NCBI GenBank assembly: GCA_041658665.1
Contig: JBAZZR010000001.1
Coordinates: 128,576-192,575, forward strand
Direction: 5' to 3'
Length of the DNA: 64,000 bases
Source: Patescibacteria group bacterium
GTDB taxonomy: Bacteria; Patescibacteriota; Patescibacteriia; Patescibacteriales; UBA12465
In this document: piece after piece, positions 1 to 64,000 of the stretch
How positions within the stretch are numbered: position 1 is the first letter of the stretch
How the letters are laid out: each line of letters starts with the position of its first letter
Translations under genes and position numbers: made by a program
The notes under the pieces: model-generated
Databases searched by the model: none
What the model was told of the DNA's origin: nothing
What the model saw: the letters and a program-made list of their open reading frames with translations, nothing else

Positions 1-1
1 G

Positions 2-3000
2 TCTGATGAAGGTTGCAGCGAGCTTATGCGCGTTAAGTCGACTTGGGGTAGTAATTTAGTGATGGCGGCTGATTTTCGCTATGACGAAATCGGCGACTCT
101 AACCAGGGAGGAGATATGTTAAATAGCTGGCCGCTTATTAATAATCAAACAGCAACTATTGTCAGCGCCGCCGCAGAGTCTATTCCGGAAGGAGATAAGG
201 TTTTAAAACTGACCGCCACGCCGGCCGCGGCAAAAGCCGGAATAAGTTCTAGCGCTGTGCGTTCTTTATTACCAGCCGATTTTCAAATTATTCCCGGTCA
301 GGCCTATGCTCTTAGTGCTGATGTTTATTTAGTGAGCGGCAGCGAAGTCGAACTAGCTTTAGGTTCGGCGGCGGCTGGTTTTAGCACGACTACGCCGCTT
401 AAAAATTCTTGGCAACATTTAAGTGTTGTCCGCCAGGCGGAAAACGGTTATAACGAACCTGATTTTAGCATCGTCGGTTATGGACCCGAAGTTTTATTCT
501 ATTTAAAAAATGTAAAATTTGAATTAAGTGAATGGGCGACGGGATTTTCTCCTTATGGTTCGTTTAAAACTTATGAGAAATTATTACCGCCTTATTTAGA
601 AGCTAGTTGTTACGTCGATACGACGGCCGCCCTCAAGGATTATAGCTTAAAGTCGAACGCTCCAGCGGTTTGTAATAAATATGCGCGTAAATGTAATCAA
701 GAAGAGGTTGGTTGCGAACTATTTAGTTCGGTTAACGATAAATTTTCGATTCCGGCTAAGGTTATCAGTAGTGATTACTGTCGCGATGCGTGTTTAGGTT
801 ATGACGCTTATATTTCTAAAACTAATTATTTTAATTCACCTTACTCAGAAAATTTAATTCCGGCTAATTCGACGAGTTGTAGCGCGGAGGCGGCGGGCTG
901 TAATGAGTTTACTAATTTAGATGAATTATCGCAGGGAGGAGAACAGCGCGAATATTATACGTCTCTTAAACAATGTATTAAACCAAATCCTGACAAATGT
1001 GCAGATTTTTATTCTTGGGAAGGTCAGGCTGACGGGTATCAATTACAAGCTTATTCTTTAGCTAAGAAGACGGACGGTTCTTTGGCCGTTGCTTCAAATA
1101 GCGGGGCTTTATGTGACGCTACTACTTATAATTTAGTGCCGGATGATCCGCGCTACAACGCTGATTGTCGGCAATTTTATAACGTGGCCGGCCAAGATTT
1201 TTATCAATTAATGTCGAATACAATTACTTGTTCGAATAATTGTCACACTTATCGACTAAGCGAAAAAAATATTGATTCTACTATAATGGCGTCGAGTACG
1301 TGTGTCAGCAGTAGTCGGCATTGGGACGCTAATACTAATAATTGTTATTCTTGTTTGAACGGCGGTTTATGGGACAGTCAACATCAGGCCTGTATTTATC
1401 AAGCTATTCCCGGCGAAGGGAAGACTTGTCAGGCGAGTGATAATGGCTGTCGGGAATATAACGGCAATAACGGCAGTAACGTTCGAGTAACGGCTGTTTA
1501 TGATTTTGAAAATAATTTAAGCGATTGGTCGTCTAATTGTTCGAGCGGCGTAAGCTCTAGCACGATTTCTAATAGTAAAGATGGTCATTCCTTATGGTAT
1601 CATGATACGAATTATGGTAGATGCAATACAATTGGTAGCCAGTCGTCCGCTTCGTATACTTCCTTAAATTTTCCGTTAATTAAGAAGATTTTGGCCGGTG
1701 AAAATGTGGCGGCTCAACATTCTATGGCTAATATTGCCCGGGCCGGTGCCGCTTATACGGTTAAATTTATCGCTCGGGCGGCCGTTAACACGAATATAAA
1801 AATTTATTTCTTCAATAATGATTCGGCGACTCCCGCTAAAACTTATTTTAACGCTTCGGGCTCTTTAATTATAAAAGGGGGGAACGGCTGGAATGTTTAT
1901 CAAGCGAATTTAGCTAATCTCGATCATGCTATCGGCCCTAAAGAATTATTAGTTATTAGCGCGGATAGTGATTTTTATTTAGATAATTTTGTTTTATCGG
2001 AAATTACTGATCGTTATTATTTAATTAAAAATTCGAGCCAAGTACCCGCGGTTTGTTCTTATGATATTTTTAATACCTATCAAGGCCCGGAATATAATTT
2101 AGGCTGTTCGCAGTATACCGATCGAAACGGCTCAAAGCATGATTTAAATCGTTTTAACCAGCTTTGCGCTAGCTCGGCGGTCGGTTGCGAGCAGATGATT
2201 GATACGAGGAATTCTACCGACTATCGAACCAATTTTTGGTTCGACCGCCAAGCCACGACTACTTGCGCTATTAGCGATCCTAATTGTGTTAAAGTTGAAG
2301 GCGATCGAGCGCTTTATGCCGTTTATGACGCTAATAAACAATGTGGGGAGGTTAATAAGGGTTGTAGCCGTTTAGGCCAAGGGCAGGGCGGCGCGCTAGT
2401 TTCTTCTTGGTTAGATTTTTATGGTTTAAATAATCCTGATCAGTATACTAATATTTTATGTAGTCAAAAGAACGCTGGTTGTGAAGAATGGCAGAGCGAC
2501 AATAATAGTAAAAGTTATTTCAAAGATCCTGGGGCCGGGACTTGTAATTATCGCAACAGTAATAATCCGGCGGTTGTCGGTAAGGCTTGGTATAAAATCC
2601 CGGTTAAACGCTGTGATCGGAATAATAATAGTCAAATAGATGGTTCAGAAAAAGGGAGTCCCATTTGTCTTAGCGATAGCGACTGTAGCGTGGGCAAATG
2701 TTTAATTGATAATAATGATTATCTTTGTTCGACTTCGTATTTAAAAACTATCGGTTTAGGCGGAGCGAATAATCAAGTTCCGACGCCGGATAAAGACGCC
2801 GGGCTTTGTAATGGTAACCAGGCGGGCTGTCAGGAATATATTGATCCCGTCAGTCGTTTCTCCGCTAATTTAGTTAATAATCCGAGCTATAAAAAGGGTA
2901 GTGATAATATTATTGTCGGCTGGGGTCCCTCGATTAATAAATGGCCGACAGCAGTAGCTGCCGACCAGCAGGTTATTCGTTTAGAGCCGAATAAATTATA

Positions 3001-6000
3001 TAGCTTCAATATTAACGTGAGTACTAATGCGGTAGCGAGTCCAGTAGAATTAACTTTCTTAGACTCGGTTCGTCTTTTACAAGCTGATAATAATTTTAGT
3101 GCCCCCGCTAGTTCTTTATTTATTAATAGCGCGAGCGCGGGCGGCATTAATCAACCCCTAATTTTTAATTCTTTGAATAATAAATTAGCTCTAGTGAGCT
3201 ATGGTAATAATCAGAAGAATATTGAAGTTAAGGAGCTGGCGATTAATTATCAATTAGCTAATAGTGTTGATAAAGAGACTTGTGAAAACGTGAAGTTTGA
3301 TAGTGGCTGTGTCTTGTTTAATGAGCGGGCGATTGCTGGCGCGTCGGGATTTACTCCTTTAAGTGCCGATGCTTATAATACGCCGGAAACTGCGAATGGT
3401 TCGCCAATACAATCTTGTACCGCCCCTTATTGTCAAGCTAATCAATTAATTAAAGTTCATCCGGATAGAGTTTGCGCGAAATGGTTAGACTGTCTTACTT
3501 ATTTTAAAGACCCGTCGACGCAACAGAAAACTTGTTATTCTTTCGGACAATGCGACCGTTTAGACGATCAAGGCGAATGTTCTAATTTTATCACCAATGT
3601 CTCGGCGGACAGTAAATTTAATGTGCAAAATGATAAAAATGCTTCCGGGTACGCTTTAGCCGACAGTTATAATTTTAGCACGATGAAGGAAGTCGGCTCG
3701 AAAATTTCTGGGTTTAATGCTTATGATTTTGAAGGGAGCGATCCGGCCTTCCCGAAAGAATGTGCGACTACGGTAGATTTTGTCTCTAGCGAATCTTGTG
3801 AAGGTTGGGATAATCCGGACAGATCTAATTCCGCTAAAGTAATTAAAGAACCGAAGGGAGCGCCGACTGATTATCCGGCGGAAGGATCCGCTTACTTACA
3901 AGTTCCGGCGCGTCTCCAGCTCGGTCTTTTAGCGGCGAATTCGCCGCTAACAGTTTTAAGCAGCGGTGATAATTTTTACCTTCGTTATTTAATTAATACA
4001 AAAAATTCTAACGGCCTTAAGACAAAATTAATAATTACTGACGAGAATAATGTTGTTTGGAAGGATAGTAATAATCAGCCTCTGGTTTTTTATGCCGATT
4101 CGCCTAAAGGTTGGACGCGGGTGGTTAAACGTTTTAATTTAGGTACGGGGGTTAAACAAATAAAAATATTTTTAAGTTCTAATACGCAGGACTCTAAAGA
4201 CAGTAGTTCGGTATATTTTGACGATATAACTATTGAACCGGTTCTAGACATGGGTAATAATAACTACGCCGCGCGCGACTGCCGTCTATATCCGGCCGGA
4301 GATAGTTTAGCTTGTATTAATACGGATAATAATGTTATTAAAAATGGTTTAGAAGGATATTGTCTAAAATATGATCCCGCTAATCCTCGGGTTTGCTTAT
4401 TATGGTACCCGATGGATAGAATCGCCGGCGCTACTGATAAATTAAGTGTTTCCGGCTATCAAGGAAAGTTCCCGCTTAATTATTGTACTGAAGCGAATGG
4501 TAATTTTCAGGTGGTGGAGAAGAGAACGCAGTATTTAGACAGCGCTTCCAAGGCTTATAGCGGTGACTGTCAAAATGCTGGAGAAGCTAACGATGGGAGA
4601 AAAAATGATTATAATAGTTGTAACGGTAATAATAATTACTGGAAATTATATTTTGAATTTAGTTGCCATGAAGGTAATGATTGTTGCCATACAGAATGGT
4701 GTATACCAAAAACTAGAGGAGAGATTCAAGCCATGGCTTATCATAACACTAACTTCCATACACCCACGATTACACATGATTTTGGCAATTTAGAGGGTTC
4801 TACGGGAATATATGATAGCAGTACGCCCATGCCTGAATATAACGATATTTTTGGTGAATATGTTAAATTATACCTTAATTTAAAAAATGATGTACAGCAT
4901 AACTCCAGCGGTTGGTACTATCCGTTTAATGGTTTTTCGGGTAATGAAGGAGATTCCCCTATACGTATTTATGACCCGACAAAAAATCCTGTGACTGAGG
5001 CGGATTTAAATTATCTTCCCAATGACACCAATGCCAATAACCCTTATCGTTTAACTTGTAATCGGTTTACCTCCGTAGTTGATAATAACGGCGACAATAA
5101 AGCTTGGGTCGGGCGCGTATCTACTCCTACTACGGTCACAACTACGCCAGCTTTCTTCTATAAAGAATTTTCTCAGTGGCCGTCTGGTTTACTATTCTCT
5201 TCTTATTTAGCCTATCATTATAACCGTGAAGTCGGCGATATCCCTTTCGGCGCCGCGAGCTGGCCGACTAATTTTAGTTTGCAGAATAATAATTCTCGGG
5301 TTAATTTGCGGGCGAAAGGGGATTCTAGCGAGGATCCGGCGGCGGGTCGCCCTTATGGTTGTAGCGGGCCAAGTTGTAATATGATTGGCTCTTGTAGCAA
5401 TAATCCGAATATTTATTGTTTAGCGACTTCGTCGGATAATAATTTTTTAGCCGATGAAACTTGCGGCGGCGGGACTGGTCGGTGTATTCGTTTATGGGAG
5501 AAAATAGGTATAGTCGGCGGTTCGATACCGAATTATTCTCAAACGCAATATCTCTTAGCTAATGTTTTCTTAAAGTCTAATAGCTCTTATTCATTTAATA
5601 CCGGTTTAAATAAGTATTTGGTTGATAATTCTTCTTTCGATTTTAGCAGTAGCATTAGCCAATGCGTGGATAATATTCGCGACAAAGGCGAGCCTAATAT
5701 TTTCTGTGTAGTTTATCCGACCTTAAGTAATGTTAGTTTGTACTATGGCGATAATAAGGAACCGATAAATCCGATTAATCCCGGCGATATCTTTAATATT
5801 TCTCAGCGAGGTATATATCGCTTGGAATTTAATACTTCCGTCGATTCGGAACAGCTGCCGCTTAAACAGATTGATATTGACTGGGGCGACGGCAATACCC
5901 AGATAATTAATGACCAGGATCAAAAGCCCGCCGCCGCCGCGCCGCATTCTTTATATCATTATTATCGTGAGGCTGGATCAAGAACGATTAAGCTTAAAAT

Positions 6001-6043
6001 TACGGATAACTGGGGGAAATATGATGATAGTTATAATGATTAA
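2..6043 (+). CDS. Giant Cys-rich secreted/surface protein, 5'-truncated by the window edge, with a C-terminal PKD-like domain
   Basis: Uninterrupted 2005-codon ORF. The frame stays open upstream of the first ATG: nt 2-25 read SDEGCSEL, matching the recurring x-G-C-x-E/x-aromatic motif (VGCELF, AGCNEF, NGCREY, VGCEQM, AGCEEW, AGCQEY). The true start is therefore probably off-window. The C-terminus has a PKD-type signature (IDIDWGDGN...HSLYHYY...IKLKITDNWG). Confidence 0.8.
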   Translation, partial: SDEGCSELMRVKSTWGSNLVMAADFRYDEIGDSNQGGDMLNSWPLINNQTATIVSAAAESIPEGDKVLKLTATPAAAKAGISSSAVRSLLPADFQIIPGQAYALSADVYLVSGSEVELALGSAAAGFSTTTPLKNSWQHLSVVRQAENGYNEPDFSIVGYGPEVLFYLKNVKFELSEWATGFSPYGSFKTYEKLLPPYLEASCYVDTTAALKDYSLKSNAPAVCNKYARKCNQEEVGCELFSSVNDKFSIPAKVISSDYCRDACLGYDAYISKTNYFNSPYSENLIPANSTSCSAEAAGCNEFTNLDELSQGGEQREYYTSLKQCIKPNPDKCADFYSWEGQADGYQLQAYSLAKKTDGSLAVASNSGALCDATTYNLVPDDPRYNADCRQFYNVAGQDFYQLMSNTITCSNNCHTYRLSEKNIDSTIMASSTCVSSSRHWDANTNNCYSCLNGGLWDSQHQACIYQAIPGEGKTCQASDNGCREYNGNNGSNVRVTAVYDFENNLSDWSSNCSSGVSSSTISNSKDGHSLWYHDTNYGRCNTIGSQSSASYTSLNFPLIKKILAGENVAAQHSMANIARAGAAYTVKFIARAAVNTNIKIYFFNNDSATPAKTYFNASGSLIIKGGNGWNVYQANLANLDHAIGPKELLVISADSDFYLDNFVLSEITDRYYLIKNSSQVPAVCSYDIFNTYQGPEYNLGCSQYTDRNGSKHDLNRFNQLCASSAVGCEQMIDTRNSTDYRTNFWFDRQATTTCAISDPNCVKVEGDRALYAVYDANKQCGEVNKGCSRLGQGQGGALVSSWLDFYGLNNPDQYTNILCSQKNAGCEEWQSDNNSKSYFKDPGAGTCNYRNSNNPAVVGKAWYKIPVKRCDRNNNSQIDGSEKGSPICLSDSDCSVGKCLIDNNDYLCSTSYLKTIGLGGANNQVPTPDKDAGLCNGNQAGCQEYIDPVSRFSANLVNNPSYKKGSDNIIVGWGPSINKWPTAVAADQQVIRLEPNKLYSFNINVSTNAVASPVELTFLDSVRLLQADNNFSAPASSLFINSASAGGINQPLIFNSLNNKLALVSYGNNQKNIEVKELAINYQLANSVDKETCENVKFDSGCVLFNERAIAGASGFTPLSADAYNTPETANGSPIQSCTAPYCQANQLIKVHPDRVCAKWLDCLTYFKDPSTQQKTCYSFGQCDRLDDQGECSNFITNVSADSKFNVQNDKNASGYALADSYNFSTMKEVGSKISGFNAYDFEGSDPAFPKECATTVDFVSSESCEGWDNPDRSNSAKVIKEPKGAPTDYPAEGSAYLQVPARLQLGLLAANSPLTVLSSGDNFYLRYLINTKNSNGLKTKLIITDENNVVWKDSNNQPLVFYADSPKGWTRVVKRFNLGTGVKQIKIFLSSNTQDSKDSSSVYFDDITIEPVLDMGNNNYAARDCRLYPAGDSLACINTDNNVIKNGLEGYCLKYDPANPRVCLLWYPMDRIAGATDKLSVSGYQGKFPLNYCTEANGNFQVVEKRTQYLDSASKAYSGDCQNAGEANDGRKNDYNSCNGNNNYWKLYFEFSCHEGNDCCHTEWCIPKTRGEIQAMAYHNTNFHTPTITHDFGNLEGSTGIYDSSTPMPEYNDIFGEYVKLYLNLKNDVQHNSSGWYYPFNGFSGNEGDSPIRIYDPTKNPVTEADLNYLPNDTNANNPYRLTCNRFTSVVDNNGDNKAWVGRVSTPTTVTTTPAFFYKEFSQWPSGLLFSSYLAYHYNREVGDIPFGAASWPTNFSLQNNNSRVNLRAKGDSSEDPAAGRPYGCSGPSCNMIGSCSNNPNIYCLATSSDNNFLADETCGGGTGRCIRLWEKIGIVGGSIPNYSQTQYLLANVFLKSNSSYSFNTGLNKYLVDNSSFDFSSSISQCVDNIRDKGEPNIFCVVYPTLSNVSLYYGDNKEPINPINPGDIFNISQRGIYRLEFNTSVDSEQLPLKQIDIDWGDGNTQIINDQDQKPAAAAPHSLYHYYREAGSRTIKLKITDNWGKYDDSYND

Positions 6044-6123
6044 TTAGACCTTTGGTTTTAGTAGCGGATCCCAGCCGTTTATTATATAATTTAAGGGGAG
6101 AAGATTTAAGACGTATATTAATT

Positions 6124-6744
6124 ATGAGTATTGACGATCGGTTGTTACAAGCTAACCCAGCCGCTTCTAGAGGCGCTAATAGTAAGGATAGTTCTGGTCG
6201 GTCGGGAGAGTTAAGAGCTAATCGTCGGCGAACTAGTCAAGCGAATAAAGATACAGAACGGGCCGTAGATTTTCGCACGAGAATTCAAGCGGCGAAAAGA
6301 GAGAAACAGAAGCAAGAAGCTAAAGAAACCCAAGAGGGGGGCGGTAGCCTCGGCGCTATATTAGCTTCACCGGCGAAAAAAGTAACTTCTAATTTATTAC
6401 AACAATCCTGGGTGAATATCTTCTCGAGTTGGGGCCTAACACTACTTTGGATAAATTGTCATGTTTTTTTACATAATATAATACCGAGTCTATTTTGTAA
6501 GTTAGGCGATGAATGTAAGCCAGAAAATTGTGGCTCAGCTAGCATGACTAATCTTTTTCTTCAGACGATCTTCGGAAAACATGGTTTATCAGAGCCGATG
6601 GCCTTAGCAGTTATTGACGGGATCGCTTTACTAATTTTATTTTCCCTATTTTGTTTAGTGGCTTTAATCGTTGGTTTTTTTAGCAATCCCTTCGAAGCGA
6701 TTGTTAGTATCTTGAAAGATATCGTTGGTAATATGTGGAAATAA
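6124..6744 (+). CDS. Hypothetical membrane protein (basic N-terminus, hydrophobic C-terminal segments)
   Basis: ORF track 6052-6744 begins at a TTG. The first in-frame ATG is 6124 (MSIDDRL). C-terminal hydrophobic stretches WGLTLLWINCHVF and ALAVIDGIALLILFSLFCLVALIVGFF. The start is uncertain. Confidence 0.5.
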   Translation: MSIDDRLLQANPAASRGANSKDSSGRSGELRANRRRTSQANKDTERAVDFRTRIQAAKREKQKQEAKETQEGGGSLGAILASPAKKVTSNLLQQSWVNIFSSWGLTLLWINCHVFLHNIIPSLFCKLGDECKPENCGSASMTNLFLQTIFGKHGLSEPMALAVIDGIALLILFSLFCLVALIVGFFSNPFEAIVSILKDIVGNMWK

Positions 6745-6792
6745 TTTATTGAATATTATATTTAATTTTAGAATTTTTATATTAATATCCGC

Positions 6793-9612
6793 ATGAAATT
6801 TAGGAGTCATAAAAAATATTTAATTTTGTTAGTCGGTCTTTTAGTTATATCGGGAGTTTTTGTATTCGGTCATTTGACTAGCGCCTCAACTACTTGGGCT
6901 GAGGATGTTATATCCGGAATTTTAGGTATTTTTGTTTGGGCTTTAGGCGGAATTTTATCTTTAGTAATTAAAGCGCTCTTAGCCGTTGCTCAGTACCAGG
7001 AATTTATTAAAGTCCCGGTGGTAGAAAAAGGTTGGGTTATTGTTCGAGATCTCTGCAATATGTTTTTTGTGGTCGTTCTGATGGTCATTTCTTTCGGGAC
7101 GATTTTGCATTTAGAGGAATATAGTTATAAAAAATGGTTGCCTAAGTTAGTCCTAATGGCTGTTCTTATTAATTTTTCGAAAACTATTTGCGGGCTGTTA
7201 ATTGATGTTTCGCAAGTAGTCATGTTAACTTTCGTTAACGCGTTTAAAGATATCGGCGGTGGTAACGCGACGGAGATGTTAGGAATAACGAGTATTGTAA
7301 CCGCTTCTCAGGGGAATTTAGAGAGCGCTTTTAATACGGCGGGCGCCTATGTTTTAGGGATAATTTATTTATTAGTAGCGATTGTAGTTTTTGGAACGAT
7401 GGCGATGATGCTCGTTATGCGTCTAGTTATTATTTGGATATATGTTGTTTTATCACCTTTCGCCTATTTAATGTCGGCTTTTCCCGGCGGGCAAAAATAT
7501 GCTTCGCAGTGGTGGGATGAATTTATTAAGAATTTAATCGTCGGTCCGGTTTTGGCTTTCTTTATTTGGTTGTCTCTTGCCGCTTTACAGACCGGTAATA
7601 ATATTACCGTTGATGATAACGGGGTTTTCGGTACGGCCGGTTCTACTACCGCCGCGCTCGTAAAGTTTATTGTCGCTATTGGGATGCTCGTTGGTGGCCT
7701 AACAACAGCCCAGCAAATTGGCGGCAAAGCCGGTAGTATCGCGGGCAAGGGGATGGCTAAATTACAAAAGGGAGCGGCTTTTGCCGGTGGTTTAGCAACG
7801 GGAGCGGCGACTGGTCTTAAAAAATGGACAGGAAACAGGTTGGGAGATATTAGAGATGTTACTAGTGAAGCGATAGGGGTTGATTTAAATGTTGCCGCGG
7901 CCTGGAAAAGACGGAATGAGCAGGCGGAAGCTAATCGTCAGTTGCGCTTACAGCGTATCCGTAAAGGAACTTTAGAGACGGCGACGGGAGAAATGCGGCC
8001 AGACGGTACTCGACCCGGTTGGCTTCATCGTAAGGCCGCCTTAGCTAGCACTGGTGACGTGGCTTGGCAGAATTTAGCTGATAAAAAATTTGGTATTTTT
8101 AAGGCGGGATCGCCTAAGGTAGCAGAGGAAGCTTTGGCAAAGATTAGAGAAGCGGAAGAGGGTAAGGCCGAAGCTCAGACTGATATTGAAGATATGAATG
8201 GTCAGTCTTCAAGAATAACCACCGTTGCCGAACATCAAGCAGACCTTGGTCGGGCTAAGGAGCTAGAAGCTTCTAATATTAAACTAGATAATGATAAGCG
8301 AGCGATTGTCGAATCCAAAGAGTATATTGGTTTAGAGCAAAAGCATAAAGACGGTCTGTTAACTAAAAAGGAGCAAGAATCTTTAGATGAAAAACGCTCG
8401 GTTATTGAGGGTATTGACGCTAAGATTGAAGAAAATGATAAGGAAATAACATCCATACAACAGCCGACAGTAACTTTAGAGCAAGGTCAAAAAGAATCAG
8501 TTACTATTAAGCAATTAAGGGAAAATAATACTAGTTTAAACAAGAAAAAGTCAGATATTGTAGATAGTAAGGTTTATCAAGATTTAGAGACAAAAGAGAA
8601 AAAGAAAACTCTAACTATTGCTGAGAGAAAAACTTTAAAGGAAAAACGCGACGAGGTAGCAGCGGCTGACGCTCAGTTAGAAACAAACAATAAGGAAATA
8701 GAGACCTTGAGTAGTCACCGTATTCTAGTTGATGATGATGCTAAAAGAGAAGATGTTCGCAGAGGACTCGCCACTGCTATCAGTAGTAAAGAAAGTAAAT
8801 TAGAAGATTTTGATAAGGAAATCTTTAAGCAAACTGAAATTTTGCAGGAGAATAAATTATCGGAAACTGAAACGTCGCGGGCGCATGTTGACTCAACGAT
8901 AGAAGCGGAAGCTAATAAGAAGATCGCTACTTTTACTAATCCGGATCAATTAGTCGCTATATTTAAAGAAGCGATTAAAGCTAAAGATCAGGGTTTAATT
9001 GCGGCCACCTATAAAAAATTAACTAAGACCGGAAATTATAATGATGTTCATCGGGCGTTAGGTATTGGTACAGGTTATGATGGTATGATTACCATGTCTA
9101 AATATTTGCAAGAGGAGGGCGGCTTTAGTCAGCAAGATTCGCGCGGTTTGATCGCTGAAGTCGGAGAAATCGCCAAGTCGGTCAATCATTACGAGGCCTT
9201 TGGCGCTATGACTATGAATAAAGCAGGCCAATGGGAGGAGACTGGCAAAGATCAACAGGAAGCCTCTATCCTTGGTGAAAAATCTAAGATGCAAGTTCAG
9301 CAATTTGTCAGAAACGTTAATCGTTTAGGACAAGGGTCTTATCGTAATGGTCAGCCGCATACTGATTCCAATTGGGAGCTTAGCCGATCGACTATAGCTT
9401 TATATGCTTCTAAGGATGAAAAATATGCCGAGGAAATGTCGAAAACTGGTAATATTAATAGTATTCAGTTTATCGGCGCTAACGCAGAAAACATTCAGAG
9501 GTTGAGAGACGCCGGGGCTAAACAGGTTGCCGATGTCATTGAACGTATCATGAAGAAAGCTAAAAACATAAATGTTGCTGATCCGCTTAATGCTATTCGA
9601 GAGGTCTCTTAA
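6793..9612 (+). CDS. Polytopic membrane protein, VirB6/TrbL-like N-terminal domain plus a long charged coiled-coil-like C-terminal region
   Basis: 939-aa ORF. About eight hydrophobic segments in the first ~330 aa, then a K/E-rich repetitive region. It sits in a genome that also encodes PrgI-like and VirB4-like genes. The family call rests on architecture only. Confidence 0.45.
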   Translation: MKFRSHKKYLILLVGLLVISGVFVFGHLTSASTTWAEDVISGILGIFVWALGGILSLVIKALLAVAQYQEFIKVPVVEKGWVIVRDLCNMFFVVVLMVISFGTILHLEEYSYKKWLPKLVLMAVLINFSKTICGLLIDVSQVVMLTFVNAFKDIGGGNATEMLGITSIVTASQGNLESAFNTAGAYVLGIIYLLVAIVVFGTMAMMLVMRLVIIWIYVVLSPFAYLMSAFPGGQKYASQWWDEFIKNLIVGPVLAFFIWLSLAALQTGNNITVDDNGVFGTAGSTTAALVKFIVAIGMLVGGLTTAQQIGGKAGSIAGKGMAKLQKGAAFAGGLATGAATGLKKWTGNRLGDIRDVTSEAIGVDLNVAAAWKRRNEQAEANRQLRLQRIRKGTLETATGEMRPDGTRPGWLHRKAALASTGDVAWQNLADKKFGIFKAGSPKVAEEALAKIREAEEGKAEAQTDIEDMNGQSSRITTVAEHQADLGRAKELEASNIKLDNDKRAIVESKEYIGLEQKHKDGLLTKKEQESLDEKRSVIEGIDAKIEENDKEITSIQQPTVTLEQGQKESVTIKQLRENNTSLNKKKSDIVDSKVYQDLETKEKKKTLTIAERKTLKEKRDEVAAADAQLETNNKEIETLSSHRILVDDDAKREDVRRGLATAISSKESKLEDFDKEIFKQTEILQENKLSETETSRAHVDSTIEAEANKKIATFTNPDQLVAIFKEAIKAKDQGLIAATYKKLTKTGNYNDVHRALGIGTGYDGMITMSKYLQEEGGFSQQDSRGLIAEVGEIAKSVNHYEAFGAMTMNKAGQWEETGKDQQEASILGEKSKMQVQQFVRNVNRLGQGSYRNGQPHTDSNWELSRSTIALYASKDEKYAEEMSKTGNINSIQFIGANAENIQRLRDAGAKQVADVIERIMKKAKNINVADPLNAIREVS

Positions 9613-9642
9613 TAATTTAAATTTAATTTATTTTGGTTTACT

Positions 9643-10590
9643 ATGGCCACTCTTACTCTAGAATTATTACAACAAGAAATAGAATACGCCGCCCTTAATA
9701 ATGATTGGGCGGGGGCTTTTGAAGCCTATAATATTGTTCGTCGCTGGTTAAAAGAGAATGACCTGGCTAAAAATAACCCACGAGAGTATAATCAGTATTT
9801 AAATTATGCCATGAAGTTAAAATTTTTAGCTCTTAATTATTTTGATGATGTTAACGAATATCACGATTTGTTAAAAAATTATTTTTCACTTTCTCAAGAA
9901 ATACCTGATTTTGATCTTTGGTCTAAATTAGAAGTCCAACTAATAACTCTCAAGAATATTAATGAGCGTGATACTTTTAAGAATAAATTAAGAGAAGCTC
10001 TGGAAAAATCCGATAATTTATTGATTGGCCGTCGAGCGGAGACTGATGATAGTAACGCGCCGCATAAGGTAAGCGAATGGATTAAAGATTTTGTAGTTAA
10101 TTTAGGATTAGATAGTTTTGATAAGCTCAAGAAAATGGAGTATATTGCTAATGGTAAGTATATAAAAAGATTAACAGAGGAAGAGAAGAATAAGGTAAGA
10201 AATTTGTTGGATGTTTATGAAAAATTAAGATTTTCTTCTAAAACTCCCGCCGGATATGAAAATTCTGTGGTCATGAATATCGACGGTAAAACAATTATTT
10301 TCAACCATGGTGAAATGGAGGAGGTATCTAAAGATTTTCTTAAACAAATTCAAGATAAAAAGATTAGTCCTCAGTCTCAAGATAATTTATTAATTAATAG
10401 TCATCTCGATCAACTAGCGCCAGCGCCGTCGCCGTCCGCAGAATTTTTAGCCAATCCTTTAGCCGAACTCGAACAAGTCCTGCAAAATTATTCCCCCGGC
10501 AGTCTCGAATATAAGGCGTTAGGCCAAGAAATCAGTCGTTTAAAGAAGGCGGAATTAAGACAGGCTCAAAAATCCGATGCGCTCAAATAA
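9643..10590 (+). CDS. Hypothetical cytoplasmic protein
   Basis: 315-aa ORF, same strand, 30 nt after the previous gene. No motif recognised. Confidence 0.6.
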   Translation: MATLTLELLQQEIEYAALNNDWAGAFEAYNIVRRWLKENDLAKNNPREYNQYLNYAMKLKFLALNYFDDVNEYHDLLKNYFSLSQEIPDFDLWSKLEVQLITLKNINERDTFKNKLREALEKSDNLLIGRRAETDDSNAPHKVSEWIKDFVVNLGLDSFDKLKKMEYIANGKYIKRLTEEEKNKVRNLLDVYEKLRFSSKTPAGYENSVVMNIDGKTIIFNHGEMEEVSKDFLKQIQDKKISPQSQDNLLINSHLDQLAPAPSPSAEFLANPLAELEQVLQNYSPGSLEYKALGQEISRLKKAELRQAQKSDALK

Positions 10591-11536
10591 ATATTCGAAC
10601 TTAATAGTCTCAGGCTCTTTAGCCTATGACCAGATTATGGATTTCTCTGGTCTTTTTTCTAATCACATCCTGCCAGAGGCTATCCATAAATTAAATCTGA
10701 GTTTTATTCTCAATAATTTAAGGACCAGTTTTGGTGGCACCGCCGGTAATATTGCTTATAATTTAACTCTATTTAAAGAAAAACCGATCGTTTTAGGCAT
10801 AGTTGGTTCGGATTTTGTTCCTTATGCCCAGTGGCTCGAGAAACATGGGGTTAATTTGCATTATTTAGCTAAAGTGGCTAAAGTTCATAGTGCCGCCGCT
10901 TATATTATTACTGATCATAATGATAATCAGATTGCCGCTTTTTATCCCGGTCCAACTCGCTTAAATTATGGGCGGACTGTCGCTTTAAAATTTAAGAAAA
11001 ATGATTTAGCGATTATTGCTCCCGAAGATAAAAACCGGATGTTAGAATATGCCGCTATTTATCAGCAGAAAAAGCTTGATTATATTTTTGATCCCGGCCA
11101 AGCGTTAGGCGCCTTTTCCGCTTCGGAGCTCAAGAAAGCGATTCCGGGAGCGAAAATTTTAATCGGTAATGATTACGAAATCGAAGTTATTCTTAATAAA
11201 TTAAAAATTGATCAGGCGGCGCTTAGAAGAATGGTCGACATTTTAGTAATAACTAGAGGTGCTAGAGGTTCGGAAATTTATCAGGGAACTAAAAAAATAT
11301 TAGTTAAAGCCGCTCGGCCGAAAAATACGAGCGATCCGACCGGCGCCGGCGACGCTTATCGAGCGGGTTTTATTAAAGGTTTTATTCTCGACTTTGATTT
11401 AAAAATTTGTGGCCAAATCGCTTCTCTCGCCGCTGTCTATACGGTAGAAAAATTTGGGACGCAAACTCATAAATTTACGCTGGGGGCTTTTAGAAAAAGA
11501 TACCAGGAAAACTTTGGAGAGATTTTAAAAATTTAA
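10577..11536 (+). CDS. PfkB/ribokinase-family kinase, probably a nucleoside (adenosine) kinase
   Basis: GGTAGNIAYNL near the N-terminus and PfkB signature DPTGAGDAYRAGF near the C-terminus. It lies directly upstream of ahcY/metK, which suggests adenosine removal (inference). Confidence 0.75.
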   Translation: MRSNKYSNLIVSGSLAYDQIMDFSGLFSNHILPEAIHKLNLSFILNNLRTSFGGTAGNIAYNLTLFKEKPIVLGIVGSDFVPYAQWLEKHGVNLHYLAKVAKVHSAAAYIITDHNDNQIAAFYPGPTRLNYGRTVALKFKKNDLAIIAPEDKNRMLEYAAIYQQKKLDYIFDPGQALGAFSASELKKAIPGAKILIGNDYEIEVILNKLKIDQAALRRMVDILVITRGARGSEIYQGTKKILVKAARPKNTSDPTGAGDAYRAGFIKGFILDFDLKICGQIASLAAVYTVEKFGTQTHKFTLGAFRKRYQENFGEILKI

Positions 11537-11548
11537 TTTGTTAAAAAT

Positions 11549-12805
11549 ATGATAAGTCACGTTAAAGATTTAAAACTGGCGGCCTTAGGCGAGAAGCGTT
11601 TGGCTTGGGCCAGTCGGGATATGCCGGTTTTAAATATTATTAAGGAAAAATTTAAGAAAGCGGAGCCCTTTAAGGGAAAAAGAATTTCTGCCTGCATGCA
11701 CGTGACTGCGGAAACAGCTAATTTAATGTTAGCTTTAAAGGCCGGCGGCGCAGCCGTTACTTTAGTCGCTTCTAATCCTTTATCAACTCAAGACGATATC
11801 GCCGCGGCGCTCGTAAAAAATCATGGCTTAAAAGTAATGGCGATTAGAGGCGAGGATAATAAAACTTATTATACTCATCTTAATCAGGCTTTAAAAAATA
11901 AACCGCAAATAACGATGGATGACGGGGCGGATTTAATTTCGCTTTTACATAATCAATATAAAGAGCAAGCTCCAGATATTTTAGGCAGCCTGGAGGAAAC
12001 AACGACTGGTGTTCTTCGTCTCCGAGCTTTAGCGGCGGCCGGCAAATTATTATTGCCAGTCGTGGCTGTTAATGACGCTAAAACTAAGAATTTGTTTGAT
12101 AATCGCTACGGGACAGGGCAGTCGACTTTAGACGGTATTATTCGAGCGACAGGCATTTTAATTGCCGGCAAGAATATTGTTGTGGCCGGTTACGGCTGGT
12201 GCGGTCGCGGTTTTGCGACGCGGGCCAGAGGAATGGGCGCTAAAGTTATTGTGACGGAAGTTGATGAGATTAAAGCTTTAGAAGCGGCCATGGACGGTTT
12301 TAGCGTTATGACGATGAAAGAAGCGGCGAAGGTCGGCGATGTTTTTTGTACGATTACTGGCGATATTAAAGTTATTGATCAAAATCATTTTAAATTAATG
12401 AAGGACGGCGCTATGCTTTGTAATTCCGGACATTTTGATGTTGAGATAAATATTCCGGCTTTGAAAAAATTAGCCAGTCGGGTTAATTATCAAATTAATA
12501 ATAATGTTGATGAATATTTCGTGGGTAAAAAGAGGATTTATGTTTTAGGCGCGGGGCGTTTAATTAATTTAGCGGCCGCGGAAGGTCATCCTTCGAGCGT
12601 CATGGATATGAGTTTCGCGACTCAGGCTCTCGCCGCTCAGTACGTCGTAAAAAATGCCGGCCGCTTAAACGCCCAGGTTTATAATGTTCCGGAGAGTATC
12701 GAAAAACAAGTGGCGACTTTAAAGCTTAATTCTTTAGGGTTAAAAATAGATAAATTAACGAAAGAACAGGCGGCTTATTTAGCGTCTTGGGAACTAGGGA
12801 CTTAA
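11549..12805 (+). CDS. ahcY: Adenosylhomocysteinase (S-adenosyl-L-homocysteine hydrolase)
   Basis: 418 aa. [14 protein letters not shown] signature, NAD-binding [12 protein letters not shown], and a GHFDVEI motif. Confidence 0.92.
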
Positions 12806-12869
12806 ATTTTATTTGATTGTTTTTATTAATTATTTCTATTAATCTCTGCTACCCGAGCGGAACAAAAAT

Positions 12870-14021
12870 ATGGATATTAAATTAATTACTTCTGAGTCAG
12901 TGACCGAGGGTCACCCAGATAAAGTTTGCGATCAAATCAGCGACGGTATTTTAGACGAGATGTTGAAGAAAGACCCTTTAAGCCACGCCGCGGTCGAATG
13001 TTTCGTCACTAACGGTTTAGTCGTTGTCGGCGGCGAAGTTAGGACTAATTGTTATGTGCAAGTTGATGATTTAGTGCGCAAGATTTTGAAGAATATCGGT
13101 TATAATGGAGCGGAATCGGGTTTTGATTGTGATAGCGTCGGAATCGTTTCTGCCTTGCATGCGCAGAGCGCGGAAATCGCTCAAGGCGTCGATGAAGGGG
13201 CAGGTGATTATAAAGAACAGGGGGCTGGTGATCAGGGGCTAATGTACGGGTTCGCCACTAAAGAAACTAAAGAGCTTATGCCCTTACCAATCGTTTTAGC
13301 GCATAAATTAACCGCGCGTTTAGCGGCGGTTCGCCATAAAAAAATATTACCTTACTTAAAACCGGACGGTAAAAGTCAGGTAACGGTCGAGTATCGTGAT
13401 GGCGTTGCTACAAGGGTAGAGACAGTGGTTATTGCCGCCTGTCATAGCGAGCAAATAAAATTAACCAAGGTTCGAGCGGATATTTTAAATAAAGTAATTA
13501 AACCAGTTTTGGGTCGGCTACTTGATAAGAAAACTAAAGTTTATATTAATTCTACCGGCGCCTTTACTTACGGCGGACCGGCCGCCGATACCGGCTTAAC
13601 CGGTCGGAAGATTATTGTCGATACTTATGGCGGCGTCGCTCGTCATGGCGGCGGCTGTTTTTCTGGTAAAGACGCTTCTAAAGTCGACCGTAGCGGCGCC
13701 TATATGGCTCGTTATGTCGCTAAAAACGTCGTGGCGGCGGGATTAGCCGATAAATGCGAATTGCAAGTCGCTTACGCGATTGGCGTCGCCAAACCAGTTG
13801 GGATTTATATTAATACTTATGGCACTAATAAATTTTCTGAAGATAAAATATTAAGAGCAATTGAGAAAATTTTCGATTTCCGACCGAAAGCGATAATCGA
13901 CCAATTAGGTTTGAAAAAACCGATCTTCTTAAAGACCGCCGCTTATGGTCATTTCGGTCGAGCGGAGTTTTCTTGGGAAAAAACGGATAAAGTAGCGGTT
14001 CTGAAAAAAGCCGTTAAATAG
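12870..14021 (+). CDS. metK: S-adenosylmethionine synthetase
   Basis: 383 aa. GHPDKVCDQISD, GAGDQGLMYGFA and GGGCFSGKD signatures. Confidence 0.95.
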   Translation: MDIKLITSESVTEGHPDKVCDQISDGILDEMLKKDPLSHAAVECFVTNGLVVVGGEVRTNCYVQVDDLVRKILKNIGYNGAESGFDCDSVGIVSALHAQSAEIAQGVDEGAGDYKEQGAGDQGLMYGFATKETKELMPLPIVLAHKLTARLAAVRHKKILPYLKPDGKSQVTVEYRDGVATRVETVVIAACHSEQIKLTKVRADILNKVIKPVLGRLLDKKTKVYINSTGAFTYGGPAADTGLTGRKIIVDTYGGVARHGGGCFSGKDASKVDRSGAYMARYVAKNVVAAGLADKCELQVAYAIGVAKPVGIYINTYGTNKFSEDKILRAIEKIFDFRPKAIIDQLGLKKPIFLKTAAYGHFGRAEFSWEKTDKVAVLKKAVK

Positions 14022-14077
14022 GCCAGGAGTAAAAAGTGATTTTATCTTGATAATTCAAAATTAAAGCAAATTGGATA

Positions 14078-15631
14078 ATGATTATCAGGCTAAGAAATAA
14101 ACTAATGGCTAGTACTCAAAAGACGCAGAAAGTAATTAATAACTCTCTAAAAAAAGATTGGTTTTTTTTGACGGAACGGCCAGATATGCCACCTTTGCCA
14201 GTCTGGTATAAAATAAAAAATAGTGCTCTCAGCCAGCTAAATAAAGAAATTTATGGAATCGGCGTACCGTGGGCCTGTTTTTGGCATGATAATAAAGTTG
14301 AACATTACCTACATAGTCGGGAATATCGTTTCGCTATCCAACGAGCGTCCAGGATTCTTTATTCTCAGAAAAATTTAAGCGAATATTTAGTACGGTTGGA
14401 GCAATCATGTGCGCAAGTAAAAATCGCCGCGGAAAATTTTAATAAGCTGTCTGGGCGGAAATTTGATAATCAGCAGCTATTTGATAGGTATGACCAGGTG
14501 GTCGATAAATATATCATATCTTATATTTATGGTTTTTTAACTTGGTGTACCCGAGCTTTGGAGTATGATGCTAAAACGGCGATAGATAAATACGCCGAAG
14601 CTTTAAACAAGCTAGACGTCTCTTCGGACCAGGCTTTGAGCATTTTAATTGTCCCGAGCGAATTAACTCTCTATCAGAAAAAAGATAAGGAGTTGAGTAA
14701 GTTAGCTAAAGATTACCGACGCCTTCTGGATAAGCCGTCTAGCGAGAAATATATCCGTCACCATCACCCAGATTTATATGCCGCGATAAAGAATTTTATT
14801 AATAAATATTATTGGGTGGGTTTTAATTACGACGGCCCGGCTTTAAATTTTTCTACGGCGGTCAAAGAATTGTGGCAAACTCATCCTAAAGTTATTTCTC
14901 GCGTAATTACCAAGTCGGATATTTACCGCGTCTGCCATTTCACTGAAAAAGAAAAACAGTTTTTTCGGGCCTTAGAAATAATTTCTTATACTAAGGATTT
15001 ACGTAACGTCACTGATGATTATGTTCATTATTGTTTTAGCAATTTTTATCAGGAAGTCGCTAGAAGGACGGGTTTAACTAAGTCAGAAATCAAATTTCTC
15101 TGGGACGAAGAACTAAAAGAATTATTAATCGGAAAAATTAAAATTACTCACGGATATTTAAAAAAGAAACGAAAATTTTGCGCGGCAATCGCCAAGTCTA
15201 AAGCGGTAGGTTTAAAGCAATATTATCTTGGTGATCAGGCCCAGACTTGTTATAAGAATGTTTTAAAAAATAGCAATAAATCATTAAAAATTTTTTCCGC
15301 TTCGGTTATTAATGGTACCATCGCCGCTTCGGGACGCGCTACCGGAAAAGTTAAAATTATCCGTTCGGTTATTGATATTAATAAGGTTAAGAAAGGCGAT
15401 ATTTTAGTAACCAGCATGACCAGCCCGAAGTATATGCCCGCTATTTTTAACGCCGCCGCTCTAATTACTGATGATGGCGGTTTGACTTGCCACGCGGCAA
15501 TTATTGCTAGAGAAATAAGGAAACCTTGTATTATTGGCACGAAGATAGCGACTAGTGTTTTAAAAGATGGGGATTTAGTAGAAGTAAACGCCGAAGAAGG
15601 CGTAATTACTATTATTAAGAGAGGAAAATAG
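14078..15631 (+). CDS. Swivel phosphohistidine (PEP-utilizer mobile domain) protein, paralog 1 of 8
   Basis: C-terminus: KKGDILVTSMTSPKYMPAI...DDGGLTCHAAIIAREIRKPCIIGT...DGDLVEVNA. N-domain anchors KKDWFF, KYYWVGFNYDGP, TKDLRN. An alternative start is M10 (14105). Confidence 0.85.
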   Translation: MIIRLRNKLMASTQKTQKVINNSLKKDWFFLTERPDMPPLPVWYKIKNSALSQLNKEIYGIGVPWACFWHDNKVEHYLHSREYRFAIQRASRILYSQKNLSEYLVRLEQSCAQVKIAAENFNKLSGRKFDNQQLFDRYDQVVDKYIISYIYGFLTWCTRALEYDAKTAIDKYAEALNKLDVSSDQALSILIVPSELTLYQKKDKELSKLAKDYRRLLDKPSSEKYIRHHHPDLYAAIKNFINKYYWVGFNYDGPALNFSTAVKELWQTHPKVISRVITKSDIYRVCHFTEKEKQFFRALEIISYTKDLRNVTDDYVHYCFSNFYQEVARRTGLTKSEIKFLWDEELKELLIGKIKITHGYLKKKRKFCAAIAKSKAVGLKQYYLGDQAQTCYKNVLKNSNKSLKIFSASVINGTIAASGRATGKVKIIRSVIDINKVKKGDILVTSMTSPKYMPAIFNAAALITDDGGLTCHAAIIAREIRKPCIIGTKIATSVLKDGDLVEVNAEEGVITIIKRGK

Positions 15632-15642
15632 TTTAATACCTT

Positions 15643-16056
15643 ATGCGTGTCATGGTTTTTGGGACATTTGATAATTTACATCTCGGCCATTTAAATTATT
15701 TTGAACAGGCCTGGCGTTTTGGTGAGGAATTAATAGTTATAGTTGCGCGCGATCGGAATGTCTTAAAAGTTAAAGGACATTTGCCACAAGAAAGGGAAAA
15801 AATTCGTGTTCGTACTATCAGGATGGTTTTACGAAAGTCGGAAGAAAAGGCTCGGGTGGTTTTAGGGGGACTAACTAATCAGTGGCTAGTTTTAAAAAAA
15901 TATCGTCCGGAAGTAATAGCTTTAGGCTATGATCAATTAGTTGATTTAGATAAACTAAAAAGCGAAATTAAAAAATTTCGTCTTTTTTGTAAGATTAAAA
16001 GGTTAAAACCTTATTATCCAGAGAAATATAAGTCAAGTTTGCAGAGAAATAATTAA
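15643..16056 (+). CDS. Cytidylyltransferase-superfamily nucleotidyltransferase, RibL-like (FMN adenylyltransferase-like)
   Basis: 137 aa. The N-terminal GTFDNLHLGHLNYF (T/HxGH nucleotidyltransferase motif) followed by ELIVIVARDRNV closely resembles archaeal RibL-type enzymes. Confidence 0.65.
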   Translation: MRVMVFGTFDNLHLGHLNYFEQAWRFGEELIVIVARDRNVLKVKGHLPQEREKIRVRTIRMVLRKSEEKARVVLGGLTNQWLVLKKYRPEVIALGYDQLVDLDKLKSEIKKFRLFCKIKRLKPYYPEKYKSSLQRNN

Positions 16057-16063
16057 GATAATT

Positions 16064-17491
16064 ATGAAATGGTATCCTTGGGTCAGAGGAACAATCCATC
16101 CTCATCGCGCCGATATAATTATGCGCGGTTTAGCCGAGGCAAAACTGCCTGGTTTTAAGACTGTCCGCGCTTTGTATATTAATAATCAGGGGAATTTGTG
16201 GTGGTCCTGGCATCGTCAAGATTTTTTAGAGCTCGGCGAGAAATTAAAAATTGTTTTGAGCTCGACCGCTCGAGCCAGTAAACATTTTAAAATATTCGAT
16301 AAATATTCGGCGGCGGCTTTTACGGAGGCGGAGTTGATCAGGAATAAGGACTTAACACGTTTAAGTAATAGAGAAATAATTAAGTTATACGATCAACTTT
16401 TTTTTGCCGCTTATCCGGTTAATATTATCTTAGCCGTCGATATTGATGCTTTTGATACTTTACTAGAAGATTTTTTGCATGAAAAAATTTTTGGAGAGTT
16501 GGTTGGCCGTTGTTCTTTGCCGGCCGCCGAAAAAATATATAGAATTTTGGCCGCCACGACTTATCGGACGTATGTTAATCGGCAAGAAGCCAAGATTATG
16601 GAGCTCGCTTTTAAAAAAGACTATTCTAACCGAGCAGTTCAGAGATTGTGGAACGAATTTTGGTGGACTAATTTAGGTTGGGAAAATATGCAACCGCACT
16701 CCTTAAATTATTTTAAAAATTTAATAAGACGGCGAAGTCGAGAAAAAGGCCTGGCTCAGAAAATAACTTTTTTAAAAAATCTTACCCGGCGCAACAAACA
16801 AACACGTTCGGTCTATTTTAAAAAATTAAATTTATCTCCTCGCCTTGAACATTGGTTAGATATTCTTGATCGTTATGTTTATTATCATGATTTAAGGAAG
16901 GAGCTGCAGTGCCGTACTCTTTATGCTTTTCATTTATTAATGTCTGAAGTTGCTAAGCGGCTGAGAGCCAGGCCCGAAGATTTACAGTGGCTTTGGCATC
17001 ATGAAATTAAGGCTTTATTAAATGGTCAGCAAATAGATTGCGGAGAAATTAAGCGTCGGAAAAATTGGGTAGCGGCAATCTCTTGGTCGCCACGCCTGAC
17101 TTTTTATAGTGGTTTAGCGGCTAAGAGAATTAAAGATAGAGAATTGCCGGTTAAAAAAGAATTTGGACAGGAACTCAAAGGATTAGGCGTTACAGCCGGC
17201 TTGGTTAGGGGGAGAGTTAAGGTCTGTGTCGGCGTTATTGAAGCTTTAGGGAAGATTAAAAAGGGCGATATTTTAGTGACTAATATGACCACGCCGGATT
17301 ATGTGCCGATAATGAAAAAAGCGGCCGCAATCATTACTGTTCAAGGCGGCATTACTTGTCATGCGGCGATTATCGCCCGAGAGCTAAGAATACCTTGTAT
17401 CGTTGGTATGAAAATTGCTACTCAAATTTTGAAAGATGGAGACTTGGTAGAAGTTGATGCCGAGAAAGGAATAGTTAAAATTATTAAATAA
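16064..17491 (+). CDS. Swivel phosphohistidine domain protein, paralog 2 of 8
   Basis: C-terminus: KKGDILVTNMTTPDYVPIM...VQGGITCHAAIIARELRIPCIVGM...DGDLVEVDA. Anchors MKWYPW, FWWTNLGWEN, HDLRKE. Confidence 0.85.
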   Translation: MKWYPWVRGTIHPHRADIIMRGLAEAKLPGFKTVRALYINNQGNLWWSWHRQDFLELGEKLKIVLSSTARASKHFKIFDKYSAAAFTEAELIRNKDLTRLSNREIIKLYDQLFFAAYPVNIILAVDIDAFDTLLEDFLHEKIFGELVGRCSLPAAEKIYRILAATTYRTYVNRQEAKIMELAFKKDYSNRAVQRLWNEFWWTNLGWENMQPHSLNYFKNLIRRRSREKGLAQKITFLKNLTRRNKQTRSVYFKKLNLSPRLEHWLDILDRYVYYHDLRKELQCRTLYAFHLLMSEVAKRLRARPEDLQWLWHHEIKALLNGQQIDCGEIKRRKNWVAAISWSPRLTFYSGLAAKRIKDRELPVKKEFGQELKGLGVTAGLVRGRVKVCVGVIEALGKIKKGDILVTNMTTPDYVPIMKKAAAIITVQGGITCHAAIIARELRIPCIVGMKIATQILKDGDLVEVDAEKGIVKIIK

Positions 17492-17495
17492 ACAT

Positions 17496-19022
17496 ATGGC
17501 TAAATATCAAACCGGGCTAATTGCTAAAAATATAAAATTATTAAAAAGGAAGCAGTGGTATAATCAGCGTTTTGACGGGTGCTTAAATTTAATTTGGATG
17601 ATCGCTGAATTACAGATCAAGGCGGAAAAGCGCAAGATGGTTGGCGGAAATTGTACTTCCCATTTTTGTATTTTTGAAGGCCAAAAGACAGATTGGTATA
17701 TGGATTGGGCCGATATCAAACGGATAACTAACATTTTTATTAAAAAATCAACGGCCGACGATTCTTTGGGTAAGAAGTTGATTAAGCGCTGGTCGGCTGA
17801 TGACAGGGAGTTGATGAAATTTTTTGCCGAACTAGACCATATTAACTTAACTAAAGTAAGCACTAAAGAATTAGAAAAATTATATTCCGGTCTGACTGAT
17901 CGCTATCAGAAGGCGATCAGTTATTCTTCGTTGATTGATGGTTTTGCACTCGGTAGCGATGAGATCATCCAGATCGCGGTCAATAAGTTATTGGATCAGC
18001 GGGGAATTAAGCAAGGCCGGGGAGTAATCTTTTCCGCTCTTACCGCTTCGGTTCATCAATCATTCATCAATCAAGCGGAGATTTCTTTATTAGCCATCGC
18101 CTTACGGATCAAAAAATTTAATACTTTGTCGATTGCTTTGAAAGATCAGGCCATCAAGAAATTATTAGCCGTCCATGCCGCCCGTTATTATTGGACTAAG
18201 AATAATTATTTTGATCGTTATGTCTTGACCACTACCTATTTTATCAAAGAGTTAAAAAGCATCTTGCGCGGCTCTGTAAATTTGCGTCGGGAAATAGCTC
18301 GGGTAAAAAATATGCCGCTCGCTAATCAAAGGGCAAAACAAAAATTAATAAAAGAATTAGCGCCTAGTCGTTCTTTGCGTAATCTATTAGATGTTTCCTC
18401 GGATTTTACTTTTTGGCAGGATGAGCGTAAGAAAAGGACGGTCTTGTTTACTAATTATGCCTTCGGTTTTTTACAGGAGATCAGTCAACGTTTCAAGATT
18501 CCCTTGGCGGAAGTTAAATGCCTGTCACAAGGAGAAGCTAGCGCCCTGTTGGCGAATGGCAAGATTGATCGCGTCGAAATCAGTAAGCGCGTCGGTAAGT
18601 CATTTATTTATCAAAAAGGGGATTGTTATGAAATTTTGTCTGGAGCGCGGGCTGAAAAAGTTATCAACGCAATATTCAAGTATCAGGATCAGTCCCATAT
18701 CCAGGATTTCCGCGGTTTGACCGCTTCTGCCGGTAAGGTACGGGGGAGAGCTAAGATAGTGACTAGTGTTAAAGAAATTGATAAAGTTAAAGCAGGGGAT
18801 ATCATGGTCGCGGTCATGACCCGGCCGGACTATATCATGGGCATTAAAAAGGCCGCTGCGATCGTGACCGATGAAGGAGGGGTTACCTGTCATGCCGCTA
18901 TTATTAGCCGAGAATTAGGCATACCCTGTATTATCGGGACGAAAATTGGGACTAAAATCCTTAAAGACGGGGATCTTATAGAAGTTAACGCTAACCATGG
19001 CTGGGTTAGGAAGATAAAATAA
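17496..19022 (+). CDS. Swivel phosphohistidine domain protein, paralog 3 of 8
   Basis: C-terminus: KAGDIMVAVMTRPDYIMGI...DEGGVTCHAAIISRELGIPCIIGT...DGDLIEVNA. Anchors KQWYNQ, RYYWTKNNY, FWQDERK. Only a 4-nt gap from paralog 2. Confidence 0.85.
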   Translation: MAKYQTGLIAKNIKLLKRKQWYNQRFDGCLNLIWMIAELQIKAEKRKMVGGNCTSHFCIFEGQKTDWYMDWADIKRITNIFIKKSTADDSLGKKLIKRWSADDRELMKFFAELDHINLTKVSTKELEKLYSGLTDRYQKAISYSSLIDGFALGSDEIIQIAVNKLLDQRGIKQGRGVIFSALTASVHQSFINQAEISLLAIALRIKKFNTLSIALKDQAIKKLLAVHAARYYWTKNNYFDRYVLTTTYFIKELKSILRGSVNLRREIARVKNMPLANQRAKQKLIKELAPSRSLRNLLDVSSDFTFWQDERKKRTVLFTNYAFGFLQEISQRFKIPLAEVKCLSQGEASALLANGKIDRVEISKRVGKSFIYQKGDCYEILSGARAEKVINAIFKYQDQSHIQDFRGLTASAGKVRGRAKIVTSVKEIDKVKAGDIMVAVMTRPDYIMGIKKAAAIVTDEGGVTCHAAIISRELGIPCIIGTKIGTKILKDGDLIEVNANHGWVRKIK

Positions 19023-19025
19023 ATT

Positions 19026-19700
19026 ATGTTGAAAGAACAATCTAAGAAAAAAATAATAATAAAACAGAGCGCATTATATGTTTGGGATTTGGCCAATACC
19101 TTGTTCCAGGAAGTTTGGAATAAAGAGAGAAGTGGTTTTGCTTCTTATAGCGATTGGTTACAGAATAAATTAGGCAAGACACTGGACCAAATTAGTCCCT
19201 GGGAATATGAGAATAATTATAAAATACCTTATTGTGCCGGTTGGTATTTTAATCTCGATATCAAACCAGGTTTTCGGCAGACTTTAGCTTGGACTAAAAA
19301 TAATGAAACATTTAGTACGGGAAACCAAGCGCAAATGACTTGGCGCGGTCGATATCTGAATAAAAAGTATAATTTTAAATTAAGTAAATATTTTAAAAAA
19401 TTGAACTCTACCTTTGATTACGGTGACGCTAACGTTAAAAGTATAGCCATGTTTAAATCTTATTTAAAAGATAAATATCGAGCAGGATATCAAACAATAG
19501 TTTATAGTGATGATAAACTAAGTAATCTCCAATTTTTTAAAGAAGCGGTCGATAAATATCAGAAGATTTTACCAGCCCTGGATCTCCGTTTATATTATGT
19601 TTTAAATAAGAGTCAGGGGATCAAGGATAAAAAGTGGTATTTCAGTGTCGGTACTTTACATGATTTATTAAAAAATGAAAAAAAATTAAAAAATAATTAA
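19026..19700 (+). CDS. Hypothetical protein, possibly HAD-like fold
   Basis: 224 aa. Candidate HAD motifs: I YVWDLANTLF (a D-x-A-x-T variant, comparable to the YihX-type DLGNV), II TFSTGN, IV VYSDDK. The assignment is weak. Confidence 0.4.
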   Translation: MLKEQSKKKIIIKQSALYVWDLANTLFQEVWNKERSGFASYSDWLQNKLGKTLDQISPWEYENNYKIPYCAGWYFNLDIKPGFRQTLAWTKNNETFSTGNQAQMTWRGRYLNKKYNFKLSKYFKKLNSTFDYGDANVKSIAMFKSYLKDKYRAGYQTIVYSDDKLSNLQFFKEAVDKYQKILPALDLRLYYVLNKSQGIKDKKWYFSVGTLHDLLKNEKKLKNN

Positions 19701-19715
19701 TTAATCAATAAATTT

Positions 19716-21212
19716 ATGTCAGCCGTTGCACATTTTGGCAAATGGCGGATAAAACCGTCGGGTCAACTTACCATTTTTATACGTTTCATGATAAATTCTT
19801 CATTTACTGAAGAAACCGCGAGAAAATCAAAAATAAAAACTGTTTTAAAGAACCGGACCTATTTAAATCACATGATGTATTGGAAGGCGACGGAATATAA
19901 TAAATTTGAAAATGAGATAATCGGTCATTTAAAAAAGAATGATGGTTGGTTTGAGGATTATTATAAGAGGGAATTAGCCAAAGCCGAAAAACTTTATAAA
20001 AAAGGTTCAGAATTTCAGAAAACTGATTGGCGCGGGAAACGCTCGGAAGAAATTAAAGTGATTTTACAGAATTTATTAGCCGAATATCGCGATATTACTT
20101 GTCCCTGGTATGTCCAATATCCTCTAGACGAATATTTTGAAAAAACTATTGAGCAGGAATTAGAAAAATATCTTTCTCCGGCGGATCATAACTTTAGAAA
20201 TTACGTCTTGATTTTTACCGATCCGATGGCGGCGACAGAAGTTAGCCAGGAAAGATTAAATTTAACTTTATTATTAAAAAAATTTATTGTCCGGAAAGAA
20301 GATTTGAATAAATTATCAGTCGCGGCGAAAGATGATATTAATAAGCATTTAGATAAGTTCGCTTATATCAATCGGGGTCTAGCGACTAGTAAGCCTTATA
20401 ATTTTCGCGATATTCTTAATCGGTTGAAAGAAATGAAAAAATTAGTTAAAGAAGGCCAGCCTGTTAAGGGCATGATTTATAATGCTTCGGAAAAAAAGAT
20501 AAAAGATGATTATCTGAGCGCTCTGAAACGGATTAAGCCCAATCGTAAATTTAAGGTGATAATAGAGAAGGCGCGTCGGCATTCTTATATGCGTAATCGT
20601 CGCGTGGAGGCTTTTATTAAAGCCGATTATGGCGCAAGCTTCATGTACGCAGAAATCGCCAGGCGAGGAAATTTCAACCCCGATTGGATTATGGACGTTA
20701 CAACCGAAGAAATGTTTGGCGCTCTTAGCGGTCAAAAACTTCCTAATAAGCTAGAAATGAAAAAAAGATTTACTAATTATGCGATGGTTGTTAAAAACGC
20801 TAAGACCAAGTTGATCTCCGATCCCAAAGCTATAAAAAAATTAGAAAAAGAATATTTTGTGGATACTATTTCAGCGGAAGAAATAACCGGACGAGTAGCT
20901 TGTATGGGCGGGATTATACAAGGGCGAGCTAAGATTTGTCTGGATAAAAAAGAAATCGGGAAAGTTAAAAAGGGCGATATTTTGGTGGCTCAATTTACTA
21001 CCCCGGATTTTGTGCCGGCGATGGAGCGAGCGGTAGCGATAATTGCCGACCAGGGCGGAGTTTCTTCGCACGCCGCCATAGTTTCGCGGGAATTAGGCGT
21101 CCCCTGCGTTATCGATACTAAGAACGCTACGCGAATCATCAAAGACAACGACCTCGTGGAAGTTAATGCCAAGACCGGATTAATCAAAATTTTGAAAAGA
21201 TATGGAAAATAA
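19716..21212 (+). CDS. Swivel phosphohistidine domain protein, paralog 4 of 8 (most divergent N-domain)
   Basis: C-terminus: KKGDILVAQFTTPDFVPAM...DQGGVSSHAAIVSRELGVPCVIDT...DNDLVEVNA. The anchors are degenerate (FAYINRGL, SYMRNRR). A possible later start is M25 (19788). Confidence 0.8.
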   Translation: MSAVAHFGKWRIKPSGQLTIFIRFMINSSFTEETARKSKIKTVLKNRTYLNHMMYWKATEYNKFENEIIGHLKKNDGWFEDYYKRELAKAEKLYKKGSEFQKTDWRGKRSEEIKVILQNLLAEYRDITCPWYVQYPLDEYFEKTIEQELEKYLSPADHNFRNYVLIFTDPMAATEVSQERLNLTLLLKKFIVRKEDLNKLSVAAKDDINKHLDKFAYINRGLATSKPYNFRDILNRLKEMKKLVKEGQPVKGMIYNASEKKIKDDYLSALKRIKPNRKFKVIIEKARRHSYMRNRRVEAFIKADYGASFMYAEIARRGNFNPDWIMDVTTEEMFGALSGQKLPNKLEMKKRFTNYAMVVKNAKTKLISDPKAIKKLEKEYFVDTISAEEITGRVACMGGIIQGRAKICLDKKEIGKVKKGDILVAQFTTPDFVPAMERAVAIIADQGGVSSHAAIVSRELGVPCVIDTKNATRIIKDNDLVEVNAKTGLIKILKRYGK

Positions 21213-21813
21213 TCAGATAAAAGCTATTTTTTTTGATGTCGCCGATGTCTTGGCGGTAGAAAGTTTTACCCTCGGTATCCGGCAGTATGAATATTTACAT
21301 AATATTCCGTCCGGCGAGTTATATGCCGCTATTCATGACCATAGTTATTGGAAAGATTTTTCTTTCGGGCGGATTAACGAAACCGAATATTTGCAGTCGG
21401 TTCAAGACAATTTCGCTGACCAACTAGATATTAATGAGCTGAAAGAATTAATTCTGGCCGGACTATTGCCTAATGACAAATTAATTGATTATTTAAGGAC
21501 TTTAGCTTCGCGCTATACACTAGGAATTATTTCTAATAATCCTAAAGAATGGTTTGATTATTTTTATGATTTAAATAAATTGGAAGAAATTTTTAAAGTA
21601 AAAGCGGTCTCCGGTTACTTAGGCGTCAGGAAACCGGATCAGGCGATATTTATTGAGGCCTTGAAGATGGCTGGCGTCAAACCGACGGAAGCGATTTATG
21701 TCGATGATCGCGAGGAGATGACTAGTGGAGCCGCTGGGCTTGGGATCAGAATCATCGTCTATAAAGGTTTGGAAAATTTTAAAAGTGAGCTTAAAAAATT
21801 TAATATAATTTAA
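21202..21813 (+). CDS. HAD-IA family hydrolase (YihX-like phosphatase type)
   Basis: 203 aa. Motif I IFFDVADVL, II GIISNN, III RKPD, IV IYVDDRE. Overlaps paralog 4 by 11 nt. Confidence 0.75.
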   Translation: MENNQIKAIFFDVADVLAVESFTLGIRQYEYLHNIPSGELYAAIHDHSYWKDFSFGRINETEYLQSVQDNFADQLDINELKELILAGLLPNDKLIDYLRTLASRYTLGIISNNPKEWFDYFYDLNKLEEIFKVKAVSGYLGVRKPDQAIFIEALKMAGVKPTEAIYVDDREEMTSGAAGLGIRIIVYKGLENFKSELKKFNII

Positions 21814-21818
21814 AAAGT

Positions 21819-22853
21819 ATGTCAGAACAAATCAATAATTTATTTTCAGAAAAAACGCAAGAAAAAGAGGTTCCGGCTGTCAGGTATCGGATCATCCGCC
21901 ATGAAGAAAGGACCAATACCGGCGAATTGACCGCAGACGGAATCAAGAATGCCCAGCGGCAAGGACAAAATTTACAGACTACAGCGGAAATAACTAAAGG
22001 TTATGCCAGCCAGGAAAAGAGCGATCGGGCCTATAAGACCGTGGATGCGATTAGCGAGGCATCAGGCCTTAAGTCTCCGCTGACCGAAAAAGCTTATGAG
22101 ACTCGCCGTCGCCCTGGTTTGTTTTATGATTTATCCGGGCCGCTAATGCCGCGGATAGACGGCTATTCTAAATTGATCAATGAGGCGGTTAAGAGAGATT
22201 ATCCTGATTTTGATTCGAAGTCTAGTGACCCGAAATGGGGCAAGATCCGGAAAGAATATCAGCCGATCGGGGTCAAGAAAATGATTGTCGATGACCAAGA
22301 ATTGTCTCATATTTTTTCCATGGGGGCAGCGCATGAACTAGCTGATTTGATGAAAATCGGCGAGCGCTATTCCGATTACCGTGATAAAAAGGCTCAGGAA
22401 GGCACGGGGCAAAATTTAGAAAAAGATTTAGTTATGATGGAAGGCACGTACGGCGGATTTTTAGAGAGCCTATTAAAGAAGACTTTAATTAGGGTTGATA
22501 ATCAAGGGCAGGAGAAGGTCGGTTTTGATACTTTTACCGATGCCAAAGGCAATCCGGAATTAGAATCGGCCCTCGGCGGCATGTTCAAACCGGGTGAGTC
22601 TTTCGATATCGTAGAGAAGATCGGTCAAGAAAAATCGCACCGTTTACCGGTGGAGTTTGAAAATCCGGCGCGGCTGGCGGGAGAAAAATGTTTTTTAGAT
22701 TTAGATCGGGTCAAAATTTTGGCTGATCAATTTAATATTTATTATGAAAAGTTCCAGGCTTGGCAGAAAGATAATGGCCAGGAGGGAGAGTTATTAGCCT
22801 GCCTAGAAGACCTGAAAGCTGATTGGGCGAAGAAATATGAGGGGAATAAATAA
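21819..22853 (+). CDS. Hypothetical protein with a histidine-phosphatase (PGAM-like) type N-terminal motif
   Basis: 344 aa. YRIIRHEERTNTGELTADGIKNAQRQGQNL resembles the RHGE...LT..G..QA..LG opening of histidine phosphatases, with RHE in place of RHG. The rest is unrecognised. Confidence 0.4.
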   Translation: MSEQINNLFSEKTQEKEVPAVRYRIIRHEERTNTGELTADGIKNAQRQGQNLQTTAEITKGYASQEKSDRAYKTVDAISEASGLKSPLTEKAYETRRRPGLFYDLSGPLMPRIDGYSKLINEAVKRDYPDFDSKSSDPKWGKIRKEYQPIGVKKMIVDDQELSHIFSMGAAHELADLMKIGERYSDYRDKKAQEGTGQNLEKDLVMMEGTYGGFLESLLKKTLIRVDNQGQEKVGFDTFTDAKGNPELESALGGMFKPGESFDIVEKIGQEKSHRLPVEFENPARLAGEKCFLDLDRVKILADQFNIYYEKFQAWQKDNGQEGELLACLEDLKADWAKKYEGNK

Positions 22854-22874
22854 AAATGTCCAGATAAAAAATGA

Positions 22875-24350
22875 GTGATGCGGATGAAGGCGCGATTAGA
22901 ATCATCATTTCCGAATAATATGTCTAACGATTATCAATTGTTTAAAAGGTATTTAAAACGAGATTGGTATGTCCAAGGTTTTAGCGCTGTACCGCTTTTT
23001 TTGTCGACGGCCGCGATCAGCGGGACTTTTATGAAGCGTTACTTGGGTTTTGGCTACCGCCATTTCTTATTCAGTTATCATGACGGCTATGGCGAGATGG
23101 CTTATGATCCGGCTGATTTTAAGCATGTCTGGCGGATGGTTAAGCGTCGGCTAAAAGCCGACCCGACATATCTAAAAAAAATCAAAGCGCTTTATTTTCG
23201 TAACTTGCGTCGCTACCAATCTTTTTTAAAAAAATTACAACCGGCCATCTTAGCTCGGGTTTCAGATCAAGAATTGCTTGTTATTTTTCAGCAATTAATC
23301 CTCGCTCAAGTAGATTATGTCGGCGTCGCTCATATCATCGACGCGATCGGTATGGAAATCGAGGGGGAACTCCGGCAACATTTAGGGCGAGAACTGCCCC
23401 CGAGCGCTCGCTCGCGCTTTAATGAAATCTTTTCCGCTCTGATTACACCAAGCCGTCCTTCCTTCGTGAGCCAAGAAGAGCAGGCCCTCCTGGCTATCCG
23501 CGGCGGCGTCAAAAATCAAGCCGCCCTAGAGCGTCACGCGACTAAATATTTTTGGCTGCAGAATAGCTACGCCGGACCGAAGAATATGACGGTGGCTGAT
23601 TTCAAGAAGCGGCTCGTAATCTTACGTCGCGAGAAAACTAAGGCCGCGACAAAAACTAAGATTAAATTTCCTTTTCGTCTTAGCCCCGAGCTAAAAGCTC
23701 TGCGAGCTATTACTGATTATTGTGCTGTCTGGCAGGATGAACGGAAAGCTTTGATATTCAAGAATATTTCTTATACCGGATTTGTCCTGAAAGAGTTAGC
23801 GCGTCGCCTAAAAAAACCGCTGGAATATTTCTGTTATTTAAGTTTGAGCGAAGTACGATCTTTACATTCTCTAGCCGATCTTAAGGGGATGATTAAAATT
23901 TTACAAGAAAGAAAACAGGGCTGTCTGATAGTCATCTACGGGATGACTGATAAAGTTATCAGCGGCCACGATTATAAGCGTTTGCTCAATGGCCGGCATC
24001 GGTTGATAAAACAGCAAGATTTTGTCGCGCAGGAGCTCCACGGCACGGTGGCAAATATCGGTACGGCCATCGGGACGGTACGGATAATAAAGAACCTGTC
24101 GTCTCTAAAAGATTTTGCCGTTGGCGATATTCTAGTTGCTTCTATGACCAGACCGGAATTCATGCCGGCGATTAAGAAAGCGGCGGCCATCGTCACTGAC
24201 GAAGGCGGGGTTACTTGCCACGCGGCCATCATCGCCCGAGAACTTAATATTCCGACAATCATCGGCACCCGTATTGCGACCCAGGTCTTAAAAGACGGGA
24301 TGAAGATAGAAGTTCGGGCTAATCACGGGATAGTTAGGATCATTAACTAA
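22875..24350 (+). CDS. Swivel phosphohistidine domain protein, paralog 5 of 8
   Basis: C-terminus: AVGDILVASMTRPEFMPAI...DEGGVTCHAAIIARELNIPTIIGT...VRA. Anchors KRDWYVQ, KYFWLQNSYAGP, VWQDERK. The track start is GTG; ATG 22920 (MSNDYQ) fits the paralog alignment better. Confidence 0.85.
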   Translation: MMRMKARLESSFPNNMSNDYQLFKRYLKRDWYVQGFSAVPLFLSTAAISGTFMKRYLGFGYRHFLFSYHDGYGEMAYDPADFKHVWRMVKRRLKADPTYLKKIKALYFRNLRRYQSFLKKLQPAILARVSDQELLVIFQQLILAQVDYVGVAHIIDAIGMEIEGELRQHLGRELPPSARSRFNEIFSALITPSRPSFVSQEEQALLAIRGGVKNQAALERHATKYFWLQNSYAGPKNMTVADFKKRLVILRREKTKAATKTKIKFPFRLSPELKALRAITDYCAVWQDERKALIFKNISYTGFVLKELARRLKKPLEYFCYLSLSEVRSLHSLADLKGMIKILQERKQGCLIVIYGMTDKVISGHDYKRLLNGRHRLIKQQDFVAQELHGTVANIGTAIGTVRIIKNLSSLKDFAVGDILVASMTRPEFMPAIKKAAAIVTDEGGVTCHAAIIARELNIPTIIGTRIATQVLKDGMKIEVRANHGIVRIIN

Positions 24351-24351
24351 C

Positions 24352-25785
24352 ATGCTTAAAAATAAAATTGAAAAATTTATTATTTGGGAGAGGCCCTGTT
24401 ACCCAGGTTTAGTTTTTATCGCCGGTGAAGCGGTGGTTATTCCGCATCAGCGCGAGTTTGGCCGACCCTGGGCGAAAACCTATGCTTTTTGGTCAAAAGG
24501 AATGGTCAGATTCATTTGGCCAAAAAAGGAGTTTTTAGCCAATTCGCGTTTTATCGCACAGAATTTTTTAATTGATAGATATCTTATTTCTAAGTTAAAT
24601 AAATTTAAACAACTGGAGCGCAGATTAACTGACTGGCAAAAGAAATTAACTAGGGTAGATTTTAAGAAGTTGTCTGATCGTAATTTTTTGACGCTTATTC
24701 GACAATTTAATCAAGTTTATCTTAATTGGTGGGGCTGGGCGCAGGTAGCCGAACCGGCCGCCGCCGGCCTAGAATCAATTTTACGGGAAAAAATAAAATT
24801 GAGTCATGAGGAATTTAGTATTTTGACTACGCCAACTAAGAAGTCTTATACCATGGTCGAGGAGGAAGAAATTTTTACCTTAGCTTTAATATATAAGAGG
24901 ACTAGATCAATATCGGCCAAGAGGTTAGATCGACATGTGAAAAAATATTTTTGGATTAATAATGGTTATGATCATACTTATTTTCTTGATGCCGATTACT
25001 TCGCTCAGCGAGTGAAAGAGGCGGCCGCTAAGATGAGTGCGCGTCAGATTTCTAGGGCCTTGGCCGGTAATCAAGCTAGACTGTCGTCTAGCCAAGATAA
25101 GATAAAACAGTTGATGCGGCAACTTGGAGTATCGGCCGATATTAAGAAAGTCCTAACATTAATTGATTGGTTGGCCGATTTCCAGGATAAGCGAAAAGCG
25201 ACGTCGTTAAAAATTCATTTTTATCTGGATAAATTTATTAAAGAAGTGTCACGGCGAAGTTATATCACTTATGAGTCGGCTCGTTATTTAATTCCTCAGG
25301 AATACGCAGATGCCATACATGATAAATTGTTTTTGCCTTCTTTTCGACAAAGGCAAAAATATATGGGTATCGTTTATTCGGAGCAAGGTTTAAAATTATA
25401 TGTCGGGTTGGTTGCTAAAAAGATGGAAGAGAAGCTTTTAGGCCGCATTCAAGGATCCGAGACCAATGAAATCGAAGGCGCCCGAGCGATGGGCGGAAAG
25501 ATAGTTGGTCGAGCTAGATTAATTTTAAAAAAGGGTGATATTAATAAGATAAAAGCCGGTGAAATATTGGTGACAACCATGACTTCTCCAGACTTTATTG
25601 CCGCGATGAAGAAAGCCGCCGCGATAGTAACCGATGAAGGCGGTTTAACCTGTCATGCGGCGATAATTAGTCGGGAACTTGGCCTGCCTTGCGTTATCGG
25701 GACAAAAATTGCTACGCGGGTTATCAAAGATGGTGACTGGCTTGAAGTTAATGCTAATCATGGGATAATAAAAATTATCAGATAA
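24352..25785 (+). CDS. Swivel phosphohistidine domain protein, paralog 6 of 8
   Basis: C-terminus: KAGEILVTTMTSPDFIAAM...DEGGLTCHAAIISRELGLPCVIGT...DGDWLEVNA. Anchors FIIWERP, KYFWINNGYDH, FQDKRK. Only a 1-nt gap from paralog 5. Confidence 0.85.
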   Translation: MLKNKIEKFIIWERPCYPGLVFIAGEAVVIPHQREFGRPWAKTYAFWSKGMVRFIWPKKEFLANSRFIAQNFLIDRYLISKLNKFKQLERRLTDWQKKLTRVDFKKLSDRNFLTLIRQFNQVYLNWWGWAQVAEPAAAGLESILREKIKLSHEEFSILTTPTKKSYTMVEEEEIFTLALIYKRTRSISAKRLDRHVKKYFWINNGYDHTYFLDADYFAQRVKEAAAKMSARQISRALAGNQARLSSSQDKIKQLMRQLGVSADIKKVLTLIDWLADFQDKRKATSLKIHFYLDKFIKEVSRRSYITYESARYLIPQEYADAIHDKLFLPSFRQRQKYMGIVYSEQGLKLYVGLVAKKMEEKLLGRIQGSETNEIEGARAMGGKIVGRARLILKKGDINKIKAGEILVTTMTSPDFIAAMKKAAAIVTDEGGLTCHAAIISRELGLPCVIGTKIATRVIKDGDWLEVNANHGIIKIIR

Positions 25786-25794
25786 TATTTATAT

Positions 25795-27240
25795 ATGTCA
25801 GATAAATTTAATCCAATTATCTCCCGAACCACTAAGTTTTCTTTCGCCGACTGCTTGCGTAGCCTACGGAATGATAAAGAATGGATTGTTCAAGAAGCCC
25901 CGGCCGCTCCTTGGTATTGGTGGATTTCTTCAGCCGCCTGGATCCAGGGTTTGACTCAGGCTGGTTATTCACCAGGTAATTTTGTTACCTATTGTTCGGA
26001 CGAAGTTGGCACTTTAGTGGTTAATCGTTTAGTTTTTTTAAAATTAGCCAAAAAATTAATAAAAAAAGAGCTGGCTGGTAATTCAGTTATCAAAAGATGG
26101 CTGGTCCGGTGGAAGGGGACTAATAAAAAATATAATAAGCTCGCTACCCAGATACTTGATATGCGCCTAGATGGTTTATCGGAGTCGGCTTTTCTAGAGT
26201 TATTTGAAAATTTTTGTGCTCTTTATTTCGCGGTAGAGTCCTTACCGCTCGTTAATGAATTTTTTATTCCTTACTCCGACCAACTCTTAGGACGCTTGCA
26301 CGCGCAGTATCCTAATCAAATGGAAACTATCGCCCAGTTGATCGCGCCGCGCCAAAAATCATTTATTCAGATCGAGGAAGACGAATTGAAAAAAATAAAT
26401 AAATTGGTCGGCCGAAGTCAGGCGAAAGCGCTAACTAGACATTTAAAAAAATGGTTATTTATAAATGGTGGCTATGACGGACCTCACCCGGTAACTAAAC
26501 AGCAATTGCGTGCCAAGCTTAAAAAATTAAAAAATAATGAATCAGCTCGTCCGGTTAAGATCGGCTTAACTTCTTTTTTAGATCAAGAAACGAAAACCAT
26601 CCTGCGATTAATCAGCCTAGTTTCTGGTTGGAAAGATCAGCGTAAAAGGAATAATATGCTCGGTTCGGTCGTCCTAGACCGTTTTGCTAAAGCCTTTGTG
26701 ACCCGTTATCAGCTTGATTACCGGTTAGTCAGGTACGCTGTTCCAAGCGAATATCGGCTATTAGTTAAGGCCGATACTAAATTTTTAAAAACTCTGGAGC
26801 AACGAGTTAAGAGCGGCGCCGCCTGGGCTATCAGTCGGAATCGTTATTCTGGAATATTCTCGGAAGCTGAGTATCATAAGTTGCGGAAAGTAATTACTGC
26901 CCTTAAGCAACCCCAGGATATTTTAACCGGTTTGGCCGCTAGCCCAGGACGAGTCCGCGGTCGGATCCGAATTATCCATAATCCGGCGCGGGAGAAATTC
27001 ACGGCCGGCAGTATCCTTTTAACTTCGATGACTCGGCCAGAATTTGTCCCCTTGATCAAGAAAGCTAAGGCAGTCCTATGCGACGAGGGCGGATTATTAT
27101 CTCACGCCGCTATCGTTAGTCGCGAATTTAAGAAACCCTGTATCGTCGGATTGCATCAGGCGATGGCTAGCCTGCAGGACGGGGATCACGTAGAGGTTGA
27201 TGCTAATAGAGGTTTGGTTAAGATTTTAAAACATAATTAG
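25795..27240 (+). CDS. Swivel phosphohistidine domain protein, paralog 7 of 8
   Basis: C-terminus: TAGSILLTSMTRPEFVPLI...DEGGLLSHAAIVSREFKKPCIVGL...DGDHVEVDA. Anchors KEWIVQ, KKWLFINGGYDGP, GWKDQRK. Confidence 0.85.
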   Translation: MSDKFNPIISRTTKFSFADCLRSLRNDKEWIVQEAPAAPWYWWISSAAWIQGLTQAGYSPGNFVTYCSDEVGTLVVNRLVFLKLAKKLIKKELAGNSVIKRWLVRWKGTNKKYNKLATQILDMRLDGLSESAFLELFENFCALYFAVESLPLVNEFFIPYSDQLLGRLHAQYPNQMETIAQLIAPRQKSFIQIEEDELKKINKLVGRSQAKALTRHLKKWLFINGGYDGPHPVTKQQLRAKLKKLKNNESARPVKIGLTSFLDQETKTILRLISLVSGWKDQRKRNNMLGSVVLDRFAKAFVTRYQLDYRLVRYAVPSEYRLLVKADTKFLKTLEQRVKSGAAWAISRNRYSGIFSEAEYHKLRKVITALKQPQDILTGLAASPGRVRGRIRIIHNPAREKFTAGSILLTSMTRPEFVPLIKKAKAVLCDEGGLLSHAAIVSREFKKPCIVGLHQAMASLQDGDHVEVDANRGLVKILKHN

Positions 27241-27248
27241 TATTTATT

Positions 27249-28787
27249 ATGTCTCTTTTTATAACATCAGATTCGATCAAATCTAAAAAATGGTACCGTC
27301 AGCAGACCGAAGCGACGCCTTATTTTATTTATCTGCCTTGTCGTGGTGTAGTAGATTATTTTAAGAATAAGAAAGAAATAATCTGGTATTGCAGCTTAGA
27401 TGAGGCGCGGGGATATTTGGAACAGAATTATATCCGTGAATTGGCGGAAAAACATCTTGCGGCGGAAAAACATCGGCCCGGTTTTTCTAAGAAGCTGTAT
27501 GTTGGGTTTAGGCGCGATATTCAGGAGAAAGATCAGCGTTTATTCCAGGCGATCGACGGAATTGATCTAACAAAGATTAGTGATCAAAAATTATTAGCTT
27601 TTAACCGGTCTCTCGGCCGGCAGGCGTATGCGATGTGGTTGAAATTTTTCATGGATATTTTCGATGTCGACGCCGAGAGCCTGATCGAGCGGGAACTTAT
27701 TAGAGAGAAAAAAACTTTGACGGCGGAAGAGAAGAATCTTCTGACCACGTCGACTCAGCCCTTAGCGAACCAGGAGCAGGAATTGGAATTATTAAAGATT
27801 GTGAAATTAGTGAAAGATGACCCGGACTGCGTTTATCTATTGAATCGGATCCAATCCGCGGATAATATTCATCGTTTGATGTTACACCCCCGGCTTTTGC
27901 ATGGTCTGGAAGCTTATATTAAAAAATACCATTGGATCAGAAATAGCTGGGCTCATGTCAACTTTTTGAATGTATTTGATGTTGTCGATCAGATCAAACA
28001 GATTGTTTCCGGATCCAGAGATATAGACGCCGAAATCAAGCAATTAGAGAATTATAGTCAGGAATTGACCAGCCGGAAGAGAATAATTAGTAAGAAACAT
28101 CATCTTTCTAATTGGCTGGTTCGGATGTTTGAGATGTTCGGTTTCTTGGCGTTTTGGCGCGATAGTCGGAAGGTCCAGATGCAACAGCTGCATTATTATT
28201 TGCAGCTCGTCGGAACGGAGATCGCCCGGCGTAGCCAGTTGAGCTGGGATAAAATTAAATTTTGTGATCCTTTAAGTATCCAGACGATCCCGGTCAAGTC
28301 GCTAGTCTTGGCTCGTTGTTATAAATTTCATAAGAATAGTCGTTTGATGTATTGGGACGGGCGGGTGACTCGACATTTTGATCCGGCTTCGAGTAAGAAA
28401 TTAGTCGCCGCTCTAGAAAGTACATTCAGCACGGAAATGACCGAAATCCGCGGTCTGATTGCTTGCCCTGGCAAAATCAAAGGGGAAGTAGTAGTCATTA
28501 ATAAAAAAAGCGAGTTCAGAAAGATGATGCCGGGTAAAATTCTAGTGACGACGATGACTCGCCCGGATTTTTTGCCCCTGATGAGACAAGCGGCCGCGGT
28601 CGTAACTGACGAAGGCGGGATAACTTCGCATGCGGCTATCGTTTCTCGGGAGCTGAAGATTCCTTGTATCATCGGGACCCAGGTCGGCACTAAGGTTTTA
28701 AAAGATGGATATCAAGTTGAAGTTAATGCTAATCATGGGGTAGTTTTGGTTTTAGATAGCAAAGACCGTCCTCATCGCCAAAAATAA
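27249..28787 (+). CDS. Swivel phosphohistidine domain protein, paralog 8 of 8
   Basis: C-terminus: MPGKILVTTMTRPDFLPLM...DEGGITSHAAIVSRELKIPCIIGT...VEVNA. Anchors KKWYRQ, KKYHWIRNSW, FWRDSRK. Confidence 0.85.
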   Translation: MSLFITSDSIKSKKWYRQQTEATPYFIYLPCRGVVDYFKNKKEIIWYCSLDEARGYLEQNYIRELAEKHLAAEKHRPGFSKKLYVGFRRDIQEKDQRLFQAIDGIDLTKISDQKLLAFNRSLGRQAYAMWLKFFMDIFDVDAESLIERELIREKKTLTAEEKNLLTTSTQPLANQEQELELLKIVKLVKDDPDCVYLLNRIQSADNIHRLMLHPRLLHGLEAYIKKYHWIRNSWAHVNFLNVFDVVDQIKQIVSGSRDIDAEIKQLENYSQELTSRKRIISKKHHLSNWLVRMFEMFGFLAFWRDSRKVQMQQLHYYLQLVGTEIARRSQLSWDKIKFCDPLSIQTIPVKSLVLARCYKFHKNSRLMYWDGRVTRHFDPASSKKLVAALESTFSTEMTEIRGLIACPGKIKGEVVVINKKSEFRKMMPGKILVTTMTRPDFLPLMRQAAAVVTDEGGITSHAAIVSRELKIPCIIGTQVGTKVLKDGYQVEVNANHGVVLVLDSKDRPHRQK

Positions 28788-28790
28788 AAA

Positions 28791-28815
28791 CCCCCTATTC
28801 GGGGGAATTTATTTC
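28791..28815 (+). terminator. Hairpin terminator after paralog 8
   Basis: CCCCC-tattc-GGGGG (28791-28805) followed by aatttattt. It lies 3 nt after the stop codon. Confidence 0.55.
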
Positions 28816-28908
28816 TACACCAGGTAATTTGTTGGCTTAAACTTAACTATATTATTATAGCAAATTAATTTTCGATGCGTCAAATTTTTGATAATAGGCT
28901 AGCAACTG

Positions 28909-28976
28909 TGGACCCGCGGGGATTCGAACCCCGGAGACTTAATTGTTAAGTTTAAGTTCGCTACCTGGCCGGGCCC
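28909..28976 (-). tRNA. Aberrant tRNA-like gene (68 nt): intact acceptor stem and T-arm, reduced D-arm, oversized anticodon loop. Identity undetermined (central triplet UAA).
   Basis: Minus strand reads GGGCCCG-GCCAGGTAGCGA-ACTTAA-ACTTAACAA-TTAAGT-CTC-CGGGG-TTCGAAT-CCCCG-CGGGTCC-A. The acceptor stem is 7 bp with one G-U pair and the T-arm is perfect with a TTCGAAT loop. Only 12 nt are available for positions 8-26, and the anticodon loop is 9 nt (or 7 nt closed by an A-A mismatch). No encoded CCA. Confidence 0.5.
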
Positions 28977-29033
28977 ACAGCAAAATTTAGCTTAACAAAA
29001 TAAAGATTAAGAAAAAATAAATTATTTAATTTT

Positions 29034-29972
29034 ATGTTCATCAAATTTTTTAAAGACATTAGTAAAAAAAGCGTCGCTGAAGCTGGTGGCAAAGGAGCCT
29101 CTCTTGGCGAAATGACTAAAGCTGGTATCCCAGTCCCGCCCGGTTTTGTAATTTTAGCTGAGGCTTTTTATCGCTTCCTAGAAGAGACTGATTTGACCCA
29201 AGCGGTCCAGGCGATTTTGGACAAGATCAATTATAAAGACATCAATGCCGTCGACGGCGCTTCCGTTCAGATCCGATCCTTGATTCTTAAAGCGCCGATG
29301 CCGAAAGACTTGGAAAAGGATATTAAGGCCGATTTTAAAAAATTAAAAACAAAATTTGTCGCCGTTCGTTCCAGCGCGACGGCCGAAGATTCTTCCTCCG
29401 CTTCTTGGGCCGGCGAATTAGAAACTTATTTAAATACGACTGATAAAACGTTACTTTTGAATGTCAAAAAATGTTGGTCGTCTTTATTTACACCGCGTGC
29501 AATTTTTTATCGTCATGAGAAAAAATTATTAAAGACTAAGGTCGGCGTCGCGGTCGTTATTCAGCAAATGGTTGACTCAGAAATTTCCGGTATCGCTTTT
29601 ACGGTTCATCCGGTAACTCAAGATAAAAATCAAATGATCATCGAGGCAGGCTACGGACTCGGCGAAGCCATAGTTTCCGGCTCAATTACGCCCGATTCTT
29701 ATGTATTAGATAAGCGCGATTACTCTTTTTTAGATATTAATATTGCCGAACAAGCTCGGCAGATTGTTAAGGGAGCGACTGGTGGCGTTAAATGGGTTCC
29801 GGTTATTAAAAAAGCCCAGGCGAAGCAAAAATTAAACGGTCGGCAGATAGTTGAATTAGCAAAAATTTGTGCTGGCATTGAGAAGCATTATCAGTTTCCT
29901 TGTGATATCGAATGGGCCTATAAAGGGGGTAAATTTTATGTTACTCAGAGTCGTCCAATTACCACTCTTTAG
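29034..29972 (+). CDS. Stand-alone PPDK_N-type ATP-grasp (nucleotide-binding domain of the PEP synthase / pyruvate phosphate dikinase family)
   Basis: 312 aa. VAEAGGKGASLGEMTKAGIPVPPGFVI, FVAVRSSATAEDSSSASWAGELETYLN, and an ending YVTQSRPITTL typical of the end of this domain. It contains no His-swivel motif and no C-terminal PEP-binding domain. Confidence 0.88.
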   Translation: MFIKFFKDISKKSVAEAGGKGASLGEMTKAGIPVPPGFVILAEAFYRFLEETDLTQAVQAILDKINYKDINAVDGASVQIRSLILKAPMPKDLEKDIKADFKKLKTKFVAVRSSATAEDSSSASWAGELETYLNTTDKTLLLNVKKCWSSLFTPRAIFYRHEKKLLKTKVGVAVVIQQMVDSEISGIAFTVHPVTQDKNQMIIEAGYGLGEAIVSGSITPDSYVLDKRDYSFLDINIAEQARQIVKGATGGVKWVPVIKKAQAKQKLNGRQIVELAKICAGIEKHYQFPCDIEWAYKGGKFYVTQSRPITTL

Positions 29973-30017
29973 GCGGGAAATCTCTTTTCTCTTTTTGTAA
30001 AAATATGCTAAAATAAA

Positions 30018-30050
30018 AACAGAATGGCTAATTCTGTTTTTCTTTATTTT
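30018..30050 (+). terminator. Rho-independent terminator after the ATP-grasp gene
   Basis: 8-bp stem AACAGAAT (30018-30025) / ATTCTGTT (30031-30038), loop ggcta, followed by a T-rich run (ttttctttatttttt). Confidence 0.7.
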
Positions 30051-30058
30051 TTGGTTTA

Positions 30059-31498
30059 ATGTTCGATTATCTTCAACAATTTAATAAATTAGCTAAAGAC
30101 CTGCGTGACCGGGTTTCTTCGCCGTCGGTCATGGCTATGGTCACGGAACTCGAGGCCAAGTATCAAGTCGACTTAGCCATGACGATTATGAAAGTCATGA
30201 TCAAGAATTTGGCGCTGGCGAGTTTACCGACTTATTTTGTTAGTGAATTTGGTTTAAGCGTCGATAAAGCCGAGTCTTTGACGAAGGAGTTGAAAGAGAA
30301 AATTTTTGCGGCCGCCGCCGGGCATCTTGGTTTAGCCTCGGAAATTCGAGCCTTTAATCTTGATCAGGATATTAATATTTTAATTAAAGAGGCGGGCTTA
30401 ACTTTGTCTAGCGAAATTTTAGTTCATCGTTTAAAAAATATTTTATCGACCTATATCCGAGGGGTCCGGGCTAAAATCGATACGCGGCTTTCTCTCGCTA
30501 AAGATGTAAAAATAGGGGGATTGAATTTAAGTGATATTGAGATTGATCGCGTACTTAAAATTTGTGATAGTCAGAAGTTTAGTAGCGAAGATGATTCTCG
30601 TTATAAAATAGCGGCGACTCCGGCGCCGGCTTTAGCGTCTAATAGTTTAGATAAAATTATTTCTTCCGCCGACCGTTCCGCCGCCGCGGTTAATTTAGCC
30701 GGAGAATATAATTTAAAAAAAGCTTTAGCTAGTGGGCAGGTAAAACCGTTAGCGGCTAATCGATTAGATTTGAGTCATGAATTAGCGAGTCCTGCGCCCC
30801 AATTAGATTTACCGGGCGTTACCTCGACGCCGAACCCAACTATTGTAAAACAAGTCGTATCGGTTAGTCCGGACGTTTCCACAAAAAAAGTTACTCCGGC
30901 TACTCCGATCGGTCCGCTTAGTTTAGTTAAGCGGACAATCCCTATTCCGCCATTTCCTTCCCGGGTGATTCCGCCAGTTGTCGCCGTTCCTAATCCCGTG
31001 GCTTCTTCTTTAAAAGCCGAGGTTGTTTCAGTCGCTCCTCCCTTAAAAATCGGAGTTGCTTCATCCGCCCCGCGGCCAGTAGTGGCTAACATTACCCCCT
31101 CGCCTGCCAAACGTCCGATTTCACCGCCAGTGAGCGGTCGCCCGCAAATGCACGATATTAAACCCATGCCTAAGATTATCGGTCCGTTAGAAGAGCTACA
31201 ATTTTTAGATTTAGTTAATTTTCGGCGTTTGGGCCAGAATCCGGCCGAGATAAGCGCTAAAATATTAGCTAAGGTAAAATTGTTGGAAAGAGACGGCTAT
31301 GATAAGATGATTTTAGGCGTTAAGGCCTGGCGGCAGAGTTTAGTTAACCGGGCCTATTTACGTTTAGGGCAGGAAGCCCTGGCTAAAGGCGTCGGCTTAA
31401 AAGATTATATTGTTAGTCAAAAGCAGACGGGTAAAGATTGTTTAAGTCTAGAAGAGATTGAGGAAATTGTGAAGCTCAATAGTCAATTAATATTTTAG
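30059..31498 (+). CDS. Hypothetical protein with a central Pro/Val/Ser-rich low-complexity region
   Basis: 479-aa ORF. Its central part reads PAPQLDLPGVTSTPNPT...IPIPPFPSRVIPPVVAVPNPV...PPVSGRP. It lies directly upstream of the PrgI-like gene. Confidence 0.65.
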   Translation: MFDYLQQFNKLAKDLRDRVSSPSVMAMVTELEAKYQVDLAMTIMKVMIKNLALASLPTYFVSEFGLSVDKAESLTKELKEKIFAAAAGHLGLASEIRAFNLDQDINILIKEAGLTLSSEILVHRLKNILSTYIRGVRAKIDTRLSLAKDVKIGGLNLSDIEIDRVLKICDSQKFSSEDDSRYKIAATPAPALASNSLDKIISSADRSAAAVNLAGEYNLKKALASGQVKPLAANRLDLSHELASPAPQLDLPGVTSTPNPTIVKQVVSVSPDVSTKKVTPATPIGPLSLVKRTIPIPPFPSRVIPPVVAVPNPVASSLKAEVVSVAPPLKIGVASSAPRPVVANITPSPAKRPISPPVSGRPQMHDIKPMPKIIGPLEELQFLDLVNFRRLGQNPAEISAKILAKVKLLERDGYDKMILGVKAWRQSLVNRAYLRLGQEALAKGVGLKDYIVSQKQTGKDCLSLEEIEEIVKLNSQLIF

Positions 31499-31506
31499 GG
31501 TATTTT

Positions 31507-31932
31507 ATGCAGCAATTTACGGTGCCTCAATTTATTGATGTAGAAAACCAGATTATCGGACCGATAACGACTCGGCAATTTTTAATTTTTTTAGTCGCCG
31601 CGATAATTATTGGTTTAAGTTATAAGTTATTTGATTTTACTCTGTTTGTGATTATCGGCATTGTTGTCTTTTTAATTTCGGCTATTTTTGCTTTCGTTAA
31701 AATTAATGGCCGGCCTTTCCATCTATTTTTACTCAATACGATTCAAACTTTTCGTCGTCCAACTATTCGGGTTTGGAGCAATCAAGGGGCAATCGCCGAA
31801 AAAATTGAAAAGTCACTGCCGCTTGTCGCTGGTTATCAGGCCGCGCCGCCTAAATTTTATAAGGAATCTCGTTTAGCCGAACTGGCGCTGATTGTCGACA
31901 CCGAGGGGAAATATAAAGGCGAACAGTCTTAA
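31507..31932 (+). CDS. PrgI-like small membrane protein (Gram-positive-type T4SS component family)
   Basis: 141 aa. The N-terminus QFTVPQFIDVENQIIGPITTRQFLIFL is followed by two hydrophobic segments, the pattern I recognise from PrgI-family proteins. It sits two genes upstream of a VirB4-like ATPase. Confidence 0.6.
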   Translation: MQQFTVPQFIDVENQIIGPITTRQFLIFLVAAIIIGLSYKLFDFTLFVIIGIVVFLISAIFAFVKINGRPFHLFLLNTIQTFRRPTIRVWSNQGAIAEKIEKSLPLVAGYQAAPPKFYKESRLAELALIVDTEGKYKGEQS

Positions 31933-31942
31933 GTAATATCAT

Positions 31943-32623
31943 ATGTCAGCTAAAAATTTAGCCAAAAATAAAGTTAGCAACTATACTCAGGAATATTTGA
32001 ATATTGCGGAAATTAAGGATAATACAGTTGTTATGAAAGACGGAACTTTGCGCGCCGTTCTTTTAGTGTCTAGTATAAATTTTGCTTTAAAAAGCGAGGA
32101 TGAACAGAATGCCGTCATTAGCTCTTATATTCGTTTTTTAAATAACATCAGTTTCATGATGCAAATAGTCATTCAGTCGCGCGAATTAGATATTGATAAC
32201 TATTTACAATATTTAAAGTCGAAGGAGAAAGAACAAACCAATAAGCTTTTGAAAGTCCAGACCGCTGACTATATCGAATATATTCAGGAGCTTACTTCGC
32301 TAGGGAAAATTATGAATAAGCGTTTTTATGTCATTATTCCTTATGATCCTTTAACCGATAAGCACAAGAATTTTTTTAGTCTCATCGGGGAAGCGCTGAA
32401 GCCGGCGACTATTATTAAATTAAAAGAAACTACTTTTCAGAAATATCAGGATATGCTTGATCGCCGCGTCGAGAGCGTTTTAAATGGCCTTGAATCGATG
32501 GGGGTAGCGTCTATTCGTCTCGACACGCAGAGTTTAATAGAACTGTACTATAAGACCTATAATCCCGAGACGGCGAAGAATCAGGAGTTAGTCGATTTAG
32601 ATAAGCTTCGCGTTGAAAAATAA
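31943..32623 (+). CDS. Hypothetical protein between the PrgI-like and VirB4-like genes
   Basis: 226-aa ORF with tight spacing (10 nt and 5 nt) to its neighbours. No motif recognised. Confidence 0.6.
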   Translation: MSAKNLAKNKVSNYTQEYLNIAEIKDNTVVMKDGTLRAVLLVSSINFALKSEDEQNAVISSYIRFLNNISFMMQIVIQSRELDIDNYLQYLKSKEKEQTNKLLKVQTADYIEYIQELTSLGKIMNKRFYVIIPYDPLTDKHKNFFSLIGEALKPATIIKLKETTFQKYQDMLDRRVESVLNGLESMGVASIRLDTQSLIELYYKTYNPETAKNQELVDLDKLRVEK

Positions 32624-32628
32624 ATTAT

Positions 32629-34530
32629 ATGATCGATTTCAGTAAGCAAGAAGAACAAAATAATAAGATTAAATTAACTACCCCGTTAACTTTAACTGGT
32701 CAGCCGGTTAAGCCGGCTATTGAAGATAATCCGGAGATGACGAGGGAAATTATTGAGGAAGAAAAGGCTTTTCGACGCGGGGTTTTATCCGTTCGCGATA
32801 TTATCGCGCCGGCCAGCCTGAAAGTTGAGCCGACTTTATTACGGCTCGGTAATAAATTTTTGCGAACGATTTTTGTCGTTAGTTATCCGCGTTATATTTC
32901 GGTCGGTTGGTTCGCTCCGATTATTAATCTTAATTTTAGCTTTGATGTTTCGATGTTTTTTTATCCGGTTAAGAGCGCGATAATTTTAAAACAGTTAAAA
33001 AATAAAGTCGGCGCGCTAGAAGCGCAGATAGTCGGCGACGCGGAGAAGGGGGCGGCGCGCGATCCTTTACGGGAAACCGCCTTACGCGATATTGAATATT
33101 TACGCGACGCGCTTACTCAAGGTACGGAAAAATTCTTTCAATTCGGTTTGTACGTTACTCTTTACGCCGATAATCAAGAAGAGCTCGACCGTTTATCGGA
33201 TCAAATTGAAGACGTTTTCGGCTCCCGCCTAGTTTATTCTCGCCGGGTTTACTACCAATCTGAACAAGGTTTTAACTCGACTTTGCCTTTAGGCGACGAT
33301 GAGCTTTATATTACTTTTAACATGAACTCATCGCCTATTGCTTCGTCTTTTCCCTTTATTTCCAGCGAGCTGACGAGTGATCGGGGAATTCTATACGGGA
33401 TTAACCGGCATAACAATAGTTTAATTCTTTTTGATCGTTTTAGTTTACAAAATGCTAACTCCGTAGTTTTTGCTACTTCCGGGGCGGGGAAAAGCTACGC
33501 GATAAAATTAGAAATTTTACGCTCTTTAATGTTAGGGACGGAAGTTATCGTGATTGATCCGGAATATGAGTATAAACATTTATCGGAAGCCGTGGGCGGG
33601 ACTTATATTAATATTTCTTTGTCTTCGGAAAATAAAATTAATCCCTTTGATTTACCGCGTTCCATCGGCGGTGAAGCTAAACCTAAAGATATAATTAGGA
33701 GTGCGGTGATAACTTTAAAGGGTTTAGTTCGTTTAATGCTCGGTAATTTAAGCTATGATGAAGATTCAATTGTCGATCGCGCTTTGTTAGAAACTTACGC
33801 TAAGAAAGATATTACGCCGGACTCGGATTTAAGTAAAATAGAGGCGCCGATTGTTTCTGATTTTGAACAGATTCTCGAGGGGATGGAGGGCGGCGGCGAT
33901 TTAGCTTTGCGTCTTAAAAAGTTTACGCAAGGGACCTTCGCCGGGTTACTGAATAACCAGACTAATGTCGAGATGGATAATCAATTGGTTTGTTTTTCAG
34001 TTCGCGATTTAGAAGATGAACTTCGACCGATTGCGATTTATACGATCGTCAATTATATTTGGAACGTAGTGCGCAGCGAAATGAAGAAGCGGATTTTAGT
34101 GATTGATGAAGCCTGGTGGATGATGCAGCATGAAGATAGCGCTAAATTTATTTTTGCTTTAGTCAAACGTTGCCGTAAATATTATTTAGGGGTGACGACG
34201 ATTACTCAGGACGTTAATGACTTTTTGACTTCGCCCTACGGCCAAGCGATTGTTACTAACTCTTCGCTCCAAATTTTATTGAAGCAGTCGCCGGCGGCGA
34301 TTGATCTAGTCAAAAAAACCTTTTTACTAACTGAAGGCGAAAAATATTTATTATTAGAATGCGGGGTCGGAGAGGGAATATTTTTTGCCGGGAATAAACA
34401 CGTGGCTATGAAAGCAGTCGCTTCTTATTCCGAGGACCAATTAATTACTTCGGATCCGCGACAGCTCCTAGAAATAGAAGAAGCGAAAAAAGAATTTGAT
34501 GAGAGCCAGGCGGCGGAAACGACGACTTAA
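32629..34530 (+). CDS. VirB4/TrbE/PrgJ-like T4SS-type ATPase
   Basis: 633 aa. Walker A FATSGAGKSYA, Walker B RILVIDEAWWMM, then GVTTITQDVNDF. Confidence 0.8.
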   Translation: MIDFSKQEEQNNKIKLTTPLTLTGQPVKPAIEDNPEMTREIIEEEKAFRRGVLSVRDIIAPASLKVEPTLLRLGNKFLRTIFVVSYPRYISVGWFAPIINLNFSFDVSMFFYPVKSAIILKQLKNKVGALEAQIVGDAEKGAARDPLRETALRDIEYLRDALTQGTEKFFQFGLYVTLYADNQEELDRLSDQIEDVFGSRLVYSRRVYYQSEQGFNSTLPLGDDELYITFNMNSSPIASSFPFISSELTSDRGILYGINRHNNSLILFDRFSLQNANSVVFATSGAGKSYAIKLEILRSLMLGTEVIVIDPEYEYKHLSEAVGGTYINISLSSENKINPFDLPRSIGGEAKPKDIIRSAVITLKGLVRLMLGNLSYDEDSIVDRALLETYAKKDITPDSDLSKIEAPIVSDFEQILEGMEGGGDLALRLKKFTQGTFAGLLNNQTNVEMDNQLVCFSVRDLEDELRPIAIYTIVNYIWNVVRSEMKKRILVIDEAWWMMQHEDSAKFIFALVKRCRKYYLGVTTITQDVNDFLTSPYGQAIVTNSSLQILLKQSPAAIDLVKKTFLLTEGEKYLLLECGVGEGIFFAGNKHVAMKAVASYSEDQLITSDPRQLLEIEEAKKEFDESQAAETTT

Positions 34531-34576
34531 TTATCCAGCCGCGGTCGTTAAATTATTTTTGATTATCTCAAAATAT

Positions 34577-35206
34577 ATGCTAAATAATCGTAAACAAACA
34601 GGGATTTTACTTATCGTCTTAGGCTTATTATTCCTTTTAGTTATTCTTTATTTTATTCTGGCTAAAAGTCCTAGCGTCGCGCCTAAGCTTGAGCCAGATA
34701 TCGCGAGTTCGAGCGCGTCACTACCGTCTAGTTCAACGAATGGGACAACAACGCCTAGTGACAAACCGCTAGATGGCCGTCAGTATGATATTTCTAAAGA
34801 GAAGCCACTCCCGGTAGGCGCCGCTGATTTAGCGAAGCGGGCAATGCTTTATAGCGAAAGATTTGGTTCTTATTCCAACCAATCCGATTATGGTAATTTT
34901 ACGGATCTAAAGATATTCATGACGGCTAGTTTCCGCGAGTGGGTTGATAAATATGTGGCTGATCTGAAAAAAAATCCTCAGGCGGTCGAGGGATATTATG
35001 GAATTGAAACGAAAGCACTGACGACGGAGTTAAAAAGTTTTGCCGATAAGGACGGTACCGCGGAAATTACGGTCACAACGGAAAGACGCGAGAGTAATAG
35101 CCAAATTGGGGGCGGAGAGCCTTATATTCAAAAAATCGATTTCGGTTTTGTAAAAGTCGGTAGTGATTGGTTAATTGATAAAGCTTATTGGCAGAAGAAT
35201 AAGTAA
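34577..35206 (+). CDS. N-terminally membrane-anchored hypothetical protein
   Basis: The ORF track starts at 34496, inside the VirB4-like gene. The internal ATG 34577 (MLNNRKQTGILLIVLGLLFLLVILYFIL) gives a typical signal-anchor and removes most of the overlap. Confidence 0.6.
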   Translation: MLNNRKQTGILLIVLGLLFLLVILYFILAKSPSVAPKLEPDIASSSASLPSSSTNGTTTPSDKPLDGRQYDISKEKPLPVGAADLAKRAMLYSERFGSYSNQSDYGNFTDLKIFMTASFREWVDKYVADLKKNPQAVEGYYGIETKALTTELKSFADKDGTAEITVTTERRESNSQIGGGEPYIQKIDFGFVKVGSDWLIDKAYWQKNK

Positions 35207-35231
35207 CTAGGTTAAAGAAAAATAAGTAACT

Positions 35232-36578
35232 ATGTCTAATTTGAAAACAATTTATGTTTGTTCTAATTGTGACGCCCAGTCTCCGAAATGGAGCGGGCGT
35301 TGTTTGGAATGTGGCGCTTGGGGAACTTTAAAAGAAGAAATGACCGACTCGCAGCAAGCGAGAAAAGCTGAGGCTAAAAAAGTCGGAGGGGCCTCTTTAG
35401 TTGATTTAGGACAGATTAAAGATATGGATCTTAATCGTTCTCTGACTGGGCTTGCGGAAATAGATAGAGTTTTAGGCGGCGGCTTGGTCCCCGGATCTTT
35501 AGTCCTATTAAGCGGCGAACCAGGCATTGGCAAGTCGACTTTAGTAGCGCAAATTGCGAACGCTTTAGGCACGGATAAGTCTGTTCTCTACGGTAGCGGC
35601 GAAGAGTCGGCCGCGCAGATTAAGTCTCGTTTATTGCGGCTCAATTGCCGTTTAGAGGGGTTCGGTTTTATGTCGGAGACCAATGTCGAGAAGATAGTGG
35701 CCACGACGCTTAAAGTTAAACCCGATCTTTTAATTATTGATTCTATTCAGACTGTTTATTCTTCAATGATTCCGACGGAAGCCGGTAGCATTACCCAGAT
35801 TCGGGCGGCGGCGGTTAAATTTTTAGAATTAGCTAAGACTAATAATATAGCGGTTTTGCTCATTGGCCATATTACGAAAGACGGCCAAGTGGCCGGGCCG
35901 AAATCGCTCGAACATATCGTTGACACGGTTTTATATTTAGAGCATGAGCCGAATAATAATTATTGTCTTTTGCGGACGACTAAAAATCGGTTCGGCTCGG
36001 TTAATGAATTAGGTGTTTTAGAAATGACGGGTGCCGGTTTTCAAGAAGTTAAAAATCCCAGTGCCGCCTTTATTGAGTCCGGCGCCGGCAATATTTCCGG
36101 CTCGGTCATTAGTTGTTTAATCGAAGGGACGCGGCCGTTTCTCGCGGATTTACAGGCTTTAGTTACTAAGACGATTTTCGGTTATCCGCAGCGCAAGGCG
36201 AGCGGTTTTGATTTAAACCGTTTACAGGTTTTAAGCGCGGTTATTTCTAAACGGACTAGAGTTAATTTAATTAATCAGGATATAATTTTAAACGTTGTCG
36301 GCGGTTTGAAAGTTAATGACCCGTCTTTAGATTTAGCGGCTTGTGCGGCCATTATCTCTTCGAATTTAAATAAGAAATTTGATCGAGAAACCTTAGTTCT
36401 CGGCGAGGTCGGATTAGGCGGGGAAGTTCGTAATGTTTTTAAATTAGCGGAACGGCTCCAAGAAGCGGAACGTTTAGGTTTTAAAACAGCGATTATTCCT
36501 AAAGTTGAAATTAAGAAAACCAAATTAAAAATAATCGGCCTTGATAATTTAGAAAACTTAATCGAAATAATTCGGTAA
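35232..36578 (+). CDS. radA: DNA repair protein RadA/Sms
   Basis: 448 aa. N-terminal zinc ribbon CSNCDAQSPKWSGRCLECGAW, Walker A GEPGIGKST, a KNRFG motif, and a Lon-like C-terminal domain. Confidence 0.92.
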   Translation: MSNLKTIYVCSNCDAQSPKWSGRCLECGAWGTLKEEMTDSQQARKAEAKKVGGASLVDLGQIKDMDLNRSLTGLAEIDRVLGGGLVPGSLVLLSGEPGIGKSTLVAQIANALGTDKSVLYGSGEESAAQIKSRLLRLNCRLEGFGFMSETNVEKIVATTLKVKPDLLIIDSIQTVYSSMIPTEAGSITQIRAAAVKFLELAKTNNIAVLLIGHITKDGQVAGPKSLEHIVDTVLYLEHEPNNNYCLLRTTKNRFGSVNELGVLEMTGAGFQEVKNPSAAFIESGAGNISGSVISCLIEGTRPFLADLQALVTKTIFGYPQRKASGFDLNRLQVLSAVISKRTRVNLINQDIILNVVGGLKVNDPSLDLAACAAIISSNLNKKFDRETLVLGEVGLGGEVRNVFKLAERLQEAERLGFKTAIIPKVEIKKTKLKIIGLDNLENLIEIIR

Positions 36579-36600
36579 ATTAATTATTTAAAGTAATAGA

Positions 36601-36628
36601 AAACGGGCAGCCGAGGGGCTGTCCGTTT
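36601..36628. terminator. Bidirectional hairpin terminator between convergent genes
   Basis: AAACGGGCAGCC-gagg-GGCTGTCCGTTT: a 12-bp stem with one G-U pair, flanked by A-rich and T-rich sequence. Confidence 0.7.
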
Positions 36629-36641
36629 TAAGTTTCTGAGT

Positions 36642-37040
36642 TTATTCCGACATGATTTTTTCGGATAACTCTTCAATCGCCAAGATGATTTCTGGCGTTT
36701 GATTGGGGGCTAAAACTCCACGTTTCTGGTCGATGAGGATAGCCGTGTCGACCGAAAAGTTAAAGCATTTTTCAAAAGCCGCTTCCGCGTCTTTTTCACT
36801 GGTAAATTTTATTTCCCAGACTGATGTTGATTCTCGCGGGAGAATTGTTTCCGCCGGTGCATATTCGAACAGGAACCCCTTTTTTTCCAATTGACAGCCA
36901 TAAAAGATATCAATAGGAATTTCACCGTTTAAATAGGCGCGGCAAATTATAGCCGTTTCGTCTCTGACGGGGAAGTGAGGGTCTTTTTTAACAATTTGAG
37001 CAGTATCGCGAGTATTACCAGTAGCCATTTTGAACTCCAT
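36642..37040 (-). CDS. Hypothetical protein
   Basis: 132-aa ORF on the minus strand, convergent with radA. No motif recognised. Confidence 0.55.
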   Translation of the reverse strand: MEFKMATGNTRDTAQIVKKDPHFPVRDETAIICRAYLNGEIPIDIFYGCQLEKKGFLFEYAPAETILPRESTSVWEIKFTSEKDAEAAFEKCFNFSVDTAILIDQKRGVLAPNQTPEIILAIEELSEKIMSE

Positions 37041-37193
37041 GTTTTTTGAAAGAAAGTTAATTGCCTTTGTATATTAATATTGTTTATATAATATGTCAAG
37101 TTATGGCCTGTTGATAATTTTTAGCTAATTATAGTTAATTATTTGTTAGATATTTAGTTTTTATTAAGTTTTTTAGTCATTTTTAACCATCTA

Positions 37194-37222
37194 TTGACAT
37201 TATTTTCTAAAAGTGTTATCAT
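37194..37222 (+). promoter_or_regulatory. Sigma70-like promoter for 37279-37731
   Basis: TTGACA (37194-37199), 17-nt spacer, TATCAT (37217-37222) preceded by TGt (an extended -10). Confidence 0.5.
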
Positions 37223-37278
37223 TGAGATATTGAAATTTTAATTGTAATAATAGAGCAATCATAAATCAGGAGTCAGAA

Positions 37279-37731
37279 ATGTTAAGTTCTTTGATAAATC
37301 GTTTAGGTTATATTCACTTTATTTCTTTCAGTCAAGCTATGGCTGAATTAAAAGAAGGGGTAAAAATCTTTTTGGAGGATATTTTGTTTTGGGACTTCGT
37401 AGCCCTGCTACCTCGAGCTATTGTTCGCCTTGTAAAAGGAATCGGAGGAATCTTAGCATTCATCGGAGGAATCAACATCATTATTACCGCTATTTCTTCA
37501 GTGGTCGTAATGATTGCCACGATGGTCGTTTTTTTCTTGGGCTTGAATAGTCTAAGTAACGCCGGAGCCTTTTTCACGATCCAGGCCATAGAATATGCCG
37601 AATGTATTTTCGGCAATATTTATGGTGTGATGCTTTTCGGCCTATCGGTAGCGGCGTTCGTTCTCTGGTGGAACATGCGCAAAGCGGCGTTAGCTAAGGC
37701 TGCAACAGCCAAACTATTTACCAAATCTTAA
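37279..37731 (+). CDS. Hypothetical integral membrane protein
   Basis: 150 aa with about three long hydrophobic segments (GGILAFIGGINIIITAISSVVVMIATMVVFFLGL and others). Confidence 0.6.
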   Translation: MLSSLINRLGYIHFISFSQAMAELKEGVKIFLEDILFWDFVALLPRAIVRLVKGIGGILAFIGGINIIITAISSVVVMIATMVVFFLGLNSLSNAGAFFTIQAIEYAECIFGNIYGVMLFGLSVAAFVLWWNMRKAALAKAATAKLFTKS

Positions 37732-37740
37732 AACAAAAAA

Positions 37741-37766
37741 AGGGCATTCTAATTGAATGCCCTTTT
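37741..37766. terminator. Bidirectional terminator between 37279-37731 (+) and recG (-)
   Basis: Perfect 9-bp stem AGGGCATTC / GAATGCCCT, loop taatt, with an A-run upstream and a T-run downstream. Confidence 0.75.
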
Positions 37767-37787
37767 CTCTTTTATAAATATTTTAAT

Positions 37788-39824
37788 CTATTCTAGATGG
37801 ATACTTTCCTCCCATTCGCCTAGTTTTTGTTTTAAAAGAGGATAGTTATTTAAATTCGGATCTTGAGAGACTAAAGCGCTAGCCTCGGCTTGGGCTTTTT
37901 TTATGTTTTCATAATCAAAGAGGGAGGCGATTTGTAGCTCGGGGAAACCGCTCTGGTAGCTTCCATATAATTCGCCAGCGCCCCGCATTTTTAAATCTAT
38001 TTTTGCTAGCGTCAAACCATCTTTATATTTAGTTAGTGCGGTTAAGCGAGCGATAGTTTTTTCGTTGGTTATTTCTTCTTGCGATGGGAATAATAAACAA
38101 TAGGATTGTTCTTGCCCGCGTCCGACGCGTCCCCGGAATTGATGAAGCTGAGCTAAACCGAAACGTTCGGCTCCCTCGATAATCATGATTGTCGCGTTAG
38201 GAACGTCTACGCCGACTTCTATTACGGCCGTGGCGACGAGTACTTGGGTTTTATTATTTAAAAAGTCCTGCATGACTTTTTCTTTGGCGGCAGCTTTCAG
38301 TTTACCATGCAAGAGGCCGACCCGTAATTCCGGAAAAATATCTTTAGCTAATTTTTCGTGTTCTTTTTTAACAGATTTTACGCCCAGCGTATCGGACTCA
38401 TCGATTAGCGGGCAAATTATAAAAGCTTGGTGGCCTTTTTTAATTTCTTGGCGAATAAAATTATAACTGGCCGAGCGCTTTTCTTCCGTTATTATTTTAG
38501 TTAGCACTGGCCGGCGGCCGCTCGGCAGTTCATTAATAATTGATAAATCTAAATCGCCATATATGGCTAGCGCCAGAGAACGGGGAATCGGCGTCGCGGT
38601 TAGAGATAAAAAATGTGGCGCTTGATTAGTCTCTTGATTATAATTTAAAATTCTTTGTCGCTGTTTAACTCCGAAACGATGTTGTTCGTCGACTATCGCG
38701 AGCGCTAAATTTTTAAACTTAACTTTTGTTTGAATAAGCGCTTGAGTACCGATAATAATATCGGCCGTCTGAGCCTCTTTATCGCGGTGGCTGCTTGTTA
38801 AGAGAGAGATTTTAAATTTATAAGGCGCGAGCAGCTTGCTGATATTATTATAATGCTGTTCGGCTAAGATTTCGGTCGGCACCATGAGCGCCGCCTGTTT
38901 TTTATTTAGGACGACATTAAGCAGAGCAATAACGGCGACTAAAGTTTTGCCACTACCGACTTCGCCTTCGAGAAGGCGGCTCATCGGTTGATCTTTTTTT
39001 AGGTCACTCAGTATTTCCCAAGCGGTTTGACGCTGAGCCTCCGTTAATTTAAAGGGCAGAGAGTTAACAAAATTTTTAGTCGTTTCGACTTGAAATTTAA
39101 TCGGAATCGCTTGCCGTCCCTTGAGTGCCGCTTTAATTATTTGTGCTTTTAGTTGACGTAAGAAAAGTTCTGCGAAGCCGAGGCGCTCTTGGGCTTCTTT
39201 AATTTCGGTTAAATTTTTAGGAAAATGAATTTGGCGTAAGGCGCGGTTTAAATCGAGGAGTTTTAGACGATTTTTTATTTCCTGAGGCAGCCAGTCAATT
39301 TCTTCATCGGCGAGCGCAATTATTTCTTTTATTAAAAAACGGATTTGTTTTTGACTTAGCTTAGCGGTTAGATGATAGTTAGGGATTAAGCCGCTGGTAT
39401 GGATTAAGTCAGTCGAATATATTTTTTCGGCGGATGGCGAAAGCATGACTAGCTGTCCATAATTTTCACTAACCCGACCGGCCAGCGATATTTTATCGCC
39501 GACGCGATAATTTTTGGCTAAGAAGGGCTGATTGAACCAAATTATTTTTAGAGAATCACTTTCGTCGCTTACTAAAGCCTCGGTGACGGCTAAGCGGCGT
39601 TTAACGCTTTTACGATTTTGTATTAATTCAATGGTTCCGATAATGTTAGCATTATCGCCGACTTTAAGATCGGTGATTTTGGAATGATGAGAAAAATCTT
39701 CATAGCGAAAGGGGAAATAAAAAAGCAGGTCATGGACAGTTTCCAGACCTAGCTTTTTTAAGAGAGAAGAAGTTGTTTTGCCAACGCGGTATAGTTCAGT
39801 AACGCGGGAGCGGCTAGTCAACAT
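37788..39824 (-). CDS. recG: ATP-dependent DNA helicase RecG
   Basis: 678 aa. N-terminal wedge/OB region, helicase motif I EVGSGKTLVA, motif II VDEQHRFGV, and QFRGRVGRG. Confidence 0.9.
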   Translation of the reverse strand: MLTSRSRVTELYRVGKTTSSLLKKLGLETVHDLLFYFPFRYEDFSHHSKITDLKVGDNANIIGTIELIQNRKSVKRRLAVTEALVSDESDSLKIIWFNQPFLAKNYRVGDKISLAGRVSENYGQLVMLSPSAEKIYSTDLIHTSGLIPNYHLTAKLSQKQIRFLIKEIIALADEEIDWLPQEIKNRLKLLDLNRALRQIHFPKNLTEIKEAQERLGFAELFLRQLKAQIIKAALKGRQAIPIKFQVETTKNFVNSLPFKLTEAQRQTAWEILSDLKKDQPMSRLLEGEVGSGKTLVAVIALLNVVLNKKQAALMVPTEILAEQHYNNISKLLAPYKFKISLLTSSHRDKEAQTADIIIGTQALIQTKVKFKNLALAIVDEQHRFGVKQRQRILNYNQETNQAPHFLSLTATPIPRSLALAIYGDLDLSIINELPSGRRPVLTKIITEEKRSASYNFIRQEIKKGHQAFIICPLIDESDTLGVKSVKKEHEKLAKDIFPELRVGLLHGKLKAAAKEKVMQDFLNNKTQVLVATAVIEVGVDVPNATIMIIEGAERFGLAQLHQFRGRVGRGQEQSYCLLFPSQEEITNEKTIARLTALTKYKDGLTLAKIDLKMRGAGELYGSYQSGFPELQIASLFDYENIKKAQAEASALVSQDPNLNNYPLLKQKLGEWEESIHLE

Positions 39825-39866
39825 ATAATATTAATATTGGTTGATTATATCTAGCTCGTTTATTAG

Positions 39867-39938
39867 TGCTTCCGCCAGGAATCGAACCTGGATTACAAGA
39901 TCCGCAATCTTGTGTCCTATCCTTTGAACGACGAAAGC
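39867..39938 (-). tRNA. tRNA-Arg (anticodon GCG)
   Basis: 72-nt cloverleaf on the minus strand: GCTTTCG-TC-GTTC-AAAGGATA-GGAC-A-CAAGA-TTGCGGA-TCTTG-TAAT-CCAGG-TTCGATT-CCTGG-CGGAAGC-A. Confidence 0.85.
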
Positions 39939-39982
39939 CTCTTAAACCGGAATTACCCAGTTTAAAAACTGCTTTTATTCTA

Positions 39983-40501
39983 TTACAGTTTTAGTATTTT
40001 AGTCAATTGTTCTGATAGAGGCATCTCGATTCGCTCGAGGTCTTCGTCTAAGTAGCGCACTAAAAAATTACGAATCATTAGGGCGTCCATATGGCGCAAG
40101 GGGATAGATAGACGCGGGCGCAAGTTATTTTTAAATTCTAAGTATAAATTTTTAAGGCTTTGCTGCGGTTTATAAAGAACCGTAAAATTTTTAAATTCAT
40201 CATAGTCATAAAATCTTCGGCCGATTTTTATGCCCTCAGGTCCTAGTTCGATATTAACCATTAAGGGTTCTCGGCCATCGTTAATAATCATTATAATAGA
40301 AGCGATGATGATTATTAAAGCAAATAGGAAATTAGAACTGAGGCCTAAAAAGATTATTTTCCAGTTTTCCAATGAGAAGAAGGAGCCGAATAGACAGATA
40401 ACGACAAAAATTCCTGCGGCGATATACCAATTACGACTGCGTTCCGGACGGTGATATTCCGGTACCGGCCATTTTAGGTATTTATTAAGGTCTTGTGGCA
40501 T
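39983..40501 (-). CDS. Hypothetical membrane protein
   Basis: The ORF track extends to 40612, abutting the tRNA-Ser gene. The internal ATG at 40501 (MPQDLNKYLKW...) is more plausible. Two hydrophobic segments follow. Confidence 0.55.
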   Translation of the reverse strand: MPQDLNKYLKWPVPEYHRPERSRNWYIAAGIFVVICLFGSFFSLENWKIIFLGLSSNFLFALIIIIASIIMIINDGREPLMVNIELGPEGIKIGRRFYDYDEFKNFTVLYKPQQSLKNLYLEFKNNLRPRLSIPLRHMDALMIRNFLVRYLDEDLERIEMPLSEQLTKILKL

Positions 40502-40614
40502 ATTTTTGTTATTTTTTAGCCCAGTTTGACAAGCCAGGCCATATTTTATATAGTGATTATAACATAAAAAATAATTTAGCGGAAGTAATCGTTTAAGAAT
40601 TATTAGCATCATTA

Positions 40615-40705
40615 GGAGAGGTGGCTGAGCGGTTGAAAGCGGCAGGTTGCTAACCTGTTATACGTTTTTATTAGCGTATCAAGGGTTCGAATCCCTTCCT
40701 CTCCG
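40615..40705 (+). tRNA. tRNA-Ser (anticodon GCT), class II with a long variable arm. Its 3' end is the island integration site.
   Basis: 91 nt. GGAGAGG acceptor stem, anticodon loop TTGCTAA, variable-arm stem ATACG/CGTAT, T-arm AAGGG-TTCGAAT-CCCTT, 3' strand CCTCTCC plus discriminator G. Confidence 0.9.
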
Positions 40706-40707
40706 CA
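40688..40707 (+). repeat. attL-side copy of the 20-bp direct repeat (tRNA-Ser 3' end)
   Basis: CGAATCCCTTCCTCTCCGCA is identical to 55336-55355. Confidence 0.9.
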
Positions 40708-40735
40708 ACATCGTGCTAGCACGAGGTACTTAAAA

Positions 40736-40761
40736 ATAGAGCTTATTTAGGCTCTATTTTT
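40736..40761 (+). terminator. Island-borne terminator for the reconstituted tRNA-Ser
   Basis: ATAGAGC-ttatttag-GCTCTAT followed by TTTT. Confidence 0.6.
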
Positions 40762-40834
40762 GTTATAAAGTCGGTTTATTAAAATTTACAAAATAGGTTT
40801 TATTTGATAAAATTATAGGTATAAAGTTTTATAT

Positions 40835-41050
40835 ATGGACACACGTAAAGAACAGAGTAAAATTGGTAAACGTATAAAGGAACTTCGTTTGAAAAAGGGA
40901 TTGTCTCAGGATTTGGTGTCGAAAAAGGCAAATTTATCTTTTCAAACAATATCAAAAATAGAGTCTGGATCAACATCCAGCCCTACTATTGATACGGTTA
41001 TTAAAATCGCTAATGTTTTAGGCATTTCACTTGATGAATTAATGAAATAA
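40835..41050 (+). CDS. XRE-family HTH regulator (possible R-M controller, C-protein-like)
   Basis: 71 aa. IGKRIKELRLKKGLSQDLVSKKANLSFQTISKIESG is a Cro/C1-type HTH. It ends 4 nt before the Mod gene. Confidence 0.8.
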   Translation: MDTRKEQSKIGKRIKELRLKKGLSQDLVSKKANLSFQTISKIESGSTSSPTIDTVIKIANVLGISLDELMK

Positions 41051-41054
41051 AGTT

Positions 41055-42926
41055 ATGGCCAAAAAAGATTATACAAACTGGGATAGAAAGGAGTTGATTA
41101 AAGAGATTGATCAACTTCGTAAGCGCAAAAAATATGGGCTTGTTTGGGAGGAAAAGCTTGAAAATGTTGTTGAGCAATGCAAAACAGAATTGCCAGTTTT
41201 AGAAGAAGTGAAAAGTAAAGAAATAATTACTGATACTGCTAAACCTATAAATTTACTAATTGAGGGTGACAACTTTCACGCCCTTTCAGTTTTAAATTAC
41301 ACTCACAAGGGCAAGATAGATGTAATTTATATTGATCCACCGTATAACACAGGCGCTAAAGATTGGAAATACAATAATGATTATGTTGATGGTGAAGACC
41401 CATACAGACATACAAAATGGATTTCTTTCATGAGTCATCGTTTAAATATTGCCAAAAACCTTCTTAGCCCTGATGGAATAATTTGCGTGACTATAGATGA
41501 TTACGAAATGCCTCGTCTTTGGTTACTCATAGAAGAAATATTTGGTGAATTTAATCATTTAGGAACTGTTGCAATTAGGAATAATCCAAAAGGAAGGATG
41601 ACGAAGCGAAAGGTGTCGTTAATACATGAATATGCTGTTTTTTTTGGTAAATCGCAAAAGTCATTTATTAAAAAACTTGGTGTTGATCCGTCCGAAAAAA
41701 CTCACAACTATAAACAAGATGAGGATGAAACTTGGTATTTACCAGTAAATTTAAGAAAACAAGGTGTGGACAGTAACGCCTTTAATAAAAAAGGTAAATT
41801 ATCTGATCGATATTATCCAATATATTTTGATAAAAAGACTGGTAGAGTTAGTTCCGTGGAAAAACTAGGCATTGAAATTTTACCGATAGACAGTAGAGGT
41901 GAAAAAAGAATATGGAGAAGATCGAAAGATGTAATCGACGAAATGTATAAAACTGGCGATCTTATTATTAAACATACAAAAAATGATTATCAAATATACT
42001 TTAAATTTAGAGGTGGACTGGACGGAAGAATGACCCAATCTCTATGGGTAGACCCCGAATTTTCAGCTAGTGATTATGGTACAAAAATTTTGGACAACAT
42101 TTTAGGGGAAAGGGAGTTGTTTCAATACCCAAAAGCTCCCGCTGCAGTAATGCAGTCTATCCAAGCAATGAGTAATAAAAAAGATTCAATAATATTAGAT
42201 TTTTTTGCTGGGTCAGGCACAACAGGACAGGCTGTTTTGGAATTAAATCAAATAGATAAAGGCAGCAGAAGATTTATTCTTTGCACAAATAATGAAAATA
42301 ATATAGCGGAGGAAATCACTTTTACAAGAATTAAGAACGTTATTAATGGTTATAAATTTACTGGACAAGAAAAAAAAATAATCTATGAGCAAAAGTTAAA
42401 CGAAAAAGTTTTAACAGATATCGATGTCACTTTTGATGATTTAGAAAAAGTAAAAGAAAGCAATAAGAAAAATTATGATAAATTAGAAGTTAAAATAGAG
42501 GACAATGCTTTGCGTTTATATGGGGTAAAAAAAATTAATGGCAAAAAACAAGGCTTAGGCGGAAATCTTAAATATTTTAAAACCTCTTTTGTCCCCGCTG
42601 ACGCTACAGATAAAAACAAGATCGCTTTAACTGAAAAAACGACAGAGATGCTTTGTATAAAAGAAGATATTTTTGAAGAAGTTAAATTAACAAAGCAATA
42701 TAAAATTTTTCGAAACAAAAAACGGTATCTTGGAATTATATTTGACCATCAATCGATAGATGATTTTAAAAAGGAAATTGAAAAAATAGACGGTAAATTT
42801 AGCCTTTATATTTTCTCGCTGGGCGATGATACTTTTGACGATGAGTTTGGAGATATGAAGAAAAAAGTAAAATTATCACCAATACCAGAAGCAATATTAC
42901 GAGTTTATCGCAGAATATTTAAATAA
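41055..42926 (+). CDS. Type III R-M methyltransferase (Mod-like, beta-class N6/N4 DNA methyltransferase)
   Basis: 623 aa. Motif IV VIYIDPPYNTG precedes motif I ILDFFAGSGTTGQAV. It is followed directly by a Res-like helicase-nuclease. Confidence 0.85.
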   Translation: MAKKDYTNWDRKELIKEIDQLRKRKKYGLVWEEKLENVVEQCKTELPVLEEVKSKEIITDTAKPINLLIEGDNFHALSVLNYTHKGKIDVIYIDPPYNTGAKDWKYNNDYVDGEDPYRHTKWISFMSHRLNIAKNLLSPDGIICVTIDDYEMPRLWLLIEEIFGEFNHLGTVAIRNNPKGRMTKRKVSLIHEYAVFFGKSQKSFIKKLGVDPSEKTHNYKQDEDETWYLPVNLRKQGVDSNAFNKKGKLSDRYYPIYFDKKTGRVSSVEKLGIEILPIDSRGEKRIWRRSKDVIDEMYKTGDLIIKHTKNDYQIYFKFRGGLDGRMTQSLWVDPEFSASDYGTKILDNILGERELFQYPKAPAAVMQSIQAMSNKKDSIILDFFAGSGTTGQAVLELNQIDKGSRRFILCTNNENNIAEEITFTRIKNVINGYKFTGQEKKIIYEQKLNEKVLTDIDVTFDDLEKVKESNKKNYDKLEVKIEDNALRLYGVKKINGKKQGLGGNLKYFKTSFVPADATDKNKIALTEKTTEMLCIKEDIFEEVKLTKQYKIFRNKKRYLGIIFDHQSIDDFKKEIEKIDGKFSLYIFSLGDDTFDDEFGDMKKKVKLSPIPEAILRVYRRIFK

Positions 42927-42936
42927 TTGAAAAACT

Positions 42937-45150
42937 ATGCAACTAAAAGACTACCAAAGTACAGCTATAAAAAAACTTCTCTCAAGAAGCAAGGAATTAC
43001 TGGCTCAAAGTGGTGAGAAGAAAGTCATTTTCAAGGCCCCGACTGGCTCAGGTAAAACCATAATGATGGCGGAATATTTGAAGCAGCTTATTGATGATAA
43101 AGAAATTAGAACCCCCCTTTCGTTTATTTGGACCGCTCCAAGAAAACTACACACTCAAAGCAAGGAGAAGCTAGAAAAATATTATGAAGATACAAGAGCT
43201 TTAGAATGTTCAAATTTTGAAGATTTGATTAATAAACAAATCAGCGAAAATGAAATTCTATTTTTGAACTGGGAAAGTATAAACAAGAGAGACAAAAACA
43301 CCATAGTTAAAGAAAATGAAAAAGAATTTTATCTTGGTAAAATTGTAGAGAACACAAAAGAAGAGGGGCGAGAAATTGTTTTAATTATTGACGAAAGCCA
43401 CCACCACGCAACGAGCGAAATTTCGCAAGATTTAATTTCTGATATTTCTCCAAGATTAACGATTGAAGTTTCCGCTACTCCGATTATTTCAAATCCTGAC
43501 GAAATTGTTTCTGTGTCATTGGAGGATGTAAAACTGGAAGGAATGATTAAAAAATCAGTAATCCTTAACCCTAATTTTAAAAATTTTTTGTCTGGCGATA
43601 GTTTAAAAACCGCTCTTGCTGACGGAACAGATGCAATGGTGCTTGAGGAAGCAATGAAAAAGAGATTTGAAATTGTTAAAACATATAAAGATGCGGGGTT
43701 AAATATAAATCCACTTCTCTTGATTCAATTACCAGACAGAAAAACACAGCAGGAAGATTTGATAAAAGATGAAGTTGTGCGAATTTTGAAAGATAAATAC
43801 GGACTGACTACTGAAAATGGAAAACTGGCAATTTATTTGTCTGAAGAAAAAGAAAATCTTGAAAATATTGCCAAAAATGATCATGAAACCGAAGTTTTAA
43901 TTTTTAAACAAGCAATCGCTTTGGGCTGGGATTGTCCTCGCGCTCAAGTGCTGATGCTTCTTAGAGATTGGAAAAGTCTCTCATTCTCCGTGCAAACAGT
44001 CGGGCGAATTATGCGTATGCCAGAACCTGACTCGGGACACTATAAACAGGAAATCTTGAATCACGGATTTGTGTTTACAAATCTTGCTGATATTGAGATT
44101 AAGGAAGACATGGCAAAAAACTATGTAACGATTTATACCAGTCAAAGAGCAGATAGCTACGAGTCAATTAAATTAGAATCTGTTTATCGTTTGAGACAAA
44201 GAGAAAAAACTCGTTTAAGTCCGAAATTTATTAATATCTTTTTAGATGAGGCAAAGTTATATAATCTAGAAAAGAAAATCGAAACAAAAGGCCAAAAACT
44301 TGAGCTATCTTTAATTTCGGATTATGAAGCGGAGGGTGTTGATAAACTGACAAATGCGGAAATTAGAGGTGAAGCTAAAATTAACACTGAAAATGAAACA
44401 GATTTACAAAAACTCTATGATTTTTTTGTAAAAAACAATCTTTCCCCATTTTATCCCGAAGACCGTTCAATTGGCAGATTAAAAGAAGCGATTTATTACT
44501 TCTTTAGAGTTTGCCTGGGCATGGAATATACCGATCGCTTTACTGAAATAATAAATATTGTTTTAAGTCCGAAGAATGGTCAGCATTTTGTAAATGTTAT
44601 TGATAGTGCTAAAGAAAAATATATTGCCGAAACTAAAAAACGCGAAGCAGAATTGCAAAAATCAGCCGACTGGGAAGTGCCTGAAATTTTGAACTATGGC
44701 GGAAACTTCATGGAGCTTAAAACTAAATTATCAGTAATGAAGCCTTTCTATTATGATAATAAATGGAAAACAGAAGGGGCGTTTATTAAATTTCTTGAAA
44801 AATCAAATCAAATTGAATGGTGGTTTAAGAATGGCGATAGAGATGCTACGTTTTTTGCCGTGTCTTATATTGAGAATGAAGAACAAAGACCTTTTTATGT
44901 TGATTTCATAGTAAAGTATAAAGATGGAAAAATAGGTTTGTTTGATACAAAAAGTGGAAATACAATTAAAGACGCACGAGAAAAAAGTGATGGATTACAG
45001 GAATATATAAAAAAACACAAAAATATTTTTGGTGGCATTGTGGCAAATACAAATTCTAGGGATTTTTCTGGTCGATGGATGTGCTACAAAAAACAAGGCG
45101 CAGAAATTAACGCCGAAGATTTTTCCACTTGGGAATTATTGGAAATATAA
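42937..45150 (+). CDS. Type III restriction enzyme Res-like subunit (SF2 helicase plus C-terminal PD-(D/E)xK-like nuclease)
   Basis: 737 aa. Motif I FKAPTGSGKT, motif II LIIDESHH, QTVGRIMR. The C-terminal YVDFIV...GLFDTKSG resembles a D...(D/E)xK nuclease core. Confidence 0.8.
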   Translation: MQLKDYQSTAIKKLLSRSKELLAQSGEKKVIFKAPTGSGKTIMMAEYLKQLIDDKEIRTPLSFIWTAPRKLHTQSKEKLEKYYEDTRALECSNFEDLINKQISENEILFLNWESINKRDKNTIVKENEKEFYLGKIVENTKEEGREIVLIIDESHHHATSEISQDLISDISPRLTIEVSATPIISNPDEIVSVSLEDVKLEGMIKKSVILNPNFKNFLSGDSLKTALADGTDAMVLEEAMKKRFEIVKTYKDAGLNINPLLLIQLPDRKTQQEDLIKDEVVRILKDKYGLTTENGKLAIYLSEEKENLENIAKNDHETEVLIFKQAIALGWDCPRAQVLMLLRDWKSLSFSVQTVGRIMRMPEPDSGHYKQEILNHGFVFTNLADIEIKEDMAKNYVTIYTSQRADSYESIKLESVYRLRQREKTRLSPKFINIFLDEAKLYNLEKKIETKGQKLELSLISDYEAEGVDKLTNAEIRGEAKINTENETDLQKLYDFFVKNNLSPFYPEDRSIGRLKEAIYYFFRVCLGMEYTDRFTEIINIVLSPKNGQHFVNVIDSAKEKYIAETKKREAELQKSADWEVPEILNYGGNFMELKTKLSVMKPFYYDNKWKTEGAFIKFLEKSNQIEWWFKNGDRDATFFAVSYIENEEQRPFYVDFIVKYKDGKIGLFDTKSGNTIKDAREKSDGLQEYIKKHKNIFGGIVANTNSRDFSGRWMCYKKQGAEINAEDFSTWELLEI

Positions 45151-45211
45151 TTATGAGAATTAATGTATCTCCAGAAGTATTATAAAATAGTAAAAAAATA
45201 AATGGAGAGAA

Positions 45212-45874
45212 ATGAATTTAGAAAAAGCTATTATAAACATCAATCGCTCTTTAACCAAAAAACAACCAGTTTCATTTAACTCAGTCTGGATAAAATATCG
45301 CTGCAAAGTATCTTATATATTCATAATAAAAAATATTAAGACTGAATTTAATGATCCAGATTGGGATTATGTTGTTTCTCGGTTAGAAAGATGTAATCAG
45401 AAACTTTGGCTAAAGACTAGAAGAAGAAATAAAAAAGATATACCGATATATAGCGACAAAGATGAATTAGAGGTAATTTTAAAAAAGTATAATAGTAAAT
45501 TATATACATTCCTGGCTTGCCAAAATAAAGACGATAAATGTATATGTGATTGGATTAGTATTAGGCTGGTACGTATCGCCCAAAAAGGCAATTTATTGGC
45601 GAAAGATAAGATTATTATTCTGTTAAAATATCTTGTTGATCAATGGATTGAATATGACCGTAGCTTATTCAGCTGGAAGGGTTATAATGAATTAATTAAT
45701 GAGCATATAGAGGCTTATATCCGCCGTTTTCGCTATGCAGGGTCATTTATCGGATATCTTTATAGAACTCTTGAATATTCCGGCAGAGGTTTAACACCTT
45801 TAGAAAAGTTTTCTCTTGATGATATATCAAATGTTTCAGGAAAAAGGATTATTGATATTTTTATAAAAAAATAG
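45212..45874 (+). CDS. Hypothetical protein (island cargo)
   Basis: 220-aa ORF between the R-M module and the recombinase. No confident motif. Confidence 0.5.
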   Translation: MNLEKAIININRSLTKKQPVSFNSVWIKYRCKVSYIFIIKNIKTEFNDPDWDYVVSRLERCNQKLWLKTRRRNKKDIPIYSDKDELEVILKKYNSKLYTFLACQNKDDKCICDWISIRLVRIAQKGNLLAKDKIIILLKYLVDQWIEYDRSLFSWKGYNELINEHIEAYIRRFRYAGSFIGYLYRTLEYSGRGLTPLEKFSLDDISNVSGKRIIDIFIKK

Positions 45875-45885
45875 TTAATATTATT

Positions 45886-47169
45886 TTACTTAATTTCAAC
45901 CATCTTATTCTTCAACAAAATTTCTCCGTTTAAACAAGTAAGTAATTCTCGCTTCTCTTGATCATCACCCTCTTTTAATAAAAATTTAATATAGTTTTTA
46001 ACATCGACGTCGCTCACGTCGATGTTTTGATTTTTGCCAGTCGCCATCATTTGAAATTTCTTGAATCTTTTAATTTCACCCTCAATCTTATCTTGAACGG
46101 GTAACTTTTTAAAATCTAATTTCTCAACCTGTTTTTGTAATTGTTTAATTAAATCTTCTTCACTAATATAGCCAGATTTACAATTTTTATCTTTCGCCTT
46201 AGTACAGCCATAATAAATATGACGGTTAAAACCTCCATTTTTTAATTTCTTAAATTTTTCGGTTGCCGATATGCCAGAACCACATAAACCACAGGTCATA
46301 ACTTTAGTAAAAGCGAACTCGATATTTTCTCGCCTGACTAATTGGGAGTTTTTCATTTGATCCTGAACTAAATCAAACATCTCCTTTGTGATTATTGGTT
46401 CATGTTTTCCTTGATACCAATTGCCGCTTCCTCGTGGGTATTCAAAGGGGCCATAATAGAAGGTATTTTCTAATAGGCGGTAAATGTTACCTAAACTTAA
46501 ATGCTTTTTTCCGAGTTCTGTTCTAAAATTTAAATCAAATCGCAGCCAATTGTAAATCTTACGACCTGACCACTTTTCATAAGCGACTTTTTCAAACATT
46601 TGTCTGATAATGTGACCCCTGTCAGGATCGACTAAACATTGTCCTTTATGGTCAACTCGCTTTTCTTTGAAGTAACCAGTTGGTGGACAAGTCGGCCATA
46701 AGCCCATTTCGCATCTTGCCCTTAAACCTCTTTTAACGTTTATCCCTCGATTATCATTTTCTAGTTTCGCTTGAGAGCATAGAATCATGAGCAAAAACTT
46801 TTCGTTTGGGGAGTTGCTAAATGTTTGGCCAAAGGTACGAATGCTCATTAATTTTTTCTCATCCATTAAATCAACGAGTGATCCTAAGTCGCCAGCATTT
46901 CTTGAAAGTCTATCAGGGGCCCAAGTAAGAATTGAATTAAATTTCTCTTCCGCTATGTCTTTTAATAATTCCTTAAAAATAGGACGATTACCAGAATCTT
47001 TTGCAGACTTTGATTCTCGTCTAATATCAACGATTTCTAAATTTTCTCTTTCGGCAATTTGGAGCATTTCTTTAACTTGAGAATCAATTGATTGAACTTG
47101 TCGTTCGTCTGATTCAGTGCTTTTTCTAGCATACAGACAATACTTTAAGGGAATATCTAATGGAGGCAT
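45886..47169 (-). CDS. Large serine recombinase (resolvase/invertase N-domain, recombinase domain, zinc ribbon)
   Basis: 427 aa. LYARKSTESDERQVQSIDSQ (catalytic Ser region), WAPDRLSRN, and a Cys cluster CGLCGS...YYGCTK. Confidence 0.88.
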   Translation of the reverse strand: MPPLDIPLKYCLYARKSTESDERQVQSIDSQVKEMLQIAERENLEIVDIRRESKSAKDSGNRPIFKELLKDIAEEKFNSILTWAPDRLSRNAGDLGSLVDLMDEKKLMSIRTFGQTFSNSPNEKFLLMILCSQAKLENDNRGINVKRGLRARCEMGLWPTCPPTGYFKEKRVDHKGQCLVDPDRGHIIRQMFEKVAYEKWSGRKIYNWLRFDLNFRTELGKKHLSLGNIYRLLENTFYYGPFEYPRGSGNWYQGKHEPIITKEMFDLVQDQMKNSQLVRRENIEFAFTKVMTCGLCGSGISATEKFKKLKNGGFNRHIYYGCTKAKDKNCKSGYISEEDLIKQLQKQVEKLDFKKLPVQDKIEGEIKRFKKFQMMATGKNQNIDVSDVDVKNYIKFLLKEGDDQEKRELLTCLNGEILLKNKMVEIK

Positions 47170-47292
47170 ATGATTATACTTAATTATTAGTTAAATCTAC
47201 GCCTCCATTAATGACACACTTTTAAGCTTTTGCTAAGCAGTTAGCTGTTGGCAACTTGTCGATAACTTTCCCTTTAATATTAAAGGAAATAA

Positions 47293-48759
47293 CTATAAAA
47301 AATAGATTCTTGGTGGGTTTGGATAATGATCCAACAAACTATTAGCTAAATTAACAAAAGCGTCAGCTAAGTCATCATGCTTTTCAACGCCAAAGTGGAC
47401 TATTTGTTGAATTAATTCTTCTGCACCCTTTCTTGGGAAAAGTATTTGTCCACCTTTAATCATATTAGCGGTTAATACTAATCGACTACGTTTATCTTGG
47501 CTTCCTGGACGAGTTGTCATTACATTTTGGATGCCCTCAACTTTTAGTTGTTGCGGTAAAGCTTTTTGATAGGCGACATCTTCAACAACTAATCTAACAA
47601 GGTCATAGTCTTTTTTGTAGCTTTCATACATTACTTTACAAGTATCAGTTGTTTCTGGAAAATTAAGCCGTCTATTAATTATCTTTGGTAAGATATAAAT
47701 TCTATATCCTGTTTTGGTTTCAAATAGTAATCCTGGGACCATAGCAGTATAATCGGCCACGTCACTTTGTGAAATAGCAGGGTCGATGCCGATTCTAACT
47801 TCTAAATGAGATTTATAGCCTCCGTACATACCCATTCTTTCTGGAATTTCATCGTAGTAATTTATCCATTCAGGATAAATAGCTTGGTCTTCTGATGGTA
47901 CGATGTTAAGCAGATATTCTTGTTGCCAGGTAATTTCATTGCCGACCTTTTTCCTTTCAATTTCTACATCTTTTTCAGTTGGATATTTGCCAGGCCAAAG
48001 ACAGACACCTTTCTTGTTTATTAAAGGATAATATAAAAAGTGGCCATCAATAACGTCTTTTTCTCGTTCTTCTTTTAGTCTCATAAGCAGCGAATCTTCA
48101 TGCAAAAGATTGCCGACTATAACTAGCCTTGTATCTTTATCGCCAGCAGGGATTACTTCGCCTTTAAGCCATTGATAGGTTTTATTGCGACCATCTCTAG
48201 TTTTAGTTGAGCTAATATCTTCCACATCGTCGCAAATAATTAAGTCAGGTCGGTTTTCGTAATGCCTAATACCTCGAATGCTTTGATCAACTGAAGCAAC
48301 GGTAATTCTAGCATCGGTATTTGAGAAAACGATTGATTGTGCGCCCCATTCATCGCTATTTTCTCGAAATGGGCCCAAGTCTTTTTTAAGCAGGTCATTA
48401 TCTTCTAGTTCTCGGCGCAAGTTCATCATGTGCTGTTTGGCTTGGGCTTGAGTTTGGCAGAAGATAACAACAAACTTCTTTTGCTGTTTACCAAGGATTG
48501 CCCAAATCGGATAAGCGGCGGTGATAATTGTTGATTTACCTGATCCTCTAAAAGCCACTACAAACAAATTTTCTTTGTGACTGGATTCAATTAAAGAAAT
48601 TATGTTTTTCTGAAAATCCGCAGTTTCATACTTAACATAATGGGCGTAATAGAAGTGAAAGAAATAGGAGAAACTTTCTCTAGTTATCGCTGTTCTTATC
48701 TTCTTGTCTTGGGTCATCTGTTCCACCATCTCCTGGGGAATCATTTTGTTTACCATCAT
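47293..48759 (-). CDS. Phage terminase large subunit
   Basis: 488 aa. Walker A-like AFRGSGKST, Walker B LIICDDVED, and acidic residues of the C-terminal nuclease region (VVEDVAYQ, HDDLADAF). The true start is probably an internal Met, because the ORF overlaps the upstream gene by 80 nt. Confidence 0.85.
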   Translation of the reverse strand: MMVNKMIPQEMVEQMTQDKKIRTAITRESFSYFFHFYYAHYVKYETADFQKNIISLIESSHKENLFVVAFRGSGKSTIITAAYPIWAILGKQQKKFVVIFCQTQAQAKQHMMNLRRELEDNDLLKKDLGPFRENSDEWGAQSIVFSNTDARITVASVDQSIRGIRHYENRPDLIICDDVEDISSTKTRDGRNKTYQWLKGEVIPAGDKDTRLVIVGNLLHEDSLLMRLKEEREKDVIDGHFLYYPLINKKGVCLWPGKYPTEKDVEIERKKVGNEITWQQEYLLNIVPSEDQAIYPEWINYYDEIPERMGMYGGYKSHLEVRIGIDPAISQSDVADYTAMVPGLLFETKTGYRIYILPKIINRRLNFPETTDTCKVMYESYKKDYDLVRLVVEDVAYQKALPQQLKVEGIQNVMTTRPGSQDKRSRLVLTANMIKGGQILFPRKGAEELIQQIVHFGVEKHDDLADAFVNLANSLLDHYPNPPRIYFL

Positions 48760-49180
48760 ATGTATTTTTATTATTAATTATTAATTGCTCATCGGCTGGC
48801 AATAGTTTAGCCAGTTTCAAAGCGTGTTTTACTACTTCTGCTTGCGCAGGAGTTAGTTCGTCGGTATCTTCTGTTTTTGAAGTTACCTCAATCTTATCTT
48901 TAAACCTTGGATTGCGATGTCTAAGCCAAAAGCTAATCGCTGACCAGTTTTTCTCTTTGATCATCGTTAAGAGCTGGCTTTCACTCATATCGTTTACCAA
49001 AGCTTCGCCTTCGGCTAAGGCTTCATCCATTGCTTTCGAGAATTCTTTGTCCTCTCGTTTCCAGCGATAAATGCTGTTACGAGATACGCCTGATTTTTCG
49101 CAAGCAACTAGAACGATTGGTACTTTTTTGAGTTCGTTAAAGAACGCTTCTTGAAGTCTGCTTTTCTTAGACATGCTCAA
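48680..49180 (-). CDS. HTH DNA-binding protein in the terminase small subunit position
   Basis: 166 aa. GVSRNSIYRWKREDKEFSKAMDEA is an HTH-type motif, and the gene lies immediately upstream of TerL on the same strand. Confidence 0.55.
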   Translation of the reverse strand: MSMSKKSRLQEAFFNELKKVPIVLVACEKSGVSRNSIYRWKREDKEFSKAMDEALAEGEALVNDMSESQLLTMIKEKNWSAISFWLRHRNPRFKDKIEVTSKTEDTDELTPAQAEVVKHALKLAKLLPADEQLIINNKNTYDGKQNDSPGDGGTDDPRQEDKNSDN

Positions 49181-50441
49181 CCACCTCCTTTCTGCCTGTT
49201 AATTTTCGATATCTCGCTATCGCCAAATCACAGAAAACTGGCTCAAGCTCCATTGCATAAACTTTTCTCTTTAATTGTTCACCCGCTATAATCGTGCTGG
49301 CTGATCCAGAGAAAGAATCAAGGATAATGTCGCCTGGCTTGGTACAGCGCCTTATAGCCTTTTCGTAGAGCTTTGGGGGCTTGCTGGTGGCGTGTTCGTA
49401 GTCTTTGCCTGAAATACGCCTGGTAGGCCAAATATCTAAAGAATCATAGACATCTTCAAACATTTCATTACCCGTACCCAGCTCTTTATTTAAAACCTCG
49501 TTATAATTTTTAATGTCAGGATTGATGTATGGTTTGCCTTTAACACCATAGACAGCAGGTTCATAGCATTTATTAAATGCGACCTTTGGTGTTGGATTCT
49601 GTGAATTTTTAAGCCACAGACAAACCCGTTTATTAATTATTCCTAGTTCTCGATATAGTTCTTGAAATAAGCCAATGTATGTTTGGTCGCACCAGTAGAA
49701 GATATGAGTATCAGGTTTAGTGTTTGGTAGAGCGGCTAATAGGGAGTTCTTGATGAACTGCTTATATTCCTCATAACTCCTGTTGTCATTTACAGCGCCA
49801 CCATAATCGTTTTTACCACCAATACCCTTGGAATAGTCCAGCTTAATGTTATAGACAGGGTCACTAAATATCATTGAAGCCTTATCGTCGCCAAATAACC
49901 GTTTGAGATTATCGGGGTTAGTAGAATCACCACAAAGTAGGCGATGTCCGCTTAAATGTATTAGGTCGCCTGGTTTAGTTTTTGGTGTCTTTATCTTTTT
50001 TAACTCCGCCTCAACATCAAAGTCTTCGTCTTTAACTTCTAATTCCTTATCCCAGAAATGAGATAAATCGACCTGGTCAAAACCAATGTCAACCAATAGA
50101 TCTAAATCAAAAGATTTTAGCTTTTCAAAATCCCAGTCACCACCTAAAGCATTACTGGCAATTAAATATCTTTTTGCTTCATCTTCGGTTAGTTGACGAT
50201 TAGGAATTCTCACGTCAATTAGTTCTTCGCCTCTACCAAGGATTTGAAGGGCCTTAACCCGCTGGTGGCCGGCCAAAATTTTGCCATTTAAGTCGATGGC
50301 TGGAATTTCGACTAAATTAAATTTAGCCAAGCTCTTTTTAAGGTCCGACATTTGCTTGTCGTTGATTACTCTAGGGTTAACTTCTTGGGGAACCAGGTCG
50401 TTAACTTTTTTTTGCACTGTGTGCCATTCTAATTTCTTCAT
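49167..50441 (-). CDS. ParB-like nuclease domain fused to a DNA methyltransferase (phage-type orphan methylase)
   Basis: N-terminal ParB-like LAGHQRVKAL. Methyltransferase motif IV-like FSDPVYN and motif I ILDSFSGSASTIIAGE. The start is taken at the internal ATG 50441 (MKKLEWH) rather than the track start at 50519. Confidence 0.8.
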   Translation of the reverse strand: MKKLEWHTVQKKVNDLVPQEVNPRVINDKQMSDLKKSLAKFNLVEIPAIDLNGKILAGHQRVKALQILGRGEELIDVRIPNRQLTEDEAKRYLIASNALGGDWDFEKLKSFDLDLLVDIGFDQVDLSHFWDKELEVKDEDFDVEAELKKIKTPKTKPGDLIHLSGHRLLCGDSTNPDNLKRLFGDDKASMIFSDPVYNIKLDYSKGIGGKNDYGGAVNDNRSYEEYKQFIKNSLLAALPNTKPDTHIFYWCDQTYIGLFQELYRELGIINKRVCLWLKNSQNPTPKVAFNKCYEPAVYGVKGKPYINPDIKNYNEVLNKELGTGNEMFEDVYDSLDIWPTRRISGKDYEHATSKPPKLYEKAIRRCTKPGDIILDSFSGSASTIIAGEQLKRKVYAMELEPVFCDLAIARYRKLTGRKEVVEHV

Positions 50442-50605
50442 AGAATTTTTAGTTAAATTAATTAAATTATTTTTTACAAACAAAAAAGCCCATCCCACAC
50501 ATGAAACAGGCCCAGACATGAAGTCTAAGACTATTTCTTGCGCGGAATAGGCATGGCTTTTGGCGCTACTCTATTCTCTTTGCGACGCTGTTATTAGGTT
50601 TTTAA

Positions 50606-51004
50606 TTATCTTTTTTCTTTTTCAATTCGTCTATGTATTCTTCGTCCCTGTTTACTGTCCATAAATTGCGTGGCGTCCTTTCCAAGAAAAACGGGCATGT
50701 TATGAGGCACAGATATAATCACTCTTTTACCCTCTTTTTGATACTTTTCAACCATTTCTAACAGATGCGGATCATTAGTTATGTTCATCATTAGATTGAA
50801 TTCGCCATTCTTTAAATTAGTCTCTTGCTCGGGTATAGGGAATATAGCTCTTCCTGGCTCCATGGCTTCTATTTTTTTACTCATGCTTTTACCCGCAAAT
50901 TCTGGTACTCGGATGTTTGTATGTAATTGAATATCTGTGAGCTGGATGATTACATCCCCATTTTTAGGTGGTGTTTGTGCCGTTTTTATATCTAATATCT
51001 TCAT
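50606..51004 (-). CDS. Hypothetical protein, first gene of the leftward island operon
   Basis: 132-aa ORF divergent from the repressor gene. Its start lies 2-3 nt downstream of the predicted TSS of a consensus promoter. Confidence 0.6.
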   Translation of the reverse strand: MKILDIKTAQTPPKNGDVIIQLTDIQLHTNIRVPEFAGKSMSKKIEAMEPGRAIFPIPEQETNLKNGEFNLMMNITNDPHLLEMVEKYQKEGKRVIISVPHNMPVFLGKDATQFMDSKQGRRIHRRIEKEKR

Positions 51005-51013
51005 ACAAAATCA

Positions 51014-51042
51014 ATTATATATTAAGTAGTGTAAAATGTCAA
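51014..51042 (-). promoter_or_regulatory. Consensus sigma70 promoter for the leftward operon
   Basis: The minus strand reads TTGACA (51042-51037), 17 nt, TATAAT (51019-51014). The ATG is at 51004, so the transcript is nearly leaderless. Confidence 0.6.
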
Positions 51043-51053
51043 ATAGTTTGACA
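51037..51053. promoter_or_regulatory. Palindromic operator candidate
   Basis: TGTCAAA-tag-TTTGACA is a perfect 7-3-7 inverted repeat. Its left half is the -35 of the leftward promoter. Its right half is a TTGACA on the plus strand. Confidence 0.5.
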
Positions 51054-51060
51054 AAAAGAC

Positions 51061-51089
51061 TTGAAAAATAATTAATAGTGTGCTATAAT
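51061..51089 (+). promoter_or_regulatory. Sigma70 promoter for the repressor gene
   Basis: TTGAAA (51061-51066), 17 nt, TGcTATAAT (extended -10, TATAAT at 51084-51089). The ATG is at 51098, so the transcript is nearly leaderless. Confidence 0.6.
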
Positions 51090-51097
51090 TAAGACAT

Positions 51098-51736
51098 ATG
51101 AATATAATACAAACCCAATTATTAAATCTTATCGCTTCTACTCCAGAAATGGGGTCGTTCAGCCTTAGAAAGATAGCTGAATTATTAGGGGCAAAAGGAA
51201 AGCCTCAAATCGCTAAATATCATCTTCAGCAATTAGAAAAACGAGGCTTAATCCAAATGAATTTAGACGAAGGTGTGCTGAAACTAGTCCAGAAAGGATA
51301 TAATCATACCACTAAAAGTCCGTTATTTGCCATCCCAGTTGTTGGAGCAGCCAATTGTGGTCCAGCCGTCACATATGCTGATCAAAAAGTGGACAGCTAC
51401 CTAAAAATATCTTCCAGTCTTCTGCCGAGAAATAAAAATCGTTTGTTTGCCATAAAAGCCGATGGTGATTCCATGAACCGAGCAAAGATTAATGAAAAAA
51501 ATATTGAAACTGGTGATTATGTTTTAGTTGATAGAGAGGCTAGTAAGTACAGTGATGGTGATGTCGTTCTAGCTATTATCGACGGGCTGGCAACAATAAA
51601 AGAGTTTTATCCTGATAAAGCTCATAACAGAATTATATTAAAAGCTAATTCTGACCATGAGTATATGCCAATTTATATTGGTGAGGATGATCAATTTATT
51701 ATTAATGGAAAGGTCGTTGATGTAATTAAAAATTAA
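51098..51736 (+). CDS. LexA/CI-like repressor (winged-helix N-domain plus S24 peptidase domain)
   Basis: 212 aa. N-terminal KIAELLGAKGKPQIAKYHLQQLEKRGLI. C-terminal ADGDSMNRA (Ser nucleophile) and a later conserved Lys region (RIILKAN). Confidence 0.85.
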   Translation: MNIIQTQLLNLIASTPEMGSFSLRKIAELLGAKGKPQIAKYHLQQLEKRGLIQMNLDEGVLKLVQKGYNHTTKSPLFAIPVVGAANCGPAVTYADQKVDSYLKISSSLLPRNKNRLFAIKADGDSMNRAKINEKNIETGDYVLVDREASKYSDGDVVLAIIDGLATIKEFYPDKAHNRIILKANSDHEYMPIYIGEDDQFIINGKVVDVIKN

Positions 51737-51746
51737 CTATAAAAAT

Positions 51747-51962
51747 ATGAGTAACCTAAATTATTTAAGAAATGCGGGTAAGCAATGGACATCAGAAGAA
51801 GTCAAGCAACTAAAACAGCTTGCAAAAGACAATACTCCGACTAGAGTTATTGGCTTTAAGCTTGGCCGTCCAGTTGGTGGTGTGCAAAGCAAAGCCTCTG
51901 AATTAGGCGTTGGATTAAAACCAGTTAATCAATCGCCATATAATCGTACAAAAAAGAAATAA
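51747..51962 (+). CDS. Small basic hypothetical protein
   Basis: 71-aa ORF, 10 nt after the repressor gene. It is followed by a perfect 10-bp hairpin (51981-52003). Confidence 0.5.
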   Translation: MSNLNYLRNAGKQWTSEEVKQLKQLAKDNTPTRVIGFKLGRPVGGVQSKASELGVGLKPVNQSPYNRTKKK

Positions 51963-52137
51963 TTATTTGAAAATCTAAATAAGCCACCAAATTTTGGTGG
52001 CTTACTCAGGTGTTCATTGAATTAGAATTCCTTTCCCTTGGTTCTAGGTCGGTATTCAATAAAATCAGCACAGTATACTTAGTAATTGTATTGTACATGA
52101 TTTGCACCGATTATTCAAATTCTAGCATTAGACCAAT

Positions 52138-52281
52138 ATGTCCAATTCGAAGTCATTTTTACTGGGCAGGGATTCTAAAACTGGTGAGTTTATTCCTGTT
52201 GACGAAGCTCGTCGCAGACCGAATACAACTACCGTTGAAAGAGTTCCTAAGCCTGGACGCGGCGACACTGATCGAAAGTAA
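52138..52281 (+). CDS. Small ORF (47 aa) absent from the supplied track, paralogous to the C-terminal part of 52322-52744
   Basis: ATG 52138 to TAA 52279-52281 translates MSNSKSFLLGRDSKTGEFIPVDEARRRPNTTTVERVPKPGRGDTDRK. The neighbour has LLGRDSRTGEFIPVSETRRRPNTTSVERIPKPG. Differences look mostly synonymous or conservative, which supports this reading frame. Confidence 0.6.
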   Translation: MSNSKSFLLGRDSKTGEFIPVDEARRRPNTTTVERVPKPGRGDTDRK

Positions 52282-52321
52282 TAGGATTAAATCCTAAAAT
52301 AATGTTTCTGAGAATTGCTCA

Positions 52322-52744
52322 ATGGAAAGGATGAGCAGTTCTCAAAACAAATTTAAATTATATATGAAAAAGAAAAACGATATATTCTTTATCGCTTCAA
52401 AATCTGGTCGAGATAGTAATACCAGAGCTTCTTTTTATGATGAAAAAGGACACAATATTGAACATGGTGATGTAAAAATATCGTACAAATCATCAGTTAG
52501 TGGACGCTTTGTTACTAGACCTTATACAACTTTATTGGGCAGAGATTCTAGGACTGGTGAATTTATTCCAGTTAGCGAAACTCGTCGTAGACCAAACACA
52601 ACTTCTGTCGAGAGAATTCCAAAGCCTGGTTATGGTGGAAGTTCTAGAACTATTATTAAAAAAACATCAAAGAGTAAGGCGGAAAAATCAAGCCCCGTTT
52701 TTAAGGATATGAAAAAGGGTTCGTCAATTAGCTTTAAAAAATAG
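52322..52744 (+). CDS. Hypothetical basic protein carrying the GRDS-TGEFIPV...RRRPNTT-VERIPKPG motif
   Basis: 140-aa ORF. The motif is shared with the small ORF upstream. Confidence 0.65.
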   Translation: MERMSSSQNKFKLYMKKKNDIFFIASKSGRDSNTRASFYDEKGHNIEHGDVKISYKSSVSGRFVTRPYTTLLGRDSRTGEFIPVSETRRRPNTTSVERIPKPGYGGSSRTIIKKTSKSKAEKSSPVFKDMKKGSSISFKK

Positions 52745-53242
52745 ATGGAGGCCAAAGAATACAGTCTAATAATGAAGGGCATTATCCCGGCAACCCAGGA
52801 AGCTTTTAAGGGTGGGGATAAAATTGATCCAGAAGTTAGAAAAGGTGAAAAAGAGTGTGTGAAAATTTTTAAAAAAGCAGTTTCAGATTATGTCGCCAGA
52901 GACAAGCCGTCTGACTTATTTCCATCAAACGGCAAATTGTATGTGGCTATTGTTCAATTTTTTATTTCAGATAAAAAAGATTATCAACATCGTGATGTAG
53001 ATAATATGGCAAAGACTGTATTAGACGCTTTAAACCAAGGAGGATTGTATGGAGATGATAGCCAAGTTAGAACACTATTAGTTAGTAAAATAATTGATTT
53101 GAAAAAAGTTCCTCAGAATTTAGGATTTATTTATATAAAAATTTTAGACGACGGAGAAGATGAAATTTTTACCGAAAATATTATTGATCAAGCCGTCGTG
53201 ATGTATAATGATATGAGAGATAAGAATGTTGAAGTTTCATAA
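52745..53242 (+). CDS. rusA: RusA-family Holliday junction resolvase
   Basis: 165 aa. HRDVDNMAKTVLDALNQGGLYGDDSQV matches the RusA core (RRDLDNLQKAAFDAL...DDAQV in E. coli RusA). Confidence 0.8.
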   Translation: MEAKEYSLIMKGIIPATQEAFKGGDKIDPEVRKGEKECVKIFKKAVSDYVARDKPSDLFPSNGKLYVAIVQFFISDKKDYQHRDVDNMAKTVLDALNQGGLYGDDSQVRTLLVSKIIDLKKVPQNLGFIYIKILDDGEDEIFTENIIDQAVVMYNDMRDKNVEVS

Positions 53243-53984
53243 ATATATGATTTATCACGATAAAATTAATAAGAATAATGCTGTAGAATGGGAGCTTGTT
53301 GCTTTTCTTTTATATTTTATATTCTTAGTAATAACAATTTTTACTATTAAGAATTTATTAGCAGTTTTATATATACATATTGCTTTAATGATATTATTCA
53401 GTATTTATTATTTTGGTAGAGAATTATTTTATATTTTGATTGCCCCACTATTTGTAATATTGTATCCATTAAATTCTTTTCAAACTAAGAGATTTCTAAA
53501 AAAAGTTCAATTAAATAAATCTTGCCATACGGTTGTTGTGTTAGCTCATTCAAATTGGCGCAAACTTGAGGCTTGGATAAAACCGAATTTTAATGTTAGT
53601 GAGATAAAATTATTATATAAATATTTAAAAAAGAGAGGTGATGATTTTTCTTTTTACCCAAAAGCAACACTGGATGACGTGAATGATTTAATGGCTGATC
53701 CTAACATAAAAGAGATTTATTTCTATGGTCATGGGTCATCACATGTTTTTCAGCTAGGCACAGGAGAATATCTTTATTACTGTGAATTTAGTAATGGTAA
53801 ATACGAAAAAGATTTTGTTCATCAAATGCATTGTGGCACAGAAGATGGTAAAAGCTTAGTTGATTATGTTGTGCCAGATAAAAATAAAAAGGAATGTTTT
53901 TGGGTTAAAAAATCTATTACGGGTCCATATATAGAAAAGATTCTAAAGAAAAAAATAAAAGAAATTGGCAAGGACAAAGTATAA
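53226..53984 (+). CDS. Hypothetical membrane protein with a soluble C-terminal domain
   Basis: 252 aa. Three N-terminal hydrophobic segments. The C-terminal domain contains IYFYGHGSSH and later Cys residues (YYCEF, QMHCGTEDG). Confidence 0.55.
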   Translation: MLKFHKYMIYHDKINKNNAVEWELVAFLLYFIFLVITIFTIKNLLAVLYIHIALMILFSIYYFGRELFYILIAPLFVILYPLNSFQTKRFLKKVQLNKSCHTVVVLAHSNWRKLEAWIKPNFNVSEIKLLYKYLKKRGDDFSFYPKATLDDVNDLMADPNIKEIYFYGHGSSHVFQLGTGEYLYYCEFSNGKYEKDFVHQMHCGTEDGKSLVDYVVPDKNKKECFWVKKSITGPYIEKILKKKIKEIGKDKV

Positions 53985-54029
53985 AATTAACGAAATTTGG
54001 AAACAATTTTCTATTATTAAAATAAATAT

Positions 54030-55004
54030 ATGTTCAAAAAAAATTTAAATAAAATACCTAAGGATATTATTGAAAAAATTAGTCGCATAGAAGGCAATAA
54101 TATAATAGTTGGCTGTGCAAAGAAATTTAAAGCAGATTATTTATCATCTGGTGGCCTTAATCATTTAGGAATATTTTTAAATGATAGCGGTCTTACATTC
54201 CCTGCGAGTATTATTCCTTCTGCGGAACAGGGAAAATACTCTGGCAGAAACATTTACGGTTATGAAGAAATTCGCAAGGATCTTCCCAAAGAGACTCATT
54301 ATAATAGCGTAGAATCTCCTAACTATGGTGATTCATACAATGGTACTCACACAGTGAATCTTCCTTATGAAAAATACCCAAGAGATTTTCACTCACCAAA
54401 AGAATTAGAAATTTTGATAAATTGTGAAAACGGTCGACCAGGCTTACAAGAATATGTTATTACTTTTCAGGTTCAAGAAATTATCAATAAAGATGATGAA
54501 AAATTTAATTCTAGCTTACTTGAAAATCTGAATATTTTACAAGAAAATATTGGATTTTGTGATATTGAGTCAGCAGATACGCCAATGGAAGAATATGCAA
54601 AATCATTACATGTTTCTTGGGAAATATTACCACCAGGCACGGCCGACGAAGCAATTGAAAGAATATTCCGTGGTAAAACACCAACACAGCAACAAAAAGA
54701 TACAACAAAAGAGAGGTATGATTTTTTTCAATTGCTTAAACCAAAAAGTTTTGTTTTTGGTCAGAGTGGTTTTAGGAGATACTTTGGAGCACTTTTAGAG
54801 GATGATTTAGTTGTTTTTGAAAATATTGAATATGGTAACGCTGTGTATATTTTATATGATAACTGGGAAGAGCTTAGTAAACTCACTCGTTTAGATTTAA
54901 TGTCTGGTAGGTTTGGTGATTCATTCGAAAGAGTAATACATAATTCTGGCTGGAAGGGTAAGGTTAGGACAATTATTGCTCATAGACGAGAATTAGGATC
55001 TTAA
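54030..55004 (+). CDS. Hypothetical protein (last island gene)
   Basis: 324-aa ORF. No motif recognised. Confidence 0.6.
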   Translation: MFKKNLNKIPKDIIEKISRIEGNNIIVGCAKKFKADYLSSGGLNHLGIFLNDSGLTFPASIIPSAEQGKYSGRNIYGYEEIRKDLPKETHYNSVESPNYGDSYNGTHTVNLPYEKYPRDFHSPKELEILINCENGRPGLQEYVITFQVQEIINKDDEKFNSSLLENLNILQENIGFCDIESADTPMEEYAKSLHVSWEILPPGTADEAIERIFRGKTPTQQQKDTTKERYDFFQLLKPKSFVFGQSGFRRYFGALLEDDLVVFENIEYGNAVYILYDNWEELSKLTRLDLMSGRFGDSFERVIHNSGWKGKVRTIIAHRRELGS

Positions 55005-55181
55005 TCCAAAGATTACATTATCTTGTAACCTTTTTCTTTATTGTCGTGTCACTTTTGTCACTTTTAAGAAAAACCATAGCGCACGAGGATCTTATTTATT
55101 AAAGCCTCAAAAAATCACCGAAAAGCCTTGCTGGGCTTGCCGAAATAACGGTTCCAGCCCGAGGTAGCCCGCTAACAAAAA

Positions 55182-55203
55182 AGACCCAACCTGCGTTGGG
55201 TCT
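55182..55203. terminator. Bidirectional hairpin terminator inside the island right end
   Basis: Perfect 9-bp stem AGACCCAAC / GTTGGGTCT, loop ctgc, flanked by AAAAAA and TTTTTT. Confidence 0.7.
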
Positions 55204-55211
55204 TTTTTGTT

Positions 55212-55335
55212 AATGTTGAGGTTCGGAAGAGATTCGAAAGCCGGAGGCGATGCGCACTTGTGCGCCGCCGAGGCCGGGTCGGGGCGCTTGCTTTTCGCCG
55301 AGCGAAGCGAAAGTGAAAAGCTTAGCGACCGTGAC
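55212..55335. other. GC-rich, hairpin-rich non-coding segment at the island right end (possible structured RNA or recombination site region)
   Basis: Composition contrasts sharply with the A/T-rich surroundings. Hairpins: GGCG-at-GCGCA-cttg-TGCGC-CGCC (about 55246-55269) and GCTTTTC...GAAAAGC (55290-55296 / 55315-55321). Only low-complexity ORFs overlap it on both strands. Confidence 0.3.
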
Positions 55336-55355
55336 CGAATCCCTTCCTCTCCGCA
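55336..55355 (+). repeat. attR-side copy of the 20-bp direct repeat
   Basis: CGAATCCCTTCCTCTCCGCA is identical to 40688-40707. Upstream sequence does not continue the tRNA T-stem. Confidence 0.9.
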
Positions 55356-55363
55356 GTTTGTAA

Positions 55364-55388
55364 ATAGCCCTAAACATGGGCTATTTTT
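55364..55388 (+). terminator. Displaced original tRNA-Ser terminator
   Basis: ATAGCCC-taaacat-GGGCTAT followed by TTTT, 8 nt after the attR repeat. Confidence 0.65.
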
Positions 55389-55392
55389 AATA

Positions 55393-55426
55393 GGAGGTTT
55401 ATCACTTTGGAACGTCATGCTATAAT
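55393..55426 (+). promoter_or_regulatory. Promoter-like motif copy 1 (GGAGGTTTAT-N18-TATAAT)
   Basis: GGAGGTTTATCAC...TATAAT (55421-55426), 20 nt upstream of ATG 55447. Copies at 60576 and 62106 have the same spacing. Confidence 0.5.
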
Positions 55427-55446
55427 ATTAACATAAATATTTATAT

Positions 55447-56055
55447 ATGAAAAAAAAGATTATTTTATTTTTACTACTATCGATTATTCTTATAGCTGAA
55501 GTATATTATTTATTCGCCAAAGGTGATTTTAAAATTACTAATAATTCTATTGAATTTTTTCAGGGTAGTATAACTAGTAGAGATGAAGAAAATAAAATAT
55601 CCGGACTAACAAGTTTAAATGAATCTAAGACAGATCCTAAAACTGGAGTTACTTCCATTTCAGTTGAAGAGGGCTCTCTTTTTATAGAGCCTATTGAATT
55701 AACTCTGCACGATCGAAAGGTTTATTTTGTAAATAAAAGTGACAATAGAACAATCTCAATTCCCATAAATAAACCTACTAACTCGCAGATTACACCAGCC
55801 ATAAGTAACCCGTATATAAAATACCCATTTGTATTTTTTGCGTTTATTGATTTTATAAATACTAATAAGACTGATTATACAATTTTAGTTTATAACTTAA
55901 CCTCACAAAAAGAAACATTTCTTGATGTAGTGACTTGTAAAGGAGCTTTTATAACAGATGTTGCCTATAATGATGGTATTCTATATTGGAGCCAATATAA
56001 AACATGGTCTGATTCTTGCTCGGGAAATTTTAAGAAAAAAGTTAACTTAGACTAA
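55447..56055 (+). CDS. Hypothetical secreted/membrane-anchored protein
   Basis: 202 aa. N-terminal MKKKIILFLLLSIILIAEVYYLFA signal/anchor. Confidence 0.6.
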   Translation: MKKKIILFLLLSIILIAEVYYLFAKGDFKITNNSIEFFQGSITSRDEENKISGLTSLNESKTDPKTGVTSISVEEGSLFIEPIELTLHDRKVYFVNKSDNRTISIPINKPTNSQITPAISNPYIKYPFVFFAFIDFINTNKTDYTILVYNLTSQKETFLDVVTCKGAFITDVAYNDGILYWSQYKTWSDSCSGNFKKKVNLD

Positions 56056-56070
56056 TACTTCTATTAAAAA

Positions 56071-56100
56071 TCGTTCCAACTACGTCCCCCACTCTCCGCA
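56071..56100 (+). repeat. Degenerate tRNA-Ser 3'-end-like remnant (copy A)
   Basis: CGTTCCAACTACGTCCCCCACTCTCCGCAG. Its last 17 nt match the 3' end of tRNA-Ser(TGA) (63930-63947) at 15/17 positions by my alignment. It is 24/30 identical to the copy at 60509-60538 and is followed by a hairpin terminator. Confidence 0.55.
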
Positions 56101-56108
56101 GATTAAAA

Positions 56109-56131
56109 ATCGCCAATTTGGCGATTTTTTG
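56109..56131 (+). terminator. Hairpin terminator
   Basis: ATCGCC-aattt-GGCGAT followed by TTTTT. Confidence 0.6.
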
Positions 56132-56209
56132 TTATAATTTTTGTATAATTATGCCATTATAATATTTCAAACTAATTATAGTTAATATAATTAGGCATAC
56201 TATTTTATT

Positions 56210-57916
56210 ATGAAAGTTTTTACTTTTAAGATTGGTGGACCAGCTGGAGCCGGCATCACTTCAGCCGGTCTGATGTTTTCTAAAATTGCCGCCCGTTCTG
56301 GCTATTACGTTTTTGATTATATGGAATATCCTTCCATTATTCGTGGTGGTCATAACGTGATGCAGACTAGTGTTTCCGATGAACCGATTGCTACTCAGTT
56401 GCAGTCGACGGAATTTTTGGTGGCGCTTAATCAGGAAACTGCTGATCGTCATGTTGGTGAGTTGGCTAAGTCTGGTGTCATGCTTTATGATACGGACGAA
56501 AATATTGTAGTCAAAAAAGTGCCGACAGGAGCAATAGCGCTTGGTTTGCCTTTACATAACTTGGCCAAGCGTAGCGCTGGTAACATTATTGTTATTAATA
56601 CCGTCGCCCTAGGAGCATCTTTATATCTATTAGGAGGAGATTTAAAATATTTGCAAGATTTATTGAGTGAACAATTTCTTGAAAAGGGCGAGAAAGTATT
56701 ACGACAAAATCTTAATGCTGCTTCTCTTGGATTTAAATATGCTCAAGATAATTTTTCAAAATATATTACATTGCGTTTGACTAAGCGTAAAGGGAAGTCA
56801 CCCGCTCTGGTTATCAACGGGAATGAAGCTGCAGCTTTAGGATCTATTGCCGCTGGTCTGCAATTTGCTTCAATTTATCCAATGACCCCAACTTCCAATA
56901 TTTTACAGATATTGGCACCGCTCCAACAAGAATTTGGTTTTATTTATAAACAGCCGGAAGACGAGATTTCTGCTATCAACATGGCCATTGGCGCTTCGTT
57001 TGCTGGGGCGAGAGCGATGACTGCGACTTCGGGCGGCGGTTTTTGTTTGATGGCTGAGGGCTTAGGGCTCGCTGGTATGACGGAAACTCCAGTTGTAATT
57101 ATTGTTGGACAACGCCCCGAGCCAGCTACTGGTTTGCCGACTTGGACTGAACAGGGTGATCTCCGCTTTGTTTTACATGCGCACCAAGGCGATTTTCCGC
57201 GCCTAGTATTAGCCCCTGGAGATGTTACGGAAACTTTTCACTTAACCATGCAAGCTTTTAATTTGGCGGACAAATATCAGACACCAGTAGTAGTTTTGAT
57301 TGATAAACAGATTTGCGAAGGTCATGAAGGCGTGTCTCCTTTTAATTATGCTAAATATAGAGTTGATCGTGGCAAGTTTACGACTAAAAAGGTGGCTAAT
57401 TATAAGCGCTATGCTTTGAATACAGATGGAATATCTCGTCGCGCTCCGGCTGGTTCTGGGAATCATGTCATTGCCAACTCTGATGAACATACGGTTTTTG
57501 GTTATTCTTCCGAAGAGAGCTCTGTGCGCCAAGAGCAGATGAAAAAACGGATGCAGAAATTAATTACTTGTGAACAAAAAGATATGCCTGCGCCGACTCT
57601 GTATGGCCCGGCAAAAGCGGATTTAACTATTGTGTCTTGGGGCAGCAATAAAGGTGCAATTTTGACTGCTTTAAAAGAATGTCCGGGAGTTAACTTTTTA
57701 CATCTAACTTGGCTCAACCCCTTTCCAACAGCAGCCGTGGCTAAGATTTTAGGAAAAGCTAAAAAAGTTTTGAATATTGAAGCTAATTATACTGGTCAAT
57801 TGGGTGGTTTAATTACGGAAAAGACTGGCTTGGTTTTAGAGCATAATTTTTTAAAGTATGACGGCCGCCCTTTCTATCCTGAGGAGATTATTAATAAAGT
57901 TAAAGAATTATTATGA
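56210..57916 (+). CDS. 2-oxoacid:ferredoxin/flavodoxin oxidoreductase, fused gamma-alpha subunit
   Basis: 568 aa. N-terminal gamma-type domain (GGPAGAGITSAGLMFSKIAARSG), then an alpha domain (INGNEAAALGSIAAGLQFASIYPMTPTS). The ATGA overlap with the beta gene indicates coupling. Confidence 0.85.
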   Translation: MKVFTFKIGGPAGAGITSAGLMFSKIAARSGYYVFDYMEYPSIIRGGHNVMQTSVSDEPIATQLQSTEFLVALNQETADRHVGELAKSGVMLYDTDENIVVKKVPTGAIALGLPLHNLAKRSAGNIIVINTVALGASLYLLGGDLKYLQDLLSEQFLEKGEKVLRQNLNAASLGFKYAQDNFSKYITLRLTKRKGKSPALVINGNEAAALGSIAAGLQFASIYPMTPTSNILQILAPLQQEFGFIYKQPEDEISAINMAIGASFAGARAMTATSGGGFCLMAEGLGLAGMTETPVVIIVGQRPEPATGLPTWTEQGDLRFVLHAHQGDFPRLVLAPGDVTETFHLTMQAFNLADKYQTPVVVLIDKQICEGHEGVSPFNYAKYRVDRGKFTTKKVANYKRYALNTDGISRRAPAGSGNHVIANSDEHTVFGYSSEESSVRQEQMKKRMQKLITCEQKDMPAPTLYGPAKADLTIVSWGSNKGAILTALKECPGVNFLHLTWLNPFPTAAVAKILGKAKKVLNIEANYTGQLGGLITEKTGLVLEHNFLKYDGRPFYPEEIINKVKELL

Positions 57917-58767
57917 CTTGGCAAGATTATTTAACGCCCAATAAATGTAATTGGTGTTCAGGTTGTGGCAATTTCAGCATCTGGTCGGCTTTTGAGCGCG
58001 CCGCTTTAAAAGCGGGCTGGAATAATTCCAATACGGCTTTAGTGGCTGGTATTGGTTGTCACGGACACATTGTTAATTTTATTGGTTTAACTACCTTTGA
58101 GGGTTTACATGGTCGTCCAATCCCAGTTGCCTCTGGTTTGAAGATGGCTAATCATAAATTAAATGTTTTTGTCTTTACTGGCGACGGCGATTGCTTAGCA
58201 GAAGGTGGTAATCATTTTATTCACGCGGCACGCAGAAATCAGAATATTACTGTGATCATTCATGATAATGCCATCTATGGATTGACCGCCGGTCAGGCTT
58301 CACCACGTTCGCCCAAAGGATTGAAAACAAAATCAACGCCGGATGGTAATATCGAGGAGCCCATCCATCCTTTACGCCTGGCACTAGCGGCCGGAGCAAC
58401 TTTCTTGGCTCGAGTCTATGCCGGGAATATTGATGAATGTACCGATATTCTTATTAAGGCTAATAAACATGACGGCTTGGCGGTTGTCCAGATTTTACAA
58501 CCCTGTGTTACTTTTAATAAAGAATATAGCCATATCTTTTATCAAGAGAATACTTATGCGCTTGGCGATGATTATGACGCAACCGATAAAGTCGCCGCTT
58601 TTGTTAAAACTATGGAATGGGGAGCCAAGCAGATTCCCGTGGGGATTCTTTACCAAGTTCAGGAGCCAAGCTATGAAAGTCAGATACCACAGCTTCAAAA
58701 ACGTGCCTTAGTCGCGACCGCTGCCCAAAAACAAAATATTAGCAAAGTCTTAAAAAAATATTTATGA
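57913..58767 (+). CDS. 2-oxoacid:ferredoxin/flavodoxin oxidoreductase, beta (TPP-binding) subunit
   Basis: 284 aa. CNWCSGCGNFSI near the N-terminus and the TPP motif FTGDGDCLAEGGNH. Confidence 0.85.
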   Translation: MTWQDYLTPNKCNWCSGCGNFSIWSAFERAALKAGWNNSNTALVAGIGCHGHIVNFIGLTTFEGLHGRPIPVASGLKMANHKLNVFVFTGDGDCLAEGGNHFIHAARRNQNITVIIHDNAIYGLTAGQASPRSPKGLKTKSTPDGNIEEPIHPLRLALAAGATFLARVYAGNIDECTDILIKANKHDGLAVVQILQPCVTFNKEYSHIFYQENTYALGDDYDATDKVAAFVKTMEWGAKQIPVGILYQVQEPSYESQIPQLQKRALVATAAQKQNISKVLKKYL

Positions 58768-59228
58768 GCAAAAAGATTATTATCATCTATGCCAGTAATT
58801 CCGGATCTACTTTTTTAGTTGGCGAGATAATCGCTCATATTTTGGGTCGTAAACATCAAGTAGTTATGCAAAAGGCCGCGGATACTAGTCCAGATGATTT
58901 GTTAAAATATGATATTTTTATTCTTGGTTCGCCAAGTTGGAGTACGCCTGGCCTCGGAGAGGGTTTCCCTCAGGAAACAATGCTCGCTTTTATAAAGAGT
59001 TGTGCCGGTTTAGATTTATCTGGAAAACAGTGTGTAGCTTTCGGCTGTGGCGATTCTTCTTATACTTTATTTTGCGGGGCGGTTAATCAATTAGAAAAAT
59101 TTATGGCTGATTTAAAAGGCACCCGACTTATAAATTCTTTGCGCGTTGACGGCTATTTTTTTGATCTTCCAAAAAATATTGCCTTGGTAAAAAAATGGGC
59201 ACAGGCGCTATTAGCTCATATTTCTTAA
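58764..59228 (+). CDS. Flavodoxin
   Basis: 154 aa. N-terminal KIIIIYASNSGSTFLVGE (flavodoxin FMN-phosphate loop), later GSPSW and FGCGDSSY. ATGA overlap with the beta subunit gene. Confidence 0.8.
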   Translation: MSKKIIIIYASNSGSTFLVGEIIAHILGRKHQVVMQKAADTSPDDLLKYDIFILGSPSWSTPGLGEGFPQETMLAFIKSCAGLDLSGKQCVAFGCGDSSYTLFCGAVNQLEKFMADLKGTRLINSLRVDGYFFDLPKNIALVKKWAQALLAHIS

Positions 59229-59278
59229 TGTATTCGTTTTCTCTGATTTAACAGAACGACGTGATATAATAAAAATAG

Positions 59279-59887
59279 ATGAAATTAATTAAATATATAA
59301 CCAGGAATTATAAATTAAGAGATCATGTATTGATTGTCCAGTCTTTATATAAGAAAAATACTTCAATTCCGGAAATATACTATACCAATGTTGCCGATGT
59401 ATCTGTTAAAGGGCTAATGGATATATATATTGGACAGTTGGATTCCCAAAGTAATGTAAAAAGGTTACAAAAAGTTATTAATCAGCCTGGTTATATATCT
59501 AATAAAATTAAAGAAGGAGAGATTGCTGTTAAAAATTTGTATGATTTGCCCCTAAATTTAAAAAATAAAATCCCCACGCTTAGTAAAAGAGAAATTATAA
59601 AAATCATAAAAGAAGTAAGAAAAAGATTGTTTGAATTCGGAGGCTTTTTTGAATTTACTCATTATATTGGAAGAACAAATGTAAAGTTAACTCTGGTACA
59701 GATTAAAAAGTTAGGCAGTTTTCATGATCGTCGGAAGGATGCGTTTTTAAATAGTTTTAATTTTTTAAATATTCTTTTTGAAAAGACATTGAAGAATACT
59801 AAAATTGTTAATAAAAAATTGAATTTTTTAACTGTCGAAGAGATTATAGATTATTTTAATGGCCAGTATGAAAAATTTAAAATATAA
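59279..59887 (+). CDS. Hypothetical protein, possible truncated relative of the N-domain of the swivel paralogs
   Basis: 202 aa. SFHDRRKDAFLNSFNFLNILFEKTLKNTKIVNKKLNFLTVEEI aligns with identical spacing to paralog 5 (VWQDERKALIFKNISYTGFVLKELARRLKKPLEYFCYLSLSEV). It has no swivel His domain. Confidence 0.5.
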   Translation: MKLIKYITRNYKLRDHVLIVQSLYKKNTSIPEIYYTNVADVSVKGLMDIYIGQLDSQSNVKRLQKVINQPGYISNKIKEGEIAVKNLYDLPLNLKNKIPTLSKREIIKIIKEVRKRLFEFGGFFEFTHYIGRTNVKLTLVQIKKLGSFHDRRKDAFLNSFNFLNILFEKTLKNTKIVNKKLNFLTVEEIIDYFNGQYEKFKI

Positions 59888-60452
59888 ATCAGGCTTACCC
59901 GCTAATGCCAAGCTTGTCTTTACCGGAAAAATTTTTGAAATTTGGCAATGGGAACAAGAAATGTTTGATGGGACCAAGCAAATTTTTGAAAAAGTCTGGC
60001 GGGAACCAGGTGTAGAGATAATTGCTACTGTTGGAGATAAAATTATTATTGAGGATCAAGATCAGCCGGATCGTAAAAATACGATTAGTCTACCAAGTGG
60101 TCGTGCCGACCAGAGTGAAAATTTGCTGGCTGAGGCTAAAAGAGAATTGTTAGAAGAAACCGGTTATTCCTCAGAAGATTGGGTTGAACTTTTTAAATTT
60201 TGTCGAGATTCTAAGGTTCTTCACGAGGTCCAGGTTTTCGTCGCGCGTAATTGTCAAAAAATTCAAGATTTACAGCTGGACGCAGGTGAAAAGATAGAAA
60301 CTAGGCTTATAACTTTTGAAGAGTTGATTAATTTAACAGAGGAGCCGCGTTTTTGGGTGGCCCCAGAATTCATAAGTTTTCTATTAAGACTTCAAATTAG
60401 TAAACAAAAAAGGGAAGAATTCAGAAAGCTGCTTTTTTCGGATAAAGCTTAA
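59859..60452 (+). CDS. NUDIX hydrolase
   Basis: 197 aa. Perfect Nudix box GRADQSENLLAEAKRELLEETGY (Gx5Ex7REUxEExGU). Confidence 0.85.
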   Translation: MASMKNLKYKSGLPANAKLVFTGKIFEIWQWEQEMFDGTKQIFEKVWREPGVEIIATVGDKIIIEDQDQPDRKNTISLPSGRADQSENLLAEAKRELLEETGYSSEDWVELFKFCRDSKVLHEVQVFVARNCQKIQDLQLDAGEKIETRLITFEELINLTEEPRFWVAPEFISFLLRLQISKQKREEFRKLLFSDKA

Positions 60453-60508
60453 AGTATTGTAATTAAGAAACTATATCAATCGGATTTGACAGAAGTAAAA
60501 TCTAAAAC

Positions 60509-60538
60509 CGTTCCAACTGCGTTCCACCCTCTTCGCGG
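60509..60538 (+). repeat. Degenerate tRNA-Ser 3'-end-like remnant (copy B)
   Basis: CGTTCCAACTGCGTTCCACCCTCTTCGCGG. Its last 17 nt match the tRNA-Ser(TGA) 3' end at 14/17 positions by my alignment. It is followed by a weak hairpin plus T-run and a promoter motif. Confidence 0.5.
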
Positions 60539-60575
60539 ATTAAGACAGTTCTAATATTAGGGCTGTTTTTTAGTA

Positions 60576-60609
60576 GGGAGTTTATCACCGTAGAAAGGAG
60601 TGATATAAT
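60576..60609 (+). promoter_or_regulatory. Promoter-like motif copy 2 (GGGAGTTTAT-N18-TATAAT)
   Basis: GGGAGTTTATCAC...TATAAT (60604-60609), 6 nt before ATG 60616. Confidence 0.5.
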
Positions 60610-60615
60610 ATATAT

Positions 60616-61113
60616 ATGAATTCACAAATCGAGGCCACAACTAATATAAAAGATTTAGTCAAAGATATTAAGAGTCCCATAACCGTGGACTCCCTTATTA
60701 ATATTAGGGATTTAATGTATTCAAGGATAACAATACGGCCATATGACGACTCTACGAAAAAGCATGAAAAAGAAATAAGATGGAAAAGAACAGCCAGCGA
60801 AATTATTGATGATGGTTATGTGTATAGCGGAAAGGCTTGTACGGATTTAACTGTTTTGTTTATTGCTTTATGTAAAGCGCTTGGGTTAGAAACAAATTTT
60901 GTTAAAGTGACAAATGATGAAAAAGTCCATTCTATCGCCGAGATCAGATTGGATGACGGCTGGTATATATTTGATGTTTCAAGAAAAAATATTCCATTCA
61001 AGGGGTTAGTAACAAATGAGACGCCTTATCAAGAATGGAAATTATGGAAAAAAGGAAGAGACGCTTGGGATTTAGGGCTTATAGATTTCGAAAGTATTTC
61101 ACGAATTTCTTAG
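60616..61113 (+). CDS. Transglutaminase-like (Cys-His-Asp) domain protein
   Basis: 165 aa. GKACTDLTVLFIALCKALGL...VHSIAEIRLDDGWYIFDVS fits the transglutaminase-core C...H...D pattern. Confidence 0.7.
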   Translation: MNSQIEATTNIKDLVKDIKSPITVDSLINIRDLMYSRITIRPYDDSTKKHEKEIRWKRTASEIIDDGYVYSGKACTDLTVLFIALCKALGLETNFVKVTNDEKVHSIAEIRLDDGWYIFDVSRKNIPFKGLVTNETPYQEWKLWKKGRDAWDLGLIDFESISRIS

Positions 61114-61315
61114 TCTTTATATAAAACTATTCCAAAGTCAGGCTTATACCGCTAGCGATACCGCCATCAGGGAATATGAATTTAAGTTAAAAAATATTAA
61201 GAATAAGATTTTGACTCAGGCGGGGAAGAAATTAAGGGGCTTAAGTAGATTATTTATCAGAGGATTAATAAAAATGACCCAATTTTTTTGGGCCATTTTT
61301 TTATAAGAACAGAGT

Positions 61316-62014
61316 TTAAAAATCTAAATGTTCATTTTTATTTTTCATTTCCTTTAAAAGTTCTAAATATCCGGCGCAGGACTCCGGATTAACATAAGAT
61401 AGTTTTTTGACGGTATCAGTGAACTGAGTATAACGGTAATAACAACCGCTACGCTTCCAGCCGAATAAATCGAAATTTTTTTCGATGTTGCCTAGAATAG
61501 CCAAGATATTCTCTTTTAGTTCGCTTTCGAATTTAGAGTCGAGCCGCGAGTCAAAACCGCAAACACCAACTAAGGTACATAAATCGTTATACTCCTTAAT
61601 AAGAGAAAAGAGGTTTTCGGAGTTTTTAAATTCTTCCGACTGAAAATAGTTAGCGTATTCACATTCGCTGATTAAGTCAGGGATACTCGGTAAAGTTTCA
61701 TTTTCGATGTTCATGATTTTTTTGATTCGTCGGGATAATCCTTTATCGGATTCGGAAAAAAATATTTCTTGTAATTCTAAAATCTCGACGTTGGTCGTTC
61801 TTCCTTTTTGAATGGCTTCGACTAGGAGATCGAGGGTCGCTTGTATTACCTCGAAATTTAATGATTCACGCCGGCTGTAGAGAAAAAGAATTTTCCAGGC
61901 TTTGTTCCTAAAATAGGCTTGTTTGTATTGGAGCAGTTTATAACATACAAGGGATAGAATTGATAAGAGAAGAATGGCTAGAGCTAGAGAATAGGGGCTG
62001 GTAAGAGTTTCCAT
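61316..62014 (-). CDS. Hypothetical protein with an N-terminal membrane anchor
   Basis: 232-aa ORF. The N-terminus contains LALAILLLSILSLVCYKLL. Confidence 0.6.
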   Translation of the reverse strand: METLTSPYSLALAILLLSILSLVCYKLLQYKQAYFRNKAWKILFLYSRRESLNFEVIQATLDLLVEAIQKGRTTNVEILELQEIFFSESDKGLSRRIKKIMNIENETLPSIPDLISECEYANYFQSEEFKNSENLFSLIKEYNDLCTLVGVCGFDSRLDSKFESELKENILAILGNIEKNFDLFGWKRSGCYYRYTQFTDTVKKLSYVNPESCAGYLELLKEMKNKNEHLDF

Positions 62015-62105
62015 CTTAAGATCCTTTCATTGTTAAAGAATATTTATTGTTTAATAAATTAGATTAATATAGATAGAATAATTTGTCAAATTTAGTTTTT
62101 TAATC

Positions 62106-62139
62106 GGGAGTTTATGGCTTTATTATGGTATGTTATAAT
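62106..62139 (+). promoter_or_regulatory. Promoter-like motif copy 3 (GGGAGTTTAT-N18-TATAAT)
   Basis: GGGAGTTTATGGC...TATAAT (62134-62139), about 140 nt upstream of ATG 62278. Confidence 0.45.
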
Positions 62140-62277
62140 TTAGATATATAATATCGATATTAATTATCCTATATTCTAAATTCCGGAAATTTAAAAATGG
62201 GGTTGCTTATATTGGAATAAAAGGAGATACTTAAATGGATAGCCAATATTAATTAAAATAATACTATTGTTACCCTT

Positions 62278-62691
62278 ATGAATTATCGTAAATTTAAGAC
62301 CCAGCGTTTTTGGGGTCACCTTTTTTCTTTTCCTTTTATTTGGTTCCCGCTTCTGGCCTTGTTTATATTAGATATTTTGACCTCCGTTTATCAAGCAGTC
62401 TGTTTCCCAATTTACGGCTTAGAGAAAGTTAAGCGAGCGGAGTATATTTTAGTCAGAGATCGTAATAAATTAGCTTATTTAAGACCGCTAGAAAAATTAG
62501 ATTGTATGTACTGCGGCTACGCCAATGGTCTTCTGCTATACTTAAAAGAAATCGCGGGTCGAACCGAGAAATATTGGTGCGGAATAATGCATGAGAATAA
62601 ACCAGGCTTTAAAGTCCAAGCGAGTCAAGTTCAACAAAATTTTGCTAATTTTGGCGATGAGGAAGATTTTAAGAATAAATACTCTGTTTAA
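62278..62691 (+). CDS. Hypothetical membrane protein with a Cys/His cluster
   Basis: 137 aa. Hydrophobic N-terminal part (FWGHLFSFPFIWFPLLALFILDILTSVY), then CMYCGYANG...YWCGIMH. Confidence 0.6.
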   Translation: MNYRKFKTQRFWGHLFSFPFIWFPLLALFILDILTSVYQAVCFPIYGLEKVKRAEYILVRDRNKLAYLRPLEKLDCMYCGYANGLLLYLKEIAGRTEKYWCGIMHENKPGFKVQASQVQQNFANFGDEEDFKNKYSV

Positions 62692-62769
62692 GTTATTATT
62701 TTTTTGATTGAGCGGTTTATTTATGATATAATTAATACATATTAAGATTAACTTATTTATTTTAAATTT

Positions 62770-63735
62770 ATGAAAAAGATTATTTCTTTTTGGTTGATGA
62801 TTTCTGCCGTAGTAGCGATCATCAATTTAGCGCCGGCACGAGCGGAGTCTTTAGAAAAAATTTCTTCGCCGGATCAGATTAAGTATTATCAGAAGATTGA
62901 AAGACGGGGGAATGTACTATATGGCGTAAAGGTTAAGATGGAAAAATTAGAACTAAAAGATGCGGCGCCCCTTTCATCGAAGGTATCTTTAGAAAAAATT
63001 TCTTCGCCGGATCAGATTAAGTATTATCAAAAGGTTGAAAGACGCGGGAATGTACTATATGGCGTAAAAGTTAAGTCAGAAAAATTGGAGTCAGAAAAAA
63101 ATAGTGATTCGTCGGTATCGAGCCCAACTCAAAACGAGCCAACTACCGCTGTTACAACTAGCCAGATCGAAACTCCGACCACTGCGAATCCCGGTAGTGC
63201 TAGCGTGAGTGCCGGAACTTTAGAGAAAATAGCGGAGCCAGCTAGTATCCCCTTATATGAGAAGATTAAGAAAATAGGTGCTAGTCTTTGGGGCGTGAAG
63301 AAAGCGAATGTTAAAACTACTCCGGCGATCAAAATTCCTTCTTCATCGACGATTCAAAATAACGTGTCAACGGTTAAAGTCGTTCGAGCGGAAATATCCG
63401 GATGTGTCGCAACGGTAATTGATACCAAAGATAAAGCTTTAATAGAAAAAGAAAGCGCTTTTTCTTCGGAGTTAATTTCTTTAATTAGTGAGCGTAGTGT
63501 TTGTCAGCAAGCAGCGGTTAAATCTTTAGATAATCAGAAAAAAAATCTTGATGTTTGTGTTCAAGATTTTAAGAAGGGTAGGGATCAATTACAGGAGAGC
63601 GCTAAGTTAGGGCGCAAGGCTATTCAAGACGTTTACAAAAATAGTTTGAAGGCTTGTTCTAAGAGCGTTTTAGCAACTAGCACTAAGAGTATAGAAGCGG
63701 AAACTGTGATGATTGAGGACGGGAGTGAAGACTAA
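62770..63735 (+). CDS. Secreted protein with internal tandem repeats
   Basis: 321 aa. Signal peptide MKKIISFWLMISAVVAIINLAPARA. Two near-identical LEKISSPDQIKYYQK(I/V)ERRGNVLYGVKVK units plus a degenerate third (LEKIAEPASIPLYEKIKKIGASLWGVKK). Confidence 0.7.
   Translation: MKKIISFWLMISAVVAIINLAPARAESLEKISSPDQIKYYQKIERRGNVLYGVKVKMEKLELKDAAPLSSKVSLEKISSPDQIKYYQKVERRGNVLYGVKVKSEKLESEKNSDSSVSSPTQNEPTTAVTTSQIETPTTANPGSASVSAGTLEKIAEPASIPLYEKIKKIGASLWGVKKANVKTTPAIKIPSSSTIQNNVSTVKVVRAEISGCVATVIDTKDKALIEKESAFSSELISLISERSVCQQAAVKSLDNQKKNLDVCVQDFKKGRDQLQESAKLGRKAIQDVYKNSLKACSKSVLATSTKSIEAETVMIEDGSED
62848..63075 (+). repeat. In-frame direct DNA repeat (2 x ~90 nt, period 138 nt) inside 62770-63735
   Basis: 62848-62937 and 62986-63075 differ at only a handful of positions. 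Confidence 0.85.
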
Positions 63736-63859
63736 ATTATTTATTTTGTAAATTGAATTTAATAAAAAAGGGTCAATTTAGTTGATCCTTTTTTGTTTGT
63801 TTGGGGCTAGTTCTTGTTTTTCAAATTATCTTATGTTAGAGTATTTTTAGTTAAATTTA

Positions 63860-63946
63860 GGAGAGGTGCCAGAGCGGTCGAATGGAACAGTCTTGAAAAC
63901 TGTCGTCGGTGCAAGCCGACCGTGGGTTCGAATCCCACCCTCTCCG
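63860..63946 (+). tRNA. tRNA-Ser (anticodon TGA), class II
   Basis: 87 nt. GGAGAGG acceptor stem, anticodon arm ACAGT-CTTGAAA-ACTGT, long variable arm, T-arm GTGGG-TTCGAAT-CCCAC, 3' strand CCTCTCC plus G. Confidence 0.9.
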
Positions 63947-64000
63947 CAGAGACAAATTAGCATTAAGCTAATCAAGTATATAATAAAATCTATATGAGAT

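Follow-up and report, generated by a model that had tools for sequence, protein, structure and literature searches.

The locus, from an ultra-small bacterium of the Patescibacteria (CPR), raises the question of whether a giant cysteine-rich secreted protein, encoded beside a VirB6-like membrane protein, belongs to the T4SS-like apparatus whose remaining genes lie at a distance on the same strand, and what such an apparatus would do. Estimates assign a large part of bacterial diversity to the Patescibacteria, which depend on host cells. A T4SS-like system is essential for epibiotic growth in Southlakia, the one genetically tractable member, and published surveys detected no adhesin (PMC12102498, PMC12857230). 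Patescibacteria T4SSs have already been published; they are chromosomal and relaxase-poor, and in the class ABY1 they lie next to radA, recG and comF (PMC12102498, PMC12857230). As far as could be found, the conserved giant accessory protein and the extended VirB6 of this locus are undescribed in the literature. The giant, a large and strongly conserved secreted protein with sugar-binding-type modules that is linked genetically to the VirB6-VirB4 genes in hundreds of species, is a specific candidate for the missing part of the T4SS that lies outside the cell and contacts the host, and the conserved cytoplasmic domain on VirB6 is a candidate for its missing substrate receptor. We favour, with a probability somewhat above one half (about 0.55), the reading that the region encodes half of a chromosomal, non-conjugative T4SS-like apparatus with the giant as its extracellular arm. 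The window referred to below is the whole stretch of 64,000 nucleotides that was analysed.

The giant protein and its modules

The open reading frame of the giant (2..6043, + strand) is open to the window edge, in agreement with the sequence-only reading, which had described a truncated protein and asked for its missing 5' end. That end was recovered from the same 822-kb contig, where the full gene (NCBI WC863_00575; L001:1101..9251, window base 1 being L001 base 3209) codes for a protein of 2,716 aa with a signal/TM segment at its N-terminus. This segment and the rest of the first 703 aa are encoded upstream of the window (L001:1101..3208), and the window holds the C-terminal 2,013 aa. The repeated Cys motif of the sequence-only reading proved to be real, having the form C-x6-C-x-E-aromatic and occurring far above shuffled expectation: C-x6-C was counted 14 times where 3.1 were expected (2,000 shuffles gave at most 9), and GC-x-[EQ]-[FWYLM] 8 times against 0.09 expected. 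The protein has 92 Cys, nearly all of them invariant in alignments of 17-73 homologues. Its family comprises 630 clusters at 50% identity, with complete members of ~2.4-3.1 thousand aa, and a DsbA-like gene was found near 15 related loci. No similarity of the giant to known T4SS components was detectable in Pfam scans or in comparisons of the family profile with the PDB.

Several parts of the giant resemble carbohydrate-binding modules. Module 1 (aa 740-885; 110..547, +), a CBM-like jelly-roll, gave sub-threshold profile matches to NCBIfam GTA_spike_fiber (E = 3.7e-5, below its cut-off) and to Pfam CBM_4_9 (E = 0.053); the giant of the window is itself below the Pfam cut-off for CBM_4_9, which matches 14 of the 17 family members, the best at E = 4.5e-13. 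Module 2 (aa 1195-1372; 1475..2008, +) is a beta-sandwich with a CBM-like sequence pattern, and it is here that the family profile weakly matches CBM4 of laminarinase 16A (1gui, E = 0.98). Modules 3 and 4 (aa 1655-1790 and 1935-2118; 2855..4246, +) are beta-sandwiches with a Cys-rich linker between them in the AlphaFold2 model (md52417092409), with pLDDT ~65-89 in a model of part of the giant whose mean is a poor 60.5. When the whole model was compared with the PDB by Foldseek, structures of CBM16, CBM22, CBM4 and CBM6 were matched with probability 1.0, target-normalised TM-scores of 0.45-0.59 and E = 1e-4 to 1e-3; as the output carries no query ranges, we infer that these matches belong to modules 3 and 4. 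The giant family thus shows both the profile match and the beta-jelly-roll fold of a CBM_4_9-type module, and its modules are candidate sugar-binding-type, CBM4/9/16/22-like beta-sandwiches. CBM4, CBM9, CBM16 and CBM22 modules share this fold with them, but the copies in the giant have no attached glycoside hydrolase and are set between disulfide-rich linkers.

The C-terminal region (5720..6040, +), with AlphaFold2 strands arranged as a beta-sandwich (pLDDT ~65-85) and a WGDG...HxY...DNWG motif, had been taken for a PKD-like domain, and this was not confirmed. Pfam PKD_4 gave E = 0.04-0.09 (13-14 bits against a cut-off of 27) and matched only one of 24 family members at E < 0.1; the family profile found no PKD-containing chain in the PDB, and the top 50 Foldseek matches of the model contained no PKD structure. 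For a PKD domain (PF00801 / PF18911) there was no significant profile or structure match, and the PKD label is unsupported, 'PKD-like' drawing solely on the predicted beta-sandwich and the motif.

Very large predicted surface proteins with a proposed role in host adhesion, the FhaB/DUF2341 giant exoproteins, are also known from the ABY1 member Patescibacterium danicum; they have no full-length homologues and are apparently fast-evolving (PMC11809585). The giant family, in contrast, keeps 40-65% identity and a constant length across hundreds of clusters, has invariant cysteines and contains no FhaB domain.

The VirB6-like protein and the T4SS core genes

The giant is followed, as had been stated, by a conserved small membrane protein (6124..6744, +; 206 aa from ATG 6124, the likely true start), which has a charged N-terminus, two TM helices and a loop that contains Cys, and which adjoins the VirB6-like gene in 63 of the 80 species-level loci of relatives that were surveyed. 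Its family (A9) showed no similarity to the VirB2 pilin TrwL and had no PDB chain and no Pfam match. These comparisons, which revealed no VirB2, TrbC or T4SS_pilin similarity, do not support it as a VirB2 or T4SS pilin. The proteins annotated as T4SS_pilin in two of the loci (L084 and L085) had no homologue in the window, and comparisons with TrwL, Pfam and T4SS_pilin yielded no VirB2-like pilin there.

The next ORF encodes the 939-aa VirB6-like protein (6793..9612, +), polytopic and with a C-terminal extension of ~600 aa as first described; members of its family are 808-1,051 aa long. The most conserved part of the family is the polytopic VirB6-like membrane domain with ~8 hydrophobic helices (aa 1-333; 6793..7791, +). 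It is followed by a coiled-coil region with two ~85-aa repeats (aa 367-699; 7891..8889, +), which is variable in alignments and whose AlphaFold2 secondary structure repeats with an 84-aa period, and by a conserved globular alpha/beta domain (aa 700-939; 8890..9612, +; pLDDT > 90), for which the PDB gave no match by fold or sequence profile. Hydropathy and the positive-inside rule predict that the extension, coiled coil and globular domain together, is cytoplasmic. Residues 179-228 form one long helix in the AlphaFold2 model, and if this helix crosses the membrane only once, the topology of the 600-aa extension would be flipped.

The relation of this protein to VirB6/TrbL was to be given up if structure or HMM searches spoke against it, and the outcome was favourable. 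With the AlphaFold2 model (pLDDT 86.9) as the Foldseek query against the PDB, ranks 1-7, 10 and 11 were all taken by chains of TrwI/VirB6 from the R388 T4SS (probability 0.9-1.0, E = 0.01-0.7), and nothing else exceeded a probability of 0.4; the target-normalised TM-scores of these matches were only 0.33-0.46, with rmsd ~10 Å. No structure other than TrwI/VirB6 (PDB 7o3v, 8rt9, 8rtd) credibly matched the N-terminal ~330 aa; both proteins are polytopic (inner-membrane in the case of TrwI), and a conserved P...[KR][FY]..xW region aligns between them. In hhalign the VirB6 signature region of the TrwI family was aligned over 45 columns (E = 0.098, probability 0.6%), the sequence 'SPLAYLLAAFPGGQKYASQWW' of our family being set against 'GLGPLFILALLWQPTRRFFEQW' of VirB6. 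The same method found nothing against PrgH, and a sequence search of the PDB with the family profile retrieved no VirB6 chain. Pfam TrbL (PF04610) gave 6.6 bits and E = 8.1 with the window protein, below the gathering threshold of 25.9 bits, and 16.6-17.5 bits with family members scanned singly; it matched 5 of 45 members at E < 0.01 (best E = 4e-4), and in separate scans of two members the match spanned positions 2-190 of the 215 in the profile. The NCBIfam profile CD3337/EF1877 'mobilome membrane protein' matched at E = 4.7e-4, also sub-threshold, in the same region as TrbL. All sequence evidence for the assignment is therefore below family thresholds. Precomputed matches to PF19590, which we take to be TrbL-like, exist for ~10 members.

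Those low scores, together with the Foldseek E-value of only ~0.01, could be explained if the protein were an unrelated polytopic transporter or scaffold with a coiled-coil tail, its likeness to VirB6 being that of any helical bundle. We consider this improbable. VirB6 chains take nine of the top 11 Foldseek ranks and no other membrane protein exceeds a probability of 0.4, three independent sequence methods point to one segment and one family type, and in most relatives the gene lies within the PrgI-TrsD-VirB4 cluster, which has no other VirB6 candidate. With at least five TM helices, the VirB6 fold match and, in most relatives, linkage to VirB3 and VirB4, a VirB6-type fold of the modelled N-terminal polytopic domain is supported.

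PrgI-like, VirB4-like and anchor proteins had been placed at 31.5-35.2 kb, and all three were found there. The PrgI-family (VirB3-like) protein, with two TM helices (31507..31932, +), matches Pfam PF12666 at E = 5.8e-8, its 33.6 bits exceeding the gathering cut-off of 27. It is followed by a 226-aa TrsD-like protein (31943..32623, +) equivalent to a stand-alone VirB4 N-terminal domain (NCBIfam TrsD, E = 5e-8; VirB4_plasma, E = 3e-12 at profile positions 92-248), and by a VirB4-type ATPase of the CD1110 family (32629..34530, +) with a Pfam P-loop_TraG domain (NF045971, E = 1e-106, 358 bits against a cut-off of 325). VirB4 is thus encoded in two parts, a TrsD piece and a body, and such a separate N-terminal piece is known for Patescibacteria (PMC12102498). 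The anchor, a bitopic protein of 209 aa from its ATG (34577..35206, +), carries its TM segment at the N-terminus, and 41 of the 80 loci conserve it. It had no PDB sequence match, and hhalign against PrgL of pCF10 was weak (E = 0.006, 66 columns, 6% probability); in size, topology and position it is as PrgL, and it is possibly PrgL/VirB8-like. The gene of the recombination protein RadA/Sms (35232..36578, +; assigned by Pfam), which is context and not necessarily part of the machine, comes directly after the anchor gene in 40 of the 80 loci; a radA and recG context of ABY1-class T4SSs has been noted before (PMC12102498).

Gene order in relatives and the interruption

Loss of synteny with secretion genes in relatives would have counted against the sequence-only reading, and synteny was retained. 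Most related species have a contiguous run of genes in the order KsgA, TSP3-like, giant, small membrane protein, VirB6-like, two unknowns, PrgI, TrsD, VirB4, anchor, RadA. Of the 53 related species loci with enough upstream sequence, 42 have the giant upstream of the VirB6-like gene; in the other 11, no giant gene was found in the 10 kb upstream of the VirB6-VirB4 cluster. Going downstream from the VirB6-like gene, VirB4 is reached within 10 kb in 41 of 48 loci, usually in one contiguous same-strand cluster, with a typical distance of 5.0-5.9 kb from the VirB6-like gene to PrgI, and in 30 of the 80 loci a span of 22 kb takes in the giant as well as VirB4. The two unknown genes are also conserved. 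Directly 3' of the VirB6-like gene lies that of a soluble 315-aa protein (9643..10590, +), in the same position in 50 of the 80 loci, and directly 5' of PrgI that of a 479-aa protein (30059..31498, +), present in 54, which lacks a TM segment and has a Pro-rich middle between helical ends; neither protein had a Pfam or PDB match.

The gap between the two halves of the cluster is ~20 kb in the window genome, while other lineages have nothing there or ~4-5 kb, typically PfkB, AdoHcyase, MetK and a cytidylyltransferase, with PPDK_N added in some. As the cluster is contiguous in relatives, the distance of 22 kb reflects an interruption specific to this lineage, namely a block of metabolic genes. 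Where clusters are split, the giant keeps its three downstream neighbours, the genes of the small membrane protein, the VirB6-like protein and the 315-aa protein.

The window thus shares with the MPF-FATA-derived T4SSs of Patescibacteria a monoderm-type VirB4, a separate TrsD, PrgI/VirB3, a putative VirB6 homologue, the chromosomal location and the lack of a relaxase among the ORFs searched, and with those of ABY1 the radA and recG neighbours; VirB8-like proteins are rare in Patescibacteria T4SSs and occur mainly in ABY1. The published descriptions consulted for this comparison (Quinonero-Coronel et al. 2025, PMC12102498; Wang et al. 2023, Cell, through PMC12857230) state that adhesins were not detected and make no mention of a giant Cys-rich protein. 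The window differs from the published systems in that its cluster is headed by a conserved secreted protein of 2.7 thousand aa, its VirB6 is 'extended' throughout a family of 808-1,051 aa, the comparisons described above yielded no VirB2-like pilin, and the cluster is split by ~20 kb.

Proposed role of the apparatus and its alternatives

The sequence-only reading had seen no relaxase or coupling protein in the window, and Pfam scans of all window ORFs of at least 340 aa bore this out. By tblastn, TrwB, PcfC, TrwC and PcfG had no match in the window or in the 80 related loci, whereas PrgJ of pCF10, the positive control, matched the window VirB4 at E = 2e-36.

The apparatus would be of the kind known from Patescibacteria, monoderm and MPF-FATA-derived, here in an ABY1/'Falkowbacteria' form. 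Its VirB6-like domain may serve as a membrane channel or platform, with the coiled coil and globular domain projecting into the cytoplasm, where they could dock the ATPase or receive substrate; because no coupling protein was found, the extension could take over substrate reception. The bitopic 209-aa protein would fill the PrgL/VirB8 role outside the membrane. The giant would be exported by its signal peptide, stabilised by ~46 disulfides and built from Cys-rich linkers alternating with CBM4/9/16/22-like jelly rolls, and it may bind a glycan on the host (or its own) envelope and so hold the channel against the partner cell. Because relaxase and coupling protein were not found in the window or the 80 loci, radA is conserved and recG is nearby, the machine probably serves exchange with or uptake from the host rather than plasmid conjugation, nucleic acid being the leading guess. 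A role in host attachment or uptake would agree with the view of relaxase-less Patescibacteria T4SSs as repurposed (PMC12102498). A more far-reaching version, which we regard as doubtful, is that the giant is an integral extracellular T4SS subunit of a new class that replaces the pilus or adhesin and bridges physically to the host envelope, that the cytoplasmic domain of the extended VirB6 replaces the coupling protein as substrate receptor, and that the machine imports host DNA or RNA and passes the DNA to the adjacent RadA.

In position and putative role the giant may be likened to the adhesins PrgA, PrgB and PrgC, which head a Gram-positive conjugation operon on pCF10 of Enterococcus faecalis and are followed there, in a parallel order, by PrgH (VirB6-like), PrgI (VirB3), PrgJ (VirB4), VirB1 and PrgL (VirB8-like). 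However, the LPXTG-anchored adhesin PrgB has 1,305 aa and is not similar to the giant, PrgH has 266 aa and no profile similarity to the 939-aa family, and pCF10 encodes three proteins that were not found in the window, namely the coupling protein PcfC, the relaxase PcfG and the hydrolase PrgK. TrwI also differs from the 939-aa protein, since it has 342 aa and no large cytoplasmic domain; it belongs to a diderm MPF-T system, in which its partners are VirB5 and VirB2. Examples of extended VirB6 proteins are the Rickettsia RvhB6 paralogues, TraG of the F plasmid and TcpH of Clostridium perfringens. By description these are like the 939-aa protein in combining a VirB6-type polytopic domain with a large hydrophilic C-proximal domain, although the coiled coil and globular domain found here are without similarity to any solved structure; the 'extended VirB6' concept has been reviewed (PMC12857230).

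The evidence that would link the giant to the machine is gene order, and it is a candidate host-contact part because it belongs to the same conserved cluster. Collinearity may not mean function, because the neighbourhood holds the housekeeping genes KsgA and RadA, unrelated to secretion, and tolerates 4-20 kb of metabolic genes in the middle of the block. The giant, possibly with the upstream TSP3-like protein, might then be an independent envelope or adhesion protein, i.e. a glycan-binding adhesin or S-layer-like protein, which adjoins the T4SS genes only as a conserved gene order of the clade. We judge this unlikely but a serious contender: T4SS genes occur without an upstream giant in the 11 loci mentioned, the giant itself has no similarity to T4SS parts, and ABY1 genomes are known to have large exoproteins unrelated to T4SSs (PMC11809585). 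Yet the adjacency of giant and cluster is kept even at giant identities of ~26-33%, loci reached independently through distant giant homologues show the identical order, and the genes from the giant to the 315-aa protein remain together when clusters are split. The constant length and cysteines also suit a machine part better than they suit fast-evolving FhaB-like adhesins (PMC11809585), and we retain the extracellular arm as the preferred reading. That the genes form an integrated conjugative element which transfers DNA by conjugation, with the giant as mating adhesin, we consider very improbable. VirB4, PrgI and TrsD are of the types found in Gram-positive conjugative elements, the order is pCF10-like, and a serine recombinase and phage-like genes are present at 41-52 kb of the window; but neither relaxase nor coupling protein was found in the window and 80 related loci, and relaxases are rare in Patescibacteria (PMC12102498). 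Furthermore, KsgA upstream and RadA downstream form a chromosomal context common to many species-level genomes, so the cluster is vertically inherited and not mobile. The GC content of the cluster is not distinct from that of its flanks, whereas the recombinase region forms a separate low-GC island at least 5 kb beyond RecG.

The giant cysteine-rich protein

In the sequence-only reading a very large Cys-rich protein was described as cut off at the window edge. No stop codon interrupts its frame (+ strand, frame 2) between the first window base and the stop at 6043, and the missing 5' end was recovered from L001, a stretch of the same 821,845-bp contig in which window base 1 corresponds to base 3209. 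The upstream sequence was retrieved via the 939-aa neighbour, 100% identical to NCBI protein WC863_00585 from a Patescibacteria MAG. The full gene occupies L001:1101..9251 and encodes 2,716 aa. Its product begins with a Lys-rich stretch followed by a hydrophobic signal-type segment ending in VFA-Q. Relative to the ENA call, the NCBI model (2,678 aa) lacks 38 aa and with them this segment, and the start at L001:1101 is likely a correction of the NCBI start codon.

The protein contains 92 Cys residues (3.4%). The repeated Cys motif noticed earlier is real, as C-x6-C occurs 14 times against 3.1 expected (2,000 shuffles, maximum 9) and GC-x-[EQ]-aromatic 8 times against 0.09 expected. Complete homologues measure 2.4-3.1 thousand aa, with full-length identities of 40-88% and nearly all Cys invariant. 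By exhaustive search the family comprises 630 clusters at 50% identity (E <= 1e-3), 304 of them with E <= 1e-30.

Neither the whole protein nor ten pieces of it matched any Pfam or NCBIfam family above threshold, and the family profile found nothing significant in the PDB. Pfam CBM_4_9, however, matched 14 of 17 family members (best E = 4.5e-13). The C-terminal 1,200 aa were modelled with AlphaFold2 from a 28-sequence alignment; the model was poor overall (pLDDT 60.5) with well-formed beta-sandwiches, and matched structures of CBM16, CBM22, CBM4 and CBM6 with probability 1.0 and TM-scores of 0.45-0.59 (target-normalised). Based on the signal segment, the CBM_4_9 matches and the modelled beta-sandwiches, the predicted architecture is a signal peptide, a conserved N-terminal region of ~650 aa, and Cys-rich linkers alternating with 4-5 jelly-roll/beta-sandwich modules. 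An HMM of each putative module failed to detect the other modules, and so these are not recent repeats. A PKD-like domain had also been proposed at the C-terminal end. This label was abandoned, since PKD_4 reached only E = 0.04-0.09, even that in a single one of 24 family members, and the C-terminal profile returned no PKD chain and nothing significant from the PDB.

The VirB6-like protein

Relatives of the 939-aa protein (window 6793..9612, +) come from at least 563 species-level genomes, fall into more than 1,242 clusters (90% identity) and range from 808 to 1,051 aa. About ten of them have a precomputed PF19590 match. Those with informative names are Patescibacteria; many of the rest have bin names that are generic or evidently wrong. 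Contigs deposited as 'uncultured Gammaproteobacteria bacterium' from binchicken/SRP co-assemblies (the loci L004, L005, L013 and many more), and one as 'Planctomycetota', bear the Patescibacteria-type cluster, and these bins are therefore probably mislabelled.

Family alignments show the polytopic region (aa 1-340) to be the most conserved part, followed by a variable coiled coil (aa 370-700) with two ~85-aa repeats and a conserved globular C-terminal domain (aa 700-939). The tandem repeats were seen by eye at window 8203..8712 (aa 471-640) and show as an 84-aa periodicity of strand positions in the AlphaFold2 model; the length spread of the family possibly arises from repeat number.

The relation to VirB6/TrbL suggested by the first reading was checked by both structure and HMM. 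The AlphaFold2 model was of good quality (pLDDT 86.9, 115 sequences), and when it was searched against the PDB with Foldseek, TrwI/VirB6 chains of the R388 T4SS took ranks 1-7, 10 and 11, with probability 0.9-1.0, E 0.01-0.7, ~195-280 aligned columns and TM-scores of 0.33-0.46 (target-normalised); every other protein had a probability of at most 0.4. For plasmid R388 itself, the record NC_028464 was used. The sequence signals were consistent with this but weak. Pfam TrbL was found in 5 of 45 family members at E < 0.01, covering profile positions 2-190 of 215 in two members scanned singly, and the NCBIfam CD3337/EF1877 'mobilome membrane protein' matched the 939-aa protein at E = 4.7e-4. Alignment of the family with the TrwI family by hhalign was confined to the signature region (E = 0.098, probability 0.6%), and with PrgH nothing was found. 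The 939-aa protein is very probably the VirB6-type subunit.

Judged by hydropathy and the positive-inside rule, a topology of eight TM helices with the N- and C-termini both inside is favoured. The ~600-aa extension would then lie in the cytoplasm, a tentative placement, since AlphaFold2 draws aa 179-228 as a single long helix. No match to the PDB was found for the C-terminal domain by sequence or fold. The whole protein is in keeping with what has been published as 'extended VirB6', a form with additional domains to which no role has been assigned (PMC12857230).

The secretion cluster and its interruption

The remaining T4SS-like genes, all on the + strand, encode a PrgI-family protein (31507..31932, above the Pfam cut-off), a TrsD-like stand-alone VirB4 N-terminal domain (31943..32623), a VirB4 of the CD1110 family (32629..34530, above the NCBIfam cut-off) and a bitopic anchor (34577..35206). 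VirB4 therefore lies in two ORFs, 5 nt apart. Because 51 of 80 related loci have the same split, a frameshift artefact can be dismissed; the arrangement is the one reported for the T4SS of Patescibacteria (PMC12102498). The anchor aligned weakly with pCF10 PrgL, a VirB8-like protein (E = 0.006, probability 6%), and its family profile gave nothing significant in the PDB. Its start is probably ATG 34577 rather than TTG 34496; with the later start the gene no longer overlaps VirB4. RadA directly follows the anchor gene and RecG is nearby. Among all window ORFs of at least 340 aa, Pfam detected neither a relaxase nor a coupling protein, and tblastn with TrwB, PcfC, TrwC and PcfG was blank in the window, in L001 and in the 80 related loci, whereas the VirB4 positive control matched 48 loci; the first reading had likewise seen none in the window. 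Promoter and terminator scans remained at shuffle level.

The small membrane protein (6124..6744, +) was considered as a VirB2 pilin and dropped, as there was no signal of any kind. Its start is probably ATG 6124 rather than TTG 6052. The family profiles of this protein, of the 315-aa protein (9643..10590, +) and of the 479-aa protein (30059..31498, +) gave nothing significant in the PDB.

Around relatives of the 939-aa gene, 80 species-level loci were collected, and every cluster protein was mapped onto each. The common order, on one strand, is KsgA, TSP3-like, giant, small membrane protein, VirB6-like, 315-aa, 479-aa, PrgI, TrsD, VirB4, anchor and RadA. In the contig under study, too, the giant gene is preceded by one for a membrane-anchored protein of 217 aa whose Asp-rich repeats are thrombospondin-type-3-like, with KsgA beyond. 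The giant gene lies upstream in 42 of the 53 loci having at least 9 kb of upstream sequence, and so is syntenic with the secretion genes; in the other 11, generally the more distant ones, it was not found within 10 kb upstream. In 41 of 48 loci VirB4 follows downstream at a distance of at most 10 kb, typically 5.0-5.9 kb separate the VirB6-like gene from PrgI, and loci found via distant giant homologues show the same gene order.

The T4SS genes had been described as 22 kb away. The distance holds in the window, but the separation is secondary: the cluster is contiguous in most relatives, and the junction between the 315-aa and 479-aa genes is empty, ~4-5 kb or ~20 kb long depending on the lineage. 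It is empty in many; the ~4-5 kb insert of some lineages typically holds PfkB, AdoHcyase, MetK and a cytidylyltransferase, with PPDK_N in some. The ~20-kb insert of the window genome (10577..29972) has PfkB, AdoHcyase, MetK and an expanded array of PEP-utilizer paralogues; in the closest relatives of this genome, too, VirB4 is missing from the 10-kb flank. The array consists of eight tandem ORFs of 475-517 aa on the + strand (starts 14078, 16064, 17496, 19716, 22875, 24352, 25795 and 27249), which match only the C-terminal PEP-utilizers 'swivel' domain (E = 1e-22 to 1e-27), followed by a single separate PPDK_N ATP-grasp protein (29034..29972, +). The region 14078..29972 looks like a split and multiplied PPDK or PEP-synthase-like system. 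Between the PEP-utilizer ORFs are a cytidylyltransferase, a HAD hydrolase and two ORFs without a match. Relatives have fewer copies, and three related loci (L084-L086) carry a Fic/RhuM gene at the junction instead.

Possible function of the machine, and neighbouring features

In its VirB4/TrsD/PrgI/VirB6-like set, its lack of a relaxase and its radA and recG neighbours, the cluster matches the chromosomal T4SS of Patescibacteria, specifically that of the ABY1 class (PMC12102498). Several of the related loci are labelled Candidatus Falkowbacteria, an NCBI label used to pick contigs of the ABY1 genomes in PMC11809585. In Southlakia the Patescibacteria T4SS is essential for epibiotic growth (reviewed in PMC12857230). 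No adhesins were detected in the survey of these systems (PMC12102498), and the giant family is mentioned neither there nor in the ABY1 genome paper, which describes other giants, FhaB-type and fast-evolving (PMC11809585). While the kind of machine is already known, the giant accessory and the VirB6 variant appear to be undescribed.

The earlier interpretation, a surface giant with a T4SS-like machine serving host attachment or uptake rather than conjugation, is supported overall, the link between giant and machine being genomic. The position of the giant resembles that of the surface adhesins heading the pCF10 operon. Its secretion signal, disulfide content and CBM-like modules, together with a DsbA-like gene nearby in 15 relatives, fit an extracellular, glycan-binding role. 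Since the giant is strongly conserved, it may be a machine part or recognise a conserved ligand, rather than being a diversifying adhesin. As the conserved neighbourhood also includes housekeeping genes, and as the link is genomic only, we put the probability that the giant is an integrated part of the T4SS-like machine at about 0.55; that it is an independent surface protein, which shares this neighbourhood, is less likely.

T4SS-based DNA import is known from Helicobacter ComB. By this analogy, and because a coupling protein and relaxase are missing and RadA adjoins the cluster, a reasonable guess is that the machine would take up host nucleic acid. Acquisition of host RNA was proposed, and possible T4SS pili seen by microscopy, in a 2026 preprint (10.64898/2026.06.21.733656).

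The DsbA/thioredoxin-like protein (247 aa) was found by tblastn in 15 of the 80 loci. In two of the related loci, L084:1258..7192 and L085:1408..7435 (-), this gene lies 5' of the giant together with two Cys-rich proteins of 346-415 aa, which have a precomputed T4SS_pilin (PF18895) match, with pyruvate:ferredoxin oxidoreductase subunits encoded in between; the window has no homologue of these pilin-like proteins. Further downstream in the window, at ~41000..53300, is a low-GC island (0.31-0.35). It contains a type III restriction-modification-like pair (N6_N4 methylase at 41055, ResIII helicase at 42937), a large serine recombinase (45886..47169, -), a terminase-large-subunit-like protein (47293..48759, -), a second methylase, an S24 LexA/CI-like repressor (51098) and a RusA resolvase (52745), and is probably an integrated phage or a remnant of one.

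What the first reader, a model, noticed from the sequence alone, without database searches (positions are those of the whole stretch)
28909..28976. Aberrant 68-nt tRNA-like gene antisense between the paralog array and the ATP-grasp gene
The minus strand folds into a perfect 7-bp acceptor stem (GGGCCCG/CGGGTCC) and a canonical T-arm (CGGGG-TTCGAAT-CCCCG). Only 12 nt are available for the whole D-region. The anticodon stem (ACTTAA/TTAAGT) closes a 9-nt loop, ACTTAACAA, whose centre is UAA. A Leu (UAA) identity would be inconsistent with the missing long variable arm. It could be a decayed tRNA or att remnant, a non-canonical decoder with an expanded anticodon loop, or a tRNA-like regulatory or processing element.
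Basis: seen in the sequence. Interest (0 to 1): 0.55.

Follow-up and report, generated by a model that had tools for sequence, protein, structure and literature searches.

The report
Mini tmRNA-like RNA with antisense partner
The odd "tRNA" is a conserved 68-nt gene resembling only the tRNA-like head of the ribosome-rescue RNA tmRNA, and just downstream lies a second small RNA gene that co-evolves to base-pair with it, a two-RNA module I did not find described in the papers searched.

Summary
The 68-nt tRNA-like sequence is real, at 28976-28909 on the minus strand. It is neither a decayed tRNA nor a decoder. ARAGORN and Rfam's curated thresholds do not call it. In relaxed mode the best Rfam match is tmRNA, covering only the tRNA-like domain (TLD): a 7-bp acceptor stem with G3:U70 and A73, a D region without a stem, and a T-arm. 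There is no tag reading frame.

It belongs to a 240-bp module found in 16 loci of related Patescibacteria (CPR). The order is promoter P1, TLD RNA, near-consensus promoter P2, a ~60-nt small RNA, then a terminator. The small RNA's 5' part is complementary to TLD nucleotides 8-35 (D region, hairpin 5' strand and "anticodon" loop).

That pairing covaries strongly: 94% of cells paired, 14 of 27 pairs changed on both sides, and G:U outnumbers A:C 44 to 11. The TLD core stays about 90% identical while the pairing segments diverge to about 63%. A second, divergent module with the same layout sits in tandem in two loci.

Best reading: a TLD-only tmRNA-like RNA controlled by a cognate antisense RNA. 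Its cellular role is inferred, not shown; options are SmpB titration in a toxin-antitoxin-like module, or tag-less ribosome rescue.

The parts
28998..29023 (-). T-rich conserved motif upstream of promoter P1 (consensus TTTATCTTTTCTTTATC)
   Evidence: Nearly invariant T/A columns 4-17 of alignment A1. Also present upstream of the divergent module B in L043 and L048. Function unknown.
28989..28997 (-). Promoter P1: extended -10 (TGTTAAGCT), 12 nt before G1 of the tRNA-like RNA
   Evidence: A TANNNT box lies 10-12 nt upstream of G1 in all 16 loci, most with TGn. Coordinates. No good -35. Prediction only.
28977..28980 (-). 5' leader CUGU, pairs with the 3' trailer ACAG and extends the acceptor stem to 11 bp
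   Evidence: Pairs 67-142 to 70-139 of A1 are kept in 15-16 of 16 loci, with one compensatory UA->CG change in L022.
28909..28976 (-). 68-nt TLD-only tmRNA-like RNA. Acceptor 5' strand 28970-28976; D region 28958-28969; hairpin 5' strand 28952-28957; 9-nt loop 28943-28951; hairpin 3' strand 28937-28942; T-arm 28917-28933; acceptor 3' strand 28910-28916; A73 at 28909
   Evidence: Sequence; coordinates. Best Rfam match is tmRNA RF00023, TLD only, 32.2 bits, below the gathering score of 47. Model R1 gives 99 bits. G3:U70 is present in 15 of 16 aligned rows; the 16th, L054, is misaligned by an insertion.
28945..28969 (-). Segment of the tRNA-like RNA bound by the small RNA: H2 target GCCAGGUAG 28961-28969 and H1 target CUUAAACUUAAC 28945-28956
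28906..28908 (-). 3' trailer CAG (no encoded CCA)
   Evidence: The window's three genuine tRNA genes also lack an encoded CCA and carry C after the discriminator.
28854..28883 (-). Promoter P2: TTGACG, 18-nt spacer, TGC-TATAAT (11 of 12 matches to consensus, extended -10)
   Evidence: A TTGA-type -35 hexamer (TTGAC in 15 of 16), a 16-18-nt spacer and a TATAAT-like -10 are readable in all 16 loci; the regex tally mis-registers three of them (with the alignment).
28786..28847 (-). Predicted ~60-nt antisense small RNA. H1 partner GUUAAGUUUAAG 28836-28847; H2 partner UUACCUGGU 28819-28827; conserved GUAGAnAUAAAUU 28806-28818
   Evidence: Complementarity and covariation with the tRNA-like RNA. Cognate duplexes average -40.6 kcal/mol against -27.4 for non-cognate pairs. 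The start is inferred from the P2 -10 box. No expression data.
28781..28810 (.). Bidirectional intrinsic terminator (AAAUUCCCCC GAAUA GGGGGUUUUUAUUUU), shared with the convergent PEP-utilizers gene that ends at 28787
   Evidence: One search finds terminator-like sites on both strands. Conserved in all 16 modules.

Best explanation
The locus is a two-gene RNA module on the minus strand.

Gene 1 is driven by an extended -10 promoter. It makes a minimal tmRNA-like RNA that has only the tRNA-like domain: an acceptor/T-arm minihelix with alanine identity (G3:U70, A73), a D region without a stem, and a short hairpin where tmRNA has helix P2. It has no tag reading frame and no pseudoknots. Like the host's tRNAs it would need RNase P, 3' trimming and CCA addition.

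Gene 2 has its own near-consensus promoter and shares the terminator. It makes a ~60-nt RNA whose 5' end is complementary to the hairpin loop (a YUNR-type UUGA/UUAA loop), the hairpin 5' strand and the D region.

Proposed mechanism (inferred). The small RNA nucleates on the loop and zips through nucleotides 8-35. This opens the hairpin and sequesters the D-loop GG that forms the tRNA elbow, which is the surface SmpB uses on tmRNA. The tRNA-like RNA is thereby inactivated or marked for duplex cleavage.

Gene 1 has no terminator of its own, so every primary transcript also carries the antisense segment, and P2 adds more. The antidote is therefore made in excess.

The free tRNA-like RNA would most likely engage AlaRS and SmpB. 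It would act either as a competitor of full-length tmRNA or as a tag-less rescue RNA.

Shown: the sequence features, the conservation and the covariation. Inferred: expression, processing, charging, SmpB binding and the outcome of pairing.
For: tmRNA is the best Rfam match in the tRNA/tmRNA clan for the window copy and wherever a related copy matches that clan. The match always covers the TLD only (22-39 bits).

G3:U70 and A73 are conserved. Host tRNA genes also lack an encoded CCA.

The whole module is present in 16 loci, and both promoters and the terminator are conserved.

The long-range pairing is 94% paired over 27 pairs. Fourteen pairs change on both sides (52 cells). The covariation score is 0.462 against 0.224 in shuffles (0 of 500 reach it). 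Slid controls are at most 42% paired.

G:U outnumbers A:C 44 to 11, so selection acts on minus-strand RNA.

Cognate duplexes average -40.6 kcal/mol and non-cognate ones -27.4. Two copies on one contig (L044, L053) are mutually orthogonal.

The local hairpin also covaries, with 3 of 6 pairs changed on both sides, so two mutually exclusive structures are both under selection.

The TLD core is about 90% identical, the pairing segments about 63%, and the neighbouring gene 73%.

A second, divergent module (B) with the same architecture and its own 20-nt complementarity lies in tandem in L043 and L048.

Precedent from papers: CDS-less, TLD-only tmRNA forms exist, including three in Patescibacteria (PMC11915505). 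A TLD-only molecule strongly inhibits tmRNA in E. coli, perhaps by titrating SmpB (PMC4131195, citing Mao et al. 2009).
Against: There are no expression data of any kind.

The tmRNA match is below Rfam's gathering score (32 against 47 bits). The tmRNA D-loop motif UUCGAC and the GGAC before the T-arm are not preserved, so SmpB binding is unproven.

The acceptor and T stems are almost invariant. They rest on resemblance to tRNA, not on covariation.

The conserved leader/trailer pairing could mean that the ends are never freed for charging.

A full 27-bp duplex with an intact minihelix looks sterically strained.

The window's own pair is the weakest (12 + 9 bp, -25 kcal/mol) and is not clearly better than shuffles on energy alone.

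I could not check whether the same genome has a standard ssrA or smpB.

The module sits inside PEP-utilizers/PPDK_N gene arrays in 11 of 16 loci. This explanation does not account for that association.
Confidence: 0.5

Rival explanations
1. RNA-only toxin-antitoxin or addiction module. The TLD mimic is toxic because it titrates SmpB, AlaRS or EF-Tu, and a labile antisense RNA made in excess is the antidote. This is a specific version of the best explanation.
For: The distribution and location are patchy. Close relatives lack the module at this site, and one 205,910-bp contig carries it elsewhere (L003 against L052). Two or more orthogonal copies occur per contig. The specificity region diverges fast. 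The antisense is co-transcribed and also has its own strong promoter. A TLD-only RNA inhibits tmRNA in E. coli (PMC4131195).
Against: No toxicity data. The module is not found on phage or viral contigs. Some copies lie between housekeeping genes, for example ligA and gatA in L052. The very strong conservation of the core would also fit a housekeeping RNA.
Confidence: 0.2
2. Tag-less ribosome-rescue RNA, or the lineage's only tmRNA. It would work like the CDS-less mitochondrial and plastid tmRNAs, with the small RNA as a regulator.
For: The TLD features and alanine identity. CDS-less tmRNAs are known in organelles and are suspected in one Patescibacteria species (PMC11915505).
Against: Standard tmRNA was found in 5252 of 6765 Patescibacteria genomes, so it is probably present here too. 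Multiple orthogonal copies and variable positions are unusual for ssrA.
Confidence: 0.12
3. New kind of two-piece tmRNA, in which the small RNA is the mRNA-like piece supplied in trans.
For: The two RNAs pair, and many copies have GUG-UAG or GCG-UAG just after the second helix.
Against: There is no conserved reading frame. Single-nucleotide indels (A1 column 264) and a variable-length loop shift the frame, and L021, L045 and L054 lack the UAG. No pseudoknot is apparent in the aligned sequences (no dedicated search was made). The putative codon would lie in the TLD core.
Confidence: 0.05
4. Dedicated alanine carrier for a non-ribosomal use, such as cell-wall cross-bridges or lipid aminoacylation. 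It would be charged by AlaRS through G3:U70 and switched off by the small RNA.
For: From established knowledge, an acceptor/T minihelix with G3:U70 suffices for AlaRS. The element has no anticodon function.
Against: No Fem-type or MprF-type gene is seen next to any module. The small RNA does not cover the acceptor end.
Confidence: 0.07
5. Decayed tRNA or att remnant, a decoder tRNA with a 9-nt anticodon loop, or a DNA-level inverted repeat.
For: The tRNA-like shape, and the inverted repeat at the DNA level.
Against: Sixteen conserved copies have promoters and compensatory changes. The 'anticodon' varies between copies. G:U outnumbers A:C 44 to 11. ARAGORN and the Rfam tRNA model do not call it.
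Confidence: 0.03

Closest known systems
CDS-less ('TLD-only') tmRNA forms: mycobacteriophage DS6A, ~65-bp plastid genes of Mallomonadaceae, mitochondrial tmRNA, and 'Standard, no CDS' entries of the tmRNA database, including three in Patescibacteria (PMC11915505, PMC4131195)
   Same: About 65-70 nt. Acceptor stem with G3:U70 and A73, a D loop without a stem, a T-arm, and a short hairpin in place of the mRNA-like domain. Scores better with the tmRNA model than with the tRNA model.
   Different: Here there is a dedicated, co-evolving antisense RNA gene immediately downstream. Two or more orthogonal copies occur per contig, and the leader/trailer pairing is conserved. No partner was found next to the two TLD-only-like elements from high-GC contigs, one of them viral (L042, L055). 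Whether the three database Patescibacteria entries are this family is unknown.
Standard tmRNA (Rfam RF00023)
   Same: The tRNA-like domain, and presumably the same processing and charging enzymes.
   Different: About 300 model positions are missing: pseudoknots, resume codon and tag frame. The score is below the gathering threshold. The UUCGAC and GGAC motifs are not kept.
Antisense-RNA control systems (type I toxin-antitoxin, plasmid copy-number control such as CopA/CopT and RNA I/RNA II, and RNA-RNA 'type VIII' pairs)
   Same: A short RNA with its own promoter and terminator. Its target is a hairpin with a YUNR-type loop. The specificity region diverges fast while staying complementary, and paralogous modules are orthogonal.
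   Different: The two genes lie in tandem on the same strand and do not overlap on opposite strands. The target is a tRNA-like non-coding RNA, not an mRNA or a primer. No toxic function has been demonstrated.
mascRNA/MEN-beta tRNA-like elements (RF01684)
   Same: A small tRNA-like RNA without a normal D arm or anticodon. It was the second-best Rfam match (28.4 bits).
   Different: Those are eukaryotic processing signals at the 3' ends of long transcripts. The match is below threshold (42.5 bits). There is no evidence of shared ancestry.

Membership tests
tRNA (RF00005 / ARAGORN) | Cloverleaf with a D arm, a 7-nt anticodon loop with U33, and a call by standard tRNA finders | tested here: not met
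   ARAGORN finds three tRNAs in the window but not this element, and none of the 16 copies. Rfam at gathering thresholds gives no hit. The D region is 12 nt with at most a 3-bp stem. The loop is 9 nt and its centre varies between copies.
tmRNA (RF00023) | 7-bp acceptor stem with G3:U70 and discriminator A73 | tested here: met
   GU in 15 of 16 aligned rows, with A after the stem in all.
tmRNA (RF00023) | tRNA-like T-arm and a D loop with GG but no D stem | tested here: met
   The T loop is UUCRANU and the GG of the D region is invariant.
tmRNA (RF00023) | mRNA-like domain with a resume codon, tag reading frame and stop | tested here: not met
   Only 11 nt replace 306 model positions. There is no conserved frame in the element or in the partner RNA.
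tmRNA (RF00023) | Score at or above Rfam's gathering threshold (47 bits) | tested here: not met
   32.2 bits in the window; 22-39 bits in relatives.
tmRNA (RF00023) | Works with SmpB, and smpB is present in the genome | not testable with these tools
   No smpB was found in the window, in 10 kb beyond it, or in any locus. The rest of the 821,845-bp contig could not be read.
TLD-only / CDS-less tmRNA forms | About 65 nt consisting of little more than the TLD, and closer to tmRNA than to tRNA | tested here: met
   68 nt. Where the window copy or a related copy matches the tRNA/tmRNA clan (one search listed 7 of the 10 module-A copies scanned), tmRNA is the best family, and always over the TLD only.
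TLD-only / CDS-less tmRNA forms | Charged with alanine, binds SmpB, or interferes with tmRNA | not testable with these tools
   Needs biochemistry or genetics. The precedent is known only from the literature.
Antisense-RNA control module | Partner RNA with its own promoter and terminator, and extended complementarity that covaries with the target | tested here: met
   The promoters are predictions from sequence only.
Antisense-RNA control module | Both RNAs are expressed, and pairing changes the level or activity of the target | not testable with these tools
   No transcriptome data are available here.

The most novel reading that the evidence does not exclude
An all-RNA toxin-antitoxin or defence-like module of CPR bacteria. 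The 'toxin' would be a minimal tmRNA mimic that poisons ribosome rescue or sequesters AlaRS or SmpB. A co-evolving antisense RNA would neutralise it, and several orthogonal copies would coexist in one genome.
Probability: 0.2. Interest if true: 0.85.

Novelty: new variant of a known kind. Interest (0 to 1): 0.62.

Why it matters
TLD-only tmRNA-like genes have been noted only as rare curiosities, in one phage, a few organelles and a handful of database entries. Their biology is unknown, apart from one report that such a molecule blocks tmRNA.

This family comes with a built-in, co-evolving antisense partner and with orthogonal paralogues. That implies the free RNA is potent enough to need dedicated control.

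It gives a directly testable system for two questions. What does a tRNA-like domain do on its own? And do CPR bacteria tune or sabotage trans-translation with RNA alone?

There is also a practical point. Such genes fall below the thresholds of ARAGORN and Rfam, so they are likely missed in CPR genome annotation.

Tried and rejected
- **ARAGORN and Rfam gathering thresholds.** Neither calls the element.
- **Tag reading frame in the small RNA.** Frames are broken by indels and the UAG is not universal, so this was rejected.
- **Third helix (small RNA AGAC/AGAU with element GUCU/AUCU).** Its single covarying pair cannot be told apart from many chance column pairs that follow the same clade split. 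It is also sterically awkward, so I dropped it.
- **DNA-level inverted repeat.** Disfavoured by the G:U to A:C ratio of 44:11.
- **Phage origin.** There is no BLAST match in 50,697 phage records for the module or for the viral TLD-like element L042. The pattern scan of viral contigs found only L042.
- **Antisense partner next to L042 or L055.** None better than shuffles.
- **Canonical tmRNA or smpB nearby.** None in the window, in 10 kb beyond its 3' end, or in 56 loci. The look-up meant to extend the 5' side failed.
- **Mao et al. 2009.** Not held in the library.
- **Literature searches.** Searches for tRNA-like RNAs in CPR bacteria, tRNA-like RNA toxins and TLD-only tmRNA found no description of this module.

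Full report
**Observation.** The 76-nt stretch folds far better than shuffles, with z = -4.7. ARAGORN and Rfam at curated thresholds find the window's three ordinary tRNAs but not this element.

**What it resembles.** With relaxed thresholds the best Rfam match is tmRNA (RF00023, 32.2 bits, gathering score 47). The two ends of the model align and 306 internal positions are replaced by 11 nt. The match therefore covers only the tRNA-like domain (TLD): a 7-bp acceptor stem with G3:U70 and A73 (the alanine identity set, from established knowledge), a D region with GG but no stem, and a T-arm. The absence of an encoded CCA is normal for this genome, because its three genuine tRNA genes also lack it.

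**Host and relatives.** The window comes from an 821,845-bp contig of a Patescibacteria (CPR) genome. Loci around PPDK_N homologues and a pattern scan of metagenome contigs gave 15 further copies of the element. In relaxed mode tmRNA is again the best family of the tRNA/tmRNA clan wherever a related copy matches that clan.

**The surroundings are conserved as a unit.** The module runs in this order:
- a T-rich motif and an extended -10 box 10-12 nt before G1 (P1);
- a CUGU leader that pairs with the ACAG trailer;
- the 68-nt RNA;
- a spacer of 4-29 nt;
- a near-consensus promoter, TTGACN, 16-18 nt, TGnTATAAT (P2);
- a ~60-nt RNA;
- an intrinsic terminator, shared in the window with the convergent protein gene.

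In the window P2 is at 28883-28854 and the small RNA runs from about 28847 to about 28786.

**The key finding.** The 5' part of the downstream RNA is complementary to nucleotides 8-35 of the tRNA-like RNA. That stretch covers the D region, the 5' strand of the hairpin and the "anticodon" loop.

- On the 16-sequence alignment, 94% of cells in these 27 pairs are paired.
- Fourteen pairs change on both sides (52 cells).
- The covariation score is 0.462 against 0.224 in shuffles, and 0 of 500 shuffles reach it.
- Slid registers pair at 42% or less.
- G:U outnumbers A:C 44 to 11, so selection acts on RNA of the minus strand and not on a DNA repeat.
- Cognate duplexes average -40.6 kcal/mol and non-cognate ones -27.4.
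- Two copies on one contig (L044, L053) do not cross-pair.

The local 6-bp hairpin also covaries, with 3 of 6 pairs changed on both sides, although it is only 84% paired. Two mutually exclusive structures are therefore both maintained, which is the pattern of an antisense RNA invading a target hairpin. The loop carries a YUNR-type UUGA or UUAA.

The TLD core is about 90% identical between loci. The pairing segments are about 63% identical, and the adjacent protein gene is 73% identical at the DNA level.

**A second family.** A covariance model of the element recovered all 16 copies; the 15 it was built from match it by construction. It also found a divergent element 290 nt upstream of the main one in L043 and L048. 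That element has its own P1, G3:U70, P2, a 20-nt complementary small RNA and a terminator. The architecture therefore recurs in a paralogous family, in tandem. Two TLD-only-like elements from high-GC contigs, one of them viral (L042, L055), have no such partner.

- A pseudogene or att remnant is excluded by conservation, promoters and compensatory change.
- A decoder with a 9-nt loop is excluded. The central triplet differs between orthologues, and each loop change is mirrored in the partner RNA.
- A two-piece tmRNA with the small RNA as message is unlikely, because no reading frame survives the indels.

**Mechanism (inferred).** The small RNA should nucleate on the loop, open the hairpin and sequester the D-loop GG needed for the tRNA elbow. 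That is the side of the TLD which SmpB binds in tmRNA. The acceptor/T minihelix would be left intact but the RNA inactivated, or turned into a duplex substrate.

The first gene has no terminator, so each primary transcript carries its own antisense segment, and P2 adds more. The antidote is made in excess.

The literature offers a role for the free RNA. CDS-less, TLD-only tmRNA forms are catalogued, including three in Patescibacteria, where 5252 of 6765 genomes have a standard tmRNA (PMC11915505). A TLD-only molecule strongly inhibits tmRNA in E. coli, perhaps by titrating SmpB (PMC4131195).

Several features fit a toxin-antitoxin-like or regulatory inhibitor of trans-translation somewhat better than a housekeeping rescue RNA:
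- the patchy and variable genomic position (L003 against L052 on one contig);
- the orthogonal paralogues;
- the fast-evolving specificity region.

None of this has been tested.

**Limits.**
- There are no expression data.
- The acceptor and T stems rest on resemblance, not on covariation.
- The tmRNA motifs UUCGAC and GGAC are not kept.
- The window's own duplex is the weakest of the set.
- A full duplex with an intact minihelix may be strained.
- I could not read the rest of the genome to look for ssrA and smpB.
- The module's frequent position inside PEP-utilizers/PPDK_N arrays (11 of 16 loci) is unexplained.

**Verdict.** This is a real, conserved pair of small-RNA genes. It is a new variant of the rare TLD-only tmRNA kind, distinguished by a dedicated co-evolving antisense partner.

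Noticed in passing
window 22875-29972 (+): Four paralogues (477-512 aa) each have an unknown ~400-aa N-terminal domain and a C-terminal PEP-utilizers swivel domain. A separate PPDK_N ATP-grasp gene follows them. In PDB searches the ATP-grasp aligns to residues 5-316, and paralogue 4's C-terminus (the only one searched against the PDB) to residues 765-867, of entries 5fbs and 5hv1, which I recall as the Listeria rifampin phosphotransferase. This looks like a split enzyme with one kinase domain and many substrate-plus-swivel subunits. The RNA module sits inside such arrays in 11 of 16 loci.
   Followed up: partly
L043 390-640 (+); L048 2250-2500 (+): A second, divergent tRNA-like-plus-antisense module (GGGGGCG...CGCCTCC-A, G3:U70) lies in tandem 290 nt upstream of the main module. 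It has its own promoters, a 20-nt complementarity and a terminator.
   Followed up: partly
L054 9959-10053 (-): This copy carries a 20-nt hairpin-forming insertion (TGCCTACCGGCAGGCAGGCC) between the T-stem 3' strand and the acceptor 3' strand. It may be a disrupted copy or an extra arm.
   Followed up: no
L042 2800-2867 (+); L055 2234-2300 (+): TLD-only-like elements with G3:U70 occur in a high-GC viral contig and in a high-GC metagenome contig, without an antisense partner. In L055 the leader and trailer form a perfect extra 10 bp (GAGATTGGGT/ACCCAATCTC), and ARAGORN calls the element tRNA-Leu(caa).
   Followed up: partly
window 28998-29023 (-), and the same place in all modules: The T-rich motif TTTATCTTTTCTTTATC upstream of the first promoter is conserved in both module families. 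It could be a promoter UP-like element or a protein-binding site.
   Followed up: no
window 39866-39938, 40615-40706, 63860-63947: The three genuine tRNA genes lack an encoded CCA and have C after the discriminator. tRNA 3' ends in this organism must therefore be built post-transcriptionally.
   Followed up: yes
window 31507-34530 (+): PrgI-like, TraC-like and VirB4/TraG-type ATPase genes, a type IV secretion-like set, lie directly downstream of the PPDK_N gene.
   Followed up: no
L057 15144-15689 and 19037-19597 (beyond the window's 3' end): Two RelB/ParE-YafQ toxin-antitoxin pairs and a further PEP-utilizers-domain gene lie within 10 kb past the window.
   Followed up: no

Follow-up and report, generated by a model that had tools for sequence, protein, structure and literature searches.

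Genetic organisation of the locus

The window analysed here is a stretch of 64,000 nucleotides from a Patescibacteria group bacterium, in which a tRNA-Ser(GCT) gene is followed by an inserted island and the last 20 nt of the tRNA recur on the far side of that island (Table 1). Pfam searches assigned to the island genes for an HTH protein, type III RM mod/res, a terminase, a methylase, an S24 repressor, RusA and a large serine recombinase. The first-pass annotation had described the sequence at 55100–55335 as a GC-rich, hairpin-dense and non-coding block at the right end of the island, directly preceding the second repeat copy, which it read as the island's attR site (55337–55357).

The abrupt change from A/T-rich to G/C-rich sequence was borne out, with GC contents of 0.55 at 55100–55299 and 0.525 at 55200–55399 against 0.21–0.36 in the flanks (55% for the whole block versus about 30%). 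All three stems that had been pointed out are present, namely TAACAAAAAAGACCCAAC/GTTGGGTCTTTTTTGTTA, with 18 bp at 100% complementarity (55173–55190/55195–55212), GGCGATGCGCA../..TGCGCCGCC (55246–55256/55261–55269) and GCTTTTCGC/GTGAAAAGC (55290–55298/55313–55321). Folding of the region 55090–55360 gave −114.8 kcal/mol and z = −6.4 for the plus strand in comparison with 200 shuffled sequences, and z = −4.95 for the minus strand in the shuffle comparison. The block is composite: up to 55172 it forms the actual right end of the island, and from 55173 it belongs to a separate cassette. The earlier placement at the island's right end therefore stands for the first part and not for the second, which is found in island-free copies beside tRNA genes.

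Table 1 Features of the tRNA-Ser(GCT) locus in the window
Feature	Position	Strand	Basis or remark
tRNA-Ser(GCT), gene to which the element belongs	40615..40706	+	ARAGORN; Rfam tRNA, 61.7 bits
Direct repeat copy 1, CGAATCCCTTCCTCTCCGCA	40688-40707		Last 20 nt of tRNA-Ser(GCT), including 2 trailer bases; identical to 55336-55355
Inserted island between tRNA and element, not part of the element	40708..55172	.	Pfam; left limit approximate
Large serine recombinase of the island	45886-47169	-	Pfam
Tandem 9-mers TGTCACTTT x2, island right arm	55047..55064	+	
True right end of the inserted island	55100-55172		
Diverged pseudo-tRNA 3' end GGTTCCAGCCCGAGGTAGCCCGC, island right terminus	55150..55172	+	
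Separate cassette, about 180 nt	55173-55355		
Element module 1: perfect 18-bp hairpin, A-run, T-run, CTGC loop	55173..55212	+	
Extended -10-like box TGtTAATGT, 26 nt before core	55208..55216	+	Consensus match
Left arm GGAAGAGATTCG, 5' strand of P1	55225..55236	+	
Conserved GC-rich core	55237..55335	+	Alignment A2, RNAalifold, pair counts, covariance model R1
Core: J1/2 (AAA)			
Core: P2	55240-42 / 55272-74		
Core: P2a	55246-56 / 55261-69		
Core: P3	55277-88 / 55324-36		
Core: hairpin 2	55290-98 / 55313-21		
Right arm CGAATCCCTTCCTCTCCGCA, 3' strand of P1, previously read as attR	55336..55355	+	
Hairpin AAATAGCCC/GGGCTATTT and T-run: original tRNA terminator, host flank	55362..55391	+	

The island and the cassette are separate modules

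At the syntenic locus L003 about 270 nt separate the tRNA from the downstream flank, both as in the window; the cassette is present there and the island is absent. In the window, the island ends at 55172|55173, where the diverged pseudo-tRNA end, matching the 3′ end of tRNA-Ser at 12 of 23 positions when counted by eye, abuts the element's own hairpin. Related ends (..CCCGAGTTGCCCGC, ..CTCGAGTAGCCCGC and ..CCCGGTTAGCCCGC) were found in L039, L049 and L005. Since type-1 as well as type-2 copies of the element stand directly against these homologous island ends, island and element are separate modules. The tandem 9-nt repeats noted upstream of the block are present and belong to the island end; repeats of GTCTCATTT, as well as GTCTCATTT GTCTCATT, stand at the equivalent place in the island ends of the same three loci, and as candidate arm-type recombinase sites the 9-mers would belong to the island and not to the element. 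Positions 40708–40767 were considered as the left arm of the island and rejected, as the same 80 nt (90% identity) follow a right arm in L057, so that the left limit of the island is not precisely defined. This 80-nt stretch is followed in L057 by a gene read from its translation as a putative glutamate dehydrogenase.

Coding potential and database searches

Two ORFs overlap each other across the block (55107–55418 on the minus strand and 55207–55425 on the plus strand). Neither matched Pfam, and among 5.8 billion proteins searched only the ORF itself was recovered, besides two partial matches lying in other frames and contexts, so that neither a conserved frame nor homologues in a consistent frame were found; both ORFs are spurious and the block is non-coding, as had been proposed. 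It was nonetheless through these spurious translations that the protein search led to homologous DNA. Rfam 15, whose families cover tRNA, tmRNA, RNase P, SRP, 6S, Y RNA, HEARO/omega RNA and known ribozymes, gave no match in 54900–55500 at gathering thresholds, and at E ≤ 10 only short, far-sub-threshold matches were returned, mostly to the terminator hairpin (for example mir-5879, with 28 bits versus a gathering threshold of 97). ARAGORN detected three tRNAs in the whole window and no tRNA or tmRNA at 55100–55400. A blastn check for a foreign origin found no match to the element in phage and plasmid collections, and three exact motifs had no match among 2.9 million viral contigs. All-against-all clustering of the ORFs from about 60 loci of 8 kb revealed no recurrent protein family beside the copies, the only clusters being of spurious ORFs that span the element and of housekeeping genes in synteny, while the ORFs upstream of tRNA-distant copies were a mixture of serine recombinases, an RT, IS110 and methylases.

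A family of cassettes at tRNA 3′ ends

Gathering with exact conserved motifs yielded 121 distinct copies of the cassette from Patescibacteria (CPR) genomes and metagenomes, a sample of occupied sites in which the conservation of P3 and of the whole family is overstated by the motifs. Every copy is located at a tRNA 3′ end or beside a tRNA-like 3′ end, and all copies near a detected tRNA lie downstream of it in the same orientation. For 69 copies, covering 17 isoacceptors, the tRNA is at most 200 nt upstream and there is no island; measured from the tRNA end, the left arm ends at a median distance of 63 nt. Matches, five chance high-GC ones excepted, were confined to low-GC contigs of Patescibacteria type, a few of which had been binned under other phyla. 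We found no earlier description of this tRNA-adjacent element.

Each copy begins with a hairpin flanked by A/T and a short spacer, which are followed by a left arm, a conserved GC-rich core and a right arm, five parts in all. The left arm is antisense to the T-loop and the 3′ strand of the T-stem of the neighbouring tRNA, and the right arm repeats that tRNA from C56 to its 3′ end. This direct repeat of 19–24 nt starts exactly at C56 in all copies tested and runs to the tRNA end plus 0–5 nt. In the window, the right arm is an exact copy from C56 onwards with 2 trailer bases, and the left arm, whose 12 nt are 92% complementary to 55336–55347, is antisense to the 3′ half of the T-loop, the 3′ strand of the T-stem and 2 nt of the acceptor strand. 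The repeat taken for attR is thus real, but it is the right arm of the element and not an att site of the island. The host flank downstream of it is the same in L003. The module-1 hairpin is terminator-like in both directions and stands directly after the tRNA in island-free copies; its CTGC loop was found in 63 of 110 copies, across 90 different stems. Element length ranged from 120 to 173 nt (57 copies), and multiples of 3 were not favoured.

At syntenic loci the cores are 73–95% identical at the nucleotide level and the neighbouring proteins 48–60% identical, one partial match of 78% excepted, which suggests selection on the core. A second family, built to this design around a different core, is present in the same genomes. 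There are arrays of whole, truncated and mixed-family units, in which each tandem unit ends in a copy of the tRNA 3′ end, and the tRNA-Ser(GCT) locus itself is held by different families in related genomes (the window, L003, L023 and L043/L114). Right arms also serve other mobile elements as integration sites, as in L023 and, with truncated right arms, in L016, L025, L028, L032, L036 and L045. Near-identical cores within one genome sit at different tRNAs and carry different hairpin and spacer modules (L017/L028 and L041/L056), and cores are common to type-1 and type-2 contexts. Fast retargeting by transposition was rejected on these grounds, gene conversion between cores being the better explanation.

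Structure and strand

The tRNA-sense strand was folded with RNAalifold into a three-way junction in which P1 is formed by the two arms and the core contributes P2/P2a and P3/hairpin 2. Paired cells amounted to 86% in the alignment compared with 27–44% in slid controls, and 177 double-sided changes were counted versus 49.5 in shuffles, the observed value being reached in none of 500 shuffles. Both sides changed in 21 of 41 pairs, with compensatory changes in 9/9 pairs of P2a and 8/11 pairs of P1. Conserved structure with compensatory change, the mark of a structured non-coding RNA in general, is therefore present. The first-pass annotation's proposal of an island-encoded structured RNA holds as far as a conserved, structured nucleic acid is concerned and fails on the island, given at least 69 island-free loci.

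Covariance model R1 scored 132.5 bits on the window copy, on the plus strand only, and its matches were confined to the tRNA-sense strand. P3 holds an invariant G.U pair, one column switches among U.G, C-G and U-A, and tandem G.A pairs alternate with Watson–Crick pairs at three places where the opposite strand would have pyrimidine mismatches. Outside two columns, G.U and A.C are similar in number (29 versus about 24), so that the strand call rests on these two columns plus the G.A motifs. This strand evidence is compatible with RNA and single-stranded DNA alike.

P1 spans the 3′ half of the T-loop, the 3′ strand of the T-stem and 0–3 nt of the acceptor, the whole acceptor being included at most in type-2 copies, where the arrangement of acceptor-like helix, single hairpin and T-stem-like helix is that of a tRNA's top half. 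The left arm tracks variants of the T-loop as their reverse complement (TTCAAGT with ACTTGAA, TTCGATT with AATCGAA), which excludes a simple direct copy of the 5′ strand of the tRNA T-stem. A tRNA with a T-loop insertion, a split tRNA and a permuted tRNA were also considered and discarded: the tRNA upstream is intact, a D-arm and an anticodon arm are missing, and the left arm reads as the T-loop's reverse complement and not as a direct copy of it (L010, L022 and L061). A hammerhead-like or a reduced RNase P-like core was likewise set aside, as Rfam gave it no support and the AAGCC/GGCUU pairing proposed showed no covariation in the A2 alignment when read by eye; GAAAGCCGG and GGCUUAGCG bear what we take to be a resemblance to the P4 strands of RNase P.

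Proposed mechanism

On balance, these comparisons of sequence and pairing lead us to regard 55173–55355 as probably a small, protein-less structured RNA cassette attached to tRNA 3′ ends in Patescibacteria. A sense RNA of about 135–170 nt would be expressed from it. In 33 of 78 type-1 copies, a TAnnnT motif starts at −25/−26, a putative promoter whose match to the consensus is partly shared by descent; type-2 copies lack this box. Type-1 copies would be transcribed from their own extended −10 box, and a start from the box in the window would coincide with the left arm's 5′ end, whereas read-through from the tRNA would serve type-2 copies, many of them lacking a strong terminator behind it. The transcript would end at the terminator that first served the tRNA, a terminator-like hairpin being located after the right arm in 67 of 115 copies. 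As both arms stay matched to their cognate tRNA, the probable target or route of action of the RNA is the 3′ segment of that tRNA or its gene, where it could work as a mimic plus antisense.

The cassette may have arrived by insertion at the T-loop/3′ end, duplicating the last ~20 nt in the manner of tRNA-targeting integrative elements, and the RM/prophage island would have integrated later at the tRNA end, displacing the cassette by 14.5 kb. Newer tRNA-targeting elements are described as lying next to the tRNA and older ones as pushed outward (10.1101/2020.12.28.424599; PMC4383910), and the order in the window, with the island by the tRNA and the cassette outward, agrees with this description.

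Alternative explanations

Three other readings of the block have little left to recommend them. That one of the overlapping ORFs encodes a small protein is suggested by a Logan assembly in which a gene caller annotated the minus-strand ORF (L002, 8366–8677), but we give this practically no credence, as Pfam is silent, the partial protein matches number two although the DNA is widespread, indels ignore the reading frame and stem changes are compensatory. A chance GC-rich patch, or capture from a high-GC organism, is equally close to untenable: the 20-mer probe did find five high-GC genomes or contigs (L012, L038, L054, L062 and L065; three are actinobacterial genomes, the other two MAG contigs with the labels Burkholderiaceae and delta proteobacterium), but all five lack the rest of the element, while the full-length copies all lie beside tRNAs in low-GC Patescibacteria-type contigs and show covariation. 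The proposed fragment from a higher-GC donor is thereby contradicted, and the high GC content would be that of a paired RNA, which looks GC-rich inside an AT-rich genome. We also consider it highly improbable that the block is the attP-derived right arm of an island or prophage, or an island-encoded RNA, ending in attR. The block does lie between the island genes and the tRNA 3′ repeat, and L005, L039 and L049 also show an island-like end beside the element; yet such an arm would occur only with the island, contiguous with its terminus, and would be present in its free or viral form, and what was found is at least 69 copies directly after tRNA genes, L003 with a cassette and no island, an island terminus of its own at 55150–55172 whose homologues abut both types of cassette, and no match in the phage, plasmid or viral collections.

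The mixed and truncated arrays do count against the RNA reading, as such arrays are more reminiscent of mobile DNA than of a host RNA gene. A further explanation deserves weight, even if we think it rather unlikely: a non-autonomous cassette that recombines as folded single-stranded DNA, similar to attC or the CTX attP. The paired arms would rebuild a duplex T-arm/acceptor segment, a recombinase from elsewhere would join the hairpin to the tRNA gene, and insertion would leave the copy of the tRNA 3′ end at the cassette's distal end. The order of tRNA, body, inverted arm, structured spacer, direct arm and host flank is that expected from integration of a single-strand hairpin, and a strand-specific fold that tolerates G.T pairs would suit it equally. 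Tandem arrays of like and unlike units with truncated distal members, the different families at one tRNA-Ser(GCT) locus and the use of a right arm as an integration site by other mobile elements point the same way. On the other hand, no recombinase gene recurs near the copies and viral contigs are devoid of the three motifs, P1 rebuilds one half-site (T-loop half, T-stem and acceptor) rather than two, and the free unit would be only ~180 nt. The core is far more conserved than attC sites, copies are kept at orthologous loci across deep divergence, and near-identical cores with different hairpin and spacer modules indicate gene conversion and not recent transposition of whole units.

Comparison with known systems

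Integron attC arrays share with the cassette the array organisation, one fixed start site, the importance of structure and the one-strand fold of an imperfect inverted repeat, which is evident here in the covariation of P1 and the tandem units. In contrast to attC cassettes, the element has no ORFs, a strongly conserved core and a tRNA gene as its anchor; in place of the R''/R' boxes RYYYAAC...GTTRRRY, its arms read xxGGGATTCG/CGAATCCCxx, which is the T-arm sequence of the tRNA, and no integron integrase (IntI), which would stand with attI beside the array, was found in the set of about 60 loci of 8 kb. The forked hairpin of CTX-phage attP(+), a XerCD substrate, is similar in that two inverted target-like segments about 100 nt apart fold on one strand and that, after integration, an inverted segment, a spacer and a direct segment are left at one end. 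It differs in targeting dif and not a tRNA gene and in belonging to a phage genome, and its two complete inverted sites have their counterpart here in the single half-site of P1. CIMEs are kilobase-sized, att-flanked decay products of particular ICE that lack recombination genes. The cassette resembles them in its flanking direct repeats of the target (19–24 nt) and in having no recombinase and no coding capacity, but is small, conserved, structured, multi-copy and spread over at least 17 tRNA species. Unlike in MITE or REP-type elements, the ends of the core are not inverted repeats of each other and the paired arms are derived from the target.

The omega RNAs of TnpB/IscB and the bridge RNA or seekRNA of IS110 also combine a structured scaffold with about 20 nt, after or within it, that match the insertion target. 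No TnpB, IscB or IS110 gene is linked to the cassette, however, a lone IS110 gene in L151 being incidental, no Rfam match was obtained and the target-matching segment is paired to its own complement. The split tRNA genes of Nanoarchaeum have GC-rich complementary leaders; here the upstream tRNA leaves nothing to join and there is no bulge-helix-bulge motif. Bacterial Y RNA (YrlA, PMC4201824) is likewise a small structured RNA with a tRNA-like segment, but the cassette, in contrast to both Y RNA and split tRNAs, has no T-loop, D-arm or anticodon arm and gave no Rfam match to Y RNA or tRNA. The displaced tRNA fragments of Islander (PMC4383910) and the tycheposons (10.1101/2020.12.28.424599) carry a copy of the tRNA 3′ end at their distal boundary and stack outward with the newer unit next to the tRNA, just as the element does; the cassette differs from them in its size of ~180 nt, its structured conserved core and its lack of integrase and cargo, as well as in carrying an inverted, antisense copy of the target and being kept at orthologous loci over deep divergence.

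Implications

Patescibacteria have genomes of about 1 Mb, with little room for spare DNA. These small genomes keep a ~180-nt element, structured and highly conserved, in several copies at the 3′ ends of many tRNA genes, along with at least one sister family, each copy being fitted to its tRNA. It is conceivable, if speculative, that the two families stand for a new kind of tRNA-matched nucleic-acid module without a protein, in which a structured, conserved core is enclosed by antisense and sense copies of the T-arm/acceptor 3′ segment of one tRNA and the arms are the working part. By targeting through RNA or single-stranded DNA, helped by a factor whose gene lies elsewhere, the matched arms could direct insertion, maintenance or copy-correction of the cassette at the tRNA gene. 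Another possibility is that they act on the tRNA as such, serving as an antisense clamp or as a spare or decoy 3′ half.

The elements give rise to false "attR" sites, which mislead attempts to map island boundaries, and spurious ORFs are laid over them in MAG annotations, gene callers having already called such ORFs. If the cassette is an RNA, a major bacterial branch that is poorly understood would have an RNA class, widespread and unannotated, with a built-in tie to the biology of tRNA; if it serves recombination, it would represent a new protein-less way to target tRNA genes.

Identification of a tRNA-linked cassette

The first-pass annotation had described a GC-rich, hairpin-dense block at 55100-55335. 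The block was borne out, with a GC content of 0.55 at 55100-55299 against 0.21-0.36 in both flanks, and all three of the listed stems exist in it. The tandem 9-mers reported just upstream were located at 55047-55064, and the two overlapping ORFs, which had been regarded as non-genic, are present and gave no Pfam match. Folding of 55090-55360 returned -114.8 kcal/mol on the plus strand (z = -6.4 against shuffles), with z = -4.95 on the minus strand. A scan of the block against Rfam 15 returned no family at gathering thresholds, and none at E≤10.

The first relatives were obtained via a search of a protein collection with the translated spurious minus-strand ORF, and the two "proteins" returned were found to be translations of homologous DNA. 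Spurious ORFs are called by gene finders across the cassettes on both strands (in the window, for example, 55107-55418 on the minus strand); upon clustering of the ORFs of the loci, the "protein" clusters of the two strands comprised 25 and 22 loci respectively, and the public protein collection holds one such ORF. In one fetched locus, L004, GC-rich sequence as in the window lies directly 3' of a tRNA-Gln(CTG) and has a duplicate of this tRNA's 3' end as its terminus. L003 is a relative sharing both the upstream and downstream flanks of the window; in it only ~270 nt separate tRNA-Ser(GCT) from the host flank; the island (40708-55172 in the window) is absent, and the gap is occupied by a different GC-rich block likewise ending in a tRNA 3' end copy.

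An exact 20-mer of the core, searched against one genome per species, matched 65 loci, of which ~60 were true members, nearly all in metagenome-assembled genomes (MAGs) of Patescibacteria (Falkowbacteria, Parcubacteria and unnamed groups), with three copies each in several genomes. A two-motif pattern added 90 further metagenome stretches. Three motifs gave zero matches in 2.9 million viral contigs, and blastn returned no match among phage or plasmid records. In total 121 distinct copies were collected, and all those near a detected tRNA lie downstream of it in the same orientation. A tRNA is found ≤200 nt upstream of 69 copies, representing 17 isoacceptors (Ala, Ser, Gln, Leu, Pro, Val, Asp, Cys, Lys), with a median of 63 nt from the tRNA end to the left-arm end. 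The cassette is single-copy in the window by motif and covariance-model search, and none could be recognised in the sequence 3' of the window's other two tRNAs.

Many of the cassette-bearing MAGs (L005, L007, L013, L015, L016 and other TPA records) bear the title "uncultured Gammaproteobacteria"; judged by low GC, gene content and the synteny shared with Falkowbacteria loci, these seem to be Patescibacteria under a wrong label. Short contigs assigned to Acholeplasmataceae (L029), Peptococcaceae (L053) and Planctomycetota (L039) have probably been placed in the wrong bins.

Features of the window and of compared loci, with their positions
Feature	Position	Basis or remark
Perfect 18-bp hairpin	55173-55212	Inverted-repeat search of window
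Stem GGCGATGCGCA.. / ..TGCGCCGCC	In block	Sequence and folding
Stem GCTTTTCGC / GTGAAAAGC	In block	Sequence and folding
Repeat CGAATCCCTTCCTCTCCGCA	40688-40707 (3' end of tRNA-Ser(GCT)) and 55336-55355	Sequence, tRNA predictions
A-run hairpin start	55173	Comparison with island-free loci
Diverged tRNA-end copy GGTTCCAGCCCGAGGTAGCCCGC	55150-55172	12/23 positions match, own count
TAnnnT box, TGtTAATGT	55208-55216	-10-like, putative
Second diverged tRNA-Ser-like 3' end GTTCCAACTACGTCCCCCACTCTCCGCAG	56073-56101	Own terminator to ~56130
Island genes: HTH regulator, type III RM (mod, res), large serine recombinase, terminase, methylase, S24 repressor, RusA		Pfam
293-aa reverse transcriptase between tRNA and cassette	L101 1879-2760	Pfam RVT_1
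Core-truncated units	L144 260-365; L078 1320-1420; L070 (rev) 1620-1505	Cut just after ..CGAGGCC(GG)
Second-family loci	L003, L017, L026, L031, L040, L083, L089, L110, L114, L123, L131, L153	

Anatomy of the cassette

Each unit of this family (family 1) runs 5' to 3' through a hairpin with A-run and T-run flanks, a short spacer, a left arm, a core and a right arm; the element is 120-173 nt long and indifferent to codon phase. The upstream hairpin occurs with 90 distinct stems and its loop is CTGC, usually as AC-CTGC-GT, in 63 of 110 copies. To our knowledge, conserved loops are not normal for intrinsic terminators. The core reads AAAGCCGGAG, variable hairpin, CGAGGCCGGGTCGGGGCGCTT, variable hairpin, CTTAGCGACCGTGAC. 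The right arm (19-24 nt) is an exact copy of the tRNA from C56 of the T-loop to the tRNA end plus 0-5 nt, with no identity 5' of C56 in any copy tested, and identities extending beyond 19-24 nt indicate tandem units. Reverse-complementary to the right arm's first 10-13 nt, the left arm follows T-loop variants as such (TTCAAGT gives ACTTGAA in L010, TTCGATT gives AATCGAA in L022 and TTCAAAT gives ATTTGAA in L061), so that a direct copy of the tRNA 5' T-stem strand is excluded.

A second form (type 2), in which a GC-rich hairpin lies immediately 5' of the left arm, accounts for about 30% of copies. The CTGC loop is also seen in this hairpin, which is devoid of T-runs. In several Ser-linked type-2 copies the complement of the acceptor 3' strand precedes the hairpin, resulting in an acceptor-like helix, one hairpin and a T-stem-like helix arranged similarly to the top half of a tRNA. 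The gap between tRNA and element holds a weak hairpin or none in several type-2 copies.

Fold and folding strand

A three-way junction made of P1 (the two arms), P2/P2a and P3/hairpin 2 was tested on 57 sequences. Paired cells amounted to 86%, against 27-44% with the partners slid by 1-3 columns, and both sides change in 21 of 41 pairs; the double-sided changes numbered 177 compared with 49.5 in shuffles, none of the 500 shuffles reaching the observed value. RNAalifold agrees with this junction. Compensatory change was seen in 9/9 pairs of P2a and 8/11 pairs of P1, and P3 is near-invariant, which for its 5' strand is partly a product of how the copies were collected.

The predicted folding strand is the tRNA-sense strand. 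P3 contains an invariant G.U, one column switches between U.G (23 copies), C-G (18) and U-A (14), and at three sites Watson-Crick pairs alternate with tandem G.A/A.G (such as ATTCG vs ATGAG opposite CGAAT), where the opposite strand would show pyrimidine mismatches. Once those columns are left out, G.U and A.C counts are similar. R1, the covariance model of the family, found members on the tRNA-sense strand only. This strand evidence fits RNA and single-stranded DNA alike.

Evolution of the copies and a sister family

Where tRNA-Ala(TGC) and tRNA-Ser(GGA) loci are syntenic, the proteins next to them share 48-60% identity (one partial 78% match excepted) and the cores 73-95%, the element being present in all sampled genomes under a sampling conditioned on its presence. 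This core conservation indicates selection or continual homogenisation. Within a genome, some cores are 93-99% identical despite different tRNAs and different hairpin/spacer modules, even between type 1 and type 2, which suggests gene conversion between cores. The arms keep pace with the tRNA; in L045 the T-arm has changed and both arms have changed with it. The left arms of L023, L048 and L052 lag, matching an older or different tRNA version, and that of L025 is complementary to a right arm now diverged from its tRNA; P1 pairing is therefore maintained in its own right. Full tandem units (L009, L015), core-truncated units (L144, L078, L070) and mixed arrays are all seen. In L144 and L078 the truncated unit is the distal one of two in tandem; in L070 it is followed by a small inserted ORF and then by an intact unit.

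The fetched loci also brought ~96 tRNAs without family 1, unselected for a second family, and for 13 of these the terminal 13 nt recur exactly further downstream, at ~190-370 nt and mostly at ~200 nt, as part of this second family. The second family has a different GC-rich core, ..TGGTTGGAAGCGAGA..GGACGCCAACCCTGGACAAGTGAGC-hairpin-GCGAG..CGGAAAT, within the same design of hairpin, spacer, left arm (xxGGGATTCGAAC), core and right arm, and a GUGAGC-hairpin-GCGAG module is common to both families. Its left arm again tracks T-loop variants (GTCCGAAT gives ATTCGGAC in L083). This family occupies the orthologous tRNA-Ser(GCT) in L003 (rev, 2545-2270), and the two families stand in tandem in L153 and L114/L043. 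Since the second family shares it, the design is general in these genomes.

Relation to the island

The block had previously been placed at the island's right end, with an attP arm and an island-encoded RNA among its candidate roles. In island-free loci the tRNA end is followed by (A/T)AAC and then by the A-run hairpin. In the window it is the diverged tRNA-end copy at 55150-55172 that directly precedes this hairpin. Homologous island ends were found in L005, L039 and L049, bearing GTCTCATTT repeats in place of the window's GTCACTTTT repeats. Because these ends adjoin type-1 units in two of the loci (L005, L039) and a type-2 unit in the third (L049), island and cassette are separate modules, which contradicts the earlier reading. 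The island would have integrated at the tRNA end and pushed the older cassette outward; the same order, with the newer element next to the tRNA, has been described for tRNA-targeting elements (10.1101/2020.12.28.424599; PMC4383910).

Other mobile DNA lies between tRNA and cassette elsewhere (serine-recombinase islands, a reverse transcriptase gene, an IS110 copy), and L023 and copies with truncated right arms have mobile DNA inserted within the right arm. The gap holds a transposase of the IS110 family in L151 and a large serine recombinase of 533 aa in L149. The reverse transcriptase of L101 is, by our impression, presumably DGR-like.

The island appears composite, with a type III RM module and ORF 45212-45874 on the one hand and a degraded prophage (large serine recombinase, terminase, methylase, S24 repressor, RusA) on the other; no tyrosine integrase was found in 40708-55172. 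In L039 a homologue of ORF 45212-45874 lies immediately upstream of the island end, directly before the same terminus, which suggests that an RM island was there first and received the prophage part within it. An 80-nt stretch at 40688-40767, made up of the 3'-terminal 20 nt of tRNA-Ser(GCT) and the next 60 nt, recurs with 90% identity at L057 (rev) 161-240, 3' of a cassette right arm in an unrelated MAG, and is followed there by a gene that we take, from its translation, to be glutamate dehydrogenase. The island's left limit is only approximate because of this recurrence. The shared 80 nt include a 12-nt palindrome, CGTGCTAGCACG, and a terminator; they may represent a further small conserved module, or else what is left of an island's left end.

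Beyond the cassette, a 202-aa ORF without assigned function (55447-56055) precedes the second tRNA-Ser-like end. Pseudo-ends of the form "GTTC-N-..GTCCC..CTCCGC" close other inserts just before cassettes in L029, L032, L033, L042, L067 and L070; L037, L050 and L101 show a Gln-type variant, which ends in ..CCGAGC. Since the pseudo-end in the window is of this kind, 55358-56101 is a candidate small integrated element, and looks like another user of the same tRNA hot spot.

Nature of the cassette

We firmly conclude that the cassette is conserved, structured and protein-less, that tRNA 3' ends are its place of attachment and that it does not depend on the island. In our preferred reading, which we consider moderately probable, it would be expressed as a sense RNA. 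A TAnnnT box is found 25-26 nt 5' of the core in 33 of 78 type-1 copies, and a start from the window's box would fall at the beginning of P1; a terminator lies directly 3' of the right arm in 67 of 115 copies. Many type-2 copies have no strong terminator after the tRNA and so would be co-transcribed with it. The main rival reading, which we hold to be rather unlikely, is a recombination cassette of folded single-stranded DNA, comparable to attC or CTX attP. The arrays, the turnover between families and the arm geometry agree with it. Less in keeping with it are that no linked or recurrent recombinase was found in the ~60 loci compared, that P1 is a single half-site, that the core sequence is very highly conserved and that the element is deeply retained at orthologous loci. 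Expression as RNA and action as single-stranded DNA are not mutually exclusive.

A full-text literature search revealed no described tRNA-linked structured repeat in CPR/Patescibacteria and no tRNA-matched guide-like element. Displaced island tRNA fragments, attC cassettes, the CTX attP hairpin, CIMEs, tRNA-mimicking small RNAs and transposon guide RNAs each resemble the cassette in single features only. The family has no match in Rfam 15, and we place it among tRNA-end-targeting integrative cassettes, as a new form of them. With a low but real probability, the matched-arm design may instead be the sign of a system of a new kind. The tRNA-matched arms themselves suggest that the cassette may act on the tRNA 3' segment or on the tRNA gene.
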